From positions 224,001 through 288,000 of the forward strand of contig CAWCUS010000001.1 in NCBI GenBank assembly GCA_963798845.1: DNA of 64,000 nucleotides, in the 5' to 3' direction. A model generated the notes under the pieces. The model did not search any database and had not been told where the DNA came from. It worked only from the letters and a program-made list of their open reading frames with translations. The stretch is from an uncultured Gemmatimonadales bacterium (GTDB taxonomy: Bacteria > Gemmatimonadota > Gemmatimonadetes > Longimicrobiales > RSA9). The number at the start of each line of letters is the position of its first letter. Positions within the stretch are counted from its first letter, which is position 1. A program made the position numbers and the translations under genes. Below, piece after piece: positions 1 through 64,000 of this stretch.

Positions 1-1487
1 AGGGCGGCCACGCGGGCGGACAGCAGGTTCTCGGTGTCCTCCGCCTCGGACAGGGCGCGACGGGACTCCAGCTCCTCCTGTCGGAGCGCAGCGAGACGAT
101 CCCGGCACGCCTGGAGCTCTTCCCGCGCCTCCTCTTCGGCGGACGCAAGCTCGCGGGCCCGGTGGGCGAACAGGTCGCCCTGCTCCTCCAGGCGCGCGAG
201 CTCCGACAGCAGCTCCTCGTGCTCGAAGCCCAGCCGCTCCGCCCGCTCCTCGGCGTCGGCGACGCGGGCGCGTCCCGCTCCGGCGGCAGCCCTGAGCTGC
301 GCCATGCGACTGCCCAGCTCCTGCTCCCGGGTGCGGGTCTCCTGCTCCGCCTGTCTCGCGACCGCCAGCTGCTCGCGTAGCACCCGCTGGCGCTCCTGCG
401 CCTCGGCCACACGCGAGCCCAGCTCTTCCAGTGACGTGCGACGGGAAGCCAGGTCGTCCACCAGCTGGATGATCTCTTCATCGAGGGTCGCCGCCCTGGC
501 CCTCGTCTCAGCGCGCTCGGTGGTGATCTGCTGGAGGCGCCGCTGCGAGTGGGCACGACGCTCGTCCGCCACGGCGAGCTCCCGCTCCCGCTGGGCGATG
601 GCCCGGTTCACCCCTTCAAGCGCCACCGCATGGGTGCCGCGCTGACGCGAGACTTCCGCGCTCTCCAGGCGGCGCCGCTCGAGCTCCGCCTCGGCGGTGC
701 CCAGCTCGGCGCGTGCCCCGGGTTCCACTCGCGTGAGCTCCTCGAGCCGGCCATCCGCGTCCGCCACCGAGGTCTGCAGCCGCTCCAGCTGGAGCAGCGC
801 GACGGTCGTCTCGAGGGCGAGGCGGCGCTCCCGCATCTCGTCGAAACGCTCGGCACGCCGCCGCTGCCGGGCCAGGCTCCGCACCTTGGACTCGACTTCG
901 GAGATCAGGTCGTCGAGGCGGGCCAGGTCGGCCTCGGAACCCTCCAGGCGACGGTTGGCCATCTTGCGACGGTCCTTGTACCGCCCGATCCCGGCGGCCT
1001 CCTCGAACACCTGGCGCCGTTCGTCCGCCTTGTCGCTCAGGAGCGAGTCGACCATCCCCTGCTCGATGATGGCGTAGGCGTTGGCGCCGAGGCCGGTGTC
1101 GCGGCAGAGGTCGAGAATGTCCTTCAGCCGAGAACTCCTCCGGTTCAGCTCGTAGTCGCTCCCGCCCTCCCGATGCACCGTGCGGCGGATCTCCACCTCA
1201 TCGTGCGGCAGCGGGAGCCGGTGGTCGGCATTGTCCACGACGAGCGCGACTTCCGCCCGGCTGACAGGCCGGCGCTCCGAAGTGCCCTGAAATATGGCCT
1301 CATCCATCCGCGACCCGCGGATGGCGGACGGGCGCTGCTCACCCAGGACCCAGCGGATGGCATCGCTGATGTTCGACTTGCCGCACCCGTTGGGACCCAC
1401 GATGGCGGTCACGCCGTCGTGGAACTCGATCTCGGTGTCATCTGCGAACGACTTGAAGCCGTGCAGCCTGAGCTTGCGGACCTTCAT
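1..1487 (-). CDS. smc: Chromosome segregation protein SMC (N-terminal part; runs off the window start)
   Basis: Not in the ORF track. Manual translation from ATG at 1487 gives MKVRKLRLHGFKSFADDTEIEFHDGVTAIVGPNGCGKSNISDAIRWVLGEQ (SMC Walker A), followed by coiled-coil. ATGA overlap with the upstream stop codon. Confidence 0.96.
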   Translation of the reverse strand, partial: MKVRKLRLHGFKSFADDTEIEFHDGVTAIVGPNGCGKSNISDAIRWVLGEQRPSAIRGSRMDEAIFQGTSERRPVSRAEVALVVDNADHRLPLPHDEVEIRRTVHREGGSDYELNRRSSRLKDILDLCRDTGLGANAYAIIEQGMVDSLLSDKADERRQVFEEAAGIGRYKDRRKMANRRLEGSEADLARLDDLISEVESKVRSLARQRRRAERFDEMRERRLALETTVALLQLERLQTSVADADGRLEELTRVEPGARAELGTAEAELERRRLESAEVSRQRGTHAVALEGVNRAIAQRERELAVADERRAHSQRRLQQITTERAETRARAATLDEEIIQLVDDLASRRTSLEELGSRVAEAQERQRVLREQLAVARQAEQETRTREQELGSRMAQLRAAAGAGRARVADAEERAERLGFEHEELLSELARLEEQGDLFAHRARELASAEEEAREELQACRDRLAALRQEELESRRALSEAEDTENLLSARVAA

Positions 1488-2887
1488 GCGCCCCCGGCCG
1501 GCTCGCCAGTCCGCTCCACCAAGCCCCCGCGGACGCCGGCGCTCTCCAGCATCTTCCTCATGGGCTCCGCCTCGGCGGCGCTCGTGTACGCGCCGCCATA
1601 GACGCGGTAGCGCGTGGCCCCGTCCTGGTAGCGGACCGGCACGATGTACGTCGGGATCTCGTGGGCCCTGAGCGAGTCCATGTGGATTCGCGCGTCCTCC
1701 GGGGTGGCGAACTCCCCCAGCCGGAAGGCGAGATGCGTGGGGAGCACCGCCCAGCTGTCCACGGCGGTCTTGTGCCCGTCGTCCACCAGCCGCTGCATGA
1801 GCACCGTCCCGGCCTCACGATCGGCGACGGGGCCTGCCAGGAGCCGGTAGTACAGGTCGCCGCCCACCGACAGCGGCGCGAGAAAGAAGTGAACGTCGGG
1901 CTCGGCTTGCTCGAGCTGCGCCACCCGCTCCTCCGCCGTGGTCAGGTCCTGGTGCGCCTCGACCGCCACGGAGACCGGAATCGGCGTCTCCACCGCCACT
2001 GGCTCCGGCTGCGGCGCGGGACTCGGTGTCTGCGAAACCGGCGACTCGGACACCGGCTCCGGCTCGGGCTCCGCCAGGTACTCCCTGTACAGAAACCAGC
2101 CGGCGAGGGCGAGCACGATGAGCAGCAGCACCACCAGGAAGGGCGACACGGTTCGGCGTCGTTCCTCGTCGGCCCGGAGCAGCGGCGGCTCGCGCAGCTC
2201 CCGCTCGGCGGGAACCGCCTCCCCGGCTTCCGCGGCCGCGGCCGCGGCCATCCCGGGCGGGGGTGCCGGGGCGGCGCCGGGGTCGACGGCGCCGACGATC
2301 TCGCACGCGGAGTCGAGGCGACTCACGGCGCGATGCACCGCCTGCTCGCCGCCGATCACCAGAGCGCGACCGATCCTGCGCGAGAGCGGCGGCAGGCCGG
2401 GGGTGCCGAGCGGCACGTACAGAAGGAGCATGGCCCCTTCGTGGCCGAGCTCGGCGGCAATGCCGTCCCAGCGGTCGCTGGTGAGTACCGCAGCGGGGTC
2501 CGGAACGAACGCGCCCGTGGAAACGAAGTCGAAGTGGCGATCGGCCGGCCTGACGCGAACGTGCCTCAGGGATGCGCCGAAGAGGAACACGTCGGCGAGC
2601 CCCTCCAGGTTCCCGAGGCCGAGCCGCTCGTGCAGCCCCGGTTCCGCCACGGCACCATCGGCGAGGATGGTCAGCGCGCCTCCGCGGCCGCGGGCTTCGG
2701 CCAGGGCGATGGCGGTGCCCGCGGACAGGTCGCCGGGGTCGGGGGCGACGAGAAGCAGGATCTGCGTTTCCGGATCGGTCAGCCCGGGCCCCAGCGTCGG
2801 CGGGATCTCGGCCGACCCGGGGTCGAAGGGGACGGCCTCGGGTCTGCGGTCGGGGCTCATTCGGACGACGGGTTGAGGGTCCTCCAC
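1484..2887 (-). CDS. SPOR-domain membrane protein with a degenerate N-terminal MinD/CpsD-like P-loop domain
   Basis: SD AAGGAGGGG before GTG; single TM (FLVVLLLIVLALAGWFLY); Pro/Glu linker; two SPOR-like segments (YYRLLAGPV, RYRVYGGAY). Confidence 0.75.
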   Translation of the reverse strand: MEDPQPVVRMSPDRRPEAVPFDPGSAEIPPTLGPGLTDPETQILLLVAPDPGDLSAGTAIALAEARGRGGALTILADGAVAEPGLHERLGLGNLEGLADVFLFGASLRHVRVRPADRHFDFVSTGAFVPDPAAVLTSDRWDGIAAELGHEGAMLLLYVPLGTPGLPPLSRRIGRALVIGGEQAVHRAVSRLDSACEIVGAVDPGAAPAPPPGMAAAAAAEAGEAVPAERELREPPLLRADEERRRTVSPFLVVLLLIVLALAGWFLYREYLAEPEPEPVSESPVSQTPSPAPQPEPVAVETPIPVSVAVEAHQDLTTAEERVAQLEQAEPDVHFFLAPLSVGGDLYYRLLAGPVADREAGTVLMQRLVDDGHKTAVDSWAVLPTHLAFRLGEFATPEDARIHMDSLRAHEIPTYIVPVRYQDGATRYRVYGGAYTSAAEAEPMRKMLESAGVRGGLVERTGEPAGGA

Positions 2888-2989
2888 TCTGGCCGTGTTT
2901 CCCCTCCTTCGGGGTGGCGTGCCGGTCAGGTCGAAAGGTCGCCTAATGATAAGCCGAGCGCTCCCGCGGCAAAAGGCGCCCGGCGCAGG

Positions 2990-3345
2990 TCAGAAGGAAG
3001 GGCCAAAAACCAGGGAGAAGAGGCCGCGGCGCTGGTGGTCGAGCGGGACAGCGTGGTCGAGGCGGAGGATGGAGGAGGGAGGCCTACAGCAGGATCGGCT
3101 TCCGCTCCCGAAACTCGTGTCCCCGTGATCCTGGAGAGGCGGGCATACGCGCGCTCGGCCATGCGGCCGGCGTCCAGCGCCGCCTCCCGTTCCTCGGGAC
3201 AGAAGTAGACGTCGAAGTGTTCGGTGCGGAGGATCTCGAAGTCGAAGGAGCGGTACTGGACCTCGTTGCGGCCGAACTGCGCGGCGACGGGGCCCGGGGC
3301 GGCGGCGAGCAGCGTCGCCGCCAGGAGGACCAGCAGCCGGCGCAT
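2990..3345 (-). pseudogene. Internally deleted remnant of a secreted peptidase-MA/PD40/BamA-type outer-membrane protein
   Basis: Signal peptide + QFGRNEVQYRSFDFEILRTEHFDVYF..AERAYARLSRI. A second frame (3070-2990) reads ILRLDHAVPLDHQRRGLFSLVFGPSF*, a beta-barrel-type C-terminus. Confidence 0.7.
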
Positions 3346-3358
3346 GCAGCCTCCGGGT

Positions 3359-3760
3359 TCAGGACTCCAGCGTCAGGAGCGGGGCGTCTCCCCAGAGACG
3401 CTCGAGCTGGTAGAAGTCGCGCGCAACAGGATGGAAGACGTGCACGACGAAATCGATGTAGTCGATGAGCACCCAGCGTCCGCCGCGCAGACCCTCCACG
3501 TGGTCCGGCCGCACATCCTCCCGCTTGAGTCCCTCAATGATGCCCTCGGCGATGCTGCGCACGTGGATGTCCAATGTGCCGGTCGCGATCACGAAAAAGT
3601 CGGTGGCGCCGGTGAGGTCCCGGAGATCGAGGACCGAGAGCTGCCGGGCCTTCCGGTCGCGGGCGAAATCCACCACCCGGGAGAGGTCACGGGTCAGGTC
3701 GGACTCCGAGAGCGTGCGCTGAGGTTTAGCCGCGGATGCGTGACTACGTTCGGTCGCCAT
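3359..3760 (-). CDS. rsfS: Ribosome silencing factor RsfS (Iojap)
   Basis: DFFVIATG, WVLIDYIDFVVHVF, R.FYQLERLWGDAP motifs. Confidence 0.95.
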   Translation of the reverse strand: MATERSHASAAKPQRTLSESDLTRDLSRVVDFARDRKARQLSVLDLRDLTGATDFFVIATGTLDIHVRSIAEGIIEGLKREDVRPDHVEGLRGGRWVLIDYIDFVVHVFHPVARDFYQLERLWGDAPLLTLES

Positions 3761-3884
3761 TCGAATCACAGTATAACAAGACGACGCGAGGGATGGCACG
3801 TCCGCCTCCCTCGCGCGCTGGTGCGCCCGCAACGCCGCCGCCAGGGGGCGCGCTACGCGGCGGGCCGGGTCGGCAACGCCGTCC

Positions 3885-4346
3885 CTACTCTTCCTTGATG
3901 ACCCAGACCTTCACCTCAGGCCGGACATCGGCGTGCAGCCGCACGGGGACGTTGAAGACGCCCAGGGCCTTCAGCGGCTCGTCCAGGTCCACGTCCCGCT
4001 TGTCCACCTCGAAGTCCAGACCCTGCTGGTTCAGTCGGTCGGCAATGTCGGCGTTCGTGATCGAGCCGAACAGCTTCGACTCCTCGCCCGCCCGCGCGTG
4101 GAACGTGAGCTGGATCTCCTCCAGCTGCGACGCACGCCGGCGCGCCTCCAGGTACGCACGCCTCGCCTGCTGCTCCGCCCGGTCCCGCTCCTGCTCCAGC
4201 TGCCGGATGCTCGCGTCCGTCGCCTCGTACGCCAGCGCCTGCGGGAGCAGGTAATTGCGGGCATAGCCCGGTTTCACGGTGACGATCTCCCCCGCCTCGC
4301 CGAGCTTCTCGACGTCTTCTCTGAGAATCACCTTCACGGTCTTCAT
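3885..4346 (-). CDS. rplI: 50S ribosomal protein L9
   Basis: MKTVKVILREDVEKLG..VKPGYARNYLLP, KLFGSIT; SD GAAGGAG. Confidence 0.97.
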   Translation of the reverse strand: MKTVKVILREDVEKLGEAGEIVTVKPGYARNYLLPQALAYEATDASIRQLEQERDRAEQQARRAYLEARRRASQLEEIQLTFHARAGEESKLFGSITNADIADRLNQQGLDFEVDKRDVDLDEPLKALGVFNVPVRLHADVRPEVKVWVIKEE

Positions 4347-4357
4347 CTTCGGCTCCT

Positions 4358-5275
4358 TCAGCCTTCGTCGTTCAGCGCCCGCCGACCGGACCGGAGGTCC
4401 AGCCACGTGTCCGTCACCCCCAGGAGCAGCGTGCCGGCCACCACGATCGGGTAGAGAAGCACGCCCACCACCCCGAGCACCACGAGGACCGGCACCTGCG
4501 GGCCCACCAGCGCCAGGATCACCGCCACCAGCACGGCCAGTCCACGGAGCGCGTACAGCGCCCCCATGAAGAACACCAGGTTCGACCCGACACGGGTGGC
4601 CCATCCGGCCGCACCCGCCATGGGCAGAACCAGGAGCGCCAGCCCCACGATAAGGACCCACACGAGCCCATCCGGGAACCGGAACTCCGAGAGCCGACCG
4701 AGCGGCTCGCCTCTCCGTGCCATGGCCCGGTACAGCAGCCACGCCACCCCGAGCGACGCTACGGAGGCCACCCCGAGCAGCGCCGGGAACAGCCGCGCGG
4801 GCAGGTCAGCCGCCTGCTGCACGACCGCGTTGGACTCGGCCAGGGCCGGCCATGCCTGGCGCATCGCCTCGGCAACCTGGCGGTAGTGCGACGCGATGGT
4901 CCAGTCCAGCTCCGACCAGCCGCCCAGCACGGCCACGATCACCGCGGCCGTCGCCGCCGTCGCCGCCGTGGCCATCAGGGCGCGCGGCGTGAAGCCGCGG
5001 GCCGGCAGCAGCAGCGCGGCCAGGATGAACCACCCTCCCAGGAGCAGCGACCACCCACGCCCCACGTACCACAGCGGGTCCTGCCCCGCTCCCAGGAAGG
5101 CCAGCGCGGCCAGGATCGCGGCCGCCGCGAGGAGGACCGGCTTCCGCGGCGGAAGGCCCACCAGCAGGAGCGCAGTCGGGACCATGATCAGCTGGATAGG
5201 GTGCACCACGGAGAACGTGAGCACCACGAGCACCAGCAGGAGGACCGTCGGCCAGCGCGGTCCCCGTCCCGCCAC
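4358..5275 (-). CDS. DUF2232/YybS-family membrane protein
   Basis: Multiple TM segments, C-terminal LGVTDTWLDLR, conserved position between rpsR and rplI; GTG start inferred. Confidence 0.8.
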   Translation of the reverse strand: MAGRGPRWPTVLLLVLVVLTFSVVHPIQLIMVPTALLLVGLPPRKPVLLAAAAILAALAFLGAGQDPLWYVGRGWSLLLGGWFILAALLLPARGFTPRALMATAATAATAAVIVAVLGGWSELDWTIASHYRQVAEAMRQAWPALAESNAVVQQAADLPARLFPALLGVASVASLGVAWLLYRAMARRGEPLGRLSEFRFPDGLVWVLIVGLALLVLPMAGAAGWATRVGSNLVFFMGALYALRGLAVLVAVILALVGPQVPVLVVLGVVGVLLYPIVVAGTLLLGVTDTWLDLRSGRRALNDEG

Positions 5276-5276
5276 G

Positions 5277-5501
5277 TCAGCTCTCGTAGACGTGCGTGTA
5301 CGGCACGAGCGCGAGATAGCGCGCCCGCTTGATCGCCGTCCCGACCTGCCGCTGATGCCGGGCACACATCCCGGTCATCCGCCGGGGCATGATCTTCCCA
5401 GCGTCGGTCATGATGCGGGAAAGGGAATGCTCGTCCTTGTAGTTGATCTGACGCACGCCCGCCTCACAGAGGGGGCACGGCTTGCTTCTGCCGCCCGCCA
5501 T
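5277..5501 (-). CDS. rpsR: 30S ribosomal protein S18 (Zn-binding C+ type)
   Basis: CPLC..INYKD..GKIMPRRMTGMCARHQR..AIKRARYLALVPY. Confidence 0.97.
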   Translation of the reverse strand: MAGGRSKPCPLCEAGVRQINYKDEHSLSRIMTDAGKIMPRRMTGMCARHQRQVGTAIKRARYLALVPYTHVYES

Positions 5502-5863
5502 TAGTCCTCCTCCTCGTCTTCGTCGTCGTCCTCGTCACGCGGCGAGCGCGTGGCGATGCTCATGGCCGCCGTGGGCTCCCCTTCGCTGAGGACGATGAGG
5601 TAGCGAACGAGCTCTTCATCCAGCTTGAGCGTTCGCTCCAGCTCGGGCAGCGCGTCGGGGTCGGCCGTGAACTGCACCACCACGTAGTTGCCGGATGTCT
5701 TCTTCCGAATGGGATAGGCGAGCTGCCGCTTGCCCCAGTGGTCCACCGCGGTGATCTCACCGCCACCGTCGGTGATCCGGGCGTGGAACTTGTCCAGCTT
5801 CTCGTTCACCTGTTCCTCGGTCAGGACCGAGTCCAGGATGTAAACGATCTCGTATTCTCTCAC
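5501..5863 (-). CDS. rpsF: 30S ribosomal protein S6
   Basis: REYEIVYIL..WGKRQLAYPI, acidic tail. Confidence 0.97.
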   Translation of the reverse strand: MREYEIVYILDSVLTEEQVNEKLDKFHARITDGGGEITAVDHWGKRQLAYPIRKKTSGNYVVVQFTADPDALPELERTLKLDEELVRYLIVLSEGEPTAAMSIATRSPRDEDDDEDEEED

Positions 5864-5931
5864 GTTTCTCTCCCGTGGTCGTTCGGCCTCGCCTCCTCGG
5901 GCGAAGCGGGATCAAAGAGCCGTAAATTGTA
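5864..5931 (-). promoter_or_regulatory. rpsF promoter (-10 TACAAT) and putative S6:S18-binding leader
   Basis: TACAAT at 5931-5926. The leader folds TCCCG/CGGGA around an inner hairpin CTTCGCC/GGCGAGG, with a CCG in the 3' internal loop next to the SD. Confidence 0.6.
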
Positions 5932-5967
5932 AGGCTTTGTCGCCCGTCCGTCCACCCCTCATGGCAC

Positions 5968-7080
5968 TCAGACGTTGAACCGGAACAGCAGGATGTCGCC
6001 ATCCGCCACGGTGTAGTGTCGGCCTTCGCTGCGCATCAGCCCCTGCTCCCTCGCTGCCTTCTCGGAGCCCGCCTCCACGAAGTCGCTCCAGGCGACGGTC
6101 TCGGCCCGGATGAAGCCGCGCTCGAAGTCGCTGTGGATCTCGCCCGCGGCCCCCGCCGCGCGCGTTCCCTCGCGAATGGTCCAGGCCCGCACCTCCTTCG
6201 GCCCTGCCGTGAAGAAGCTGATGAGCCCGAGGAGCCGGTAGCCCGCCTGGATCAGGCGGTAGAGCCCGGGCTCGGCCAGGCCATGGGCCTCCAGGTACTC
6301 GTCGCGGTCGGCGGGCTCGAGGGCAAGGACCTCGGCTTCCATTGCGGCGGCCAGCACGACCACCTCGGCCGGCTCGTGGTCGCGGGCGACGGCGTCGCGA
6401 AGCGAGCGCACGTAGCCGTTCCGATCCCCGGCCGCCAGGCCGTGTTCGGTGACGTTCGCCACGTAGAGCTCCGGCTTGGCCGTCAGCAGCTGATACGAAT
6501 GCAGAAGGCGAGCTTCCACCGGGTCCTCGGCGTTCGCCAGCCTGGCGGGCATCCCTTCCGACAGAAGGCCCTGCAGGCGACGAAGTAGCGACGCCTCCTT
6601 CTTCGCGTCCGGTTCCCCGCTCCTCGCCACCTTCTCCGCGCGATCGAGCCGCCGCTCGACCGCCTGCAGGTCGGCCAGCGCCAGCTCGGTGTTGATGATC
6701 CCCCGGTCGCGCGCGGGATCGACGGCGCCCAAGACGTGGGTGACATCGGGATCATCGAAGCAGCGGACGACGTGGACGACAGCGTCCACCTCCCGGATGT
6801 TGGCCAGGAACCTGTTCCCCAGGCCCTCGCCCTCCGAGGCGCCCTCCACGAGCCCCGCGATGTCCACGAACGTCACGGTGGCGGGCACCCGCGACTTCGG
6901 CTGGACCTTTTCCTCCAGCAGGACGAGCCTCGGATCCGGGACTTCGACCACACCGACGTTCGGGTCCACAGTGCAGAACGGGTAGTTGGCCGCGTCGGCC
7001 CCCGCTTCAGTGAGCGCATTGAACAGAGTGGACTTGCCCACGTTCGGCAGGCCCACGATCCCCAGCTTCAGATTCGGCAT
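5968..7080 (-). CDS. ychF: Redox-regulated ATPase YchF
   Basis: [45 protein letters not shown]-terminal FRFNV. Confidence 0.97.
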
Positions 7081-7133
7081 TCCAATCCCGTTGGTGTCCT
7101 GGCGACCCCGCAGGACGCGGAGCTGCTGCGAGT

Positions 7134-7197
7134 CGCCGCAAGAGGGCGCCGCAAGAGGGCGCCGCAAGAGGGCGGCGCGAGAGGCGGCGCGAGAGGG
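7134..7197 (+). repeat. Short tandem repeat: CGCCGCAAGAGGG x3 plus two degenerate copies
   Basis: Exact 13-mers at 7134, 7147 and 7160, then CGGCGCGAGAGG(G) x2, in the ychF/DinB divergent intergenic region. Confidence 0.85.
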
Positions 7198-7285
7198 CCG
7201 GCCACGCCGCCGCCATTGCCCGCCGTGCGCGGCCGCCGGTAGTCTACCCGGAACGTTCACCATTGTGCGCAGGAGCCCACCGCCC

Positions 7286-7804
7286 ATGCCAAAGCCCGAA
7301 TTCCACACGCTGCTCGAGGAAGCGCTCGAAGCCTGGGAGTACACCCGCGCAGGCGTGATCGCCGAAGCGGAAGGCATCCCGCCCGAACAGTTCGGCTTCC
7401 GTCCCACCGACGAGAGCCGGACGGTGGCGGAGATCCTCGTCCATATCGCCAGCTCGGGCGAGATGATGTCCGGCGAGCTGAGCGATCCGGAGGGCGACTT
7501 CACCCGCCGGTCGTACACCGAGCACATCCGCGAACACGCCGGGGAGATGTCGCCGGACCAGCCCGGGGATGCGCTGATCGCGCTTCTGCGACGGACGGGT
7601 GAGGCGGGGCGTGACCGGCTCCGCCGCGCCGGGTCCCTCCCCATGCTCCAGGGGATCCGTCGCTTCGACGGCACCGTGGGCACGCGCCTGGCCTGGCTGA
7701 ACCACGGGATCGACCACGAGAGCTACCATCGGGGTCAGCTTGCGCTCTACGTCCGCATGATGGGGCACGTGCCAGCGCTGACGCGGCGGATTCGCGGCGA
7801 GTAG
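7286..7804 (+). CDS. DinB/YfiT-family protein
   Basis: [40 protein letters not shown]. Confidence 0.9.
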
Positions 7805-7834
7805 GCCGGCCCGGCCAGTGGTCGCATGGAAGCG

Positions 7835-7866
7835 AAAACGGCCCCGCACCGTGCGGGGCCGTTTCC
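7835..7866. terminator. Bidirectional intrinsic terminator
   Basis: AAACGGCCCCGCAC-C-GTGCGGGGCCGTTT between convergent genes. Confidence 0.8.
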
Positions 7867-7889
7867 CCTGCGTTTCGGGGCCGTCCGGC

Positions 7890-10025
7890 TCAGCCGAAGA
7901 TGCCGGCGAGCAGGTGGCGAGCGCCGTCCAGGAAGGACGTGACCGCCTGGTCCGAGACGAGGCCGTGGACGCGGGCGAACCACGGCGCGAGCACGAGGGA
8001 GACCACGCTCATGAGCTTGATCAGGATGTTGAGCGACGGGCCCGACGTGTCCTTGAACGGGTCACCGACGGTGTCACCGACCACGGCCGCCTTGTGCGGA
8101 TCGGAGCCCTTGCCGCCGAGCGCGCCCTTCTCAATGTACTTCTTCGCGTTGTCCCACGCCCCACCGGCGTTGGCCATGAACAGCGCCATGAGCACGCCGG
8201 TCACGGTGGCGCCGGCCAGCATCCCGCCGAGAGCGAGCACGCTGAAGTAGCCGACGACGACGGGGGCGATCACGGCCACCAGGCCCGGCAGGATCATCTC
8301 TCGCAGCGCGGCGCGCGTGGAGATGTCCACGCAGCGGGCGCTGTCGGGCTCCTGCGTGCCGTCCATGATGCCCGGCATCTCGCGGAACTGGCGCCGCACC
8401 TCTTCCACCATGCCGCCCGCCGCGCGGCCCACGGCCGTCATCGTGAGTGCGCTGATGAAGAAGGGCAGCGTGCCGCCGATGAGAAGGCCGATGGTGACCT
8501 GCGGATCCAGGATGTTCAGCCCGGTCCCGGCGCGCAGCCCGACGGCGGTGGTGTAGGCGCTGAAGAGCGCCAGGGCCGTGAGGGCGGCCGACCCAATGGC
8601 GAAGCCCTTGCCCATGGCCGCCGTCGTGTTGCCGATGGCGTCGAGGCCGTCGGTGATGGCCCGAACCTCCGGCCCGAGACCACCCATCTCCGAGATGCCG
8701 CCCGCGTTGTCGGCAATGGGGCCGTACGCGTCGACGGACATGGTGACGCCCGTGGTGGCGAGCATGCCGACCGCGGAAATGCCAATGCCGTAGAGGCCGG
8801 CGAAGTAGTAGGCCACGCCGATGGCCAGGGCGATGAGCAGCACGGGCACCACCGTGGACTCCATGCCGACGGCCAGCCCGTTGATGATGTTCGTGGCCGC
8901 GCCCGTCTTGCTCGCCTCGGCAATGCGGCGGACCGGGCCCGCGGCGGTGTAGTACTCGGTGACCAGCCCGATCGCCACGCCCACCACGGTGCCCGCGACG
9001 ATGGCCCAGAAGGGACCCGTGGCCGGGTACGCCTTGGCGGTGACCGGATCGAAGACCTCGAACCCGAGCGCCTGCACGACGAAGTACATGCTGACCAGGA
9101 AGAGCGCCGCCGCCACGAACATCACGTTGCGCAGGGCCGCGGCCGGGTTGACGCGCTCGAACGCCTTGAGCATCGCGATGCCGATCAGGGACGCGACGAG
9201 GCCGATCATGACCGTGAGCAGCGGCAGCGCCACCGCCTCGGCCCGGTTGGCCGCGTACAGCACGCTGGAAGCGCCGATCGCCATGGTGGCGATGATGCTG
9301 CCGACGTAGCTCTCGAAGATGTCGGCGCCCATGCCCGCCACGTCACCGACGTTGTCCCCCACGTTGTCGGCGATGGTGGCCGGGTTGCGGGGATCGTCTT
9401 CGGGAATGCCCGCCTCCAGCTTTCCGACCAGGTCCGCACCGACGTCGGCGGCCTTGGTGTAGATGCCGCCGCCCACGCGGGCGAACAGGGCAATCGAGCT
9501 GGCGCCCATGGCGTAGCCGCTGATGATCTCGGCAAAGGAGCGGAAGTCGAAGTCGGTGATGGCACCGGAGGCCTTCCACCAGTACCAGATCCCGATGCCG
9601 ACGAGGCCGAGCGCGGCCACGGAGAGGCCCATGACCGAGCCGCCGAAGAATGCGATCCGGAGCGCCTTGCCCTGCCCCGACTCGTTGGCCGCCGCGGACG
9701 TGCGGACGTTGGCCCGCGTCGCCGCGTTCATGCCGAAGAAGCCGGCGAGCACCGAGCTCAGCGCGCCCGTGAAGTACGCCGCGGCGGTGTACACGCCGAT
9801 AGCCCACCAGAGGAGCGCAGCGACCACGACCACGAAGAGCGCCAGGAACGTATACTCCCGGCGCAGGAACGCCATCGCCCCTTCATGGATCCGATCGGCC
9901 AACGTCTGCATGAGTTCGGATCCCGCCGACTGAGCCTTCACGTAATAGAACAGCCCGAGCGCCACTAACAGGCCCACGAGTCCAAGAAGCGGCGCCCACT
10001 GGGTCCATGTCACCAGTTCCGTCAC
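7890..10025 (-). CDS. hppA: Membrane-integral K+-dependent (probably Na+-translocating) pyrophosphatase
   Basis: [47 protein letters not shown]. Confidence 0.96.
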
Positions 10026-10041
10026 CTGCCCCTCCGTTCTC

Positions 10042-10605
10042 TTATCGGTTGCAGCGGCTCATCGCCGCTTCTATTTCCCCGCCCACCCACAACCCCACCG
10101 CCGTCACCAGCTCGGGCATGAGAGCCAGGACCGCGTCCTCATCCGGCGGATCGAACTCCGACAGAACCCAATCTGCCAGGTCCGCTCCCGGTGGGGGCGA
10201 CCCTACGCCCACCCGCAGCCGCGCGTACTCCTGCGTGCCGAGCGCGGCTTCCACCGACTTCAGGCCGTTGTGCCCGCCCGTGCTGCCTGCCGGACGCAGG
10301 CGTACACGCCCGGTGTCGAGCGCCACGTCGTCAACGACCACCAACAGGTCCTCAGCAATGTCGAATTCCGGATCGGACCGGAGGGGCGCCAGGGCGGCGC
10401 CACTCCGATTCATGAACGTGAGCGGCTTGACCAGCAAGACGCTCCGGCCATCCACCTCTCCGCCGGCCAGGAGCGCGGGGCCGCTCCGCTCGAACGGACC
10501 GAGCCCGTACGCCTGGCTCAATCGATCGACCACCCACCACCCGACGTTGTGCCGGGTGGCTTCGTACTCCGGGCCCGGGTTCCCGAGCCCGCAGATCACT
10601 TTCAC
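10042..10605 (-). CDS. pth: Peptidyl-tRNA hydrolase
   Basis: [30 protein letters not shown]. Confidence 0.97.
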
Positions 10606-10626
10606 GGCGGGGCTCCGGCGGAGGCC

Positions 10627-11304
10627 CTACTCCTCGGCGTCGGACCCCTCGCCCTCGGCCTCTTCCGACTCCTCGCCCACGAGCTCCGGCGCACCGGCCA
10701 CGAGCTCCTCCTCCTCGGCCTCCTCGGCCACCTCGAGAACGGTCGGCGCAGCCACGGTGCACACGGTGCGGTCCAGATCGATCAGGAGATCAATGCCCTC
10801 GGGGAGGTCGAGCTCGCCCACATGGATCGAGTCCCCGATCCCGAGTGTGGAGACGTCGGCCTCGAGCGCGTCGGGGATGTTCTCCACGGCACACACGAGC
10901 TCGACCTCGTGGAGCACGTGCTGGAGCACGCCACCGGCCCGAACGCCGGCGGCGGTGCCGGTCAGCCTGATGGGGACCTCGACCGTGACCCGCTCGCCCG
11001 CGTGGATCTGCTGGAAGTCGACGTGCAGGACTTCCGGCTTGTAGGGGTGAGTCTGGACTTCGCTCACCAGCGCGCGGACGTTGCCGCCCGCCTGCCCCTC
11101 GATCGTCAGATCGATCAGCGTGGTGTCCAGCGAATGCTGCTTCAGCAGCATCTCGAACTCGTGGGCGTCGAGCGAGAGCGCGTGCGTTTCCTCGCCTCGC
11201 CCGTAGACCACTGCGGGAATCCGGCCTGCACGGCGCATGCGACGGGCCGCGTTCTTCCCGGTCTCCGTCCGAAGCGTCGCCTTCAGTGTTGCATTCTCCG
11301 ACAT
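10627..11304 (-). CDS. rplY: 50S ribosomal protein L25/Ctc
   Basis: GKNAARRMRRAGRIPAVVYG, HVDFQ, acidic tail. Confidence 0.96.
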   Translation of the reverse strand: MSENATLKATLRTETGKNAARRMRRAGRIPAVVYGRGEETHALSLDAHEFEMLLKQHSLDTTLIDLTIEGQAGGNVRALVSEVQTHPYKPEVLHVDFQQIHAGERVTVEVPIRLTGTAAGVRAGGVLQHVLHEVELVCAVENIPDALEADVSTLGIGDSIHVGELDLPEGIDLLIDLDRTVCTVAAPTVLEVAEEAEEEELVAGAPELVGEESEEAEGEGSDAEE

Positions 11305-11318
11305 GCTTTCCTTCTCTC

Positions 11319-12269
11319 CTAGTCGAACAGCTGGCTCACCGACTCGTTCGAGTGGGTGTACCGGATCGCCCGCGCCAGCAACTGTGCCACCGAGAGCACC
11401 CTGAGTTTGTCGAACCGCCGTGTCTCGGGGACATGCAGCGTGTTCGTGACCACCACTTCCGTGACCGGCGCCTCCGACAACCGCCTGACCGCGGGCCCCG
11501 ACAGCAGCGGATGCGTGGCGGCCACGTAGATCTCCGTGGCCCCACGCTCCTGAAGCGCCTCGATCACGCTCGTCATCGTGCCCGCCGTGTCGATCATGTC
11601 GTCGACCACGATGCACCGCCGGCCCTCCACCTCACCGACGATGTTCAGCACCTCGGCCACGTTGTGGGCGGGGCGCCGCTTGTCGATGATGGCGAAGGAG
11701 GCGTCGATGCGCCGGGCGAAACCCCGCGCCATCTTCGCGGCGCCCACGTCGGGTGCCACCACCACCACATCGCTCAGCTCCATCTGCCGGAAGTATCCGG
11801 TCAGCACGGGTGCGGCGTACAGGTGATCCACCGGCACGTCGAAGAAGCCCTGGAGCTGGTGCGTGTGGAAGTCGATCCCCAGCACCCGCTCGCACCCGGC
11901 CGCCACCATCAGGTTGGCCAGGAGCTTCGCCCCGATCGCCACACGCGGCTGGTCCTTCCGGTCCTGGCGCGAATAGCCATAGTACGGCATCACCGCCGTG
12001 ACCCTCGCCGCCGACGCTCGCTTCGCCGCGTCCACCAGGAGCAGCAGCTCCATGATGCTGTCCGCGGGCGGCGGCGTCGGCTGGACGATGAAGACATCGC
12101 GGCCCCGCGCGTTCTGGTTCAGCCGGACGAAGATCTCACCGTCCGCGAACCGTGACACCGTCGCGTCCGCGAGCTGCTGCCCGAGCGCATCCGCGACCTC
12201 CTCCGCCAGCGGCCGGTTGGCCGTGCCGGAGAGCAGCATCATGGGACCGTGCGCGCTGTCTTCGGGCAT
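11319..12269 (-). CDS. prs: Ribose-phosphate pyrophosphokinase
   Basis: FADGE, PYYGYSRQDRK, VAPDVG, VVDDMIDTAGT. Confidence 0.97.
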   Translation of the reverse strand: MPEDSAHGPMMLLSGTANRPLAEEVADALGQQLADATVSRFADGEIFVRLNQNARGRDVFIVQPTPPPADSIMELLLLVDAAKRASAARVTAVMPYYGYSRQDRKDQPRVAIGAKLLANLMVAAGCERVLGIDFHTHQLQGFFDVPVDHLYAAPVLTGYFRQMELSDVVVVAPDVGAAKMARGFARRIDASFAIIDKRRPAHNVAEVLNIVGEVEGRRCIVVDDMIDTAGTMTSVIEALQERGATEIYVAATHPLLSGPAVRRLSEAPVTEVVVTNTLHVPETRRFDKLRVLSVAQLLARAIRYTHSNESVSQLFD

Positions 12270-12335
12270 CCGCGTGTAGCCTCATCACCGCCAAGTTTCA
12301 ACAGCCTCGGAAGCTATCCGGGTCGTCTGGTCCGG

Positions 12336-12992
12336 TCAACCACCCGACGGCTCGCCGGGCGGAGACTCCGGGGACTTCGTGGGCGTGCGCTCGTCGCGGA
12401 AGTAGTCCTCGGCGAGGCGCGCCATCGTACGCTGGAACACGGCCTGGGCACGGCCACCCGAAAGGCGCATCCGCTCAATGTAGTCCTCCACGGCCTCGTC
12501 CAGCGCCGCGTGATCGCGCAGCACCGCCGCGAACACCGCGGCATTGTCGATATGGGCCCGGATCACGCCCTCCTCGGCTCTCGCCATTGCGAGGCTGACC
12601 CGCTCGTCCATCTCTGCGCCGACCCTGACCTTCCGCGCCAGGCCCTTCATCAGCACGTCGGGACGGAAACGCTTCAGTCCGTCCATTTCACCCGCTTCCT
12701 CGTAGGCCACGGGGAGGGTTGGCCGGTCCTCACCGGCGCCCGATTCGCGGACCGCGATGAGCACGCGTGAACGAACGGACGCGGCCATGGCGTCGTCCAC
12801 GTCCATTTCCGCGAGATAGCGCTCCACTGCCTCATCGAACGGCAGCGACGCGGCCATGAGGGCGATGAAGCGGAGCGCGTGAGCCGTGTGGGCCTCCACG
12901 AGCGCCTCCCACGCCGTGGCGGCGGCCACGTCGATCTGACGGCGCACCGACTCCGGCAGGCGCCGGAATCTCAGCGGTCCAACGGGTGCCAT
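12336..12992 (-). CDS. Hypothetical helical protein with an internal duplication
   Basis: SD AGAGGAG; two ~60-aa repeats sharing AH..A..F..DEAVE.Y...M. Confidence 0.8.
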   Translation of the reverse strand: MAPVGPLRFRRLPESVRRQIDVAAATAWEALVEAHTAHALRFIALMAASLPFDEAVERYLAEMDVDDAMAASVRSRVLIAVRESGAGEDRPTLPVAYEEAGEMDGLKRFRPDVLMKGLARKVRVGAEMDERVSLAMARAEEGVIRAHIDNAAVFAAVLRDHAALDEAVEDYIERMRLSGGRAQAVFQRTMARLAEDYFRDERTPTKSPESPPGEPSGG

Positions 12993-13517
12993 GGGGCTTC
13001 TCCTCTACGCTCCAAAATGCCCCCGGGCGGCGAACGCGGACGGCGTCCGGGGGAATCCACACCTGCCTTCCGGGGCGAACATCGGGGCTGCCTCCACGCA
13101 CGCGGCGCAGCCCGTCCCGGGCCCCCGCCCGGCGTCCCCGTACCATCTCCGTCGCGCCTTCCGGCACTCCGGCCCGCTGATGATGACGCGCTTCGACGGC
13201 CCCAGCAAGCGGTGCCCGCCAGTCGGTCACGGCGTGAGGTGGATCACCCACTCGCGGGTCCCGGCGGCGGCGCCCCTTCGTTCACCTCCTGGACGGCTCC
13301 CGCCTCCCCTCACGATCCGGCTCGCGCCGTGATCGGACCGGCCGGTGCCGCAATCCGACCGTCTCCTCGAGCCGGCTTGGCGAATCTGGCGCGACGGCTC
13401 GACATTCCGTACAGCATGAGGCGCAGCCGGGACACCGCCGCTGTCCAGACCCGACATCCGGAGGCCGCATTGGTCGACGCAGAAGCCACTCAGCCGTCTC
13501 CAGCCGTCAGCTCGCAC

Positions 13518-14291
13518 ATGATCGGCGTGGTCGTCGTCGAGGATGAAGGACTGGCGCGCCGCACCATGGTCGACCTCCTCCACGAGGATCCCGAGCTCGA
13601 GGTGCTCGCGGAGACGTGGGGGAGCGACGCCCCGGACGTGATCCGTCGCACCCGGCCCGACCTCATCCTGCTGGACGTGCAGATGCCGGGCATGGACGGA
13701 TTCGAGGTGCTGGCCACTCTCGGACTGGATCTGCCCGTGACCATCCTGGTGACGGCCTACGACTCGTATGCGGTGCGCGCATTCGAGGTCCGTGCGATCG
13801 ACTACGTGTTGAAGCCGTTCACGGACGAACGCCTGCGCGAGTCGGTGGAACGGGCCAAGGAGGTGGTCCGCCGGGGGCTGCGCGACGACGAGGCCAGGAA
13901 GATCCTCAAGCTGGTCAAGAGCCGAACCGGGCGGGGGCTGCCGCCGCTGCCGGTTCAGACGTCCAGGGACCGTGTCATCATCATGGACGGGGCCCGGAAG
14001 CTGATCCTCGACCCACACGCCATCAGCTGGATCGAGGCGGAGGGCCCCTACGCTCGCCTCCATCGACGATCGGATTCGCTGCTGGTGCGCGCATCGCTCA
14101 CGTCGCTGACGGAGCAGCTGGGTCCGCTCGGGTTCTTCCGCATCCACCGCTCCGCGGTGGTGAACATGGGCTGGGTCGAGGAGGTGCGGCCGCTGACCCA
14201 CGGCGACCACCTGGTGGTGTTGACCGAAGGGACGGAGCTGAAGCTGAGTCGCTCGCGACGCGACGCCTTCGAGGAGCGGCTGCTGCCATGA
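13518..14291 (+). CDS. LytTR-family response regulator
   Basis: VVEDE, LLDVQMPGMDGFEV, TAYD, DYVLKP, FFRIHRSAVVN, LSRS; alternative start at 13416. Confidence 0.93.
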   Translation: MIGVVVVEDEGLARRTMVDLLHEDPELEVLAETWGSDAPDVIRRTRPDLILLDVQMPGMDGFEVLATLGLDLPVTILVTAYDSYAVRAFEVRAIDYVLKPFTDERLRESVERAKEVVRRGLRDDEARKILKLVKSRTGRGLPPLPVQTSRDRVIIMDGARKLILDPHAISWIEAEGPYARLHRRSDSLLVRASLTSLTEQLGPLGFFRIHRSAVVNMGWVEEVRPLTHGDHLVVLTEGTELKLSRSRRDAFEERLLP

Positions 14292-15430
14292 GTGCTGGCC
14301 GTGACGGCGACATCCGCCGGGCGACGCTCGACCCGGAGCGCAAGCCCACCCGGTTCGAGGACGCTCTCGGCTTCTGGTTCGTCACGCGCACCCGCAGAGT
14401 GGTCGGCGTGATCGCCGTCTTCCTCGCCATCGCCCTGGTGGCCGCGTCCCAGGTCTACCTGAACTGGCGACAGGCGAACGTCGACGTCCAGTTCCTCCCG
14501 CTGCTCGCGCTCAAGATCGGGGAATGGATGCTGTGGGCGTCCCTCGTCCCCCTCGTCTTCGCCGTGGACCGCCGCTGGGGCTTCGCGGCTGGCCACCCGC
14601 TCGTGGGTACGGCGGTTCACCTGCTCCTGGCCGTCTCCTGGTTCGCCATCCTCAACGGCCTGATGACGGCGGCGGCCCCGCTCGTCGATCCCCTGGCGCG
14701 GCGGGAAGACTTCTGGACCCATTACCTGATCCGCGCAAGCCAGCGATGGCCGAACCAGCTCGTCATCTACTCGCTCATCCTGGCCGTACCCTCGGCGCTC
14801 GGGAGCGTGCTGCAGCGCGAGCGGCTCGAACGGGAGCTGGCAGAGGCCCGGCTCCAGAACCTGCGACTCCAGCTCCAGCCCCACTTCCTCTTCAACACGC
14901 TCCACACCATCGGCGCGCTGGTCCGGTCCGGAGAGCGCGGCACGGCAGTCCACACGATCTCGGCGCTGGCGGACCTGCTCAGAAGAGCGCTTTCCCACGT
15001 CGAGTCCGAGAAGGTCACGGTCGGCGAGGAGATGGAGTTCCTTGACCGGTACTCGACCATCCAGGGCATCCGTTTCGGGAGCCGACTGACGATCCGGACG
15101 TGCGTCGCCGAGGACTGCCGTGGCGCGCTGATCCCGAGCATGATCCTCCAGCCGCTGGTCGAGAACGCGATCCGCCACGGCATCGAGCCGGTGACGTCGA
15201 GGGGTACGATCCGGATCGACATCGAGCGGCGGACCGGCTCGCTGGCCGTGAGCGTGACCGACAACGGGGCCGGGTTCCGCCAGGAGGTCGACGAGACGGG
15301 CTGGGAGGGGATCGGCCTGTCCACTACGAAGCGACGCCTGCGAGCGCTCTACGGCGGCCGTCACCGTCTCAGCATCTCCTCGGACGGGGCGGGTTGCGTC
15401 GTGGCCTTCTCGATCCCGTTCGAGACGTGA
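14288..15430 (+). CDS. LytS/YehU-type membrane sensor histidine kinase
   Basis: N-terminal TMs, QLQPHFLFNTL, LQPLVENAIRHG, DNGAG, GIGL; ATGA overlap with the regulator. Confidence 0.93.
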   Translation: MSAGRDGDIRRATLDPERKPTRFEDALGFWFVTRTRRVVGVIAVFLAIALVAASQVYLNWRQANVDVQFLPLLALKIGEWMLWASLVPLVFAVDRRWGFAAGHPLVGTAVHLLLAVSWFAILNGLMTAAAPLVDPLARREDFWTHYLIRASQRWPNQLVIYSLILAVPSALGSVLQRERLERELAEARLQNLRLQLQPHFLFNTLHTIGALVRSGERGTAVHTISALADLLRRALSHVESEKVTVGEEMEFLDRYSTIQGIRFGSRLTIRTCVAEDCRGALIPSMILQPLVENAIRHGIEPVTSRGTIRIDIERRTGSLAVSVTDNGAGFRQEVDETGWEGIGLSTTKRRLRALYGGRHRLSISSDGAGCVVAFSIPFET

Positions 15431-15481
15431 GCGGAAGGGACGAATTGTCCGCAGGGGCGACGCTGCGGGCGAGGAAGTGCT

Positions 15482-16336
15482 TCATCCCCCGGCGTCAGGC
15501 CGCAGCAGGACCGCGCCCCCGCCCGAGCGCTTCACCTCGTACATCAGCGCGTCGGCGAGCTGGAACGCCACGGCCGGGGAGTCCGGGGGGCGAGAGAACG
15601 CGACCATGCCCGCGCTGAACGTGATCCGCCATCCCTCTCGGCGCATGCTCTCGTCGAGCCGACGCATGAGCCTGTCCACCACGATGCGCGCCTGATCGAT
15701 GTCGGTGTCCGGTAGCACGATGACGAACTCGTCGCCCCCGATGCGAGCGACCAGGTCGGAGCGCCGGCGCCCCAGGTTCAGCGTCTCTCCCACCCGGCGC
15801 AGCACCCGATCTCCCTCTTCGTGGCCCAGCGCATCGTTGACCGCCTTGAACCCATCGAGGTCCAGGTATCCGACGCAGGCAGGTCGCTCGAGTCGGCGAC
15901 AGAGGTTCAGCGTCACCTGCGTCGCCTCCAGGAGCGCCCGGCGGTTCAGGAGCCCGGTCACGGGATCCGTCCGCGCGAACAGCCGCTCGCGCTCGAATCG
16001 CTCCCGCAGCAATGCCACGAGCACGGCGATGGTGATGAAGTAGGTCAGACGCACGAGCGCGTTCCAGAACGCGGTCGCCGTCGTGTCGTACACGGCGCCG
16101 GACGTCGCGTCCACGAGCAGCCACACCGCTGCCGCCAGGCCGCTGAAGATGAGGCCCGTCATCCGGCTGCCGTACCACGCCATCACCGCGATCGGCGCGA
16201 CGTAGAACACCGAGAACGAGAGCTGGTACCCTGTGACGTGGTCGAGCACGCCGACGACGGCAAGCAGCGTCGAGGCGAGTGCGGCCAGCGCAGGGAGCGA
16301 GAACGGACGCAGCAAGGCGTCCAGGCGCTGCAGCAT
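15482..16336 (-). CDS. Membrane-bound diguanylate cyclase
   Basis: TM sensor (DUF4118-like), TDPVTGLLNRR, FKAVNDALGH, RRSD I-site followed by GGDEF. Confidence 0.92.
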   Translation of the reverse strand: MLQRLDALLRPFSLPALAALASTLLAVVGVLDHVTGYQLSFSVFYVAPIAVMAWYGSRMTGLIFSGLAAAVWLLVDATSGAVYDTTATAFWNALVRLTYFITIAVLVALLRERFERERLFARTDPVTGLLNRRALLEATQVTLNLCRRLERPACVGYLDLDGFKAVNDALGHEEGDRVLRRVGETLNLGRRRSDLVARIGGDEFVIVLPDTDIDQARIVVDRLMRRLDESMRREGWRITFSAGMVAFSRPPDSPAVAFQLADALMYEVKRSGGGAVLLRPDAGG

Positions 16337-16488
16337 GCGGATCCACGGAGGAGGGATGGTCCGGGCGCCGGAGCCCGGACGGGGACTCCGGCCAATCTTG
16401 CCCAGCCACGCCATCCTCAACGTGGCGTGGGCTTTCTCGCGCGCGACCGCCGCGGGCGACTTCGGTCGCTTCCGCGATCCCGAATCAG

Positions 16489-16559
16489 CTCCCCGGGGTG
16501 GATTCGAACCACCATTGGAGGATCCAAAGTCCTCCGTCCTGCCATTAGACGACCGGGGA
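16489..16559 (-). tRNA. tRNA-Gln (UUG), CCA not encoded
   Basis: TCCCCGGTCGTCTAATGGCAGGACGGAGGACTTTGGATCCTCCAATGGTGGTTCGAATCCACCCCGGGGAG: complete cloverleaf, anticodon TTG. Confidence 0.97.
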
Positions 16560-16725
16560 TCGCGTTCCGCGCGCTGTGCGCGGCTCACCGAAGCAAGATG
16601 GGCAACGTCGGCGCCGCGATCAATCCGAGGCGTTGCGGGACGCGGCCTGCTGGACCACCCGCCTCGACCCGAGGGCCCGGGCGCACCCCTCCACGACGCG
16701 CGCGCTCTCCCGCCCCTCGAAGACC

Positions 16726-16772
16726 ATGGTAAACCTTTTCCATACAAGTATTTAGCGCGGCACGAGGCGTGC
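16726..16772 (+). promoter_or_regulatory. AT-rich palindrome, IHF-like site and sigma54-like promoter upstream of the GT4 gene
   Basis: ATGGTAAAC/CTTTTCCAT (16726-16743), ATACAAGTATTTA (16742-16754), CGGCAC-N5-GTGC (16758-16772). Confidence 0.5.
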
Positions 16773-16874
16773 GCTTGGTGCAGGATGCGAGGTCGGCCGT
16801 TCGGTCGATCGGCGCCGGCGTTTTCCCATGTATCACGGGCGTGCAGCCCCACCCACGCAAGGAAGAAGCGGCAA

Positions 16875-17972
16875 ATGAAGATCGCGATGGTCTCCACACC
16901 CTTCGTCGCGGTTCCGCCGAGGGACTACGGCGGTACCGAGCTGGTCGTGAGCGAGCTGACGGAAGGGCTGGCGGCGCTCGGGCACGACGTGGCGCTGTTC
17001 GCAACCGGTGATTCCAGCACGCGGAGCGATCTGCGGTGCTTCTATCCACGGGCGGCGTGGCCGCCGAACGTGATGGACGATCTGAACCACGTATCGTGGG
17101 CGATGCAGGAAGTCATTCACGACGGTTTCGATGTGGTGCACGTGCACTCGGCGGGGGCGCTCGCGTTCGGCCGGCTGATCCCGGGAATTCCGCTGGTCTA
17201 CACGCTCCATCACGTGCGGGACGAGACGCTGTCGAACTTCTACCGGTACTTCCCGGATGTGACGTACGTGGCGATCTCGGAGGACCAGCGGCGTCGGGAG
17301 GTGCAGCTCCCCCGGATGGAAGTCATCCATCACGCGCTGGATCCGGGCGCGTACGAGTGGACGACCAAACCGGAGGACTACGTCCTGTTCATCGGGCGTT
17401 TCGCCGAGATCAAGGGCCTGCACACTGCGGTGGACGCGGCCGCGCGGGCGGGTGTCCGGATCCGCGTCGCCGGCGACACCCATCCCGTGGACCGGGAATA
17501 TGGGGAACGTGAGGTGACGCCGAGGCTTCGGCAGCCTCACGTCGAGTATTTCGGGACCGTCGGAATGGACCGCAAAGTGCCGCTGCTCCGGGATGCGCGC
17601 GCGCTGCTGGTGCCGATCGAGTGGGACGAGCCGTTCGGGCTGGTCATGATCGAAGCGATGTTGTCCGGCTGCCCGGTGGTCGCGTTTCCTCGCGGCAGCG
17701 TGCCGGAGCTGGTGGAGGAGGGCAGGACCGGTTTCGTGGTCCGAGACATGGAGGACATGGTGCGGACGATCCGCCCCGGGGGCCCGTTGGATGGGTTCGA
17801 CCGCCGGCGCTGCCGCGAGCGGGCGGAGGCGCGCTTCGGTCGTCGGCGCATGGTTGAAGAGTATGCAGCGCTGTACGAGCGGCTCCGGGGGTGCGGCGGC
17901 CAGATTCTGCCGAGGCGGCCGGCACGGCCGGAGCTGGAAATCGCGCGAACCACGACGGGGAGGCCGGCATGA
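16875..17972 (+). CDS. Glycosyltransferase family 4
   Basis: VPPRDYGGTE, EPFGLVMIEAM.SGCPV. Confidence 0.93.
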   Translation: MKIAMVSTPFVAVPPRDYGGTELVVSELTEGLAALGHDVALFATGDSSTRSDLRCFYPRAAWPPNVMDDLNHVSWAMQEVIHDGFDVVHVHSAGALAFGRLIPGIPLVYTLHHVRDETLSNFYRYFPDVTYVAISEDQRRREVQLPRMEVIHHALDPGAYEWTTKPEDYVLFIGRFAEIKGLHTAVDAAARAGVRIRVAGDTHPVDREYGEREVTPRLRQPHVEYFGTVGMDRKVPLLRDARALLVPIEWDEPFGLVMIEAMLSGCPVVAFPRGSVPELVEEGRTGFVVRDMEDMVRTIRPGGPLDGFDRRRCRERAEARFGRRRMVEEYAALYERLRGCGGQILPRRPARPELEIARTTTGRPA

Positions 17973-20179
17973 GCCGACAGTTGCCGGCCGGGCTCGAAGA
18001 GGTCGGCATGAAGGAGGCGGTGGGCTACGCCACGATCGCCTGCCGTGGCGAGTCGGGGCTCGGGAACTCGCTGACGCTGAAGCAGGATCGTCTCTTCCTG
18101 GTGGCCGCCGAGCGGGGCGACATCGCGCCGCCGGGGCACTGCGGGTCCGGGCTGTTCCAGGATGATACGCGGTTCCTGAGCCATTACGCGCTTCGGGTGT
18201 CCGGCGGGACTGCATCACTGCTGTCGTCGCACGCGGGGTCCACCTACAGCGCGCAGATCGATCTGGCGGTGACGGACCGGGAGTTCGGGGGCGAGGATCC
18301 ACGGGCCAACCGCAACAGCGTGCACATCCGGCGAGAGATGGTGCTGAGCGACAGGCTGACGGAGCGCGTGACGCTGACCAACTACCTGACTCACGCCATA
18401 GACTACTGGGTCGAGCTCGCCACGGGAGTCGATTTCGCCGACATCTTCGAGGTGCGCGGCTGGCACAGGGACGTCCGCGGCCAGTTCTACGCACCGGTCG
18501 CCGGGCCGGAGGGGATCGACTACTGGTACAGAGGCACGGATGGCCTGCTGCTCCGGACTCGCGTTCGTTTCGCGACGGCACCCGACGCTGCCGGTCCGCA
18601 CGTTTCCCGATGGACGATGCGACTGGAGCCGGGGGAACCCCGGTCGCTGGAATGGGAGGTCCTCCCGGGTTTCGACCCTGACGACCGCACCGCGCAGCTG
18701 GGCGGGGACCTCGACGCCCGCGTCGCGCCGCTCGCCCGAAGCTACGACCGCTGGCGTGACGAGTGCACGCTGTGGCACAGCAATGTCGAAGCGTTCAACG
18801 CGACCGTCGACCAGGCCGTGGTCGACCTTCGCGCACTCTACGTGGAGGCGGACGGAACCGAGGTGATCTCGGCGGGCATCCCGTGGTACTCCACCGCGTT
18901 CGGCCGGGACTCGATCATCACGTCCTTGCAGACCCTTTCCGTCAACCCCCGCATCGCCTACGACACGCTCCGCTACCTCGCTCTATATCAGGGCGAACGG
19001 GAGGATGATTTCACGGAGGAGCAGCCGGGCCGGATCATGCACGAGATCCGGCGCGGCGAGATGGCCCGCAGCGGCGAGATCCCTCACGTCCCCTACTACG
19101 GCACTGTCAATGCGACGCCGCTCTGGCTCATTCTGCTGCACGAGACCTGGCGGTGGACCGGCAACGCCGAACTCGTGCGAGACCTGCTTCCCCAGGCCCG
19201 CCGGGCGCTCGACTGGATCGACCGCTACGGCGACCTCGATGGGGACGGACTCGTGGAATACGCCGGTCAGGCCGGCAAGGGGCTCGTCAACCAGGGATGG
19301 AAGGACTCCGGGGATGGCGTGCCCTTCCCGGACGGCACGCTCCCGGAGCCCCCGATCGCGCTGGTCGAGGTGCAGGGATACGTCCACGACGCCAAGGTGA
19401 GGACGGCGCAGCTTTTCGAGGCCTTCGGTCAGCAGGACGATGCGGACCGGGTGCGCGAGGAAGCGGCGGCGCTCCGCGACCGGATCCTGGCCCTATTCTG
19501 GGTGGAGGAACTGGGCACGTTCGCGCTGGCGCTGGATGGCCAGAAGCGACCCGTGCCCACCGTGACGAGCAACGCAGGGCACCTGCTCTGGAGCCGGGTT
19601 CCCACGCCGGAGCAGGCCACCCGCATGGCCCAGCTGTTCGGGGGCCCCGACATGTTCTCGGGATGGGGACTCCGGACGCTGAGCGCGGCGCACCCCGTGT
19701 TCAACCCGATGAGCTATCACAACGGCTCGATCTGGCCGCACGACAACGCGCTCGTCGGCCTGGGGCTCTCCCTGAGCGGGCACAAGAGCAGCGCGCTCCG
19801 CATCCTCACGGCGCTGCACCAGGCCGCCACCGGGCTCCGCTATCACCGGCTCCCCGAGCTGTTCTGCGGCATGGACCGCGGCCACGGCGAGGGTCCCGTC
19901 CTCTACCCCGTCAGCTGCTCTCCGCAGGCCTGGGCCGCCGGATCCCTGTTCATGCTGCTCCAGGCGGCGACCGGGATCCTGCCGGACGGCCCGGCCGGCG
20001 AGCTGCACATCCGGGACCCGCTTCTTCCCCTCTTCCTCGACACCCTTACGGTCACCGGGCTCCACGTCGGCCGCTCCCGCGTGACGCTCCAGTTCAGACG
20101 ACGGGGATCACGGACGCTCGCGAACCTGCTGGCCGTCGAGGGCGACCCGCTCCAGGTGAGGATCGAGCTGTCCAGCTGA
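17969..20179 (+). CDS. Amylo-alpha-1,6-glucosidase / glycogen-debranching-family glycoside hydrolase
   Basis: DTRFLS, AGIPWYSTAFGRDS, EQPGRIMHEIR, NQGWKDS, SYHNGSIWPHDN, RLPELFCG, PQAWA. Confidence 0.92.
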   Translation: MSRQLPAGLEEVGMKEAVGYATIACRGESGLGNSLTLKQDRLFLVAAERGDIAPPGHCGSGLFQDDTRFLSHYALRVSGGTASLLSSHAGSTYSAQIDLAVTDREFGGEDPRANRNSVHIRREMVLSDRLTERVTLTNYLTHAIDYWVELATGVDFADIFEVRGWHRDVRGQFYAPVAGPEGIDYWYRGTDGLLLRTRVRFATAPDAAGPHVSRWTMRLEPGEPRSLEWEVLPGFDPDDRTAQLGGDLDARVAPLARSYDRWRDECTLWHSNVEAFNATVDQAVVDLRALYVEADGTEVISAGIPWYSTAFGRDSIITSLQTLSVNPRIAYDTLRYLALYQGEREDDFTEEQPGRIMHEIRRGEMARSGEIPHVPYYGTVNATPLWLILLHETWRWTGNAELVRDLLPQARRALDWIDRYGDLDGDGLVEYAGQAGKGLVNQGWKDSGDGVPFPDGTLPEPPIALVEVQGYVHDAKVRTAQLFEAFGQQDDADRVREEAAALRDRILALFWVEELGTFALALDGQKRPVPTVTSNAGHLLWSRVPTPEQATRMAQLFGGPDMFSGWGLRTLSAAHPVFNPMSYHNGSIWPHDNALVGLGLSLSGHKSSALRILTALHQAATGLRYHRLPELFCGMDRGHGEGPVLYPVSCSPQAWAAGSLFMLLQAATGILPDGPAGELHIRDPLLPLFLDTLTVTGLHVGRSRVTLQFRRRGSRTLANLLAVEGDPLQVRIELSS

Positions 20180-20329
20180 GATGGCATGGGCCGACCGCGG
20201 CAACGGTCCGGGGCCCTGTCCGCGGGTGTCCTTCCCGTGTCTTCCGGGAACCGGTTCGTCACAAGACCGTTGATCGCGTGCGTGCACGGCCGGAAGTTGG
20301 GTGAGGGCCCCCCCACGCACGGAGACGCA

Positions 20330-22750
20330 TTGTTCCTCGATCGCGCGCGCCAGGACACCCGCCACGCCCTCCGCTCGCTGCGAAGGAACCCCGGCTTCAC
20401 CGCCGTGGTCATCCTCACGCTCGCGGTAGGGGTCGCGGCCAGCGTGACCGTCTTCAGCGTCCTGAACCCGTACCTGCTGCGTCCGCTCCCGTACGGGGCC
20501 CCCGACCGGCTGCTCCAGGTGGAGCAGGTGGACCCCGCGACCGGTGAAGACCGCGCCCGCTTCTCGCTGCCCCAATGGGCCGACTGGCGCGAGCGCAGTG
20601 CGGCGTTCCGCGACCTGGCGGCGTACCGCTACACCACGGTGAACGTGACCGGTACGACGCGGGCCGAGCGGGTCCTGGCTGGCTTCACGACCGGGAACCT
20701 CTTCGCCGTCCTGGGCGTGACACCGGAGCTCGGGCGCGCCTACAGCGAGGCCGACCAGGGGCCCGGCGCCGAGCCGGTGGTGGTCCTGTCGCACGCGCTC
20801 TGGGCCGCTCGTTACGGCGCCGATCCGGCGATCATCGGGCGACCGGTGCGCGTCGACGGCGCCGTCCACACCGTGGTCGGCGTGATGCCGCCGGAGTTCA
20901 ACTTTCCGTGGAACGAAGTGCGGATGTGGGTGCCGCTCAGGGAGGCGCCCGCGTCCGTGGCCCGCGACCACCGGAGCCTGATCCTGGTGGGGCGCCTGAG
21001 CCCGGGAGTCCGGCACGAGGCGGCGCGCGAGGAGCTGCTGGCCATCCAGCGCGAACTCGGCGAGCGCTACCCGGACGTCGACGGCCAGTACAGGGGCGTG
21101 ACCGTGCGACCGCTCCGTGAGGCGCTGAACTTCGCATGGCCTGTCGTGCGCGTGGGCCTCACCCTGCTCCTGGCCGCCGTGGCCAGCCTGCTGCTGATCG
21201 CCTGCGTGAACGTGGCCAGCCTCACTCTCGCCCGGGCTACCACGCGCTCCCGCGAGGCGGCCGTGCGCCGCGCACTCGGCGCGGGCTCCCGCCGTCTCGT
21301 GGCCCAGCTGCTCACGGAAAGCGCGGTTCTCGCCGCCGTGGCCGGCACGCTCGGCGTCGCCCTGGCCTGGCTCGCCATGCGGGCTCTCGCCCCCGCGCTC
21401 CCGGAAGCGCTCTTCCGAGTCGGCACCACCACCCTCGACTGGCGCGTGCTCGCGTTCGCCGTGGCCGTGGCCGCGCTCACACCTCTCGCCTTCGGCCTCG
21501 CGCCCGCGCTCGCCACCTCCCGGATCCCTCCCGCGGACGCCATGCGCGGCACCGGCCGGGGGAGCGGAGGGCGCCGGAGCATGCGCGCCCGACGAGCGCT
21601 GGTTTCGATCGAGGTCGCCCTGGCGGTCACCCTAGTGACGCTCGCATCGCTCCTGTTCCGCAGCTTCGCCGCCGTGCACGCCGTGGACCTCGGCTTCGAT
21701 GCTTCGACGATGGTCGTGCTGGAGGTGGCTCCGCCGGCCAGCGGCTACGCCAATGCGGACGCGCTCCGCACGTACTATGACCGCGCGCTCTCCGCCGTGG
21801 CGGCCGTGCCGGGCGTCACCGCTGCCGGGTTCACGGACCCGCTGCCGTTGAACCACGAGACGTTCACGGTCGCCTACGACGCCGGCGAGCGAATCGATCC
21901 GGATCGGGCGGACCGCGCCACGTACTCCCGTGTGAGCGCGGGGTACTTCACTGCGTCGGGGATCCGGCTCCTGGAGGGCGCCGGTCTCGAGGTGCTGGAC
22001 AGTCGCGACGGGGGTGCCGCGGTGATCGTGAGCCGCGCGCTGGCCGAGCGGGCCTGGCCCGGCTCGAGCGCGCTCGGACGGCGAGTCCGGTTCAGAGCGG
22101 GCGACGCGGCGGTGGATGCGACGGTCGTCGGCGTGGCCGAGGACATTCGCTGGCGCGACATCACCAGCGCCCCCGGACCCCACATCTACCGCGCCATGGC
22201 CCAATCGCCGGCACGCCGGCGCTTCATCATTGCCCGGGCCGCAGCGCCGACGGGCCCCGTGGCGCGGGCGGTGGCCTCGACGGTCGGGGCGCTCGACCCG
22301 GACGTGCCGGTGACGGTCCGGCCCATGACGGAGATCGTGCGAGAGAACGACTTCCAGTGGGCGCTCAGCTCCATCGCTGTGGGCGCATTCGGCGCTGTCG
22401 CGCTGCTGCTCGCGTCCATGGGGATCTACGGCGTGATCGCCTTCTCCGTGGCGCGGCGCAGGAGGGAGCTCGGGATACGGGCTGCCGTGGGCGCCACGGC
22501 CGGCCAGATCCGAAGCCTCGTCGTGCGCGACGGCGTACGCCTCGCCGCCTACGGGGTGGTCGCGGGGGCGCTCCTGGCTCTGGCCGCCGGGCGCCTCGTC
22601 GCCGGGTTCCTCTACGGCGTCCCCGCCGCCGATCCGGTCACCTTCGTGGGGGTCATCGCGCTGTTCGTACTGGTGGCCGCGACCGCCAGCCTGCTCCCGG
22701 CGCGCCGGGCGGCGCGGCTCGATCCGCAGGCGGTGCTTCGGGAGGAGTGA
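20330..22750 (+). CDS. ADOP-family duplicated MacB/FtsX-type ABC permease
   Basis: QDTRHALRSLRRNPGFT, LLIACVNVA, RRRELGIRAAVGA, PARRAARLDP..LREE; TTG start after GGAG inferred (ORF is open from 20186). Confidence 0.9.
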   Translation: MFLDRARQDTRHALRSLRRNPGFTAVVILTLAVGVAASVTVFSVLNPYLLRPLPYGAPDRLLQVEQVDPATGEDRARFSLPQWADWRERSAAFRDLAAYRYTTVNVTGTTRAERVLAGFTTGNLFAVLGVTPELGRAYSEADQGPGAEPVVVLSHALWAARYGADPAIIGRPVRVDGAVHTVVGVMPPEFNFPWNEVRMWVPLREAPASVARDHRSLILVGRLSPGVRHEAAREELLAIQRELGERYPDVDGQYRGVTVRPLREALNFAWPVVRVGLTLLLAAVASLLLIACVNVASLTLARATTRSREAAVRRALGAGSRRLVAQLLTESAVLAAVAGTLGVALAWLAMRALAPALPEALFRVGTTTLDWRVLAFAVAVAALTPLAFGLAPALATSRIPPADAMRGTGRGSGGRRSMRARRALVSIEVALAVTLVTLASLLFRSFAAVHAVDLGFDASTMVVLEVAPPASGYANADALRTYYDRALSAVAAVPGVTAAGFTDPLPLNHETFTVAYDAGERIDPDRADRATYSRVSAGYFTASGIRLLEGAGLEVLDSRDGGAAVIVSRALAERAWPGSSALGRRVRFRAGDAAVDATVVGVAEDIRWRDITSAPGPHIYRAMAQSPARRRFIIARAAAPTGPVARAVASTVGALDPDVPVTVRPMTEIVRENDFQWALSSIAVGAFGAVALLLASMGIYGVIAFSVARRRRELGIRAAVGATAGQIRSLVVRDGVRLAAYGVVAGALLALAAGRLVAGFLYGVPAADPVTFVGVIALFVLVAATASLLPARRAARLDPQAVLREE

Positions 22751-22756
22751 GGCGGT

Positions 22757-23776
22757 TCACGACGGGCCCCGCGGGCGGCGCGGGCGGCCGCGACGCCGGG
22801 GCGTGGCTCGAGCCGTCGTCGCCGGAGCGGTCCGCGTGAGGACCACCCCCACGCCCCCGAATGCGCCGTCGAGCGCCGCGGCGGCCGAGCGCGCAGTGGC
22901 TTCGTCGTCGAAGACGCCGAACACGGTCGAGCCGCTCCCGGCCAGCAGCGCGATCCTCGCGCCTTTCCCGCGCAGCAGGTCGCGAAGCTCTCGCAGGAAC
23001 GGGTAACGGTGGAACAGCGCGGGCTCGAAGTCGTTCTTCGCCCGACCCTCGATCTCGTTCCATGCCAGGGACTCCGGCACCCGGCTGACCGGAGGCCCCG
23101 CCCCCACCGAGGGCCCGCCGCGCCCGTCGTCGCCCGCCCCGTCCTCCTGCATCCCGGCGCCGCGCCGGTCGGGCTCCGCCGCGCCCCGCGCCTCGTCCAG
23201 CCAGGCGTACGCCGCCGGCGTCGGGACGTGGACGGGCGGGAGCGCCAGCACCACGGGGCGGGATTCCGGGGGAGCCAGCTGCATCAGCCGGTCCCCGCGG
23301 CCGGTCCCGACGGCGAGCGGGGCGCCGGAAACGAAAAAGGGGATGTCGCTCCCGAGTTTCCGGGCCACCTGCAGCAGGGCCGCGCCGTCCAATCGGCCGC
23401 GCCACAGGCGCGCCATGGCGAGGAGGGTGGCGGCGGCGTCGCTGGACCCGCCGCCCAGCCCGGCGCCCGTCGGGATGCGCTTTGTAAGGGCGATCTCCAC
23501 ACCCGCCGGCGTCCCGGCCGCCCGGGCGAACGCGGACGCGGCCCGCAAGGCCAGGTTCCTCTCCGGCGGCCCCATGTCCGGCAGCGCGGTGAGCGGGGCG
23601 GCGAAGCCTGGGCGGAGCTCGGCGGCGGGAAGGTCGGGTCGCTGCCGGACGGTGACCTCATCGCCCAGCTCCAGGGCGCAGTAGAGGGTGTCCAGCGGAT
23701 GGTAGCCGTCCGCTCCGACCGCGCCGATCCGCAGCCAGAGGTTGACCTTGGCCGCGGCAGGGACCGTGACGGTCAT
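22757..23776 (-). CDS. ispE: 4-diphosphocytidyl-2-C-methyl-D-erythritol kinase
   Basis: AKVNLWL, KRIPTGAGLGGGSSDAA, GSDIPFF, GSGSTVFG. Confidence 0.93.
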   Translation of the reverse strand: MTVTVPAAAKVNLWLRIGAVGADGYHPLDTLYCALELGDEVTVRQRPDLPAAELRPGFAAPLTALPDMGPPERNLALRAASAFARAAGTPAGVEIALTKRIPTGAGLGGGSSDAAATLLAMARLWRGRLDGAALLQVARKLGSDIPFFVSGAPLAVGTGRGDRLMQLAPPESRPVVLALPPVHVPTPAAYAWLDEARGAAEPDRRGAGMQEDGAGDDGRGGPSVGAGPPVSRVPESLAWNEIEGRAKNDFEPALFHRYPFLRELRDLLRGKGARIALLAGSGSTVFGVFDDEATARSAAAALDGAFGGVGVVLTRTAPATTARATPRRRGRPRRPRGPS

Positions 23777-24876
23777 GGCTTCGAGAGCCCGGCCTCCGGC
23801 GACGTCGTCTCTTCCGACCTCGCCTCCACCGCCTCCTCGACGGCGATCTCGCTGCGGCCCATGTCCGACCACGACAGCCCGGCCCGCCACAGATAGTAGA
23901 GCCCGAGCGCGGTCACGGGGATGAACCCGGCCAGGTGGAGGCCCAGGGCGAACGCCACCGCGCGCGACGAGTCCACGCCCCACACCTGGACCAGTCCGAC
24001 GCGGGCCGCGGCCTCGAACACGCCGAAGAAGCCCGGCGCCGAGGGCAGCGACACCGCGAGCGCGATGATGGACTGAAGGAAAACCGCGGCGATGAACGGG
24101 GCATGAATCCCGAACGCGTGGAAGCCGATCCAGGTGGCCACGGCCACGTTGAGCCACAGCACGATCGACCACGCCAGAACCTGGAGCAGCAGCCGCCAGT
24201 CGCGCAGCGCAGCCGTCCCGTCGAGGAAGGCCGCCAGGGCGTCGATCACCAGTCGCCGCAGGCGGCGGGGGAGGATGCGGGCAACCGTGCGCTCGAACAC
24301 CCGCACGGACGTGGCGGGCCAGGTCGCCATCAGCAGCAGGACGACGAACCCCCCGGCGAGCACCGCGGCAGCGCCGGCCGCGATCGAGCCGAAGTCCTGA
24401 CCGGGCATCTCGGGGAAGCCCGGCCAGCCGAGCGCGATGAAGAGGAGCGCGACCACCATCAGCGCGTCGAAAAGCCGCTCCACCACGAGCGACCCGAACG
24501 CGGCGGACGCACGCACTGGCTCGAAGCGGGTGATGGCGTAAGCCCGCGCGAACTCCCCCACTCTGGCGGGGAGCAGGTTGTTCGCCATGAACCCGATGCA
24601 CGTGGCGGCGTAGCGCGGCCGGAAGCGAGTGCCGGGGAAGGCCGGGCGGAGCAGCGGGCGCCAGCGGAACGCGCGCAGCGGGAAGGGCAGCGTGAGAGCG
24701 ATGGAGGTGAGGATGAGCAGCGGTACGTTGGCCGCACGGATCTCGTGCCAGACCTCGGCCAGATCCACGTCCCGGAACGTGTACCAGAGGAGCACCAGGC
24801 TGAGCAGCACGCCCAGCACCCCTTTCCAATCGAGGAAAGGGCGCCGCCGGATCGGCGCGGCGCCGGCCGCCGTCAC
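23773..24876 (-). CDS. Lysylphosphatidylglycerol synthase TM-region (UPF0104) flippase-like protein
   Basis: RAFRW, ANNLLPARVGEFAR, VERLFD, PSAPG. Confidence 0.88.
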   Translation of the reverse strand: MTAAGAAPIRRRPFLDWKGVLGVLLSLVLLWYTFRDVDLAEVWHEIRAANVPLLILTSIALTLPFPLRAFRWRPLLRPAFPGTRFRPRYAATCIGFMANNLLPARVGEFARAYAITRFEPVRASAAFGSLVVERLFDALMVVALLFIALGWPGFPEMPGQDFGSIAAGAAAVLAGGFVVLLLMATWPATSVRVFERTVARILPRRLRRLVIDALAAFLDGTAALRDWRLLLQVLAWSIVLWLNVAVATWIGFHAFGIHAPFIAAVFLQSIIALAVSLPSAPGFFGVFEAAARVGLVQVWGVDSSRAVAFALGLHLAGFIPVTALGLYYLWRAGLSWSDMGRSEIAVEEAVEARSEETTSPEAGLSKP

Positions 24877-25058
24877 TTCATCCCCAGCCGGATCAGGTCG
24901 AACAGCTCGTCGAGGATCGGGCCCACGGGCGCGTCGGAGACCAGCGCGTCCTCCAGCGCCGTGCGCAGGTCCAGCGCGCGCTGGAGGGCCGGGCCGGGGG
25001 CGTATTCGAGCGTGCCAATGTCCACCTCGGGGGACGGGTCAGGCTCCTTCGCTTCCAT
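24873..25058 (-). CDS. Small hypothetical protein (61 aa)
   Basis: SD AGAGGA; fills the gap within the operon with a GTGA overlap; amphipathic helix. Confidence 0.65.
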   Translation of the reverse strand: MEAKEPDPSPEVDIGTLEYAPGPALQRALDLRTALEDALVSDAPVGPILDELFDLIRLGMK

Positions 25059-25073
25059 GGACTGTCCTCTGCT

Positions 25074-25811
25074 TCAGCAATGACTCGACGGACGCGCGGC
25101 GGCAATGAGCGCCTTCATCTCACGGACGGCCGCCTCAATGCCGGTGAATACCGCGCGGCTGATCACGCTATGGCCAATGTTCAGCTCTTCCACCTCTTCG
25201 ATTCCGGCCACGGCGGCGGAGTTCTCGTACGTGAGCCCGTGACCGGCGTGCACGTCCAGCCCCAGCGAGCGACCGAGCGCCGCCGCACGACGCAGCCGGT
25301 CCAGCTCCGCGGATGCTCCCCGCCCCGGACGCCAGGCGTTGGCATACTCGCCCGTGTGCAGCTCGACGGCATCCACGCCCAGCTCCGCGGCACGCCGCAG
25401 CGTATCCGGATCCGGATCCACGAAGAGCGAGGAGCGGACGCAGGCCTCGCGCAGCCGCTCCAGCGCCGCCGCGAGACGGCTCGTGTCACCGGCGAGTGAC
25501 AGACCGCCCTCCGTCGTGACCTCCTCGCGACGCTCCGGCACCAGCGTCGCCGCCATCGGCTTCAACTCCTGGGCGAGCGCCACCATCTCGTCCGTCCCGG
25601 CCATCTCCAGGTTGACTCCGGTGCGCGCCGTTTCCATGAGCAGCCGCACGTCCCGATCCTGGATGTGGCGGCGGTCCTCGCGCAGGTGCACCGTGATCCC
25701 GTCCGCGCCGCCGAGCTCGGCCAGGACCGCGGCACGCACCGGGTCCGGCTCGTTCGTGCGACGGGCCTGCCGGACCGTGGCCACATGGTCAATGTTGATG
25801 TGGAGGCGCAT
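25074..25811 (-). CDS. pdxJ: Pyridoxine 5'-phosphate synthase
   Basis: [40 protein letters not shown]. Confidence 0.97.
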
Positions 25812-26680
25812 TACTCGCCCAGGAGTGCTTCCAGCTGCTCCGCCCGCTCAGGATCGAGCCCGGCGCCGCGGGCGAGCTGAAGGGTTTCCAGCCCGACCGC
25901 GCAATATAGGCGTCGCTCCCGTCCCGACAACCGGGACAGGTGCAGCCTCACGGTGTCCAGGTCGCCCCGAGCCACCGGCCCGGTGAGGGCAGCGCCGAAG
26001 CCAAGCTGCTCCACGTTGTCCATGGTGCCGCGCATGAGTGGGAGCGCGGCGGCCACGGCCTCATCCTCGGGGATTCCCGCCTCCGCGAGCGTGCGGGCCA
26101 CCACGGCCGCCGCGGCCAGCACGTAATTGGAGGCGAAAACCGCCGCTGCATGGTACAGCGGGCGGAGCGTCGGCGGGATGACCAGGGCCCGCCCTTGCAG
26201 CGCATCCACGACCCGGCGGGCGGCCGTCAGGGCCGCGGGCTCCCCGGCCACCGCGTACGCGCACCCGACAAGGCGGTCGGCGCCGGACCACGGGTCCGCG
26301 ACGGTCTGCAACGGGTGGATGGAGCCCACCGTGTACCCGGCGGCGTGGAGCGGGGCGAGGACGTCCGTGGAGAGCGCGCCGGAAAGGTGGAGCGCCGCGC
26401 AACCGCCTGGGTGCGGACCGCCGAGCGCCACCTGGTTCGCCACCTCCGGCAGTGCGTCGTCGGGCACCGCCAGCAGGAGCACCGTGGTGTTGTCGGGCAC
26501 CGGACCGTACCCCATGCGGTACGACACGTGCTCGGCCGCGCCGTCGAAGAGCGGGTGCGGCGGCGCCTCCGGGGAGCGACCGAAGAAGACCAGGCTTTCC
26601 GCTTCCCGGGCATGATTCAGCGCCACCCCCAGCGCCAGGCCCATGCGGCCCGGCCCCACCACCGCAATCCGCTCGCTCAT
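25811..26680 (-). CDS. Rossmann-like/DUF2520 oxidoreductase
   Basis: [43 protein letters not shown]. Confidence 0.88.
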
Positions 26681-27990
26681 GCCGCCCCGTTGATCTGGAT
26701 CCCTTCGCGCTGGCGGAGCCGCCCCAGCGTTGGCTGCGGGATCCTGGCTCGCAGGTCGATGATCGTTCCGCGCTCCTCCCGGCTGATCACCTCTCCCTCC
26801 CGGTACACCGTGGCCAGGCTCTCGCCGTCGGCGGCCGGGATCAGCAGCTGCACTTCCGGCCGCTGGCTCCGTACCTGGCCCTCCAGCAGCTCGACGATCT
26901 CCCGCAGGCCGTCGCGCTCCACCGTGGAGGTGAAGACCGCCGGCTCGGCGAACATCGCCCGCGCGTTGGCCCGCAGCGCGGCCTCCTCGTCGTGCGTGAG
27001 CTGATCGACCTTGTTGAACACGAGGGCGAGGGGGACGTCATCGAGATCGAGATCGGTGAGGACGCCCTCCACCACCGTCTTCTGCTCCTCCCAGCGCGGG
27101 TGTGAGCCGTCAATGACGTGGAGCAGGACGTCGGCCTCCGAGGCCTCTTCCAGGGTAGCGCGGAACGACGCGACCAGGTGGTGTGGCAGCTTGCGGATGA
27201 AGCCGACCGTGTCCGTCACCAGCACCTTCGACCCCATGGGCAGCTCCACCTGCCGCGTGGCCGGATCGAGGGTGGCGAACAGCCGGTCCTCGATGAACAG
27301 CTCCGCACCCGAGAGCGACCTCAGCAGGCTGGATTTCCCCGCGTTCGTGTATCCGACCAGCGCCGCCTGGAACTCGCCCGACCGCCCCTTCCGCTGCGTC
27401 GCGCGGCGGCGTGCCACGATCTCCAGCTTGTCCCGCAGGTCGCTGATCCGCCGGCTGATGATCCGACGGTCGGTCTCCAGCTGCGTCTCGCCAGGACCTC
27501 GCAACCCGATTCCACCCCGGATCCGCGACAGGTGGGTCCACATCCGCTTGAGACGCGGGAGCAGGTACTCGAGCTGCGCCAGCTCCACCTGGAGCTGCGC
27601 CTCGTTCGTCCTTGCCCGCGTGGCGAAGATGTCCAGGATCAGCTCCGTCCTGTCCATGATCCGGACGTCCAGGAGGTCCTCCAGATTCTTGCCCTGCGCC
27701 GGCGTCAGCTCGTCGTCGAAGATCACGAGCGTCGCGCCACGGTCCCGCACCACCTGGCCCAGCTGCTTCGCCTTCCCTTCCCCGATGAAGTACCGCGGGT
27801 GCGGCGCCGAGAGCCTCTGGATCAGCACGGCTACGACGCTGGCGCCGGCCGTGTCGCTGAGCCGACCCAGCTCTTCCAGGTGCTCGTCCGCCTGCTCAGG
27901 CGATACTCCCGCCGTCGGTGCCCCCACCAGCACCGCGCACTCCTCAGGCGTTTCGAGCGAGATGATCTCTCTTATGGATGCCTCCTCCAA
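26677..27990 (-). CDS. hflX: GTPase HflX
   Basis: RGPGETQLETDRR, GYTNAGKSS, LFATLDP, DTVGFI, NKVD. Confidence 0.96.
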   Translation of the reverse strand: MEEASIREIISLETPEECAVLVGAPTAGVSPEQADEHLEELGRLSDTAGASVVAVLIQRLSAPHPRYFIGEGKAKQLGQVVRDRGATLVIFDDELTPAQGKNLEDLLDVRIMDRTELILDIFATRARTNEAQLQVELAQLEYLLPRLKRMWTHLSRIRGGIGLRGPGETQLETDRRIISRRISDLRDKLEIVARRRATQRKGRSGEFQAALVGYTNAGKSSLLRSLSGAELFIEDRLFATLDPATRQVELPMGSKVLVTDTVGFIRKLPHHLVASFRATLEEASEADVLLHVIDGSHPRWEEQKTVVEGVLTDLDLDDVPLALVFNKVDQLTHDEEAALRANARAMFAEPAVFTSTVERDGLREIVELLEGQVRSQRPEVQLLIPAADGESLATVYREGEVISREERGTIIDLRARIPQPTLGRLRQREGIQINGAA

Positions 27991-27997
27991 ATGACCG

Positions 27998-28490
27998 TCA
28001 TCGGACTTCGGCCTGCGTCACCGTGCCCACGTGCCGGAAGTCCAGATCTCGCCGGACCGGCACCGTCACGGAAACCGTGCCACTCACGCGATAATCGAAC
28101 GCACCCCGGTCGAGCAGGGCGCGTGCGGCCTGGCTCATGCCTTTGTAGGTGAAATTCACCGGCACCGCCACCTCGACGGTGTCGCCGGCGGGCACAGCCA
28201 GGTCGCGATCGATCTGCCCGTCCGTAAAGGGCGACCAGCTTTTCGTGTCCGGCGCCTGGAGCTCGAGCTTGTAGCGCACGCCGTCCGCTTTCAGATCGAA
28301 ATCGTTGGGGTTGTAGATCCCGAGCTGCACGTTCATGATGCCGCCGTTCAGCCCCAGCGACGACAACTGCACTCCGGCCAGCCAGAATGCGGGGCTGCTG
28401 AACCTTCGGCACACACGCACCGAGCATGACCAGCAGCGCGGCCGCCGTGGCCCTGGACCCCACCCGCAACCGTTTCCTCCTACCCTTCAC
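27998..28490 (-). pseudogene. LEA type 2 (WHy) lipoprotein, frameshifted (real lesion or sequencing error)
   Basis: The lipoprotein signal LLVMLGAC and the LEA_2 body (GIYNPNDFDL..YRVSG) are in different frames; one extra base at ~28386. Confidence 0.75.
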
Positions 28491-29928
28491 GATCGCCTCC
28501 GGTCTCGTTCGACTCCACCCGCAGCTTCGCCCACCACGCGAGCCGCTCCGCGATGCGTTTCTCGTGCCCGAACCCGCTCGGCTCGTAGAAGCGCGTTCCC
28601 CGGAGACGCTCGGGCAGGTACTCCTGTGGAATGTAGTGGTCTTCCGATTCGAAGGCGTAGCGATAGTCCTCGCCGTAGCCCAGCTCCTTCATCAGTCCCG
28701 TGGGCGCGTTCCGGATGTGCAGCGGCACCGGCTCGGCCGGCGTATCCCTCGCCGCCGACCGCGCGGCGCCGAACGCGCTGTAGAGCCGGTTCGATTTCGG
28801 CGAAGTGGCCAGGTACACCGCGGCTTCCGCCAGTGCCAGGTCGCCCTCCGGCGACCCGAGCATCTGGTACGCGTCCCTCGCCGCGATGGCGACGCTCAGC
28901 GCCTGCGGGTCCGACAGGCCGACGTCCTCCATGGCCATCCGGATCAGCCGCCGCGCGGCGTATAGCGGGTCTTCGCCGCCTTCCAGCAGCCGTGCCAGCC
29001 AGTACAGTGCGCCGTCCGGGTCGCTCCCCCGCACCGCCTTGTGCAGCGCAGAAATGATGTTGTAGTGCTCCTCGCCTCCCTTGTCATAGCGGGCGACGCG
29101 CTGCTGGAGCGCCTCCTTCGCCCGTCCGGCATCGATCCGCCCGCCCTCGCCCGCCAGCGTGGCCGCCGTCTCGAGGGCGTTGAGGGCGCGACGGGCATCC
29201 CCGTCGGCCTGGACGGCGATGAGGCCGATGGCGGCGTCGTCCACGTCCAGGCCGCGGGCGCCCAGGCCCCGCTCCTGATCGGCGAGCGCGCGACGCAGGA
29301 TCTCCTCCAGCTCCCCCTCGCCGAGCGGCTGCAGCACGAACACGCGCGCCCGGCTGAGCAGCGCACCGATCACCTCGAACGACGGGTTCTCCGTGGTGGC
29401 GCCGATCAGGGAGATGGTGCCCGCCTCGACGTGGGGGAGGAAGGCGTCTTGTTGCGCCTTGTTGAAGCGGTGGATCTCGTCGCAGAACAGGATCGTGCGA
29501 CGCCCCATCCCGCGCAGCCGGGCGTCCGCCTGCTTCATGATCTCCCGAACCCGCGGCACGCCCTCGGTGACCGCGCTGAACGAGACGAAGGTGGAGTTGG
29601 TGCGCTCGGCGATGATGCGCGCGATCGTGGTCTTCCCCGTCCCGGGAGGCCCCCAGAGGATCAGGCTGCCGACCTCGTCCTTCTCGATCAGCTCCCGCAG
29701 CGCCCGCCCCTGGCCGAGCACGGATTCCTGGCCGACGAACTCGTCCAGGGTGCGCGGCCGCATGCGCGCTGCGAGCGGCGCGGCGGCTTCCACCCCCTCG
29801 GCCGACGACCCGGTCACCCCGGCTTGCGCGTCCCCGGACCGCTCCGCCCCGTTCCCGGCGTCCCGACTCTCGCCCGGGGACGGGCCCTCTGCGTTCTTCC
29901 TTCCGCCGAACAGGTCCAGCTCACTCAT
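28480..29928 (-). CDS. rarA: Replication-associated recombination protein A (MgsA)
   Basis: PLAARMRPRTLDEFVGQ, WGPPGTGKTT, DEIHRFNKAQQD, ISALHKAVRGSD. Confidence 0.96.
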   Translation of the reverse strand: MSELDLFGGRKNAEGPSPGESRDAGNGAERSGDAQAGVTGSSAEGVEAAAPLAARMRPRTLDEFVGQESVLGQGRALRELIEKDEVGSLILWGPPGTGKTTIARIIAERTNSTFVSFSAVTEGVPRVREIMKQADARLRGMGRRTILFCDEIHRFNKAQQDAFLPHVEAGTISLIGATTENPSFEVIGALLSRARVFVLQPLGEGELEEILRRALADQERGLGARGLDVDDAAIGLIAVQADGDARRALNALETAATLAGEGGRIDAGRAKEALQQRVARYDKGGEEHYNIISALHKAVRGSDPDGALYWLARLLEGGEDPLYAARRLIRMAMEDVGLSDPQALSVAIAARDAYQMLGSPEGDLALAEAAVYLATSPKSNRLYSAFGAARSAARDTPAEPVPLHIRNAPTGLMKELGYGEDYRYAFESEDHYIPQEYLPERLRGTRFYEPSGFGHEKRIAERLAWWAKLRVESNETGGDREG

Positions 29929-31258
29929 CCAGCCACTCCTGCCGGACGAGCTCCAGGAGCGCGTCCTTCCGGTTCAGCGCGGGCTCGTCCGTCACGCGCT
30001 CCAGCAGCGCCTCGAGAACTTCACCGAAAAGCGGCCCCGGCTGGAGCCCGAGCCCCTTGAGATCCGCTCCGCCAATGGCCAGGTCCGTGGTGGCGAGGGC
30101 GGGCCGCTGGGCCAGCACGTCGCGCACCTTGTGCCACCGCTCGAGCAGATCATCCGGTCGGCCACCGTCCGGATGCCGCGCACGCCACAGCGCGAAGCGG
30201 AGGCGGAAGAGGTCGCGCCAGAGATCGGCCCCGACGTCGCGCAGCCACCGTCGCACTCCGGCGTCGGGCGCATCCGGGGGGAAGAGGTCCGGGTGGTGAC
30301 GCACCAGGCGCGTCACCCGGGCAGTGTCCGCGTTGGACGACTTGAGCCGGCGCATGACGTCCTCCGCCTTGCGCCCGCCCAGCACCTCGTGACCCGTGTA
30401 GCGCCAGCCGCCGCGCAGGTCGCGGGTGCGCGCCGGCGGCATCCCGATGGCGTGCAGCAGCGCCGCGAGCCGGAGCGCGGTCCGCCCCGTCGCAACGGCA
30501 TCGACGGCCCGGAGGGTGACCGTCCACAGGTCGTCGCGGTCCGCCACGGGCGGTTCGCCCGGGAGCGCCGCGAGCTCCGGGTAGAGCGCGCCGAGGGCGC
30601 CCGACTCGCGGTAAAGATCCAGGGCGACGGACGCCCGGCGCGCCTGTGAGAGCACCTTGACCAGCTCCTCCCTCACCCGCTCGGCCGACAGCCCGCGGAG
30701 GTGCGGCACGGCTTCCCGGATGGCCTCCCACGTCCCCGGCGCGACGGTGAGCTCGAACTGTCCTGCGAAACGGAGCGCACGCAGGACCCGAAGGTAGTCC
30801 TCGGCGAAACGCTCGCCGGGGTCGCCCACGGTTCGGAGGCGCCCCAGCTCCAGGTCGCGACGCCCGTCGAACGGGTCGAGCAGCTCGCCCGTGCTCGGCC
30901 GCCACGCCACGGCGTTGATGGTGAAGTCCCGTCGGGAGAGGTCTTCCTGGATGGTGTCGGCGAACTCGACCACGGCGTGCCGGCCGAATGTCTCCACATC
31001 ACGGCGGAACGTGGTGACCTCGTACAGCTGTCCCCCGTCGAGAACGCCGACGGTGCCGTGATCGAGGCCCACGGGGACGGTGCGGCGAAAGAGCCTCGTG
31101 ACGTCGGTAGGGCGGGCGCGCGTCGCCAGGTCCCAGTCCCCGGCGGGGCGTCCGGCTACGCTGTCGCGGACGGCGCCGCCCACGGCCCACGTCTCGAACC
31201 CTTCCTCCTCGAGGCGCTTCGCGATCCGGCGGACCGCCTCCGGCGGGCGGAGGTCCAT
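29921..31258 (-). CDS. cca: CCA tRNA nucleotidyltransferase (class II)
   Basis: VGGAVRD..DWDLAT, EVTTFR, EDLSRRDFTINA, EDYLRVLRALRF. Confidence 0.88.
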   Translation of the reverse strand: MDLRPPEAVRRIAKRLEEEGFETWAVGGAVRDSVAGRPAGDWDLATRARPTDVTRLFRRTVPVGLDHGTVGVLDGGQLYEVTTFRRDVETFGRHAVVEFADTIQEDLSRRDFTINAVAWRPSTGELLDPFDGRRDLELGRLRTVGDPGERFAEDYLRVLRALRFAGQFELTVAPGTWEAIREAVPHLRGLSAERVREELVKVLSQARRASVALDLYRESGALGALYPELAALPGEPPVADRDDLWTVTLRAVDAVATGRTALRLAALLHAIGMPPARTRDLRGGWRYTGHEVLGGRKAEDVMRRLKSSNADTARVTRLVRHHPDLFPPDAPDAGVRRWLRDVGADLWRDLFRLRFALWRARHPDGGRPDDLLERWHKVRDVLAQRPALATTDLAIGGADLKGLGLQPGPLFGEVLEALLERVTDEPALNRKDALLELVRQEWLDE

Positions 31259-31266
31259 CGCCTCGC

Positions 31267-32028
31267 TCAGCCGCAGAGTACGGATCCGCCGTTCACGTTC
31301 ATGACCTCGCCGGTGATGTGACGGGCGAGGCCGGAGCAGAGGAACACGATCGGGCCGGCGACGTCGTCCGCCGACGCCACCCGGCCCAGCGGGATCGTCC
31401 GCTCGATCCGCTGCCGGCCGCCATCCGAGTAGGAGTAGGCGGCCATCTCCGTGTCGATCCACCCGGGCGCCACGCAGTTCACGGTGATGTCCCGCGGCGC
31501 CAGCTCCACGGCCACCCCCTTCACCAGCGAGATGAGCGCGCCCTTCGTGGCAGCGTAGTCCCCGTGGTTCGCCTCCCCGCGCTGACCGGCGGTGGAGCCC
31601 ACGAGGACGACCCGTCCGCCGTCACCCATGATCCGCGCCGCACCGCGGACGCTGTAGAACACCGAATCCAGGTTCACGGCCAGCGTACGGCGCCACTGGT
31701 CGTCAGACATGGATGCGATCGGCACTTCGGCCACCGGCCAGATGCCCGCGTTGGCCACGAGAATGTCGAGCCCGCCGAATTCCGCTTCCACTTTCCGGAA
31801 CAGCTCGTCCACCGCCGCCGGGGCAGCGAGATCGAGCCCGTCGGCGAACCCGCGCCGGCCCGCGCTCCGGACCTCCGCCACCACCCCGGCAGCGTCCGCC
31901 TCCCGCTCGCGGTAGGTGATGGCCACGTCGGCGCCCGCGCGCGCCAGCATCCGCGCGACCGCCGCGCCCACGCCGCGGGAGCCGCCGGTCACAAGCGCGC
32001 GCTTGCCCTCCAGGTCAATCGGAAGCAT
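31267..32028 (-). CDS. SDR-family oxidoreductase (FabG-like)
   Basis: TGGSRGVG, NAG, YAATK, NCVAPG. Confidence 0.9.
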   Translation of the reverse strand: MLPIDLEGKRALVTGGSRGVGAAVARMLARAGADVAITYREREADAAGVVAEVRSAGRRGFADGLDLAAPAAVDELFRKVEAEFGGLDILVANAGIWPVAEVPIASMSDDQWRRTLAVNLDSVFYSVRGAARIMGDGGRVVLVGSTAGQRGEANHGDYAATKGALISLVKGVAVELAPRDITVNCVAPGWIDTEMAAYSYSDGGRQRIERTIPLGRVASADDVAGPIVFLCSGLARHITGEVMNVNGGSVLCG

Positions 32029-32602
32029 GGAATCGCCCTTCCACGATGTCGCAGATCACGTGGCCTATGGCCAGCTGGAGCTCCTGCGCCCGGGCGCCGT
32101 CGTCCGTAGGAAGGACCAGCGCGTGGTCCACCGCGGCCGCGAGCGGACCACCCCCGCGGGCGAGAAGGGCCACCGTGACCACTCCGGCGCCCCGAGCCGC
32201 TTCTGCGGCGCGGAGCAGGTTCGGCGACTTGCCGGACGTGCTGTGCACGAAGAGGAGGTCGCCACGGCTGCCCAGCGCCTCGACCTGGCGCGCGAACACC
32301 TGCTCGAACCCGAGGTCGTTCGCGGCGGCGGTCAGGAGTGACGTGTCCGTGGTCAGCGCGACGGCCGGGAACGGCACGCGGTCGCGACGGAAGCGGACCA
32401 CGTACTCCGTCGCCAGGTGCTGCGCGTCCGCCGCCGACCCGCCGTTGCCGCAGAAGAGGAGCTTGTGGCCGGCTTCGAGGGTGGAGATCGTGAGCTCCGC
32501 CAGCTCCGCCACGTCGCCTGCCATGTCACGCGCGACGACGGCCGCAAGGGCGGCAAGCGCTTCCAGCTGCCGTATCGCCGCGTCCACCGCCGGACTCTTC
32601 AT
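32015..32602 (-). CDS. gmhA: D-sedoheptulose-7-phosphate isomerase
   Basis: CGNGGSAADAQHLATE, NDLGFEQVFARQVEA, STSGKSPN, QELQ. Confidence 0.92.
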   Translation of the reverse strand: MKSPAVDAAIRQLEALAALAAVVARDMAGDVAELAELTISTLEAGHKLLFCGNGGSAADAQHLATEYVVRFRRDRVPFPAVALTTDTSLLTAAANDLGFEQVFARQVEALGSRGDLLFVHSTSGKSPNLLRAAEAARGAGVVTVALLARGGGPLAAAVDHALVLPTDDGARAQELQLAIGHVICDIVEGRFHASD

Positions 32603-32931
32603 TCGAATGCTTTCGATCCGGTGAGCAATCCGTCGAAGCGGGACGGGGCCAGGGCACGCGTCAGCCGGTCGAGAGCCTCCGGCCCGGATTCCGCCGCAGC
32701 CTCGCACGCGTACGTCAGGAGCGCGTCCGCAGCCAGGAGCGGCGCCGCCGACGTCCGGCCGCCGGGGCCGTCGATCACCGCGGCGAGACCGCCCAGCGCC
32801 GCGGCGGCCAGCCGCTCGGCCACGTCGCCCGTGGGCGGCGCGTGCCGCTCGAGCATCGTCACGACGTGCGCCTTCAACGGCTCCGGCATTGGCGGTCGCC
32901 GCGCCGCCACCCACTCCGTCAGGTCGATCAA
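32599..32931 (-). CDS. Hypothetical protein (110 aa)
   Basis: 4-nt overlaps with alaS and gmhA; LLAADALLTYACE motif. Confidence 0.7.
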   Translation of the reverse strand: MIDLTEWVAARRPPMPEPLKAHVVTMLERHAPPTGDVAERLAAAALGGLAAVIDGPGGRTSAAPLLAADALLTYACEAAAESGPEALDRLTRALAPSRFDGLLTGSKAFE

Positions 32932-35603
32932 TGGGCCTCGAGAAGCGCTCGCACGATCTCGGGCGCTTTCGCCAGCGCGGCCCCGACGAGCTCCGGATCG
33001 CCCACGCCTCCCTGCGCCATGTGCGGCCGCCCGCCACCCGAGCCCCCCGTCAGTCTGGCGACCTCGCGCACCACATGGTCGGCACGCACGCCCCGGCCGA
33101 TCAGGTCGTCGGTGACCACGGAGAAGAGCGCGGTACGCTCCCCCGACACAGCGGCCAGGACCACCACGCCGCTGCCGAGCCGGTCCCGCAGCTGGTCGCC
33201 CAGCGCCCGCAGCTCGTCCTGGTCGGCCACTTCCACCTGCTCGGCCACGATCCTCGCCCCGTCCACCTGCGCAGCCGCTTCCACCAGGCGCCCCACCACG
33301 TCCGCCGCGCCCTGGCGCCTGGCCCGCTCCAGCTGCCTCTCCAGCTCCCGCACCTCGCCCTGCAGCTGCTCGACCCGGCGCACCACCATCTCCGGCGGCA
33401 CCCTCAGGATCTCGGATGTCTCCCGCAGCGCGTCTTCCTGGCGAACCGCCAGCCGGTATGCCTCGCGGCCGGTCACCGCCTCGATCCGGCGCACGCCCGC
33501 GCCCGTGCCCGTCTCACTCACGATGCGGAAGAGCCCGATCTCGCCCGTCCGCCGCACGTGCGTGCCGCCGCACAGCTCGCGGCTCACGCCCGGGACCGTG
33601 ATCATCCGCACCACATCTCCGTACTTCTCGCCGAACAGCGCCATGGCGCCCTTTTCGATCGCGTCATCGTAGCGGAGGAAGTCGATGAAGACGTCCTGGT
33701 CCTGGAGGATGGCCTCGTTCACCTCGTCCTCCACCCGACGGATCTGCTCGGGCGTCATCGGCTGCGCATGCGAGAAGTCGAAGCGCAGCCGGTCCGGCGC
33801 CACCAGCGAGCCACGCTGGAGAACGTGTTCGCCCAGCACCTTGCGCAGTCCGGCGTGCAGCAGGTGCGTGGCCGTGTGGTTCCGCTCGGTGTCGTGGCGG
33901 GTCGGGCCCGCCACGCGCGCGACCACCGGCACGGGCGCCACGGCATCCGGGAAGTCGCCCTCCACATCTCCGAGCACGGCCGCGCGGCCACCCACGCGTC
34001 GAACGTCGTCCACCACCACGCGCCAGCCGTCGCCTTCCACCTCGCCCCTGTCGCTGATCTGGCCGCCCGACTCGACGTAGAACGGGTTCTCCCGCAGCTG
34101 GAGCGCCACGCGGCCGTCCTGGCGTCGGAACGCGACGACATCCGTCTCCACGTCCGTCCGCTCGTAGCCCACGAACTCCGGCTCCGCTTCGTCCAGCTCC
34201 GTCCAGCCGTGCGCCAGGGCGTCCCCGGCCTCGATTCCCGCAGCCTCACGATCGGCGCGCGAACGTGCTCGCTGCTCCTCCAGCGCCCTCTCGAACCCGT
34301 CCATGTCGACGGCGTAGCCCCGCTCCTCCGCCATCAGCTCGGTCAGGTCCAGCGGGAAGCCGAACGTGTCGTACAGCCGGAACGCGTCCTCGCCCACGAT
34401 GAGCTTGCCGGAACCGGCCGTCGCGGCCGCCTCCGCCGGCTGCCCCTGGAGCGTCTGTGCCGGCGCCACCTCGTCGAAGCGCGCCATGCCTTCCTCGATG
34501 GTGGTGAGGAAGCGCTCCTCCTCCATGCGCGTGGCGCGCAGCAGATGGTCGCGCCGGGAGCGAAGCTCGGGGTAGGCGTCGGCCATGCGGTCCACCACCT
34601 CGTCCACCACTTCCGCCAGCGTCGGCTCGCGACGGCCGAGCAGCCACGCGTGGCGGATCGCCCGGCGCATGATGCGGCGCAGGACGTAGCCCCGGCCCGA
34701 GTTGCTCGGGAACACCCCGTCGGCAAGCAGGAACGCCGTTGCGCGGGAGTGGTCCGCGAGCACGCGGTAGGACACGCCGGCCTCGGTCCCGGGATCGTAG
34801 GGCACGCCCACCACGCGGACGGCGCGCTCGATCAGGGGCGTGAACAGGTCCGTCTCGTAGTTCGACGAGACTCCCTGCATGACGCTCGCGATCCGCTCCA
34901 GGCCGGCACCCGTATCGATCGATGGACGCGGCAGCGGGTTCAGCTCGCCATCCGCAGCGCGGTTGTACTGCATGAACACGAGGTTCCACAGCTCCAGGAA
35001 CTCCCCCGCCTCCCCCTTGACCTCGAAGGCATCGGCCGTGAGGTCGGTGCCGCGCTCACCCTCCGGGCGCATGTCCCAGTGGATCTCGCTGCACGGGCCG
35101 CACGGGCCGGTGTCACCCATCTGCCAGAAATTGTCCTTGTCGCCAAGCCGGAAGATCCGGCTCTCGGGCAGCCCGGCCACCTCCTGCCAGAGCCCGTACG
35201 CCTCGTCATCGGTGTAGTGGACCGTGGCCCAGAGTCGATCCTTCGGCAGCCCGTACACTTCCGTGAAAAGGCGCCAGGCGAAGTCGATGGCGTCCCGCTT
35301 GAAGTAGTCGCCGAAGGAGAAGTTCCCGAGCATCTCGAAGAAGGTGTGGTGCCTCGCCGTGCGCCCCACCTCCTCCAGGTCGTTGTGCTTGCCGCTCACG
35401 CGCAGGCACTTCTGCGACGTCGTCGCCCGCCTGATCCCCAGCGACTCCTCGCCCAGGAACACCTTCTTGAACTGGACCATCCCGGCGTTCGTGAACATGA
35501 GCGTGGGGTCGTCCTTGGGGACCAGCGCCGAGCTCGGCCGGATGTCGTGGCCGTTGCGCTCGAAGAACTCCAGAAACTTCCGCCTGATCTCGCTTGCCGT
35601 CAT
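32928..35603 (-). CDS. alaS: Alanine--tRNA ligase
   Basis: FTNAGMVQFK, HHTFFEMLGNFSFGDYFK, NHTATHLLH, ELCGGTH, GGGRPHMAQGG. Confidence 0.98.
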   Translation of the reverse strand: MTASEIRRKFLEFFERNGHDIRPSSALVPKDDPTLMFTNAGMVQFKKVFLGEESLGIRRATTSQKCLRVSGKHNDLEEVGRTARHHTFFEMLGNFSFGDYFKRDAIDFAWRLFTEVYGLPKDRLWATVHYTDDEAYGLWQEVAGLPESRIFRLGDKDNFWQMGDTGPCGPCSEIHWDMRPEGERGTDLTADAFEVKGEAGEFLELWNLVFMQYNRAADGELNPLPRPSIDTGAGLERIASVMQGVSSNYETDLFTPLIERAVRVVGVPYDPGTEAGVSYRVLADHSRATAFLLADGVFPSNSGRGYVLRRIMRRAIRHAWLLGRREPTLAEVVDEVVDRMADAYPELRSRRDHLLRATRMEEERFLTTIEEGMARFDEVAPAQTLQGQPAEAAATAGSGKLIVGEDAFRLYDTFGFPLDLTELMAEERGYAVDMDGFERALEEQRARSRADREAAGIEAGDALAHGWTELDEAEPEFVGYERTDVETDVVAFRRQDGRVALQLRENPFYVESGGQISDRGEVEGDGWRVVVDDVRRVGGRAAVLGDVEGDFPDAVAPVPVVARVAGPTRHDTERNHTATHLLHAGLRKVLGEHVLQRGSLVAPDRLRFDFSHAQPMTPEQIRRVEDEVNEAILQDQDVFIDFLRYDDAIEKGAMALFGEKYGDVVRMITVPGVSRELCGGTHVRRTGEIGLFRIVSETGTGAGVRRIEAVTGREAYRLAVRQEDALRETSEILRVPPEMVVRRVEQLQGEVRELERQLERARRQGAADVVGRLVEAAAQVDGARIVAEQVEVADQDELRALGDQLRDRLGSGVVVLAAVSGERTALFSVVTDDLIGRGVRADHVVREVARLTGGSGGGRPHMAQGGVGDPELVGAALAKAPEIVRALLEAH

Positions 35604-35814
35604 GCCTCTTCCCGTCCCGTGCTTCCGCCTTTCTCAAGCCGAGCGCCCAATATAGGAGATGCGCCGGCCAATGCGAAGCCGCCACGCCCTCCCGATACCC
35701 CGCTCTCCCACGGACGATCGGCCACGCGCGTCCCGGGGGCGCGCAGAGCAGGGCCGCGGCGAGGTGACAGGGGGTGCCCTGCAGCCAGCGACCGCCGTGG
35801 AAACACGTTCGACG

Positions 35815-35862
35815 AAGAAAGAAATACGGGGAGCGGCCGCCTCCGGCGCGGCCCGCCCCCCG
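35815..35862 (-). terminator. Intrinsic terminator downstream of recA
   Basis: GC-rich hairpin followed on the minus strand by TATTTCTTTCTT. Confidence 0.7.
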
Positions 35863-35913
35863 ATTCGCCCGGCTCTCTATCCGGTTTCCCGTGAGAGAGA
35901 GTGCCTCTGTGGC

Positions 35914-36966
35914 TCAGCTCTCCTCCGAGCTCTCGCTCTCCTCCGAGGCCGCCTGCCCCCGGGACATCCCGAGCTCCGAACGCACCTTCGCCTCGATCTC
36001 ATCCCGGATCTCGGGGCTCTCCATCAGGAAGGCTTTCGCGTTCTCCCGCCCCTGGCCCAGGCGAGTCTCACCATACGAGTACCAGGCCCCGGCCTTGTCC
36101 ACGATCCCCAGCTCCGACCCCAGGTCGATGAGCAGGCCGGTGTGGCTGATCCCCTCGTTGTACATGATGTCGAACTCGGCCTGCCGGAACGGCGGCGCCA
36201 TCTTGTTCTTCACCACCTTCACCCGCGTCCGGTTCCCCACCAGCTCCTGTCCGTCCTTGATCGCGCCGATCCGCCGGATGTCCATGCGCAGGCTCGCGTA
36301 GAACTTCAAAGCGCGGCCCCCGCTCGTGGTCTCTGGGTTCCCGAACATCACCCCGATCTTCTCGCGGATCTGGTTCGTGAACACCACCGACGTCCGCGAC
36401 CGGTTCACCGCGCCCGTCAGCTTCCGCAGCGCCTGGCTCATGAGCCGGGCCTGCAGCCCCACGTGCGAGTCCCCCATCTCCCCTTCGATCTCCGCCCGCG
36501 GCACCAACGCCGCAACGGAGTCGATGACCACTACGTCGACCGCGCCCGAGCGGATGAGCATCTCGGCGATCTCCAGCGCCTGCTCCCCCGTGTCCGGCTG
36601 GCTAACGAGCAGCGCGTCCACGTCCACGCCCAGCTTGCGCGAATACTCCACGTCCAGCGCGTGCTCGGCGTCGATGAACGCCGCCACGCCCCCGTTCTTC
36701 TGCGCGTTCGCGATCACGTGCAGGCAGAGCGTCGTCTTCCCGCTCGACTCCGGGCCGTAGACCTCCGTCATCCGGCCACGCGGAATCCCGCCGATCCCGA
36801 TCGCCGCGTCCAGGTTGATCGCCCCCGTCGAGATCGCCGCGACCTCCATCCTCGCCCCGTCCGCGCCCATCCGCATGATCGCGCCCTTGCCGTACGCCCG
36901 CTCGATCTGCGAGATCGCCACGTTCAGAGCCTTCTCCTTCTCCTTCGTCAGCTCGGCCGCTGCCAT
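35914..36966 (-). CDS. recA: Recombinase RecA
   Basis: [45 protein letters not shown]. Confidence 0.99.
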
Positions 36967-37083
36967 CGCTTCACCTGTCCGTGGTGGATATTCGGGGGTT
37001 CCGCCTCAAGATGCGCATCCGCCCGGTCCGCCGGAAGTGCGCCGGGGGACAACCTAATGCCGCGACCGGCCGGGCGGCGCCTA

Positions 37084-37099
37084 CCGAACAAATGCCGAA
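37084..37099. promoter_or_regulatory. Candidate SOS/LexA operator upstream of recA
   Basis: CCGAACAAATGCCGAA, identical to 51470-51485. Confidence 0.7.
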
Positions 37100-37193
37100 G
37101 TACGTTACCCTCACCGCCCCCGCCGCGCAAGAGCCCGCTCCACCGACGGAGCACGCGCTGCGACGGCCGGCGCAGAGAGCCGCGGCGGTCGAC

Positions 37194-38240
37194 TCAGGCA
37201 GCGTCGATGACGGCTCGGAGCGCCCGGGCGGCGGTGTGGATGCCGTCGTCGTCGACGTCCATGTGGGTGACGGCACGGAGCCGTCGCGGTGAGAACATGC
37301 TCATGAGCACGCCGTGGCTGGCGAGCGCAGCGAGGACGTCGGCGGCGAAGAGGCCGTCGCGGACGAGATCGATCATGAGGATGTTGGAATCGGGCGGTGT
37401 GGTCCGGACGCCGTCGAGGCCGCCCGCCAGGCTGGCCAGCTCGCGGGCTCGCCTGTGATCCTCCGCGAGCCTGTCGATGTTGTGGTCGAGCGCGTACAGT
37501 CCGGCGGCGGCGAGGATACCCGATTGGCGCATTGAGCCGCCCATGCGGCGGCGAACGCGCCACGCCTCGCTGATGAACGCCTCGCCGCCCGCGAGCATCG
37601 AGCCGACGGGGCAGCCGAGCCCCTTGGAGAGCGCCACCATGACGCTGTCGGCCGTGGCGGCGTACTCCGCCAGAGGCACACCCGACGCCACGCTGGCGTG
37701 CCACAATCGGGCGCCATCCATGTGGACCGGGAGGCCGTGCTCGCCGGCCACGGTCCGGACCCCCTGGAGAGCGGAGAGCGGGACGACGCGCCCGCCGCGC
37801 GCGTTGTGTGTGTTCTCGACGCAGATCAGCGCCGTGCGGGGCTGGTACCGGTTTCCGGCGGGGCGGATGGCGGCGCGCACGAGGTCGGCGGTGAGGATGC
37901 CGTCCTCGGTGGCTACCGGGCGCAGCTGCATCCCGGCCCACGCCGCGGCGGCGGCCTCCTCCCAGTCGACGAGGTGGCACGAGCCTTCGACCACCGCCTC
38001 GGCGCCGGGGCGGCCGTGGACGACAATGGCCGTCTCGTTCGCCATGATGCCGGTGGGGAAGAAGAGCGCGCTCTCCTTCCCCAGCAGCGCAGCAACGCGC
38101 TCTTCCAGCTTCCTGACCGTCGGATCGTCGCCCAGCTGGTCGTCTCCGACCTCCGCTTCGGCGATGGCAGCCCGCATTGCCGGGCTGGGCCGAGTGACCG
38201 TGTCGCTGCGAAGATCGATCACCCGGCCTTCCGTCGGCAT
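37194..38240 (-). CDS. ltaE: Low-specificity L-threonine aldolase
   Basis: IDLRSDTVT, VENTHN, HMDGARL, LSKGLG, GGSMRQSG. Confidence 0.92.
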   Translation of the reverse strand: MPTEGRVIDLRSDTVTRPSPAMRAAIAEAEVGDDQLGDDPTVRKLEERVAALLGKESALFFPTGIMANETAIVVHGRPGAEAVVEGSCHLVDWEEAAAAAWAGMQLRPVATEDGILTADLVRAAIRPAGNRYQPRTALICVENTHNARGGRVVPLSALQGVRTVAGEHGLPVHMDGARLWHASVASGVPLAEYAATADSVMVALSKGLGCPVGSMLAGGEAFISEAWRVRRRMGGSMRQSGILAAAGLYALDHNIDRLAEDHRRARELASLAGGLDGVRTTPPDSNILMIDLVRDGLFAADVLAALASHGVLMSMFSPRRLRAVTHMDVDDDGIHTAARALRAVIDAA

Positions 38241-38242
38241 GG

Positions 38243-38857
38243 CTATCCCGCGCTCGAGTACCGTTTCGCGACTTCGTCCCAGTCCACCACGTTCCACCAC
38301 GCGGACAGGTAGTCGCCCCGCTTGTTCTGGTACTTGAGGTAGTACGCGTGCTCCCACACGTCCACCCCCAGGAGCGGGACATCCCCCTTCATGTACGGGC
38401 TGTCCTGGTTGGGCGTGGCGTAAACCTTCAGTTGGCCGCCGCTCACCACCAGCCAACCCCAGCCGCTCCCGAACTGGCCCGACGCGGTGCTCGTGAGCTT
38501 CTCCTTGAAGTCGCTGAACGAGCCGAACTCGTTGTCGATCGCACCCGCCAGATCGCCCCCGGGCTCGCCGCCGCCGTTCGGCGACATGATCTTCCAGAAC
38601 ATGTCGTGGTTCGCGTACCCGCCGCCGTTGTTCCGCACGGCGGTCCGGATGTCCTCGGGCACGCTGTCGATGCTCCGCAGGATCTCCGAGATGGATCTGT
38701 CCTGCCAGTCCCGGTGCTTCTCGATCGCCGCGTTCAGCTTGTCCGTGTATCCCTTGTGGTGCCGGTCGTGGTGGATCTCCATGGTCCGCGCATCGATGTG
38801 CGGCTCGAGCGCATCGAACGAATACGGCAGGTCAGGCAGCTGGAACGGGTACGCCAT
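38243..38857 (-). CDS. sodA: Superoxide dismutase (Mn-type signature)
   Basis: [26 protein letters not shown]. Confidence 0.95.
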
Positions 38858-38925
38858 GGCTCCTCCTCGAGGGTGTCACGAGAATCGTGTCTCTGCAGCA
38901 TGCACTGGAGAACGAGGCAGGGGCC

Positions 38926-38940
38926 GCAATACGGGTGCCA
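38926..38940 (-). promoter_or_regulatory. Sigma54 -24/-12 promoter of sodA
   Basis: TGGCAC-CCGTA-TTGC, a perfect consensus match in the intergenic gap. Confidence 0.75.
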
Positions 38941-38965
38941 TTACCGGGAACGTCCGGGGGGTGGG

Positions 38966-39196
38966 CTAGGCTTCCTCCAGCTCGCGTCCGCACTCGGCGC
39001 AGAAGCGGCTCGAGGGGGGATTGGCGGCCCGGCAACGGGGGCAGACGGTGCCCGCGGCCACGGCCGCGCGGTAGCGAGCCAGGTCCTGGTCGAGTGTGGG
39101 TGCGTCCGGATAGCGGCCTCGGCCGGCCAGGACCGGGAAAGCCACGGCGGCCAGGGCAATGAGGGCGAGCGCGCCGATGATCACGTACTGGAACAT
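38966..39196 (-). CDS. Small membrane-anchored zinc-ribbon protein
   Basis: N-terminal TM; CPRC..N...SRFCAECG. Confidence 0.8.
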   Translation of the reverse strand: MFQYVIIGALALIALAAVAFPVLAGRGRYPDAPTLDQDLARYRAAVAAGTVCPRCRAANPPSSRFCAECGRELEEA

Positions 39197-39198
39197 GG

Positions 39199-39606
39199 TC
39201 AGTTCAGCTGGTGGGAAAGCGTGAGGCCCAGGGCGACGCCTGCGGCGTCCCAGGTGAGATCCTTCAGGCTGAAGCGGCGGCCGGCGCGGCGGTCGTGGAC
39301 CTCCTTGCCGATCCCTGCCACGAAGGCAGCGGCCCCGGCAGCTGTGAACGCGGCCTGGCGCCGGAAGACGGTACGGCCGAACCCGTTTCCCAGGGCGGTG
39401 AGGGCGAACGACATGGTGAGGTGCCGGAGCTTGTCTTCCGCGATCCAGCGGTCCGGGCCTTCGGGCTGCGGCGCGGCGGCGGGGTGTGGCGGCCCGGCCA
39501 GGACGAGGCCGGGGTGCGCGATCTCCCCGTATGGCGCCGCGACCGGTCGCCCCGCGCCGTGCGCGGCCAGGAGCGCGACGGCCATGGCGAGGCCAGCCGG
39601 GATCAT
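39199..39606 (-). CDS. YfiM/DUF2279-like membrane protein
   Basis: DRW.AEDKLRH, GIGKEVHD, FSLKDLTWDAAG. Confidence 0.75.
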   Translation of the reverse strand: MIPAGLAMAVALLAAHGAGRPVAAPYGEIAHPGLVLAGPPHPAAAPQPEGPDRWIAEDKLRHLTMSFALTALGNGFGRTVFRRQAAFTAAGAAAFVAGIGKEVHDRRAGRRFSLKDLTWDAAGVALGLTLSHQLN

Positions 39607-40076
39607 CGGGCGACCGCCTGGAACGCCAGCTCCACCGCTTCCTCCCCGGTCTCGGCGAGCAGCAGCTCGAGCCCGGCCGTGAGCCCGGGCCGGAGCAGGA
39701 CGACGGGGACGCTGACCTTGGTCGCCAGCGCCACTTCGGAGAGCGTTCCCCACTCGCCGCCGATGGCGATCAGGGCATCGGCCGTACGGGCCACGAGCAG
39801 GTTCCTGCCTTCGCCGAGCCCGGTGGGCAGCGGAATCAGGATATGGCGGTTCGCGTTGCGGGCGTCACCCCCCGGCAGGAACCCGATGGTGATCCCATCC
39901 TCGGTCCGGGCACCGCGGGCGGCGGCTTCCATGACACCGCCCAGGCCGCCGCACAGGAGGACGCCGCCCCGCCTGGCGACGTGCCGCCCCACGTCCTCGG
40001 CCAGGCGGGCGAGCTCGGCGTCGCAGATCCCGGCACCGGCCACCGCGATCCGGATGGGCGGACGCGCGTCACTCAT
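39603..40076 (-). CDS. TIGR00725-family (SLOG/LOG-like) protein
   Basis: [29 protein letters not shown]. Confidence 0.88.
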
Positions 40077-41589
40077 GGGTCGCCCAGTGCAGCGCGGTTT
40101 CCACGGCCCGCTCCCACCCGCGGACCTGGCGTCCACGCTCCGCCGCGTCCATGCGCGGCTCGAAGTGGTCCGGCTCGGGGCGAGCGCCGAGAAACGCCCC
40201 GGCATCGGGCCAGACGCCCGTGGCGAGGCCGGCGAGCCCGGCGGCGCCGAGGGCCGTGGTCTCCAGGTTCTGCGGGCGCCGGACCGGGAGCCCGAGGAGG
40301 TCTGCCTGGAACTGCATCATCCAGTCGTTGGCGGCGGCGCCACCGTCCACGGCCAGCTCGCGGGCGCGCACGCCGGAATCGGCTTCCATGGCGAGGAGCA
40401 CCTCGCGCGTGGAGTGGGCCATGGCTTCGAGTGACGCCCTGGCCAGGTGCCGAGCGCCGCTGCCTCGGGTCAGCCCTACCAGCGTGCCGCGCGCCTCGGG
40501 GTTCCAGCGCGGCGCGCCCAGCCCGACGAAGGCGGGGACGAAATAGACGCCGTCGTTCGAGTCGAGGGAGGCGGCCATGTCGGAAGTTTCGTCGGCGGTG
40601 TCGATGAGGCCCAGGCCGTCCCGCAGCCATTGCACCGCTGCGCCCGCGACGAAGATGGCCCCCTCCAGCGCGTACGCGGGCTGTCCGGCGGCGTCGCAGG
40701 CGATGGTGGTGAGGAGCCCGCGCTCCGACTCGATCCGCTCGTCGCCGGTGTGCAGGAGGAGGAAGGCCCCGGTGCCGTACGTGTTCTTGGCGAGACCGGG
40801 ACGCCAGCACCCCTGGCCGAACAGCGCCGCCTGCTGGTCCCCGGCCACGCCGGCCACCGGCACCGGTGCGCCGAAGAGCGCCGGGTCCGTCTCGCCGAAG
40901 ACGCCGCTGGAGGGTCGGACGTCGGGGAGCAGCGCGCGCGGGATGCCGAACAGCCCGAGCAGATCGTCGTCCCATTCCCGGGCGTCAATGTTGTAGAGGA
41001 GGGTGCGGGAAGCGTTGGTCGGGTCCGTGGCGTGGACACGGCCGCCGGTCAGCTTCCAGATCAGCCAGCTGTCCACGGTTCCCGCCGCCAGCTCGCCCGC
41101 CTCCGCCCGCTCCCCCGCCCCGTCCACGTGCTCCAGCAGCCACTCCAGCTTGGTGCCCGAGAAGTAGGGGTCCACCACCAGCCCCGTGCGCGCCCGGATC
41201 CCCGGCTCCTCGCCTGCTTCCTTCAGCGCCCGGCAGCGGCCGGCCGTGCGGCGGTCCTGCCACACGATCGCCCGGTGGACCGGCTCGCCCGTGGCGCGGT
41301 CCCACAGCACCACCGTCTCGCGCTGGTTGGTGATCCCGATCCCGGCGACGACGGGGCCTCCGCCGGCCGCGCCGTCCCCGGCGACCCGGGCGTCCGCGGC
41401 GGCCAGCGCCTCCCTCGCCACCCGCAGCGTCACTGCCCAGATTTCCGCCGCGTCGTGCTCCACCAGTCCGGGCTCGGGGAAGTGCTGCGTGAACTCGGAG
41501 TACGCACGGCCGAGGACGCGCCCGTTGGCGCCGACCACCATGCACGTGCTGCCGGTCGTTCCCTGGTCGATGGCGAGAATCGCCTTCAC
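40069..41589 (-). CDS. glpK: Glycerol kinase
   Basis: [37 protein letters not shown]. Confidence 0.96.
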
Positions 41590-42194
41590 GCCCCACCTCC
41601 TCTTTGGAGTCGGCCGAACCGGTACTGCCACCCGAGGCGCTCGAGCAGGCGGACCAGCGTGAGCAGCGGGAGCCCCATGACCGCGAAATAATCTCCCGCA
41701 ACACGCTCCACCAGCACGGCCCCGAAACCCTGGATGCCGTACGCCCCGGCCTTGTCCAGCGGCTCGCCCGTCGCGGCATACCCTTCCGCGGTGGCGCGGT
41801 CGAACGCGCGGAAGCGGACGTCCACTCCCACGGCCGCGGACACCGCCCGGCCGCCGGGAGCCACCACCGCCACACCGGTCTCCACCCGATGCTCGCGGCC
41901 CTGCAGCCGGAGCAGCATCTCGATCGCTTCGGCTTCGTCTTCCGGCTTCGTCAGGATCTCTCCGTCCAGCACCACCACCGTGTCTCCGCCCACGACGAGC
42001 GCGTCCGGGTGCCTGGCGGCGGTCACTCTCGCCTTTTCCAGAGCGAGCCGCTCAACATGTGGCGCCGGCGCTTCCTCCGCGAGCGGCATCTCGTCGACGT
42101 GCGCGGGATCCACGGTGAACTCCAGGCCGAGCTGTTCCAGCAGCGTGCGGCGGCGAGGGGAGGCGGAGGCCAGGACCAGGCGGGGCGGCGTCAT
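41586..42194 (-). CDS. maf: Maf-family nucleoside triphosphate pyrophosphatase
   Basis: [29 protein letters not shown]. Confidence 0.94.
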
Positions 42195-42631
42195 CGCTCC
42201 AGGACGAGGGTGACCGGGCCGTCGTTCGTCAGCTCCACGTTCATCATCGCGCCGAACTCACCGCTCTCCACGCGTCCAGGGGCCCGCTCCCGCAGGAGCT
42301 CGAGGAAACGCTCGTAGAGCGGCTCCGCCGCTTCGGGCGGGGCGGCGCCGATGAAGCTGGGCCGGCGCCCCTTCCGCACATCGCCGTAGAGGGTGAACTG
42401 GCTCACGACCAGGAGCGCGCCTCCCACGTCGTCCAGCGCGAGGTTCATCTTCCCCTCGTGGTCGGCGAACAGGCGGAGCCCGATGATCTTGTCCGCCATC
42501 CAGGTCAACGCGCCATCGTCGTCGTCCGGGGCGAAGCCGGCCAGGACCACGAAGCCGCGGCCGATCCGCCCCACGATCCGGCCGTCGATCCGGACTTCGG
42601 CCCGGCTCACGCGCTGCAGGACGATCCGCAC
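42191..42631 (-). CDS. dtd: D-aminoacyl-tRNA deacylase
   Basis: LQRV, SQFTL, GRRPSF, FGAMM, NDGPVT. Confidence 0.96.
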   Translation of the reverse strand: MRIVLQRVSRAEVRIDGRIVGRIGRGFVVLAGFAPDDDDGALTWMADKIIGLRLFADHEGKMNLALDDVGGALLVVSQFTLYGDVRKGRRPSFIGAAPPEAAEPLYERFLELLRERAPGRVESGEFGAMMNVELTNDGPVTLVLER

Positions 42632-42635
42632 GCCG

Positions 42636-44468
42636 TCATTCGACGGTGACCGACTTCGCCAGGTTTCGCGGCTGGTCCACGTGGCAGCCTCGCATGACGG
42701 CCACGTGGTACGCCAGGAGCTGGAGCGGGACCGTGGCGAGCACCGGCGTCAGCATGTCAATGGTGCCCGGAATCGTGATCAGGTGGTCGACCTTGTCTCG
42801 CAGCTCGGTGTCCCCGTCGCTGACCACGGCGATGACGCGCCCGCCCCGGGTCTTCACCTCTTCGATGTTCGACACCACCTTGCCGTAAACCGCGTCGTGG
42901 GGCGCCACCACCACGACCGGCATCTCGTCGGTGATGAGGGCGATGGGCCCGTGCTTCATCTCCGCGGCGGGCAGCCCCTCCGCGTGGATATAGCTGATCT
43001 CCTTCAGCTTCAGCGCCCCCTCCAGCGCCGTCGGGAAGTTGTAGCCGCGCCCCAGGTACAGGAAATTGCCCGCGTCCTTGTACGTGCGCGCCAGCGCCCG
43101 GATGCTGTCGTTGAGCTCCAGCACCTGGCGCACCTGGCCGGGGAGCGCCTTCATCGCGTTCACGATGTCCCGGCCCTGGACCACCGACATGCCCCGTCGG
43201 CGCGCCATGAGCAGCGTGAACAGCGCCAGCACCGCCACCTGGCTCGTGAACGCCTTCGTGGACGCCACGCCGATCTCCGGGCCCGCGTGGATGTAGACGC
43301 CGCCATCGGTCTCGCGCGCGATGGTGGAGCCCACCACGTTGACGATCCCCATGGCCAGCGCACCCTGCCGCTTCGCTTCCCGGACCGCGGCGAGCGTGTC
43401 CGCCGTCTCCCCGGACTGGCTGATGGTGATGACGGTCGTATTCGGCCGGATCACAGGGTTCCGGTAGCGGAACTCCGAGGCGTACTCCACCTCCACCGGG
43501 ATGCGGGCGAACTCCTCGATCATGTACTCGCCGATCAGCCCGGCGTGCCAGGAGGTGCCCGAGGCGATGATGACGATCTGCTCGGTCCCCGAGAGCCGCT
43601 CGAGCATGTGCTCCAGGCCACCCAGCTTTGCCGTCCCCTCCTCTTCCAGCAGCCGGCCGCGCATGGCGTTCTCGAGCGTTTCCGGCTGCTCGAAGATCTC
43701 CTTCATCATGAAGTGGTCGAACCCGCTCTTCTCGATGGCGTCCAGGTCCCAGTCGACCCGCGTCACCTCCTTCGCGAGCTCGCGCCCCTTCAGCGTCGAG
43801 ATCTGGTAGCCGTCGCGCGTGAGGACGGCCATTTCGCCGTCCTCCAGATAGACGAAGTTGCGGGTGTGCGCGAGCACGGCCGCCACATCGCTGGCCAGGA
43901 AGTATTCGTGGTTCTCACCCACGCCCACCAGCAGCGGGCTCCCCTTCCTCGCCCCGACGATCTTGTCCGGCTCCCGCGCACTTATGATGGCCAGGCCGTA
44001 TGTCCCCTCGACCTGGGCCAGCGCGGCCCGGACCGCCTGTTCGAGCGAGCCGTCGTACGCTTCCTCGATCAGGTGCGCCACGACCTCCGTGTCCGTCTCG
44101 GTCTGGAACGTGTGGCCGAGGCTGATCAGCTTCTTCTTCAGGGTGCCGGCGTTCTCGATGATCCCGTTGTGGACCAGCGCGATCTCGCCTTTGCAGTCCA
44201 CGTGGGGATGGGCGTTCGGCTCCGTCGGCGCGCCGTGCGTCGCCCACCGCGTGTGCGCGATCCCGCACGACGAATCCGGCAGCCCGTCGCCGTTCAGCCG
44301 GTTCTCCAGCTCCGTTATCCTTCCCACGGCCTTGCGCGTGTCCAGCCCTGCCCCGTTCGTCACCGTGATGCCGGCCGAGTCGTACCCCCTGTATTCCAGA
44401 CGACGCAGCCCCTCGATCAGGAGTGGCGTGGCCGTCCGTCCACCGATATAGCCTACAATGCCGCACAT
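42636..44468 (-). CDS. glmS: Glutamine--fructose-6-phosphate aminotransferase
   Basis: MCGIVG, LEYRGYDSAG, HTRWATHG, PRNLAKSVTVE. Confidence 0.98.
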   Translation of the reverse strand: MCGIVGYIGGRTATPLLIEGLRRLEYRGYDSAGITVTNGAGLDTRKAVGRITELENRLNGDGLPDSSCGIAHTRWATHGAPTEPNAHPHVDCKGEIALVHNGIIENAGTLKKKLISLGHTFQTETDTEVVAHLIEEAYDGSLEQAVRAALAQVEGTYGLAIISAREPDKIVGARKGSPLLVGVGENHEYFLASDVAAVLAHTRNFVYLEDGEMAVLTRDGYQISTLKGRELAKEVTRVDWDLDAIEKSGFDHFMMKEIFEQPETLENAMRGRLLEEEGTAKLGGLEHMLERLSGTEQIVIIASGTSWHAGLIGEYMIEEFARIPVEVEYASEFRYRNPVIRPNTTVITISQSGETADTLAAVREAKRQGALAMGIVNVVGSTIARETDGGVYIHAGPEIGVASTKAFTSQVAVLALFTLLMARRRGMSVVQGRDIVNAMKALPGQVRQVLELNDSIRALARTYKDAGNFLYLGRGYNFPTALEGALKLKEISYIHAEGLPAAEMKHGPIALITDEMPVVVVAPHDAVYGKVVSNIEEVKTRGGRVIAVVSDGDTELRDKVDHLITIPGTIDMLTPVLATVPLQLLAYHVAVMRGCHVDQPRNLAKSVTVE

Positions 44469-44472
44469 TCGC

Positions 44473-45870
44473 TCAGCCGTTCGTTGAGATTCCCTGGAGT
44501 GCGGCCCTCGCGGCTCGCACCAGCCCCTTCGCCTCTTCCCTGTTCGGCGCCTCGGCGATCATGCGCACGATCGGCTCCGTCCCGCTCGGCCGGAAGTGGA
44601 GCCAGCGCCGAAGCTCCGGCCAGCCGAGCCACAGCCCGTCCTGACGGTCCGCCACGGGCGCATGGAGCTCGGCCGCCAGGCGGTCGTACGCTGGCTCCAG
44701 CGCTCCCTCCGGACGGCGCACGCTGTCCTTCACGATGCTGTACGCCGGCCACGCGGCCACGATCTCGCTGACCGGCCGCCCCTCCTCGAGCAGGAGCTGG
44801 AGGACCAGCGCAGCCGCTACCTGGGCGTCCCGGGTCAGGTGAACCGCCGGGAAGATGACCCCTCCGTTCCCTTCGCCCCCGATCGTCGCGCCTTCCCTCT
44901 GCATCCGCCGGGCCACGTTGATCTCGCCCACCGGGGCGCGGTGGAACGGAACACCGGCGTCCGCGGCCGCGTCCTCTACCACACGACTGGTCGAGAGGTT
45001 CGTCACCACGGGGCCCGGGCGGTGGCGCAGCGCCAGCCGCGTCGCCAGCGCGAGCGTGTAGTCCTCCCCGATGGCCGCACCCGTCTCGTCCACCAGCGAC
45101 AGCCGGTCCGCGTCGGGATCCGTGGCGAGCCCTATGTCCGCCCCGGTCTCCCGCACCAGCGCCTCCAGCTCGCCCAGGTGCTCTGCCGTGGGCTCTGGCT
45201 TCCGCTCGAACCGGCCGTCCGGCTCCAGGTTGATCCCGTGGACCTCGCAGCCGAGCGATTCGAGAAGGCGAGGCAGCGTGATGGAGCCCGCGCCGCGGAT
45301 GCAGTCCAGCGCGACCCGGAACCGCCGCCGGCGGAGCGCTTTCAGGTCCAGGAACGGCAGGTCGAGGATCGCCGACACGTGCCGCTCCGCCGCCCCTTCG
45401 TCCTCCGTGACGAAGCCGATCCCGTCCCATGCCTTCCACGGCGGCTCGCGCTCCAGCTGCGACCGCATCGCCGCGGACTCTTCCGTGTCCAGGAACATGC
45501 CCGCCGACAATGCCAGCTTGAGCGCGTTCCACTCCACGGGGTTGTGGCTCGCCGTCACGATGATGCCGCCGTCCGCACCGTGGTGCCGGACGGCCATCAG
45601 CGCCGTCGGGGTCGGCACGAGCCCGACGTGGACCACCTCGCAGCCGATCCCCTCCAGCGCCGCGCTCACCGCCCGCACCAGCAGCGGTCCGGATGTCCGC
45701 GAGTCGCGGGCGACGACCACCCGTGGCCGCCCCTCCGCCCGCTCCTCCAGGTACGCGCCGAACGCCGCCGCGAACGCCGCCGCCACCCGCGGCGTGAGCC
45801 CCTCCCCCACGCGCCCGCGAACCCCGGAGACGCTCACCATGAGGGTGTTCGGGATCTGGAAAGCGTGCAT
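44473..45870 (-). CDS. glmM: Phosphoglucosamine mutase
   Basis: SGVRG, TASHNP, DPDADR, GGEGNGG, RPSGTEP; directly upstream of glmS. Confidence 0.88.
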   Translation of the reverse strand: MHAFQIPNTLMVSVSGVRGRVGEGLTPRVAAAFAAAFGAYLEERAEGRPRVVVARDSRTSGPLLVRAVSAALEGIGCEVVHVGLVPTPTALMAVRHHGADGGIIVTASHNPVEWNALKLALSAGMFLDTEESAAMRSQLEREPPWKAWDGIGFVTEDEGAAERHVSAILDLPFLDLKALRRRRFRVALDCIRGAGSITLPRLLESLGCEVHGINLEPDGRFERKPEPTAEHLGELEALVRETGADIGLATDPDADRLSLVDETGAAIGEDYTLALATRLALRHRPGPVVTNLSTSRVVEDAAADAGVPFHRAPVGEINVARRMQREGATIGGEGNGGVIFPAVHLTRDAQVAAALVLQLLLEEGRPVSEIVAAWPAYSIVKDSVRRPEGALEPAYDRLAAELHAPVADRQDGLWLGWPELRRWLHFRPSGTEPIVRMIAEAPNREEAKGLVRAARAALQGISTNG

Positions 45871-45986
45871 CGTCTCCCTTGTGCGAAAAGAGCCGCCGCC
45901 CGGAAGGCGCCGGCCCGCGAAGATAGGCAAAGCTAGGCGCAAGCGCGCACGTGAGTCAATTCGGTACCGGCGCGGGCCGCAACGCG

Positions 45987-46790
45987 TCAGCCGGGGAGGA
46001 ACCGGGCGAGGAGTTTCACGACGGCATCCGGGTTGTCCGCGTTCAGCCAGTGCCCACCCTGCACCGCGTGGAGAAAGACCCGTCCGGTGGCCTGGCCGGC
46101 CGACCCGATGCGCGCCACGGCCTCCGCGCCGAGTACTGGCGAGCCAGTGGCACGGACGAAGTGGAGGGTCAGTCCGTCGCGCGGTGACTCGACCACCTCC
46201 CAGAGGTCCTGGCGGAAGAAGTCGCGCAGCAGCGCCTCCATCCGGTCGAAGTCGAGCCGCCACCGGTACTCGCCGCCGCGCCACTCCAGGTTCGTGCTCA
46301 TCCACAGCGCCACGGGCTCGGCCACGCCCTGCGCGGTGAGCGCCGCCACGGCCGCATCGCGGTCGTCGAAGCTCGCCGGCAGGCGACGCAGCCGATCCAG
46401 CATCTCCCACGCCGCCCCTTCCGGAACCCTCGCCTCGGGCGTCGAGTCGATCACCCACACCTGCTCGATCGCGCGGTCATCGCGACCGCGAACCAGTGCG
46501 ACCTTGCCGCCGAAAGAGTGGCCCAGGATCGCGGCTGCCCGTCCCGCCGGCTCCAGCGCATCCAGGTCCGACGCCGCGGCCTCCAGCGTGTCCGGCGGCG
46601 GGAATCCGGTCGACTCCCCGTGCTCCCGCAGATCCACCAGCAACGCCCCCCACTCCGGCCGGCGTTCCACCACCGCGCGCGCCACCGACGCCCAGTTCCG
46701 CCCCGCGCCGTAGATGCCATGGAGCATCAGCAGCCAGCGGTCTGGCGCCGCCCCCGTCGCCTTCACCGCCCTCGTATTCAGATCCGGCAT
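45987..46790 (-). CDS. Alpha/beta hydrolase (YbfF-like esterase)
   Basis: HGIYG, DLREHG, GHSFGG, GHWLNADNP. Confidence 0.9.
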   Translation of the reverse strand: MPDLNTRAVKATGAAPDRWLLMLHGIYGAGRNWASVARAVVERRPEWGALLVDLREHGESTGFPPPDTLEAAASDLDALEPAGRAAAILGHSFGGKVALVRGRDDRAIEQVWVIDSTPEARVPEGAAWEMLDRLRRLPASFDDRDAAVAALTAQGVAEPVALWMSTNLEWRGGEYRWRLDFDRMEALLRDFFRQDLWEVVESPRDGLTLHFVRATGSPVLGAEAVARIGSAGQATGRVFLHAVQGGHWLNADNPDAVVKLLARFLPG

Positions 46791-46883
46791 TCCCGTGCCT
46801 CACCCTTTCGCGCGCTGGCCCGCCCGGGAGCACGGGCGTATCTTCCCGTGCCTCGCATCCACCCTGTTCCGACGCGGAATTCC

Positions 46884-48044
46884 ATGACAGGTAAGCAGCC
46901 TGGCTTCGCCACGCGCGCCATCCATGCCGGCCAGTCGCCGGACCCCACCACCGGCGCCATCATGCCGCCGATTTACCAGACGTCCACGTACGTGCAGCCG
47001 GCACTCGGCCAGCCCAGGGACGGATACGAGTACGCCCGCGTCAGCAACCCCACACGCGACGCGCTCCAGGCCAATGTGGCGGCGCTCGAAGGGGCACGCC
47101 ACGGCGCCTCGTTCGCCAGCGGCCTGGCGGCCATCGAGGCGGTGGTCAAGAAGCTCTCCGCGGGCGACCACGTGGTCAGCGAAGAGAACACGTACGGCGG
47201 CACCACGCGCATGTTCGACACGGTGCTCGCACGGCTGGGCATCGAGTTCACCTACGTCGACTCGCGCGACCCCGACGCCATCCGCTCGGCGATCCGCCCG
47301 AATACGAAGCTGATCCACCTGGAGACGCCGACGAACCCCATGATGCGCCTCACCGACCTGGAGGCGGCGGCAGTGATCGGGCGCGACGCGGGTGTGACGA
47401 CGTGCGTGGACAACACCTTCGCCACCCCCTACAACCAGCGGCCCCTGGAGCTCGGGATCGATCTCGTGGTGCACTCCACCACCAAGTACCTGAACGGGCA
47501 CAGCGACGTCATTGGCGGTATCGTCCTCACCAGCGATGAGGAGTGGGCGGAGCATCTCTATTACCTCCAGAAGGCCGCGGGCGCCGTGCCTGGCCCCATG
47601 GATGCGTGGCTTACGCTCCGCGGCACGAAGACGCTCGCCGTGCGAATGGAAGCCCACAACCGCAACGGCATGGCCATGGCCGAGTTCCTGGCCGGGCACC
47701 CGAAGGTGGAGCGGGTCAACTATCCCGGACTCCCGTCGCACCCGCAGCACGGGCTGGCGAAGCGGCAGATGACGGGTTTCACCGGCATGCTCAGCGTGGA
47801 GCTCGGCTCCATGGAGCGGGCCCGGTCCGTGGTCCAGGCCACGAAGATCTTCGCCCTGGCCGAGAGCCTCGGCGGCGTCGAGAGCCTGATCGGGCACCCG
47901 GCCATGCAGACCCACGCCGCGGTCGATCCCGAGCGGCGACGCGCCATCGGAATCAGCGATGGTCTCGTCCGCCTGTCCGTCGGCATCGAGGATATCGACG
48001 ACCTGAGGGACGACATCGCCCAGGCTCTCGACGCCGCGGCCTGA
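46884..48044 (+). CDS. Cystathionine gamma-lyase/synthase (Cys/Met PLP enzyme)
   Basis: ATRAIHAG, YARVSNPT, ETPTNP, HSTTKYLNGHSD, AESLGGVES. Confidence 0.93.
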   Translation: MTGKQPGFATRAIHAGQSPDPTTGAIMPPIYQTSTYVQPALGQPRDGYEYARVSNPTRDALQANVAALEGARHGASFASGLAAIEAVVKKLSAGDHVVSEENTYGGTTRMFDTVLARLGIEFTYVDSRDPDAIRSAIRPNTKLIHLETPTNPMMRLTDLEAAAVIGRDAGVTTCVDNTFATPYNQRPLELGIDLVVHSTTKYLNGHSDVIGGIVLTSDEEWAEHLYYLQKAAGAVPGPMDAWLTLRGTKTLAVRMEAHNRNGMAMAEFLAGHPKVERVNYPGLPSHPQHGLAKRQMTGFTGMLSVELGSMERARSVVQATKIFALAESLGGVESLIGHPAMQTHAAVDPERRRAIGISDGLVRLSVGIEDIDDLRDDIAQALDAAA

Positions 48045-48065
48045 CCGCGAGCGCGGCCCGCCGCG

Positions 48066-48092
48066 GGAAACCTCCGGGTCCGCGAGCGCGTA
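48066..48092 (+). promoter_or_regulatory. Putative ECF sigma promoter of the M48 peptidase
   Basis: GGAAAC-N17-CGTA, same architecture as the sites at 55927 and 56581. Confidence 0.65.
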
Positions 48093-48158
48093 AGGAATAC
48101 TGTCCGGCCGGGGGCCTGCCCCGCCGTGCACGCCATCATAGTGGAGGGAGCCACACCG

Positions 48159-49154
48159 GTGACAGACCACGACATCGTCCCCCAGCCGCGCGTCATCCTG
48201 ACCGAGATCGGGGCAGAAAGCTGGGAGCACCCGGCCGATCGCGCGGCGCTCGCCGCGCTCCGGCGCATTCCCGCCTTCGACGAGGTGCTGCGCAAGCTGT
48301 TCGGCTTCTTCGGCGAGAAGCCCGTGCGCCTCGCTTTCCAGGCCAACGCGGTCAGAGTCGGGCCCAGACAGTTCCCGGAAGTGCATGCCAAGTACCTGCG
48401 CGTGCTCGAGACCATGGACGCGCCGGAGGAATACCCGCTCTTCATCTCCCAGACGCCGGTCGTGAACGCCGGCGCGTACGGGATGAACAAGCCGTTCATC
48501 GTCCTGAACAGCGGCAGCATCCGCCTGCTCGAGGGCGACGAGCAGGTGTTTCTCCTCGGCCACGAGCTCGGCCACATCCTCAGCGGCCACGTGCTCTACC
48601 GGACGATGATGGTGATCCTCCTCCAACTCGCGAACCTCGGCTTCCCCATCGTGGGAATCGCCGCCCGTGCCGTGCTCCTGGGGCTGCTCGAATGGAGCCG
48701 CAAGAGCGAGCTCAGCTCCGACCGCGCCGGCCTCCTCACCGTCCAGGACCCCACCGCCGCCCTTCAGACCTCCCTCAAGCTGGCCGGCGGCGGCTCCCGC
48801 GAGGAGACCGACCTGAACGAGTTCCTCAAGCAGGCCGACGAGTACCGCGAGTCCGGCGACGTGGGCGATTCCGTGTTCAAGGTCCTCAACCTCCTCGGCA
48901 CCACCCACCCGTTCCACACCCTCCGCGCCGCGGAGCTTCGCGACTGGATCGAGGCCGGCGAGTACGAGCGGATCCTGCGCGGCGAGTACCGCAGGCGCGG
49001 TGAGCCCCGCGCGTCCTACATGGACGACCTCCGGGCCGCCTCGAAGTCCTACCAGGAGGAGGCGCGCGCCATCTTCGACGACGTCGCCACAGGCGCCCGC
49101 GACGCCGCCGAGAAGGTGCGCCAGGCCGTGAGCGAAGCCTTCCGCAAGCGCTGA
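48159..49154 (+). CDS. M48-family (HtpX-like) zinc metallopeptidase
   Basis: NAGAYG, HELGH, ELSSDRAG, THP; SD GGAGGGAG before GTG. Confidence 0.9.
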   Translation: MTDHDIVPQPRVILTEIGAESWEHPADRAALAALRRIPAFDEVLRKLFGFFGEKPVRLAFQANAVRVGPRQFPEVHAKYLRVLETMDAPEEYPLFISQTPVVNAGAYGMNKPFIVLNSGSIRLLEGDEQVFLLGHELGHILSGHVLYRTMMVILLQLANLGFPIVGIAARAVLLGLLEWSRKSELSSDRAGLLTVQDPTAALQTSLKLAGGGSREETDLNEFLKQADEYRESGDVGDSVFKVLNLLGTTHPFHTLRAAELRDWIEAGEYERILRGEYRRRGEPRASYMDDLRAASKSYQEEARAIFDDVATGARDAAEKVRQAVSEAFRKR

Positions 49155-49260
49155 TCTCGCAGGTTGCAGGCGAGCGCCGCGCCCGGTACCCTACCGTCGA
49201 ATCCCCGCGCAGCGGGGGCCGGTCGCGCGCAGCGGCGTCGAACCTCCAAACCGGACGCTC

Positions 49261-50550
49261 ATGAAGATCCTCGTCGTCGGCAGCGGCGGCCGCGAGCACG
49301 CGCTGCTCTGGAAGCTGCATCGCGACGCCCCATCCGCGGACTTCTTCATCACGCGCGGCAACGGGGGCACGCACGCGCTCGCCAAGCACGTCTCCCTGGA
49401 CGCCTCCGATGTCGCCGGCATCGCCGCATGGGCCGATACCGAGGACATGGACCTCGTCGTCATCGGCCCTGAAGCGCCGCTCGCCGCGGGCCTCGCCGAC
49501 GCCCTCCACCAGCGAGGCGTCCCGGTCTTCGGACCGGGCCGGGAGGCGGCGGCGATCGAGGCTTCCAAGGCTTTCGCAAAGGACGTCATGCGCGCCGCAC
49601 GCGTCCCCACCGCGGACTACGGCGTGTTCTCCGACCCCGCCGCCGCCGCCGCCTTCATCCGCACTCGTGGCGCGCCCATCGTCGTGAAGGCGTCCGGCCT
49701 CGCCGCCGGCAAGGGCGCCATCGTCTGCGACAGCACGGACGCCGCCCTCGCCGCCATGACCGGGATGCTGGAACGCGACGAATTCGGTGACGCCGGCCGG
49801 GAAGTGGTGGTGGAAGAGTGCATGACGGGCGAGGAGCTCAGCGTCTTCGCCCTGACTGATGGCCGCGACGTGCTCGTCATGACGCCATCGCAGGACCACA
49901 AGCGGGTGGCCGAAGGAGACGTGGGGCCCAACACCGGCGGGATGGGCGCCTACGCGCCCGTGTCGATCGCCAGCCACGAACTCGTGGACCGCCTGATCGA
50001 CGAGATCCTGCACCCGACGCTGCACGAGCTGCGGCGCAGGGGCCGCTCGTTCCGGGGCCTCCTCTACGCCGGGCTCATGCTCACCGGCGACGGGCCGAAG
50101 GTGGTGGAGTTCAACGCGCGCTTCGGCGACCCCGAGACCCAGGCCGTGCTCCCGCTCATGGACTCCCCTCTCCTCGAGATCCTCGAAGCGATCGCGCGTG
50201 GCAGCGGCGTGCGAGACCTCGCCATCCGCTGGAAGCCGGGGGCCGCCGTCACTACCGTCGTGGCCGCGGGCGGCTACCCGGGCGCCTACGAAAAGGGACT
50301 CGAGATCCGCATCCCGTCCAGCGTCGAGAGCGACGGCAGCGTCATGCTCTTCCACGCCGGGACGGCCCGCAAGGACGGGCGGCTCGTCACGGACGGCGGG
50401 CGTGTCCTGGCCGCCACCGCACTCGGCGACGACCTCAGGGACGCCGCCGAGCGCAGCCGCGCCGCTGCGTCGGAAATCGCGTTCGACGGCGCCCACTTCC
50501 GCCGCGACATCGGCTGGCGGGAGCTCGAGCGCGTGGCCGGGACCCCCTGA
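49261..50550 (+). CDS. purD: Phosphoribosylamine--glycine ligase
   Basis: GSGGREHAL, GPEAPL, GLAAGKG, NTGGMGAY, EFNARFGDPETQ. Confidence 0.97.
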   Translation: MKILVVGSGGREHALLWKLHRDAPSADFFITRGNGGTHALAKHVSLDASDVAGIAAWADTEDMDLVVIGPEAPLAAGLADALHQRGVPVFGPGREAAAIEASKAFAKDVMRAARVPTADYGVFSDPAAAAAFIRTRGAPIVVKASGLAAGKGAIVCDSTDAALAAMTGMLERDEFGDAGREVVVEECMTGEELSVFALTDGRDVLVMTPSQDHKRVAEGDVGPNTGGMGAYAPVSIASHELVDRLIDEILHPTLHELRRRGRSFRGLLYAGLMLTGDGPKVVEFNARFGDPETQAVLPLMDSPLLEILEAIARGSGVRDLAIRWKPGAAVTTVVAAGGYPGAYEKGLEIRIPSSVESDGSVMLFHAGTARKDGRLVTDGGRVLAATALGDDLRDAAERSRAAASEIAFDGAHFRRDIGWRELERVAGTP

Positions 50551-50569
50551 GCCGTCCCCGGACCCGCGC

Positions 50570-51388
50570 GTGCCGGAGCTCCCCGAAGCCGAGACCATCG
50601 CTCGCGATCTGGCTCCCCGCCTGGCGGGGGCGAGCATCCAGGACGTGTCCATCACGCACGCCGACGTCCTCGCCGGCGGCGCCGACACCTTCGGCCGGCG
50701 CGTGGCCGGCCGGACCGTCGCCGCCGTGGGCCGCCGCGGCAAGAACGTGGTGGTCGCCTTCGAGGACGGGGCGCGGCTCGTCGTCAACCTCGGGATGACG
50801 GGCCGTCTCGTTCTCAGCGATTCCCCCCGCGCGTCCGAGCTCCGTCACGTCGCCGTTCGCTTCCGCCTCGATGACGGACGCGATCTCCTCTTCGACGACA
50901 CCCGCCGCTTCGGTCTCCTCGAGCTCTTCGAAGCCGACGCCTGGGACCGGAGGAGCACCGAGCTCGGCCTCGAGCCACTCTCCCCCGACTTCACCGGCGA
51001 CGCCCTCTGGAGCATGACCCGCCGGTCCCGCACCCCCGTCCGCAATCTGCTCCTCGACCAGTATCGCGTGGCCGGGATCGGGAACATCTACGCCCTCGAA
51101 GCCCTCTTCCGCGCCGGCATCCGCCCAACCCGCCGCTCACACCGGATCACCCGCATTCAGGCCCATCGCCTCCGCGACGCGCTCGTCGACGTCCTCAGGA
51201 TGGCGATCCACCACCGCGGCACCACATTCTCCGACTACCGCGACGCCTCCGGGCAGGAGGGCGCCTTCGAACCCCTCCTCCAGGTCTACGGCCGCGAGGG
51301 CCATCCCTGCCCTCGCTGCGGAACCCCCATCAGGCGACGGATCCTCACCAACCGCAGCGCGTTCTACTGCCCCACCTGCCAGACCTGA
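50570..51388 (+). CDS. mutM: Formamidopyrimidine-DNA glycosylase
   Basis: PELPE, RRGK, LGMTG, RRFG, GIGNIY, CPRC..CPTCQ zinc finger. Confidence 0.96.
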   Translation: MPELPEAETIARDLAPRLAGASIQDVSITHADVLAGGADTFGRRVAGRTVAAVGRRGKNVVVAFEDGARLVVNLGMTGRLVLSDSPRASELRHVAVRFRLDDGRDLLFDDTRRFGLLELFEADAWDRRSTELGLEPLSPDFTGDALWSMTRRSRTPVRNLLLDQYRVAGIGNIYALEALFRAGIRPTRRSHRITRIQAHRLRDALVDVLRMAIHHRGTTFSDYRDASGQEGAFEPLLQVYGREGHPCPRCGTPIRRRILTNRSAFYCPTCQT

Positions 51389-51469
51389 CCCCCTCCTTTC
51401 CGGTCGCGCGGGTCGCGCACGGTCAACCGCCGCCGCGCTCCCGCGGCGGTTCTCCCGCTGCGGCCCTTG

Positions 51470-51486
51470 CCGAACAAATGCCGAAC
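51470..51486 (+). promoter_or_regulatory. Candidate SOS/LexA operator overlapping the promoter of the Cho-like nuclease
   Basis: CCGAACAAATGCCGAAC = GAAC-N7-GAAC, overlapping TTGCCG-N18-CAGATT. Confidence 0.7.
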
Positions 51487-51503
51487 CTGACAGATTCCAT
51501 TCC

Positions 51504-52634
51504 ATGCACGCGTTCCTCGACCCGCGCCCCACCGATCCGCCGATCTTCCAGCACCGATCCTCACCTGCGTCGATCGATGGGGACGCACATGCCCGCCGGC
51601 AGCGATTGAGGGAACAGGTCCGGGCGGGCGCCGAGAACCGGCCTGGCGTGTACCGGATGCTCGGCCCGGGAGAGCGGGTGCTGTACGTGGGCAAGTCGAT
51701 CCGCGTGCGCGGCCGCCTGCTCTCCTACTTCCGGGCCGAGCCGGGGGAGAAGGCGTCGGAGATTCTCGGGCTCACCGAGCGCATCGAGTGGGACGACCAT
51801 CCGAGCGAGTTCGCCGCGCTGCTCCGCGAGTTCCGCCAGATCCGGCGCCTGCGGCCTCCTTTCAACGTGCAGCACAAGAAGGAGCGCGCGGTTTGCTTCA
51901 TCCGCATCCCGCGCGAGCCGGTTCCCCGCATCGTGGTGACCACGCGCCCGATGCCGGACGGATCGGAGTACCACGGCCCGCTTCTCGGCTCGGCGAGGGT
52001 GCGGGCCGCGATGCGCGTGCTGGTGGATACGCTCCAGCTCCGTGACTGTCCGGCCACCACGCCGCTCCGTCTGGCCGACCAGGCGGACCTGTTCGGCGCG
52101 GCCTACACCCCGCTCTGCGCCCGGGCCGAGTTCGGCCGGTGCCTGGCCCCGTGCGCCGCGGGCTGCACCGAGCGCGGATACGCGGGCCGGCTGGCCGTGG
52201 CGCGTCGCTTCCTCCGGGGGGAGACGGACGAACCCCTGGATCGGCTGCGCGCCATGCTCCGGCTCGCCGTCGAGCGGTGGCTGTTCGAGTACGCGGCCGT
52301 GGTGGCCGAGCGGCTCGAGCTGCTCCAGGCGGTCCGCGCATCGCTGCTCCGGACCGAGCGGGCGCTGGCCGCGCTCACGGCGCTGTATCTGGTGGCCGGA
52401 CACGCCGGCGACGACCGCGTGTACGTGCTTCAGCGCGGCCTCGTGCGCGCCGAGCTGGCCGTGCCCCCCGACGAGCGCGGCCGGACGGCCATGCGCCGCC
52501 GCGCCGACCGCCTGTTGTCGGCACCCGCGCAGTCCCCGGCGAAGCTGGCCCCGGACGGCGTGGCCGAGTCGCTCCTGGTGGAGCGGTGGTTCCGCCGCAA
52601 CCCTGCGGAGCGGGAGCGCCTGAGGGCGGGCTGA
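51504..52634 (+). CDS. UvrC N-terminal-like GIY-YIG endonuclease (Cho-like)
   Basis: PGVYRM..LYVGKS..R.RL.SYF, EFAALLRE..P.FN, Cys cluster (LRDC..C..RCLAPC), UVR-like FEYAA; no RNase H or HhH C-terminal half. Confidence 0.88.
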   Translation: MHAFLDPRPTDPPIFQHRSSPASIDGDAHARRQRLREQVRAGAENRPGVYRMLGPGERVLYVGKSIRVRGRLLSYFRAEPGEKASEILGLTERIEWDDHPSEFAALLREFRQIRRLRPPFNVQHKKERAVCFIRIPREPVPRIVVTTRPMPDGSEYHGPLLGSARVRAAMRVLVDTLQLRDCPATTPLRLADQADLFGAAYTPLCARAEFGRCLAPCAAGCTERGYAGRLAVARRFLRGETDEPLDRLRAMLRLAVERWLFEYAAVVAERLELLQAVRASLLRTERALAALTALYLVAGHAGDDRVYVLQRGLVRAELAVPPDERGRTAMRRRADRLLSAPAQSPAKLAPDGVAESLLVERWFRRNPAERERLRAG

Positions 52635-52648
52635 ACCCGTCGCGGGCG

Positions 52649-52663
52649 GGTACGCCGCTTGCA
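52649..52663 (+). promoter_or_regulatory. Sigma54-like promoter
   Basis: GGTAC-GCCGC-TTGCA, 15 nt before the ATG at 52679. Confidence 0.6.
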
Positions 52664-52678
52664 CCATTCCCGCGCACC

Positions 52679-53137
52679 ATGACTTCCCGAGAACGATCCG
52701 ACGACACGGCGGCGGAGCGCATCGAGACGCGCCTGGACCGCCTTGCCACCGATGCCGCCCGCATCGGCGCCGGGCAGGAGCAGCGGCGTGAGCAGCTCAT
52801 CGAGCGCGCCGAAGGCCGCGGTCTCGATCGAGCCACTGCCGAGCAGGCCTACGACGTGGCGAAGGAGGTGGGCCTCGAGCCCGCGTTCGCAATGGCGCTC
52901 GTCATCGAGCGGGTGAGCGTGCGTCCGCTCGACCGAAGCGGCGCCGATGTCCGCGCTACCGAGTCCACCGAGCCGGAGTGGGTGGATACGCCGCCGGACC
53001 CCGCGCAGGCGGCGCGTGAGAGGCGGCTGCGTCAGACGTTCCGGCGGATGCGCGCGTTCCTCGATCGCGAGCCCTCGCCTTCCCGCGCCGTGCGGGCGTT
53101 CGCCCGGGAGCCGGACCTCGAGGAGTACGACTACTGA
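52679..53137 (+). CDS. Hypothetical protein (152 aa)
   Basis: High-GC3 codon pattern; fills the gap between genes; acidic aromatic C-terminus (DLEEYDY). Confidence 0.75.
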   Translation: MTSRERSDDTAAERIETRLDRLATDAARIGAGQEQRREQLIERAEGRGLDRATAEQAYDVAKEVGLEPAFAMALVIERVSVRPLDRSGADVRATESTEPEWVDTPPDPAQAARERRLRQTFRRMRAFLDREPSPSRAVRAFAREPDLEEYDY

Positions 53138-53601
53138 GGCAGCTCCAGGAGCTGCACTTCCGCTGTAGTCCCCAGGTGGAGCACGGCGACGGAGGGCGGG
53201 ATTCCGAAGCGCGCAGCGCCGGCCGAGCCGGGGTTCACCACCAGGACGCCCTCGCCGTCGTCCACCAGCGGCCGGTGTGTGTGCCCGTACACGATGACGT
53301 CCGCCTCGGGATGCGCCGCCCGCAGCGACCCCGGACGGGGCGACCCCAGCTGGTGGCCGTGGATCACGACGACTTCGCGGCCATCCAGCTCCAGCTGCGC
53401 CACTTCCCGGACTCGTTCGCGGACATCGAAGCGGTCGGTGTTCCCCCAAACGGCCGTGACCGGCGCGATCGCTTCCAGATCCGTCAGGATTCCCAGCGGC
53501 CCAATGTCTCCCGCGTGCAGGATGCGGTCGACGCCTTCGAAAAGCGTGAACACCTCGTTGCGCAGACGGCCGTGCGTATCGCTGATCAACCCGATCCTCA
53601 T
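53131..53601 (-). CDS. YfcE/MJ0936-family metallophosphoesterase
   Basis: SDTHG, HAGD, GNTD, HGH, GHTH, NPGS. Confidence 0.93.
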   Translation of the reverse strand: MRIGLISDTHGRLRNEVFTLFEGVDRILHAGDIGPLGILTDLEAIAPVTAVWGNTDRFDVRERVREVAQLELDGREVVVIHGHQLGSPRPGSLRAAHPEADVIVYGHTHRPLVDDGEGVLVVNPGSAGAARFGIPPSVAVLHLGTTAEVQLLELPQ

Positions 53602-53616
53602 CCCTCCCCCTCCAGC

Positions 53617-54654
53617 TCAGCGCCACCTGAAGACGGCGAGGGACAGCACGAAGCTGGCCACGCCCCACGCCGCCAGGACGGACAGCGCCGCCCAGACCGC
53701 CGATAGCGGGAGCGCCTCGTTCATCACTGCTCTCGCCGCGTCGTTGAACGCGGTCAGCGGCAGCGCACGTATGAACGGCTGCACCGCGTCCGGAAAGACC
53801 TTGTAGGAGAAGAACACGCCCGAGAGCATCCACATGGGGAAGGAGGCAGCGTTCATGATGCCGGAGACTCCTTCCGTGGTGCGGGCGCGGCTCGCTATGA
53901 GCAGCCCGAACGAAGTGAACGTGAACGCCCCGAGCACGGCGATGAACACCAAGGCGGCGAGGGAGCCCCGCACCTCCACGCCGAAGGCGAGGTAGGCGAA
54001 CGCCAGGATGACCACCAGCTCGGCGAACAGGAAGAGCAGGCGGCCGAAGAAGAACGAGGCCAGGAACTCCGCACGGTTCATGGGCGTTGCCATGAGCCGC
54101 TTCATGAGCTGCTCCTTGCGCATCTGCACGATCGTGAAGCCGACCCCCCAGAGACCGGTGCTGAGCAGGTTTAGGCCGATGAGCCCGGGGATCAGCCAGT
54201 CGATATAGCGCGATCCTCGCTCGCGCACCGGCTGGTCCTTCGACGGTACCAGGTCCGCCCTCCCCGCCGCGCGCTCCAGCGCGTCGTCCACCTTGAGCCG
54301 CGCGACCTCCGATTCGGGGCGGGCCGGATCGTAGCGGTAGACGGCGACGGGCCCGCGACCGTCCACCACCACCGCCACCTCCCCTCGACGCAGCAGCCCC
54401 GCCGCGGAGTCCTGGTCCACAACCTGGACGGAGATCCCCTGGGCGCGCTGGAGCTGCTCGGCGACGGCTCCGCTCCCGACCACGACCGCCACCCGCACCG
54501 GCTTCGGACCGGAATCCCGGAACGCGATGCCGAGGGCGAGGGCGAGGAGGACCGGGAACATGAACGTCCAGAAGACGGCCTCCGGCTCGCGGATCAGCTC
54601 ACGGATGCGGACCAGCGTCAGCTGCACCAGCGCGCGCTCTCTCCAGCTACGCAT
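53617..54654 (-). CDS. ABC-2 type exporter permease
   Basis: REPEAVFWT, YIDWLIPG, KRLMATP, LSGVFF, LPLT. Confidence 0.9.
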   Translation of the reverse strand: MRSWRERALVQLTLVRIRELIREPEAVFWTFMFPVLLALALGIAFRDSGPKPVRVAVVVGSGAVAEQLQRAQGISVQVVDQDSAAGLLRRGEVAVVVDGRGPVAVYRYDPARPESEVARLKVDDALERAAGRADLVPSKDQPVRERGSRYIDWLIPGLIGLNLLSTGLWGVGFTIVQMRKEQLMKRLMATPMNRAEFLASFFFGRLLFLFAELVVILAFAYLAFGVEVRGSLAALVFIAVLGAFTFTSFGLLIASRARTTEGVSGIMNAASFPMWMLSGVFFSYKVFPDAVQPFIRALPLTAFNDAARAVMNEALPLSAVWAALSVLAAWGVASFVLSLAVFRWR

Positions 54655-55600
54655 CCCGCAAGCTCCTTCCCGTGAGCTCGATGAACACGTCCTCCAGGGT
54701 TGCGCTGTGAGTCCTCAGATCGGACAGCTCCGCCCCCTGCCGCGCCAGCTCGGTCAGCACCGCCGGCAGCGCCTCGTGGACTTCGGTGACCGTGACCGCG
54801 ATCACGCCCCTCCTCGTCGTGGCTGCGGTCACCCCCGGCAGCCGCCCCAGGGCCGCGAGCTCCAGCGTCGCGCCTGGCGCGAGCGTTAGCTCCACCACGT
54901 GCTGGGCGCCGAGCCTCGCCACCAGCTCCGCCGGCGTCCCCAGAGCGATGATGCGCCCGCGGTCCATGATCCCCACGCGTTGGCTGAGCCGGGCCGCCTC
55001 CTCCATGTAGTGCGTGGTCAGCAGCACCGTGCCCCCGCCCGCGAGAAACGCCTCGACCACGTCCCACAGGGCCCGCCGCGACTGCGGGTCCAGCCCCGTG
55101 GTGGGCTCGTCGAGGAAGAGCAGCTCGGGCCGGCCGACCAGTGCGCACGCCACCGCCAGGCGCTGCCGCTGTCCGCCCGAGAGGTCACGGACGCGGGCAC
55201 CGCGCTTGGAACCGAGCTGAACCACCTCGATCAGCTCGTCCACGCTCCGTCCCTCGCGGAAGAAGCTCCGGAAGAGCCGCAGCGTCTCGGCCACCGTGAG
55301 ACGCTCGGGGAGCCGGGTCTCCTGAAGCGCCACGCCGATCCGGTAGCGGAGCTCGGTCGCATGACCCGCCCACCCCGCGCCCATCACCGAAACTTCTCCC
55401 TCGTCCGGCTGGAGCAGCCCTTCCAGGATCTCCACGGTCGTGGTCTTCCCGGCGCCGTTCGGCCCGAGAAGCCCGAAGCACTCGCCCCGCCCCACCTCCA
55501 GGTCCACACCGTCCACGGCCACCACGTCCGCGTACCGCTTCCGCAGCCCGCGGCAGCGGACCGCCCAGAGCCCGCCTGTTCCAGCCTCCTCGCTCGCCAT
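54647..55600 (-). CDS. ABC exporter ATP-binding protein
   Basis: GPNGAGKTT, LSGGQRQR, LDEPTTGLDP, TTHYMEEA. Confidence 0.95.
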   Translation of the reverse strand: MASEEAGTGGLWAVRCRGLRKRYADVVAVDGVDLEVGRGECFGLLGPNGAGKTTTVEILEGLLQPDEGEVSVMGAGWAGHATELRYRIGVALQETRLPERLTVAETLRLFRSFFREGRSVDELIEVVQLGSKRGARVRDLSGGQRQRLAVACALVGRPELLFLDEPTTGLDPQSRRALWDVVEAFLAGGGTVLLTTHYMEEAARLSQRVGIMDRGRIIALGTPAELVARLGAQHVVELTLAPGATLELAALGRLPGVTAATTRRGVIAVTVTEVHEALPAVLTELARQGAELSDLRTHSATLEDVFIELTGRSLRDA

Positions 55601-55926
55601 CATCCTCCCTTCCAGCGTCGTGATGCGCGGTCCGCATGTTGCACTCCCGGCTTCCCGGATGCCAGACCGACCGCCCACGGAGAGGGCGCACCGGGACCGA
55701 TCGGCCCCCGTCCGGGAGCTGCGGCACCGGAGCTGGCGATGCCCTTCTTCCCGACCCTCCGGCTTCGCCCGACGCCGCGGCTGTGAGCACCGCGAAGCGC
55801 TCCAACCCCCTGCCCTGAGCGGGCGAGCGGCGCGTCCGTCGCGCAAGTCCGTATTCCCGCGTAGAATAGACCGTTCTTCCGCGGACGACGATTCTGCTGC
55901 GACCAGCCGCATCGCACCGTGTTCCG

Positions 55927-55953
55927 CGAAACTCGTCCGGCGACGCGGCCGTA
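55927..55953 (+). promoter_or_regulatory. Putative autoregulatory ECF promoter
   Basis: CGAAAC-N17-CGTA upstream of the sigma ATG. Confidence 0.7.
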
Positions 55954-55989
55954 CCGTCCACCGGGCCCGGACCCGCTCAACCGCGGTAG

Positions 55990-56583
55990 ATGGTGGATTA
56001 CGCGCAACTCAGCGACCAGGACGTGATCGAGCGCGCCCGAAACGGGCGCGAATCGGCGTTCAGGGAGTTGATCCGTCGCTACGAGCGCCCAGTCTTCAGC
56101 ATCATCTTCCGAATGGTCCGGGACCGGGAGCTCTCCGAGGACCTGGCGCAGGACACGTTCATCAAAGTGCTGAACGCGCTCGATCGTTACGACCCGGCCT
56201 ACAAGTTCAGCTCGTGGATCTTCAAGATCGCGCACAACACCACCATCGATCACATCCGCAAGAAGACGCCCGACACCCTTTCGCTCGAGGGGTCGCCCCA
56301 CGCCACGACTCCGGATCAGATGGAGGCCACGTCCTTCACCGCGGTGGACCATGCGGAAGATCCCGAGCAGTACGCGCAGAGCCAGGAGGTGGGCGCCGAG
56401 ATCGAGGCGGCGATCGCGGAGCTCCGCCCCGAGTACCGGGAAGCGATCCTGCTCTGGCACATGGAAGGGCGCCCATACGATGAGATCGCCGAGATCATGG
56501 ACCTGCCGCTGGGCACTGTCAAAACCTATATCCACCGTGGTCGCAACGAGTTGCGGAAGAAACTCGAGCATCTTCGGTCGTGA
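55990..56583 (+). CDS. ECF RNA polymerase sigma factor (SigW/RpoE-like)
   Basis: EDLAQDTFIKV, FSSWIFKIAHN, YDEIAEIMDLPLGTVKTYIHRGR. Confidence 0.95.
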   Translation: MVDYAQLSDQDVIERARNGRESAFRELIRRYERPVFSIIFRMVRDRELSEDLAQDTFIKVLNALDRYDPAYKFSSWIFKIAHNTTIDHIRKKTPDTLSLEGSPHATTPDQMEATSFTAVDHAEDPEQYAQSQEVGAEIEAAIAELRPEYREAILLWHMEGRPYDEIAEIMDLPLGTVKTYIHRGRNELRKKLEHLRS

Positions 56584-56607
56584 AACTCTCGGACGCGGCA
56601 TTCCGTA
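56581..56607 (+). promoter_or_regulatory. Internal ECF promoter for the anti-sigma and downstream genes
   Basis: TGAAAC-N17-CGTA; its TGA is the sigma stop codon. Confidence 0.7.
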
Positions 56608-56644
56608 GGGAAATCCGGAGACGAGAAGTCATGGAGAAGAGAGC

Positions 56645-57289
56645 GTGACGGAGAACCTGAATCACCCGGAGCCCGAGCGGCTCGAAGCCTACGTCGAGGA
56701 GAGTCTCGACGCGGGCGAGCGCGCGGTTCTGGACGCGCACGTGAGTGCGTGCGGCCGGTGCACCGCCGAGGTGGACGAGCTGCGCTCGCTGTTCGCGGCG
56801 CTCCAGGCGCTCCCGGAGCTGGCACCCTCCGCCGGATTCGCCAATGCGGTCATGACGAGGGTCCAGGTCCGGCACCCGGTCCTGGCCCGCGCAAGCGCCT
56901 GGGCGGAGCGCCTGACGCCTCGAACCACGCGAGCCTGGGCGGCCGCAAGCGCCGTGTTCTCGCTGCCTCTGCTCGGCGCGTCGCTCCTGGTGCTGTGGCT
57001 CATGTCCCAGCCCGGCGTGAGCGCGCAGGGGCTGTGGACGGTGAGCACCGGTCTGGTGGCGAGCGCGGCTTCCAGCGCGTGGCAGTGGACCTGGATCCGC
57101 ATCGCCGGGTCGGGACTCGCGGCCACCGCCGTCGAGCTGTTCCAGCTCGTCGCCGCCACCGGGCGCGGTGAGATCAGCCTGGCGGTCGTGATGTTCGCCA
57201 CCCTGACCGCCGGCTCCGTCTATGTCCTGTATCAGAACCTGTTCCGCAACCGTCCGCGGAGAGACCAACATGCGTCGTTCGTTTTCTGA
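56645..57289 (+). CDS. Zinc-binding (zf-HC2/ZAS) membrane anti-sigma factor
   Basis: HVSACGRC (Hx3Cx2C), APSAGFANAVM, C-terminal TMs. Confidence 0.88.
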   Translation: MTENLNHPEPERLEAYVEESLDAGERAVLDAHVSACGRCTAEVDELRSLFAALQALPELAPSAGFANAVMTRVQVRHPVLARASAWAERLTPRTTRAWAAASAVFSLPLLGASLLVLWLMSQPGVSAQGLWTVSTGLVASAASSAWQWTWIRIAGSGLAATAVELFQLVAATGRGEISLAVVMFATLTAGSVYVLYQNLFRNRPRRDQHASFVF

Positions 57290-58649
57290 ACCGTTGATTC
57301 CTGCCCTGCTGGGGGCGGCCCTGATGGCCTCGCCCGCAAGGGCACAGGCGCCGGACAGCCCCGGGCCGGTCCTGGCTTCGAGCAACATTTCGGTCTCGCG
57401 TGAATCGGCCCAGCTGCGGCTCGAGCTCGAGGGCGGACGCGAGGTGGTCCTCGAGCTCGCCCCGGATGGCGCGGTCCGGATGAACGGCGAGCGCGTCGGC
57501 AGCTACGAGCGGCACGACGCCCTCGACCAGTCATGGCGCGACCTGCTCCAGAAGGCGATGGAAGCGCCTTCGGGGACGATCCCGCAGCTGCTGGTCTCCT
57601 GGACTGCGCCAGCGGAGTCCGGAGGGGTGGGGCGCCGCCTGGACCACGAGCTCGAGAGCGCGCTCGACGCCGCCGCTCCTTCCCAGCCGGCACCCGCCGG
57701 CGCGGAAGCGGAGGCAGAGGGCGCGGCCGCAGGCGGCGCGGCGCAAGCCCCCGCCGAAGGTGCGGCGGCGGACGCACGAGCTCCCGCCGCGCCCGCGGAC
57801 GCGGAGGACAGTATCCGGCACCTGAACGAGCAGCTGCAGGAGCTCCAGCGGGTGCTGGAGAATCCGAACGCGGCGGACCGGCGGCTGGACGAGCTGCAGA
57901 ATCTGGATATCCCGGCGCTGAAGAACCTGCGTCGGGACCTGGAGGTCCAGATCCGTGAGCAGGTTCGTTCCGAGATGCGGTCGGACATGGGGCCGGACCA
58001 TGACTGGACGGAGTACTGGACCTCGCCATGGCGGCGGATCACACGTGGCATCGGCGCGATCTTCTCCACCCTGATGGTCTACGCGATCATGGTGGGCATG
58101 GGCTTCCTCACTGTCTTCTTCGGGCGCAAATACCTGGAAACGATCGCGGACACGGCGCGCACCCAGACGCTGAGGTCCGGTCTGGTCGGTCTGGCCGGAT
58201 CCTTCCTCGTCCTGCCGGCCTACGTCCTCGGGCTGCTGGTCCTCGCCGTCTCCATCGTCGGGATCCCGCTCCTCCTGGTATACGCGCCCCTGTTCCCCGT
58301 GGCCGTGGTGCTCGCCGTCATGGGCGGCTACCTGGCCGTGGCGCACGCGGCCGGTGAAGCGCTGGCGGAGCGGCGGTTCAGGGGGACCGAATGGTTCACG
58401 CGCGCCAACTCCTACTACTACATCATCACCGGCGTGGGGCTGTTGCTGGTCCTCTTCCTCGCGGCCCACATCGTCAGCATGGCGGGCCCCTGGCTCGGGT
58501 TCCTGGAAGGGCTCCTGAAGTTCATGGCGATCATGCTCACATGGGCCGCCTTCACCGTAGGCTTCGGCGCTTTCCTGATCTCCCGGGGCGGCACCCGTCC
58601 CGGAACTGGAGGCACGGCATCGCGACTCGAGGAGGAGCCCCATGTCTGA
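57270..58649 (+). CDS. Exported-domain / multi-TM membrane protein
   Basis: Signal peptide (ARA/Q), Ala-Pro linker, coiled coil, about 5-6 C-terminal TMs (SIVGIPLL, GFGAFLISRGG). Confidence 0.8.
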   Translation: MRRSFSEPLIPALLGAALMASPARAQAPDSPGPVLASSNISVSRESAQLRLELEGGREVVLELAPDGAVRMNGERVGSYERHDALDQSWRDLLQKAMEAPSGTIPQLLVSWTAPAESGGVGRRLDHELESALDAAAPSQPAPAGAEAEAEGAAAGGAAQAPAEGAAADARAPAAPADAEDSIRHLNEQLQELQRVLENPNAADRRLDELQNLDIPALKNLRRDLEVQIREQVRSEMRSDMGPDHDWTEYWTSPWRRITRGIGAIFSTLMVYAIMVGMGFLTVFFGRKYLETIADTARTQTLRSGLVGLAGSFLVLPAYVLGLLVLAVSIVGIPLLLVYAPLFPVAVVLAVMGGYLAVAHAAGEALAERRFRGTEWFTRANSYYYIITGVGLLLVLFLAAHIVSMAGPWLGFLEGLLKFMAIMLTWAAFTVGFGAFLISRGGTRPGTGGTASRLEEEPHV

Positions 58650-59517
58650 CCGGAGCCTCATGAGCGGGGTCCTGGCACTGGGCGCGGCCGTTGCCCTGAT
58701 GGGCGCCCCGGCATCGCTCCGCGCCCAGGATTGGCGGACCGTGTCCTCGGTCCGTGCGCGCGGGAGCGAGTCGGCCCTGGCCGTGAAGGTGCAGTACGGC
58801 GCCGGGAAGCTCGGCATCCAACCGACCGGCGGCGGCGAGCTGTACCGCGTGGATATCCGCTACGACTCGGAGCTGTTCGATCCTGTCACCGACTACAAGG
58901 CAGGGAACCTCGAAGTGGGGGTGGAGGGCACCGGTCACGGTGTGAGGCTGAAGAACCACAGGGGTGGAGAGATGAAGCTCGGCCTCTCGCCGGACATCCC
59001 GCTGGACCTGAACCTCGATTTCGGGGCGGTGGAGGCGAACCTGGACCTGGGTGGGCTGCGCGTCCAGGCCGTGGACATCGAGACGGGGGCGAGCGATACG
59101 GAGCTCGTCTTCTCGAGGCCGAACCCGATCGACTGCACCACGCTGTCCATCTCCGTGGGCGCGGCGGCGTTCAGCGCCGTGGGGCTGGCCAACTCGCGCT
59201 GTCAGAACCTGGATGTCGAGGGTGGCGTCGGTGACGTCAAGCTCGACTTCACGGGCGACTGGGATCGCGACATGGCCGCCGACGTGACGCTCGCCCTCGG
59301 CTCCATGACGCTCGTGGTTCCCGAGGACATAGGAGTCCAGGTCGAGAAGGACACGTTCCTCACCGGCTTCGACAGCAACGGGTTCACCAAGCTGAACGGA
59401 ATGTACCGGTCGCAGAACTGGGAAGTCGCGCGTCGACACCTGGTGGTCAAGCTGGAAGGGGCTTTCGGTTCGGTGGACGTTCGCTGGGCCGGCGCCACGC
59501 TCGGAAGCACGCCCTGA
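58642..59517 (+). CDS. Secreted beta-strand-repeat protein (toast-rack / DUF2154 / DUF4097-like)
   Basis: Signal peptide; repeated strand-Gly motifs (YGAGKL, FGAVEA, TGASDT, GGVGDV, LGSMTL, FGSVDV). Confidence 0.75.
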   Translation: MSDRSLMSGVLALGAAVALMGAPASLRAQDWRTVSSVRARGSESALAVKVQYGAGKLGIQPTGGGELYRVDIRYDSELFDPVTDYKAGNLEVGVEGTGHGVRLKNHRGGEMKLGLSPDIPLDLNLDFGAVEANLDLGGLRVQAVDIETGASDTELVFSRPNPIDCTTLSISVGAAAFSAVGLANSRCQNLDVEGGVGDVKLDFTGDWDRDMAADVTLALGSMTLVVPEDIGVQVEKDTFLTGFDSNGFTKLNGMYRSQNWEVARRHLVVKLEGAFGSVDVRWAGATLGSTP

Positions 59518-59553
59518 CGGCGGAGCCGGATCGAAGAAAGAGAAGGAGGAAGC

Positions 59554-59781
59554 ATGCTGTCGACCGTGTTGTCGTTCCTGATCGTGGGGATCATCGCCAT
59601 CGTCGTGATCGGGGTCGTGCTGGCCGTTGTGGGCGCGGTTCTCGGTCTGGCCTTCACGCTGGTGGGATTCCTGCTCTTCAAGGTGGCCCCGCTGCTCCTG
59701 GTGGGCTACGTGGTCTTCCGCCTGTTCTCGCGGCGCAAGCCGCGGCTGTCGAAAGCGGACCGGGAGTGGCTGGAGAGCTGA
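59554..59781 (+). CDS. Small membrane protein
   Basis: SD AAGGAGG; long hydrophobic stretch; tail LSKADREWLES. Confidence 0.8.
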   Translation: MLSTVLSFLIVGIIAIVVIGVVLAVVGAVLGLAFTLVGFLLFKVAPLLLVGYVVFRLFSRRKPRLSKADREWLES

Positions 59782-59787
59782 TCGTCT

Positions 59788-60567
59788 TCAGTCGTCGCCC
59801 GGAAAGACGGTGACCCGCGCGCCGCGGCCGGCCTCGAGCTGGTCCGCGGCGCTGCCGTTCCGGACCGAGATCTCCAGCAGATCGATCGACCCGACCAGTG
59901 CCACCAGCTCACCGTGCGCCACATCGCCGTAGGTCTTCCGCACCGGACCCGCGTCGCGGCCTTCCACGCGCACCCGCGCGCCGGCTCGCAGCCAGCCGGC
60001 AGGGATGTCGGTGACCAGGTTGCCGAACCGGTCGGCGTGGATCACCTCGCCCGTCACTCGATCGCCGTCGCGTCGGGGCTCGGGCACGGCGAGGAGGACG
60101 GGGTCGTGGACGGGCGGACCCAGCGTCTCGAGACGCTCGCCACGCGCCAGCCGCGCCGCTGCGGGGGCGAAGACGTCGCGGCCGTGGAAGGTCGTCGAGA
60201 TCTCGCCGGCGGGTCCGCGTCCGGGCGTGGGCAGCTCCACCAGCAGGGCCCGAACGGCGCCGCGCAGCATGAAAGTGAGCGCGCCATTGTCGGGTGCGAC
60301 GTAGCGTCGGCCGTCCACGCTGGCGGCGACAGCCCGTCGCTCGGATCCCACGCCGGGGTCCACCACGATGACGTGGATCGTGCCCTCGGGGTACAGGCGC
60401 GCGTAGCGAGAAAGGGCCAGGGCGGCGCCAAAGATGTCGCCCTGGGCAAGATCGTGCGAGGCCGTCTCGACCACGACGTCCGGCGCCGCCGCGACGATCA
60501 CGCCGGCCACGGCCGCGGCGTACCCGTCGCGGGTGCCGAAGTCGGTGAGGAGCGTGACACGGGTCAT
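59788..60567 (-). CDS. DUF62 SAM hydroxide adenosyltransferase (SAM hydrolase)
   Basis: LTDFG, VVDPGVGSER, APDNG, TFHGRD, DRFGN. Confidence 0.9.
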   Translation of the reverse strand: MTRVTLLTDFGTRDGYAAAVAGVIVAAAPDVVVETASHDLAQGDIFGAALALSRYARLYPEGTIHVIVVDPGVGSERRAVAASVDGRRYVAPDNGALTFMLRGAVRALLVELPTPGRGPAGEISTTFHGRDVFAPAAARLARGERLETLGPPVHDPVLLAVPEPRRDGDRVTGEVIHADRFGNLVTDIPAGWLRAGARVRVEGRDAGPVRKTYGDVAHGELVALVGSIDLLEISVRNGSAADQLEAGRGARVTVFPGDD

Positions 60568-60581
60568 GCGTCGCGGCCGAG

Positions 60582-61691
60582 TCAGACGCCGATCCCCTGC
60601 TCCACCGATTCGAGAACCCGCGCCGCGATGGCGTAGAAGGCCTGCCCGGCCGGCGAGTCGGGTGCTGAGATGGCCGTGGGCTGCCCGGCGTCGCCTGCGC
60701 TCCGGACGGCGATGTCCAGCGGGACCTCTCCGAGGAACGGGACATCCAGCTCCTTGGCCAGGGCGCGGCCGCCGCCAGTCCCGAAGATGTCGTGGCGCTC
60801 ACCACAGCTCGGGCAGACGAAGCCGCTCATGTTCTCCACCATCCCGAGGATGTCGGTGTTGACGCGCTCGAACATGCGGACCGCCCGGCGGACATCGGCG
60901 GTGGACACGTCCTGCGGGGTGGTGACCATGACGGCACCGTCGAGCTCGATGGTCTGGGCGAGCGAGAGCTGGGCGTCGCCGGTGCCGGGCGGGAGATCCA
61001 CGACCATGAGGTCGAGCTCGCCCCAGTCCACCTGCTCCAGGAACTGCTTCAGGATCCCGGAAATCAGCGGCCCGCGCATGATGGCGGGCTGATCCGCCTC
61101 CAGGAGGAACCCCAGGCTCATCAGCTTCACGCCGTGCGCCTCCAGCGGGACGATCCGCTCCGAACCACGCTCGCCCGTGACGCGGGGACGGCGCGTCTCG
61201 CCGAACATCTGCGGGATGTTGGGGCCGTAGATGTCCGCGTCCAGCAGTCCGACCCTCTTCCCCTGCGCCGCGAACGCGACGGCCAGGTTGGCGGCCACCG
61301 TGGACTTCCCCACGCCGCCTTTTCCGGAGCTGACGGCGACGAAGTGACCGACGCCGGGGATGAGCCCCGCCTGGGGCGTGGGGGCAGGAACCGAGTGCGG
61401 CGCCTTCTGCCGCCGGGGTGCGTGCCTGGACTGCTGCGCCTGCGCCTGCATGGTCTGGGGGAGCCGCACGTCGATCTTCACGCGCTCGACTCCCTCCACC
61501 GCTTCCACGGCCGCGCGTGTATCGCGGACGAGCGTGCCCGGGTCGCCGGGACCGAGGGCGAAGCCGAAGGCGACGACGCCGTCCTCGATCGAAAGCTCCT
61601 CCACCTGCGACTCGAGCACGGGCGCGCCCGTCCCGGGATTGGTTACCTGACTGAGAGCCGCCCGGACCCTCGCTTCCAGTTCACCTGCCAT
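60582..61691 (-). CDS. mrp: Mrp/NBP35 (ApbC) Fe-S cluster carrier ATPase
   Basis: SGKGGVGKST, DADIYGP, DLPPGTGD, ENMS..CPSC. Confidence 0.95.
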   Translation of the reverse strand: MAGELEARVRAALSQVTNPGTGAPVLESQVEELSIEDGVVAFGFALGPGDPGTLVRDTRAAVEAVEGVERVKIDVRLPQTMQAQAQQSRHAPRRQKAPHSVPAPTPQAGLIPGVGHFVAVSSGKGGVGKSTVAANLAVAFAAQGKRVGLLDADIYGPNIPQMFGETRRPRVTGERGSERIVPLEAHGVKLMSLGFLLEADQPAIMRGPLISGILKQFLEQVDWGELDLMVVDLPPGTGDAQLSLAQTIELDGAVMVTTPQDVSTADVRRAVRMFERVNTDILGMVENMSGFVCPSCGERHDIFGTGGGRALAKELDVPFLGEVPLDIAVRSAGDAGQPTAISAPDSPAGQAFYAIAARVLESVEQGIGV

Positions 61692-61781
61692 GGTGATGCC
61701 TCACGATCTCATGAACGAGCGGCCGGCGCCCCGGTTGGGGGGGCCGGCCGTGGATGGTTGCTCTCTGTCCGGCAACGGCGC

Positions 61782-62012
61782 TCAGAATGCCTGGACCTCG
61801 CGCACCGCCGGCACGGCGGTGAGGATGCGCCGCTCGATGCCCTGGCGCAGCGTGATATCCGAGATCGGACACTCCCCGCATGCGCCCAGGAAGCGGAGCC
61901 GGAGCACGCCCGCGCCGGGGTCGAAGGCGACGAACTCCACGTCGCCCCCGTCGGACCACAAGGCGGGGCGGATGCCCTCCAGCACCTCGAGAATCTGGTC
62001 CTGCACCTTCAT
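61782..62012 (-). CDS. NifU C-terminal-domain (Nfu) protein
   Basis: IRPAL..DGGDVE, GACGECP, TL..GIE. Confidence 0.9.
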   Translation of the reverse strand: MKVQDQILEVLEGIRPALWSDGGDVEFVAFDPGAGVLRLRFLGACGECPISDITLRQGIERRILTAVPAVREVQAF

Positions 62013-62086
62013 CGCCGCTCCTCGTGCACCCCGGGCGGCCGTTCGCCGCCACGGGGGATGCTACCCGCCAGGGCGCTGGAGTTTCC

Positions 62087-63703
62087 TCACCCGGCGGGTG
62101 GGGTGCGCGCGGGAACGTCCTCGCGGTTCCGCTCGGCGATGGACTTGGCCTGCGTGAACAGCAGCAGGTAGTCCGGCCCGCCCGCCTTCGAGTCGGTCCC
62201 GCTCATGTTGAACCCGCCGAACGGCTGCACGCCCACGAGCGCGCCCGTGATCTTGCGGTTGAGGTACAGGTTGCCCACGTGGAATTCGTCCCGCGCGCGC
62301 TCCAGCCGCTCGCGCGAGCAGGAGAACACGCCGCCCGTGAGGCCGTACTCCGTGCCGTTCGCGATCTCGAGGGCGTGGTCGAAGTCCCGGGCCCTGATGA
62401 AGGCCAGGACCGGGCCGAAGATCTCCTCCTGCGCGATGCGCGCGTTCGCATCCACGTCGGCGATGATCGTGGGCGGAATGAAGTAGCCATCCGCGTCCTC
62501 TTCGACGTCGCCGCCCAGCACGAGCCGCCCTTCCTGCTTCCCGACTTCGATGTACTCGCGGATGCTCCGGAACGCGTTCCCGTCGATCACCGCGCCCACG
62601 AACGTCCCCTTCTGCGACGGGTCGCCCACGCGGATCTCCTTGGCTCGCTGCACGACCTTCTCCACCACTTCGTCGTAGACCTCGTCCACGACGATGGCGC
62701 GGGAGCAGGCCGAGCACTTCTGGCCCTGGAAGCCGAATGCGCCCGCGACGATGGCGTCCGCGGCCGCGTCCAGATCGGCGGTTTCGTCCACCACCTGGGC
62801 GTCCTTGCCGCCCATCTCCAGGATCGTCCGCTTCAGCCACTTCTGGCCGGGGTTCAGCTTCGACGCACGATCGAAGATGCGCAGGCCGACCTCCTTGGAC
62901 CCGGTGAACGCGATGAGCCGCGTGAGCGGGTGGTCGACCAGGGAGTCCCCGATCTCGCTCCCGGGCCCCGGCAGGAAGCTCAGCGCCTTCTTCGGCAGCC
63001 CCGCTTCGTGGAGGATCTCCACGTACTTGTACGCGATGGCCGGCGCAGCGGAAGCCGGCTTCAGCACCGCCGTGTTGCCCGTCACCAGCGCCGCGGCCGT
63101 CATGCCCCCCATGATGGCCGCCGGGAAGTTCCACGGCGGGATGACGAGGGCGACACCGAGCGGGATATAGCGGAGCTCGTTCTCTTCGCCCGGGTACTCC
63201 ACCACCTCCTGCGGACCGCCCAGCTTCATGGTCCAGCGGGCGTAGTAATCGCAGAAATCGATGAGCTCGGCGATATCGGCCACGGCCTCCGTCCAGCTCT
63301 TCGAGACCTCGAACACCATCCAGGCCGCCAGATAGGCCTTCCGCTCCCGCATGAGGTCGGCTGCCTTGAAGAAGATCTCGGCGCGGTCCTGGTACGGCGT
63401 CTTCTTCCACTCGCTCTCGAAGAACGCGTGCGCGCTCTCGATCGCACGATCGCCGAGCGCTCGCGTGGCCTGGACGAAACGCCCGACCACCATCGACGGG
63501 TCGCCCGGGTTGGTCGACTCCTTGATATCCCCCTCGAGGATCTCTTCACCGTCGACGATCAACGGGTAAGTGCGGCCCAGCTCGGAGCGCACCTTCTCCA
63601 GCGCCTCCTCCATCAGCCGGACGTTGTCCGGGTCGCTCCAGTCGTAGTACGGCTCGTTCCTGAACCCTTCGATCCCGACGGGAAGTCCGGTAGCGGTCGC
63701 CAT
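62087..63703 (-). CDS. pruA: L-glutamate gamma-semialdehyde (P5C) dehydrogenase
   Basis: FRNEP, PWNFP, FTGS, EMGGK, FQGQKCSACS, EEIFGP, SGTDSKAGGPDYL. Confidence 0.93.
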   Translation of the reverse strand: MATATGLPVGIEGFRNEPYYDWSDPDNVRLMEEALEKVRSELGRTYPLIVDGEEILEGDIKESTNPGDPSMVVGRFVQATRALGDRAIESAHAFFESEWKKTPYQDRAEIFFKAADLMRERKAYLAAWMVFEVSKSWTEAVADIAELIDFCDYYARWTMKLGGPQEVVEYPGEENELRYIPLGVALVIPPWNFPAAIMGGMTAAALVTGNTAVLKPASAAPAIAYKYVEILHEAGLPKKALSFLPGPGSEIGDSLVDHPLTRLIAFTGSKEVGLRIFDRASKLNPGQKWLKRTILEMGGKDAQVVDETADLDAAADAIVAGAFGFQGQKCSACSRAIVVDEVYDEVVEKVVQRAKEIRVGDPSQKGTFVGAVIDGNAFRSIREYIEVGKQEGRLVLGGDVEEDADGYFIPPTIIADVDANARIAQEEIFGPVLAFIRARDFDHALEIANGTEYGLTGGVFSCSRERLERARDEFHVGNLYLNRKITGALVGVQPFGGFNMSGTDSKAGGPDYLLLFTQAKSIAERNREDVPARTPPAG

Positions 63704-63850
63704 GATGACTGCCTTCTCCATGGTTGCTGTTCCTGTCGTCGCCGGCGCTGGCCTCGCCTGACCGGGCCAACCTACCCGGATCATAGCGGGGGCGTCAACG
63801 TGCGGGGAGCGGGGGTTCCGGCGAGTACCAGGGAGGCGGAGAACGGTGGC

Positions 63851-64000
63851 TCAACCGGCGGCGTCGCGCTCCGCGCCGCGCAGCCCATCGGCCTCCAGGT
63901 CCACGGGGCGCTCGGTCGGCGGGACGCCGAGAGAGACCGGACGCGCAGGCTCCAGACCGCGATCCGCGAGGATCTTCTTCACGGCGAGAGGGCCATGGTG
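63851..64000 (-). CDS. C-terminal end of an upstream gene (partial, unassigned)
   Basis: Open frame HHGPLAVKKILADRGLEP...AAG* entering from the window edge. Confidence 0.45.
   Translation of the reverse strand, partial: HHGPLAVKKILADRGLEPARPVSLGVPPTERPVDLEADGLRGAERDAAG

Follow-up and report, generated by a model that had tools for sequence, protein, structure and literature searches.

The window, a stretch of 64,000 nucleotides from an uncultured Gemmatimonadales bacterium, contains two intergenic copies of a 16-nucleotide sequence, CCGAACAAATGCCGAA on the forward strand, one upstream of recA and the other upstream of a gene for a nuclease resembling the N-terminal part of UvrC (Table 1). 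The best relatives of recA are from Gemmatimonadota (70–79% identity), and its upstream intergenic region is bounded by the stop codon of a gene of the beta-eliminating lyase family.

Table 1. Genes, candidate operators and other features in the window, with related boxes elsewhere in the genome
Feature	Position	Strand	Basis
recA	35914-36966	-	Pfam RecA 461.6 bits, RecA_C 88.7 bits
Candidate LexA-type operator, reading TTCGGCATTTGTTCGG on the recA strand	37084..37099	-	Exact match; PWM 25.6 bits, the second-highest score genome-wide
Beta-eliminating lyase family gene, upstream neighbor of recA	37194..38456	-	Pfam Beta_elim_lyase 324 bits
fpg (mutM), ORF as listed	50198..51388	+	Pfam Fapy_DNA_glyco, H2TH, zf-FPG_IleRS
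G+C-rich hairpin, 9-bp stem, between fpg and operator	51429..51450	+	Fold
Second candidate operator copy	51470..51485	-	Exact match; PWM 21.3 bits
Gene for a Cho-like (UvrC-N-terminal-like) GIY-YIG nuclease, listed with 376 aa	51504-52634	+	NCBIfam below cut-off; structure alignment
lexA1, product 207 aa	G000:C4:126104-126727		
Two boxes in the lexA1 promoter			PWM 22.8 and 21.5 bits
Box before imuA-like gene (imuA/imuB-like operon)			PWM 28.3 bits
Two boxes before dnaE2			PWM 24.1 and 22.4 bits
Box before uvrB			PWM 19.9 bits

The predicted product of the nuclease gene carries a GIY-YIG domain homologous to the UvrC N terminus and lacks the UvrC C-terminal half: residues 33–128 align with the structure of the UvrC GIY-YIG domain (1yd6, E 3e-5), and the match to the uvrC model TIGR00194 (110.3 bits, below cut-off) spans only model positions 8–229 of 574. 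The match to the DEDD-exonuclease-domain protein model NF005906 (135.4 bits) is also below cut-off, and Pfam returned no family at E ≤ 0.001. Because the score with the Cho equivalog model NF007833 is 50.8 bits and the cut-off 367 bits, the gene is termed Cho-like rather than Cho. Alignments with its orthologues begin at about residue 28–36. Its adjacency to fpg is kept in the relatives examined; the true start of fpg is probably further downstream than listed, since the Fpg domain begins at residue 126. The hairpin between fpg and the second 16-mer could conceivably mark a transcript boundary; the whole 82-nt stretch from fpg to the 16-mer folds no better than shuffled sequences (z −1.6), and a terminator scan of this stretch called none.

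An exact scan agreed with the initial sequence-only reading that the two copies are identical and that both are intergenic. The recA copy, which that reading had placed about 120 bp from the gene, lies 118 nt upstream of the ATG and is oriented like recA; the other, 82 nt past the fpg stop, is inverted with respect to the Cho-like gene, whose first in-frame ATG lies 18 nt downstream. The motif is indeed a direct repeat of CCGAA with a period of 11 bp, as that reading had it, and on the other strand it reads TTCGG-N6-TTCGG with the same period. No further copy exists in the 4,262,375-base genome even when up to two mismatches are allowed, and a backwards-read control of the 16-mer has no match anywhere in it. 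Within the window there is a third match, with three mismatches, at 8588; 0.24 matches are expected by chance, and none of 100 shuffles reached three. The hexamers that had been proposed as promoter candidates (TTGCCG-N18-CAGATT at the nuclease gene and TAACGT at recA) are present as letters, but a sigma-70 scan called no promoter at either site.

At a PWM threshold of at least 19 bits, the genome contains 12 matches and its reversed control 3, the scores being partly circular as the sites from which the PWM was built had been picked for resembling the motif. Of the 12 matches, eight are intergenic, and each of these precedes an SOS-type gene (as called, outside the window, by a crude purpose-made caller); the remaining four lie in coding DNA. 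Boxes before lexA and further repair genes, proposed earlier as a check, were found at lexA1, the imuA/imuB-like operon, dnaE2 and uvrB, but not upstream of the two uvrA copies, recN, the two ssb copies or the dinB-like gene of this genome. Exact TTCGG-N6-TTCGG occurs 15 times genome-wide, which is not above the counts for other spacings (5–38). The boxes before lexA, recA and other repair genes support, at the level of sequence, the original proposal of a LexA operator, or SOS box. No published SOS box for Gemmatimonadota was found in the literature.

The arrangement at lexA itself bears on how such an operator would act. In the lexA1 promoter, box 1 fills the spacer of TTGCTT-N17-TAGACT and box 2 follows the −10 hexamer; the lexA promoters of relatives repeat this layout (cTTGCG-box-gTAnnnT-box). 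One or more boxes lie in the 200 nt upstream of lexA in all 49 Gemmatimonadota-titled loci, and 48 of these carry at least two; box density there is 137 times that in the rest of the loci. The 99 boxes all share the orientation of the gene, with starts mostly 24–27 nt apart. At imuA, too, the operator appears from the sequence to overlap the core promoter, as at lexA. The box geometry at lexA points to a repressor. It also bears on the suggestion that the repeat might instead belong to a promoter, such as one read by an alternative (ECF-type) sigma factor. GAAC, found on the reverse strand, resembles ECF −35 elements, and promoters are always close to the motif. On the other side, the 11 bp from one half-site to the next leave too little room for a −35/−10 pair, both orientations relative to the gene occur, and at lexA ordinary TTGCGN and TAnnnT hexamers enclose one box and precede the other; a promoter element is scarcely credible.

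LexA1 passes the LexA equivalog model TIGR00498 (207.8 bits, cut-off 110.95) and combines an N-terminal winged-helix LexA DNA-binding domain (PF01726, 73.3 bits, C4:126524-126712) with a C-terminal S24 peptidase domain (PF00717, 110.7 bits). Its VAAG, GDSM and TVKR motifs align with the corresponding positions in the solved LexA chains 3k2z and 7ocj; from E. coli LexA, we take VAAG to be the Ala-Gly cleavage site and GDSM and VKR to be the Ser/Lys dyad. LexA1 is thus predicted to be of the canonical self-cleaving type, with cleavage site and dyad intact. The predicted recognition helix goes together with the type of box: TTCGG boxes accompany all 53 proteins with the helix ATVHEH and none of the 27 with ATVHKH (from Acidobacteriota and others), 24 of which have TTCGC-N6-TT[TC]G[CT] instead, a partition that amounts essentially to two clades and not to many independent events.

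Two other potential binders are encoded in the genome, and either could in principle serve a genuine DNA-damage operator. One is LexA2, a non-cleavable LexA paralogue in which the Ala-Gly site, the Ser and the Lys are all missing; the other is a pair of adjacent WYL proteins (C6:1350902 and 1351956, 69–71 bits), which might act as a PafBC-like activator. However, LexA2 is only 25% identical to LexA1 overall, with a strongly different helix region, the box type tracks the recognition helix of LexA1, and no box was found upstream of lexA2 or of the WYL pair. A PafBC/WYL activator site is single, lies upstream of the −10 and replaces the −35 element; such a site is disfavored because the lexA promoters retain a TTGCGN −35 of their own, with box 1 inside the spacer and a second box after the −10, which fits a repressor. 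The PafBC motif is not known to be an 11-bp direct repeat. A binder other than LexA1 is therefore considered improbable, though less so than a promoter element. The 16-mer is very probably the operator of the SOS repressor, with the cleavable LexA1 as the most likely protein to bind TTCGG-N6-TTCGG.

Conservation in relatives points in the same direction for recA. The box, whose presence upstream of recA in relatives had been put forward as a check, precedes the gene, oriented as in the window, in 10 of 10 Gemmatimonadota-titled loci, as against 3 of 67 recA loci of other phyla, each of these three with a core mismatch; in genomes of the same order it is found in 8 of 10, with position and orientation shared. 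Across the phylum, 10 of 12 imuA-like loci carry a box, as do 8 of 29 dnaE2 and 8 of 28 uvrB loci. The double-box pattern was scanned in 185,579 species' genomes. Among the matches listed (at least 80 loci), 68 are Gemmatimonadota-titled, 34 of these with a LexA N terminus within 250 nt; a further one, titled ‘uncultured bacterium’, also carries a LexA N terminus, and the 11 whose titles name other taxa consist of simple tandem repeats.

The box upstream of the Cho-like gene is a lineage-specific feature and, among the genomes examined, confined to this order. It is found at only 2 of 29 Cho-like orthologues, and G027, which is of the same family and among the closest relatives examined, lacks one both upstream of cho and in the 230 nt before recA. 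With about three matches of at least 19 bits expected by chance and four such matches in coding DNA, one might suppose that TTCGG-N6-TTCGG is the operator of the phylum but that one or both window copies, above all that at the Cho-like gene, are non-functional look-alikes, identical at 16 of 16 positions by chance. Yet each copy lies between genes, immediately in front of one with a role in repair; the intergenic matches of at least 19 bits in the genome uniformly precede SOS-type genes; and the recA box has the same position and orientation in 8 of the 10 same-order genomes. Moreover, the two same-order relatives in which cho lies behind an upstream region of its own, and not behind fpg (L176 and L183), both have the box, inverted with respect to cho and 11–12 nt before the ATG. 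Look-alikes at the window sites are accordingly judged very unlikely, and a functional LexA1 operator remains the favored reading of both copies.

The sequence-only reading had likened the motif to the alphaproteobacterial LexA box, which is GTTC-N7-GTTC or GAAC-N7-GAAC in Caulobacter, Rhodobacter and rhizobia according to excerpts of PMC9578287 and PMC3323433, and such a sequence lies upstream of lexA in all five alphaproteobacterial genomes examined. The likeness holds for the architecture: both boxes are direct repeats with an 11-bp period and a TTC core, placed in the −35/−10 spacer of lexA. It does not extend to the conserved unit, which in Gemmatimonadota is TTCGG, with CGG near-invariant and a leading G optional (of the 105 collected sites, which were selected by likeness to TTCGG-N6-TTCGG, 15 have G before TTC in the first half-site and 56 in the second). 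Furthermore, LexA1 is only 34–37% identical to the alphaproteobacterial LexAs (about 232–245 aa, from four of the five genomes) and its recognition helix differs; the resemblance is therefore one of architecture and not of lineage. An alphaproteobacterial-type box was rejected on these grounds, GTTC not being conserved in the half-sites and LexA1 not being of alphaproteobacterial lineage.

As for Gram-positive bacteria, the half-site GTTCG of the actinobacterial box CGAAC-N4-GTTCG, as given in the same excerpts, nearly equals TTCGG/GTTCGG, but there the half-sites are inverted and more closely spaced, whereas those of the Gemmatimonadota box are directly repeated. Several shifts of LexA to direct-repeat recognition are mentioned in excerpts of PMC7739468, among them that of Patescibacteria (Sanchez-Osuna, Barbe and Erill, Environ Microbiol 2017); Patescibacteria have no record among the double-box matches listed (at least 80 loci). 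The Balneolaeota motif TTACACATATTTTWTACATA, reached by this same comparative approach and validated by EMSA according to the same excerpts, is likewise a direct repeat but is unrelated in sequence.

The LexAs closest to those of Gemmatimonadota outside the phylum are from Acidobacteriota (Vicinamibacterales), at about 56–62% identity. Their lexA promoters likewise contain, at the corresponding site, a direct repeat whose period is 11 bp, reading TTCGC-N6-TT[TC]G[CT] rather than TTCGG-N6-TTCGG, and their proteins have Lys in the helix and WNR in the wing, where those of Gemmatimonadota have Glu and mostly YNE. A LexA box of Acidobacterium capsulatum was reportedly described by Mazon et al. in 2006.

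From these comparisons we infer that LexA1 is the binder, that its binding represses, and that the genes behind the boxes are induced by DNA damage. LexA1 would occupy TTCGG-N6-TTCGG with one helical turn per half-site and block RNA polymerase at recA and the Cho-like gene; upon damage, LexA1 would cleave itself, stimulated by RecA, and so free both genes along with the rest of a small regulon, namely lexA1, the imuA/imuB-like operon, dnaE2 and probably uvrB. In E. coli, cho is SOS-regulated. Cassettes with dnaE2, contiguous or split, are described as LexA-regulated in excerpts of PMC3919608. As with E. coli cho and the split imuA-imuB/dnaE2 cassettes, a UvrC-N-terminal-like nuclease and an error-prone polymerase cassette would here stand under a LexA-type box, although the nuclease falls short of the Cho equivalog cut-off.

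More tentatively, and with appreciable doubt, Gemmatimonadota and Vicinamibacterales may form a LexA clade in which direct-repeat recognition evolved independently of Alphaproteobacteria, and in which one change in the recognition helix (Glu49 in Gemmatimonadota but Lys in Acidobacteriota), accompanied by WNR in place of YNE in the wing, shifts the specificity at half-site position 5 from G to C. If true, this would represent a natural two-state specificity switch, on which it could be tested how LexA alters its operator while keeping its regulon.

The 16-mer CCGAACAAATGCCGAA is present in two exact copies in the window, one upstream of recA and one upstream of a gene for a Cho-like nuclease, and both copies are intergenic, as the sequence-only reading had claimed (see table). 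A window scan with up to three mismatches revealed one more site, at 8588; at this tolerance, 0.24 matches were expected, and three matches were reached in none of 100 shuffles. In the 4,262,375-base assembly, these two sites are the sole copies with up to two mismatches, and a control pattern, the 16-mer read backwards, had no match in the whole assembly. On the recA strand, the 16-mer reads TTCGGCATTTGTTCGG, that is, TTCGG-N6-TTCGG (hereafter the box), a direct repeat with the 11-bp period that had been described. One copy lies 118 nt upstream of recA, bounded on its other side by a beta-eliminating-lyase gene; the other lies between the stop codon of fpg (mutM) and the first in-frame ATG of the 376-aa nuclease ORF. 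Of the promoter hexamers suggested for the latter site, TTGCCG-N18-CAGATT, the first matches at just 4 of 6 positions and the second at 3, and a sigma-70 promoter scan called none at either window site. A search for RNA data sets that contain window positions 35900-38400 listed none.

Coordinates and scores of the genes and candidate boxes (bare numbers are window positions, the window being C1:224001-288000; C1-C6 are contigs of the source genome)
Feature	Position	Strand	Remarks
recA	35914-36966	-	Pfam RecA 461.6 bits; box 25.6 bits
16-mer copy, recA side	37084-37099		
Beta-eliminating-lyase gene	stop at 37194		
fpg and Cho-like gene	50198-52634		fpg stop at 51388
16-mer copy, Cho-like side	51470-51485		
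Cho-like gene (376-aa ORF)	ATG at 51504		matches under cut-off: 110.3 bits to UvrC (model positions 8-229 of 574), 135.4 bits to the GIY-YIG region of 'DEDD exonuclease domain' proteins, 50.8 bits to Cho; box 21.3 bits
lexA1	C4:126104-126727		207 aa; passes LexA equivalog model, 207.8 bits (cut-off 110.95); boxes 22.8 and 21.5 bits
lexA2 (L173/L004)	C5:228897-229571	-	224 aa; TIGR00498 104.2 bits, just below cut-off
Two adjacent WYL-domain genes (L264/L265)	C6:1350902-1352153	+	69 and 71 bits
Third LexA_DNA_bind match (L005)	C2:876158-876322	+	25 bits
imuA-like, then imuB-like gene			weak NCBIfam ImuA/RecA and Pol IV matches; box 28.3 bits
dnaE2 (L168 1153-4760)	C1:475153-478760	-	NF004225 955.3 bits; boxes 24.1 and 22.4 bits
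uvrB			box 19.9 bits, 3 nt before ATG

The source organism belongs to Gemmatimonadota, its best RecA matches (70-79% identical) being so titled. To define conservation, the best 80 lexA1-related loci of the genome collection were sorted by record titles, and boxes with at most one mismatch were counted up to 200 nt upstream. All 49 loci titled Gemmatimonadota, Longimicrobiales or Palauibacter harbor at least one box, and 48 of them two or more; the boxes are invariably in the gene's orientation (99 of 99), their starts are mostly 24-27 nt apart, and their density upstream of lexA is 137 times that in the rest of the same loci. Among the otherwise-titled loci of these 80, 26 of 29 are without a box, and two boxed loci, titled Holophagales and Nitrosopumilaceae, encode a Gemmatimonadota-like LexA and are probably misbinned. 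When the double box alone was searched for in the genomes of 185,579 species, at least 120 stretches matched; among the 80 listed, 68 bear Gemmatimonadota titles (in 34 of these, a LexA N-terminus lies no more than 250 nt away), simple tandem repeats from other taxa account for 11, and one is an untitled Gemmatimonadota-like lexA.

Conservation of the box upstream of recA in relatives, which the sequence-only reading had put forward as a check, was observed in 10 of 10 Gemmatimonadota-titled loci within 200 nt (seven in the gene's orientation, three inverted) and in 8 of 10 same-order genomes, all in the gene's orientation; the other two of these genomes, G027 and G090, have no recA box within 230 nt. 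In the control set from other phyla, which leaves out three loci without a 1200-nt upstream flank (L033, L038 and L077), 3 of 67 recA loci have a box, every one with a core mismatch. The imuA-like orthologues are boxed in 10 of the 12 rows read, all with the layout cTTGn-box-TAnnnT; other weak matches, mostly frames of ~360-390 aa taken as RecA, were left out. Boxes also precede dnaE2 in 8 of 29 cases and uvrB in 8 of 28, the latter all inverted and at -42 to -50. Two loci from unpublished genomes, L252 (G057) and L436 (G086), were left out of the counts.

The genome has two LexA-like genes. LexA1 aligns over its full length to LexA chains of known structure, and its VAAG, GDSM and TVKR motifs are each in place. 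Its promoter comprises TTGCTT, TTCGGGTCGTGTTCGG filling the 17-nt spacer (its first T is also part of the -35 hexamer) and TAGACT, followed 3' of the latter by the second box, TTCGGACTTTCTTCGG, just ahead of the start codon. Operators so placed, inside the lexA core promoter and immediately 3' of it, are characteristic of a repressor that regulates its own gene. Moreover, all 53 LexA proteins with the recognition helix ATVHEH (with a wing that is mostly YNE) have TTCGG boxes, whereas none of the 27 with ATVHKH (wing WNR), from Acidobacteriota and one deltaproteobacterial record, has a TTCGG box, 24 of these loci instead having TTCGC-N6-TT[TC]G[CT] at the equivalent promoter position, a partition that contrasts two clades rather than many independent events. 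This partition is consistent with, but not proof of, LexA1 being the binder. The LexA1 dimer would place its two DNA-binding domains on successive helix turns and, once bound, would occlude RNA polymerase, until RecA-stimulated self-cleavage removes it. The proposal that the motif is a DNA-damage (LexA) operator is supported, with corrections, by boxes upstream of lexA, recA and imuA-like genes across the phylum.

Binding of the box by another protein, either a PafBC-like WYL activator or LexA2, appears improbable. Two adjacent WYL genes are indeed present, but the lexA promoters retain their own -35 element and have a box 3' of the -10, which argues against an activator; LexA2 is 25% identical to LexA1, has a different recognition helix, and could bind something else. 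LexA2 is also without the Ala-Gly site and has Gly (GDGL) at the position of the catalytic Ser and Arg at that of the Lys; it is therefore predicted not to self-cleave. A tRNA-Gln(CTG) gene precedes lexA2, its 3' terminus 1 nt ahead of the lexA2 ATG. The arrangement of the WYL pair resembles actinobacterial pafB-pafC, and neither this pair nor lexA2 has a TTCGG box upstream. The third, weak LexA_DNA_bind match lies in a 410-aa frame without an S24 domain.

A position matrix built from the relatives' sites was scanned over the whole source genome. It matched 12 times at 19 bits or higher, where the reversed genome gave 3 matches, and 54 times at 12 bits or higher, where the reversed genome gave 34. 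Eight of the 12 are intergenic, every one preceding an SOS-type gene, and four are in coding DNA. Exact TTCGG-N6-TTCGG occurs 15 times and other spacings 5-38 times, so there is no excess; the signal is visible only once position is considered, not by simple counting. The expectation that other repair genes would be boxed holds for lexA1, imuA-like, dnaE2 and uvrB and fails for uvrA, recN and ssb: no box was found up to 400 nt upstream of the two uvrA genes, recN, the two ssb genes, a dinB-like gene, lexA2 or the WYL pair (best match 2.2 bits). The regulon predicted from these sites would be small, comprising lexA, recA, a split imuA-imuB / dnaE2 mutagenesis cassette, uvrB and the Cho-like nuclease.

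Several strong matches were judged to be due to chance or unrelated: C5:227123, inside a glyoxalase-like coding stretch; C1:461217, in a ruvA-like stretch near its 3' end, with a signal-peptidase gene next; C6:166291 and C5:318799, in two paralogous genes; and those before two PAS-domain genes. A 17.2-bit match at C4:284519-284537 overlaps the -10 hexamer, TATACT, of the promoter of ssrA (tmRNA) and was judged to be chance. Separately, the dnaE2 reading is split between two frames. From its ATG at L168:4760, the PHP part enters a low-complexity stretch rich in Gly, Ser, Ala and Arg, and the remainder of the polymerase (L168:1153-4095) follows in a different frame; the break near L168 4000-4400 reflects a frameshift, an unusual insert or an error of assembly.

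The 376-aa ORF has no Pfam match at E ≤ 0.001; given its sub-cut-off scores and the alignment of residues 33-128 to a solved UvrC GIY-YIG domain (1yd6, E 3e-5), 'Cho-like' is a fair name that stops short of the Cho equivalog family. Alignments with its orthologues begin no earlier than about residue 28-36. Chance is the most serious local doubt for the box at this gene, since only 2 of 29 orthologues (L176 and L183, same order) are boxed and G027 has none. In these two, the upstream neighbor is not fpg, and the box stands 11-12 nt ahead of the ATG in the inverted orientation that it also has in the window; in L175, L177, L179, L182 and L186, the gene comes straight after fpg and lacks a box. 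Both in the window and in these five relatives, fpg and the Cho-like gene lie side by side in a common orientation, and the gap between them is usually a few bases. A hairpin after fpg folds no better than shuffles (z -1.6). In the window (51467-51506), L176 and L183, the ATG is 11-18 nt past the box and 7-10 nt past a weak -10-like hexamer; in the window, CAGATT would lie 7 nt from the ATG if the proposed hexamer pair is real. Speculatively, a leaderless cho mRNA would fit this spacing if the hexamers are real.

Alphaproteobacterial LexA binds GTTC-N7-GTTC, according to PMC9578287 and PMC3323433. The suggested likeness to this box extends to the direct repeat and its placement, GTTC-N7-GTTC lying likewise within the -35/-10 spacer in 5 of 5 lexA promoters, but not to the half-sites, as a leading G is present in only 15 of 105 first and 56 of 105 second half-sites here; nor does it extend to the proteins, the LexAs of four genomes being only 34-37% identical to LexA1 and the recognition helix differing in all five. 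The Gram-positive half-site GTTCG is similar to TTCGG but is inverted there and directly repeated here. According to PMC7739468, which cites Verrucomicrobia, Patescibacteria and Mazon papers, recognition of direct repeats has arisen several times in the evolution of LexA; the Balneolaeota direct repeat described there is unrelated in sequence. The lexA promoters of Acidobacteriota / Vicinamibacterales (L120-L166) read TTGAC-TTTCGC-N5-CTTTGCG-TATAGT; their box shares the 11-bp period, with Lys for Glu in the recognition helix.

LexA operators vary between bacterial phyla, and the SOS regulon of a phylum cannot be read from genomes until its operator is known. Gemmatimonadota are a common phylum of soil and sediment and, as far as our literature search reached, are without a published SOS box: no published link to a LexA box was found, with few subscription journals covered, nor any TTCGG SOS box as judged by titles and abstract openings. 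The box is an ordinary kind of regulatory site, with no new mechanism. TTCGG-N6-TTCGG allows the Gemmatimonadota regulon to be read directly from genomes, and adds one more case for how dimeric LexA comes to recognize direct repeats, with the LexAs of Gemmatimonadota and Vicinamibacterales providing a closely related pair that can be compared, a single position of the half-site setting their boxes apart.
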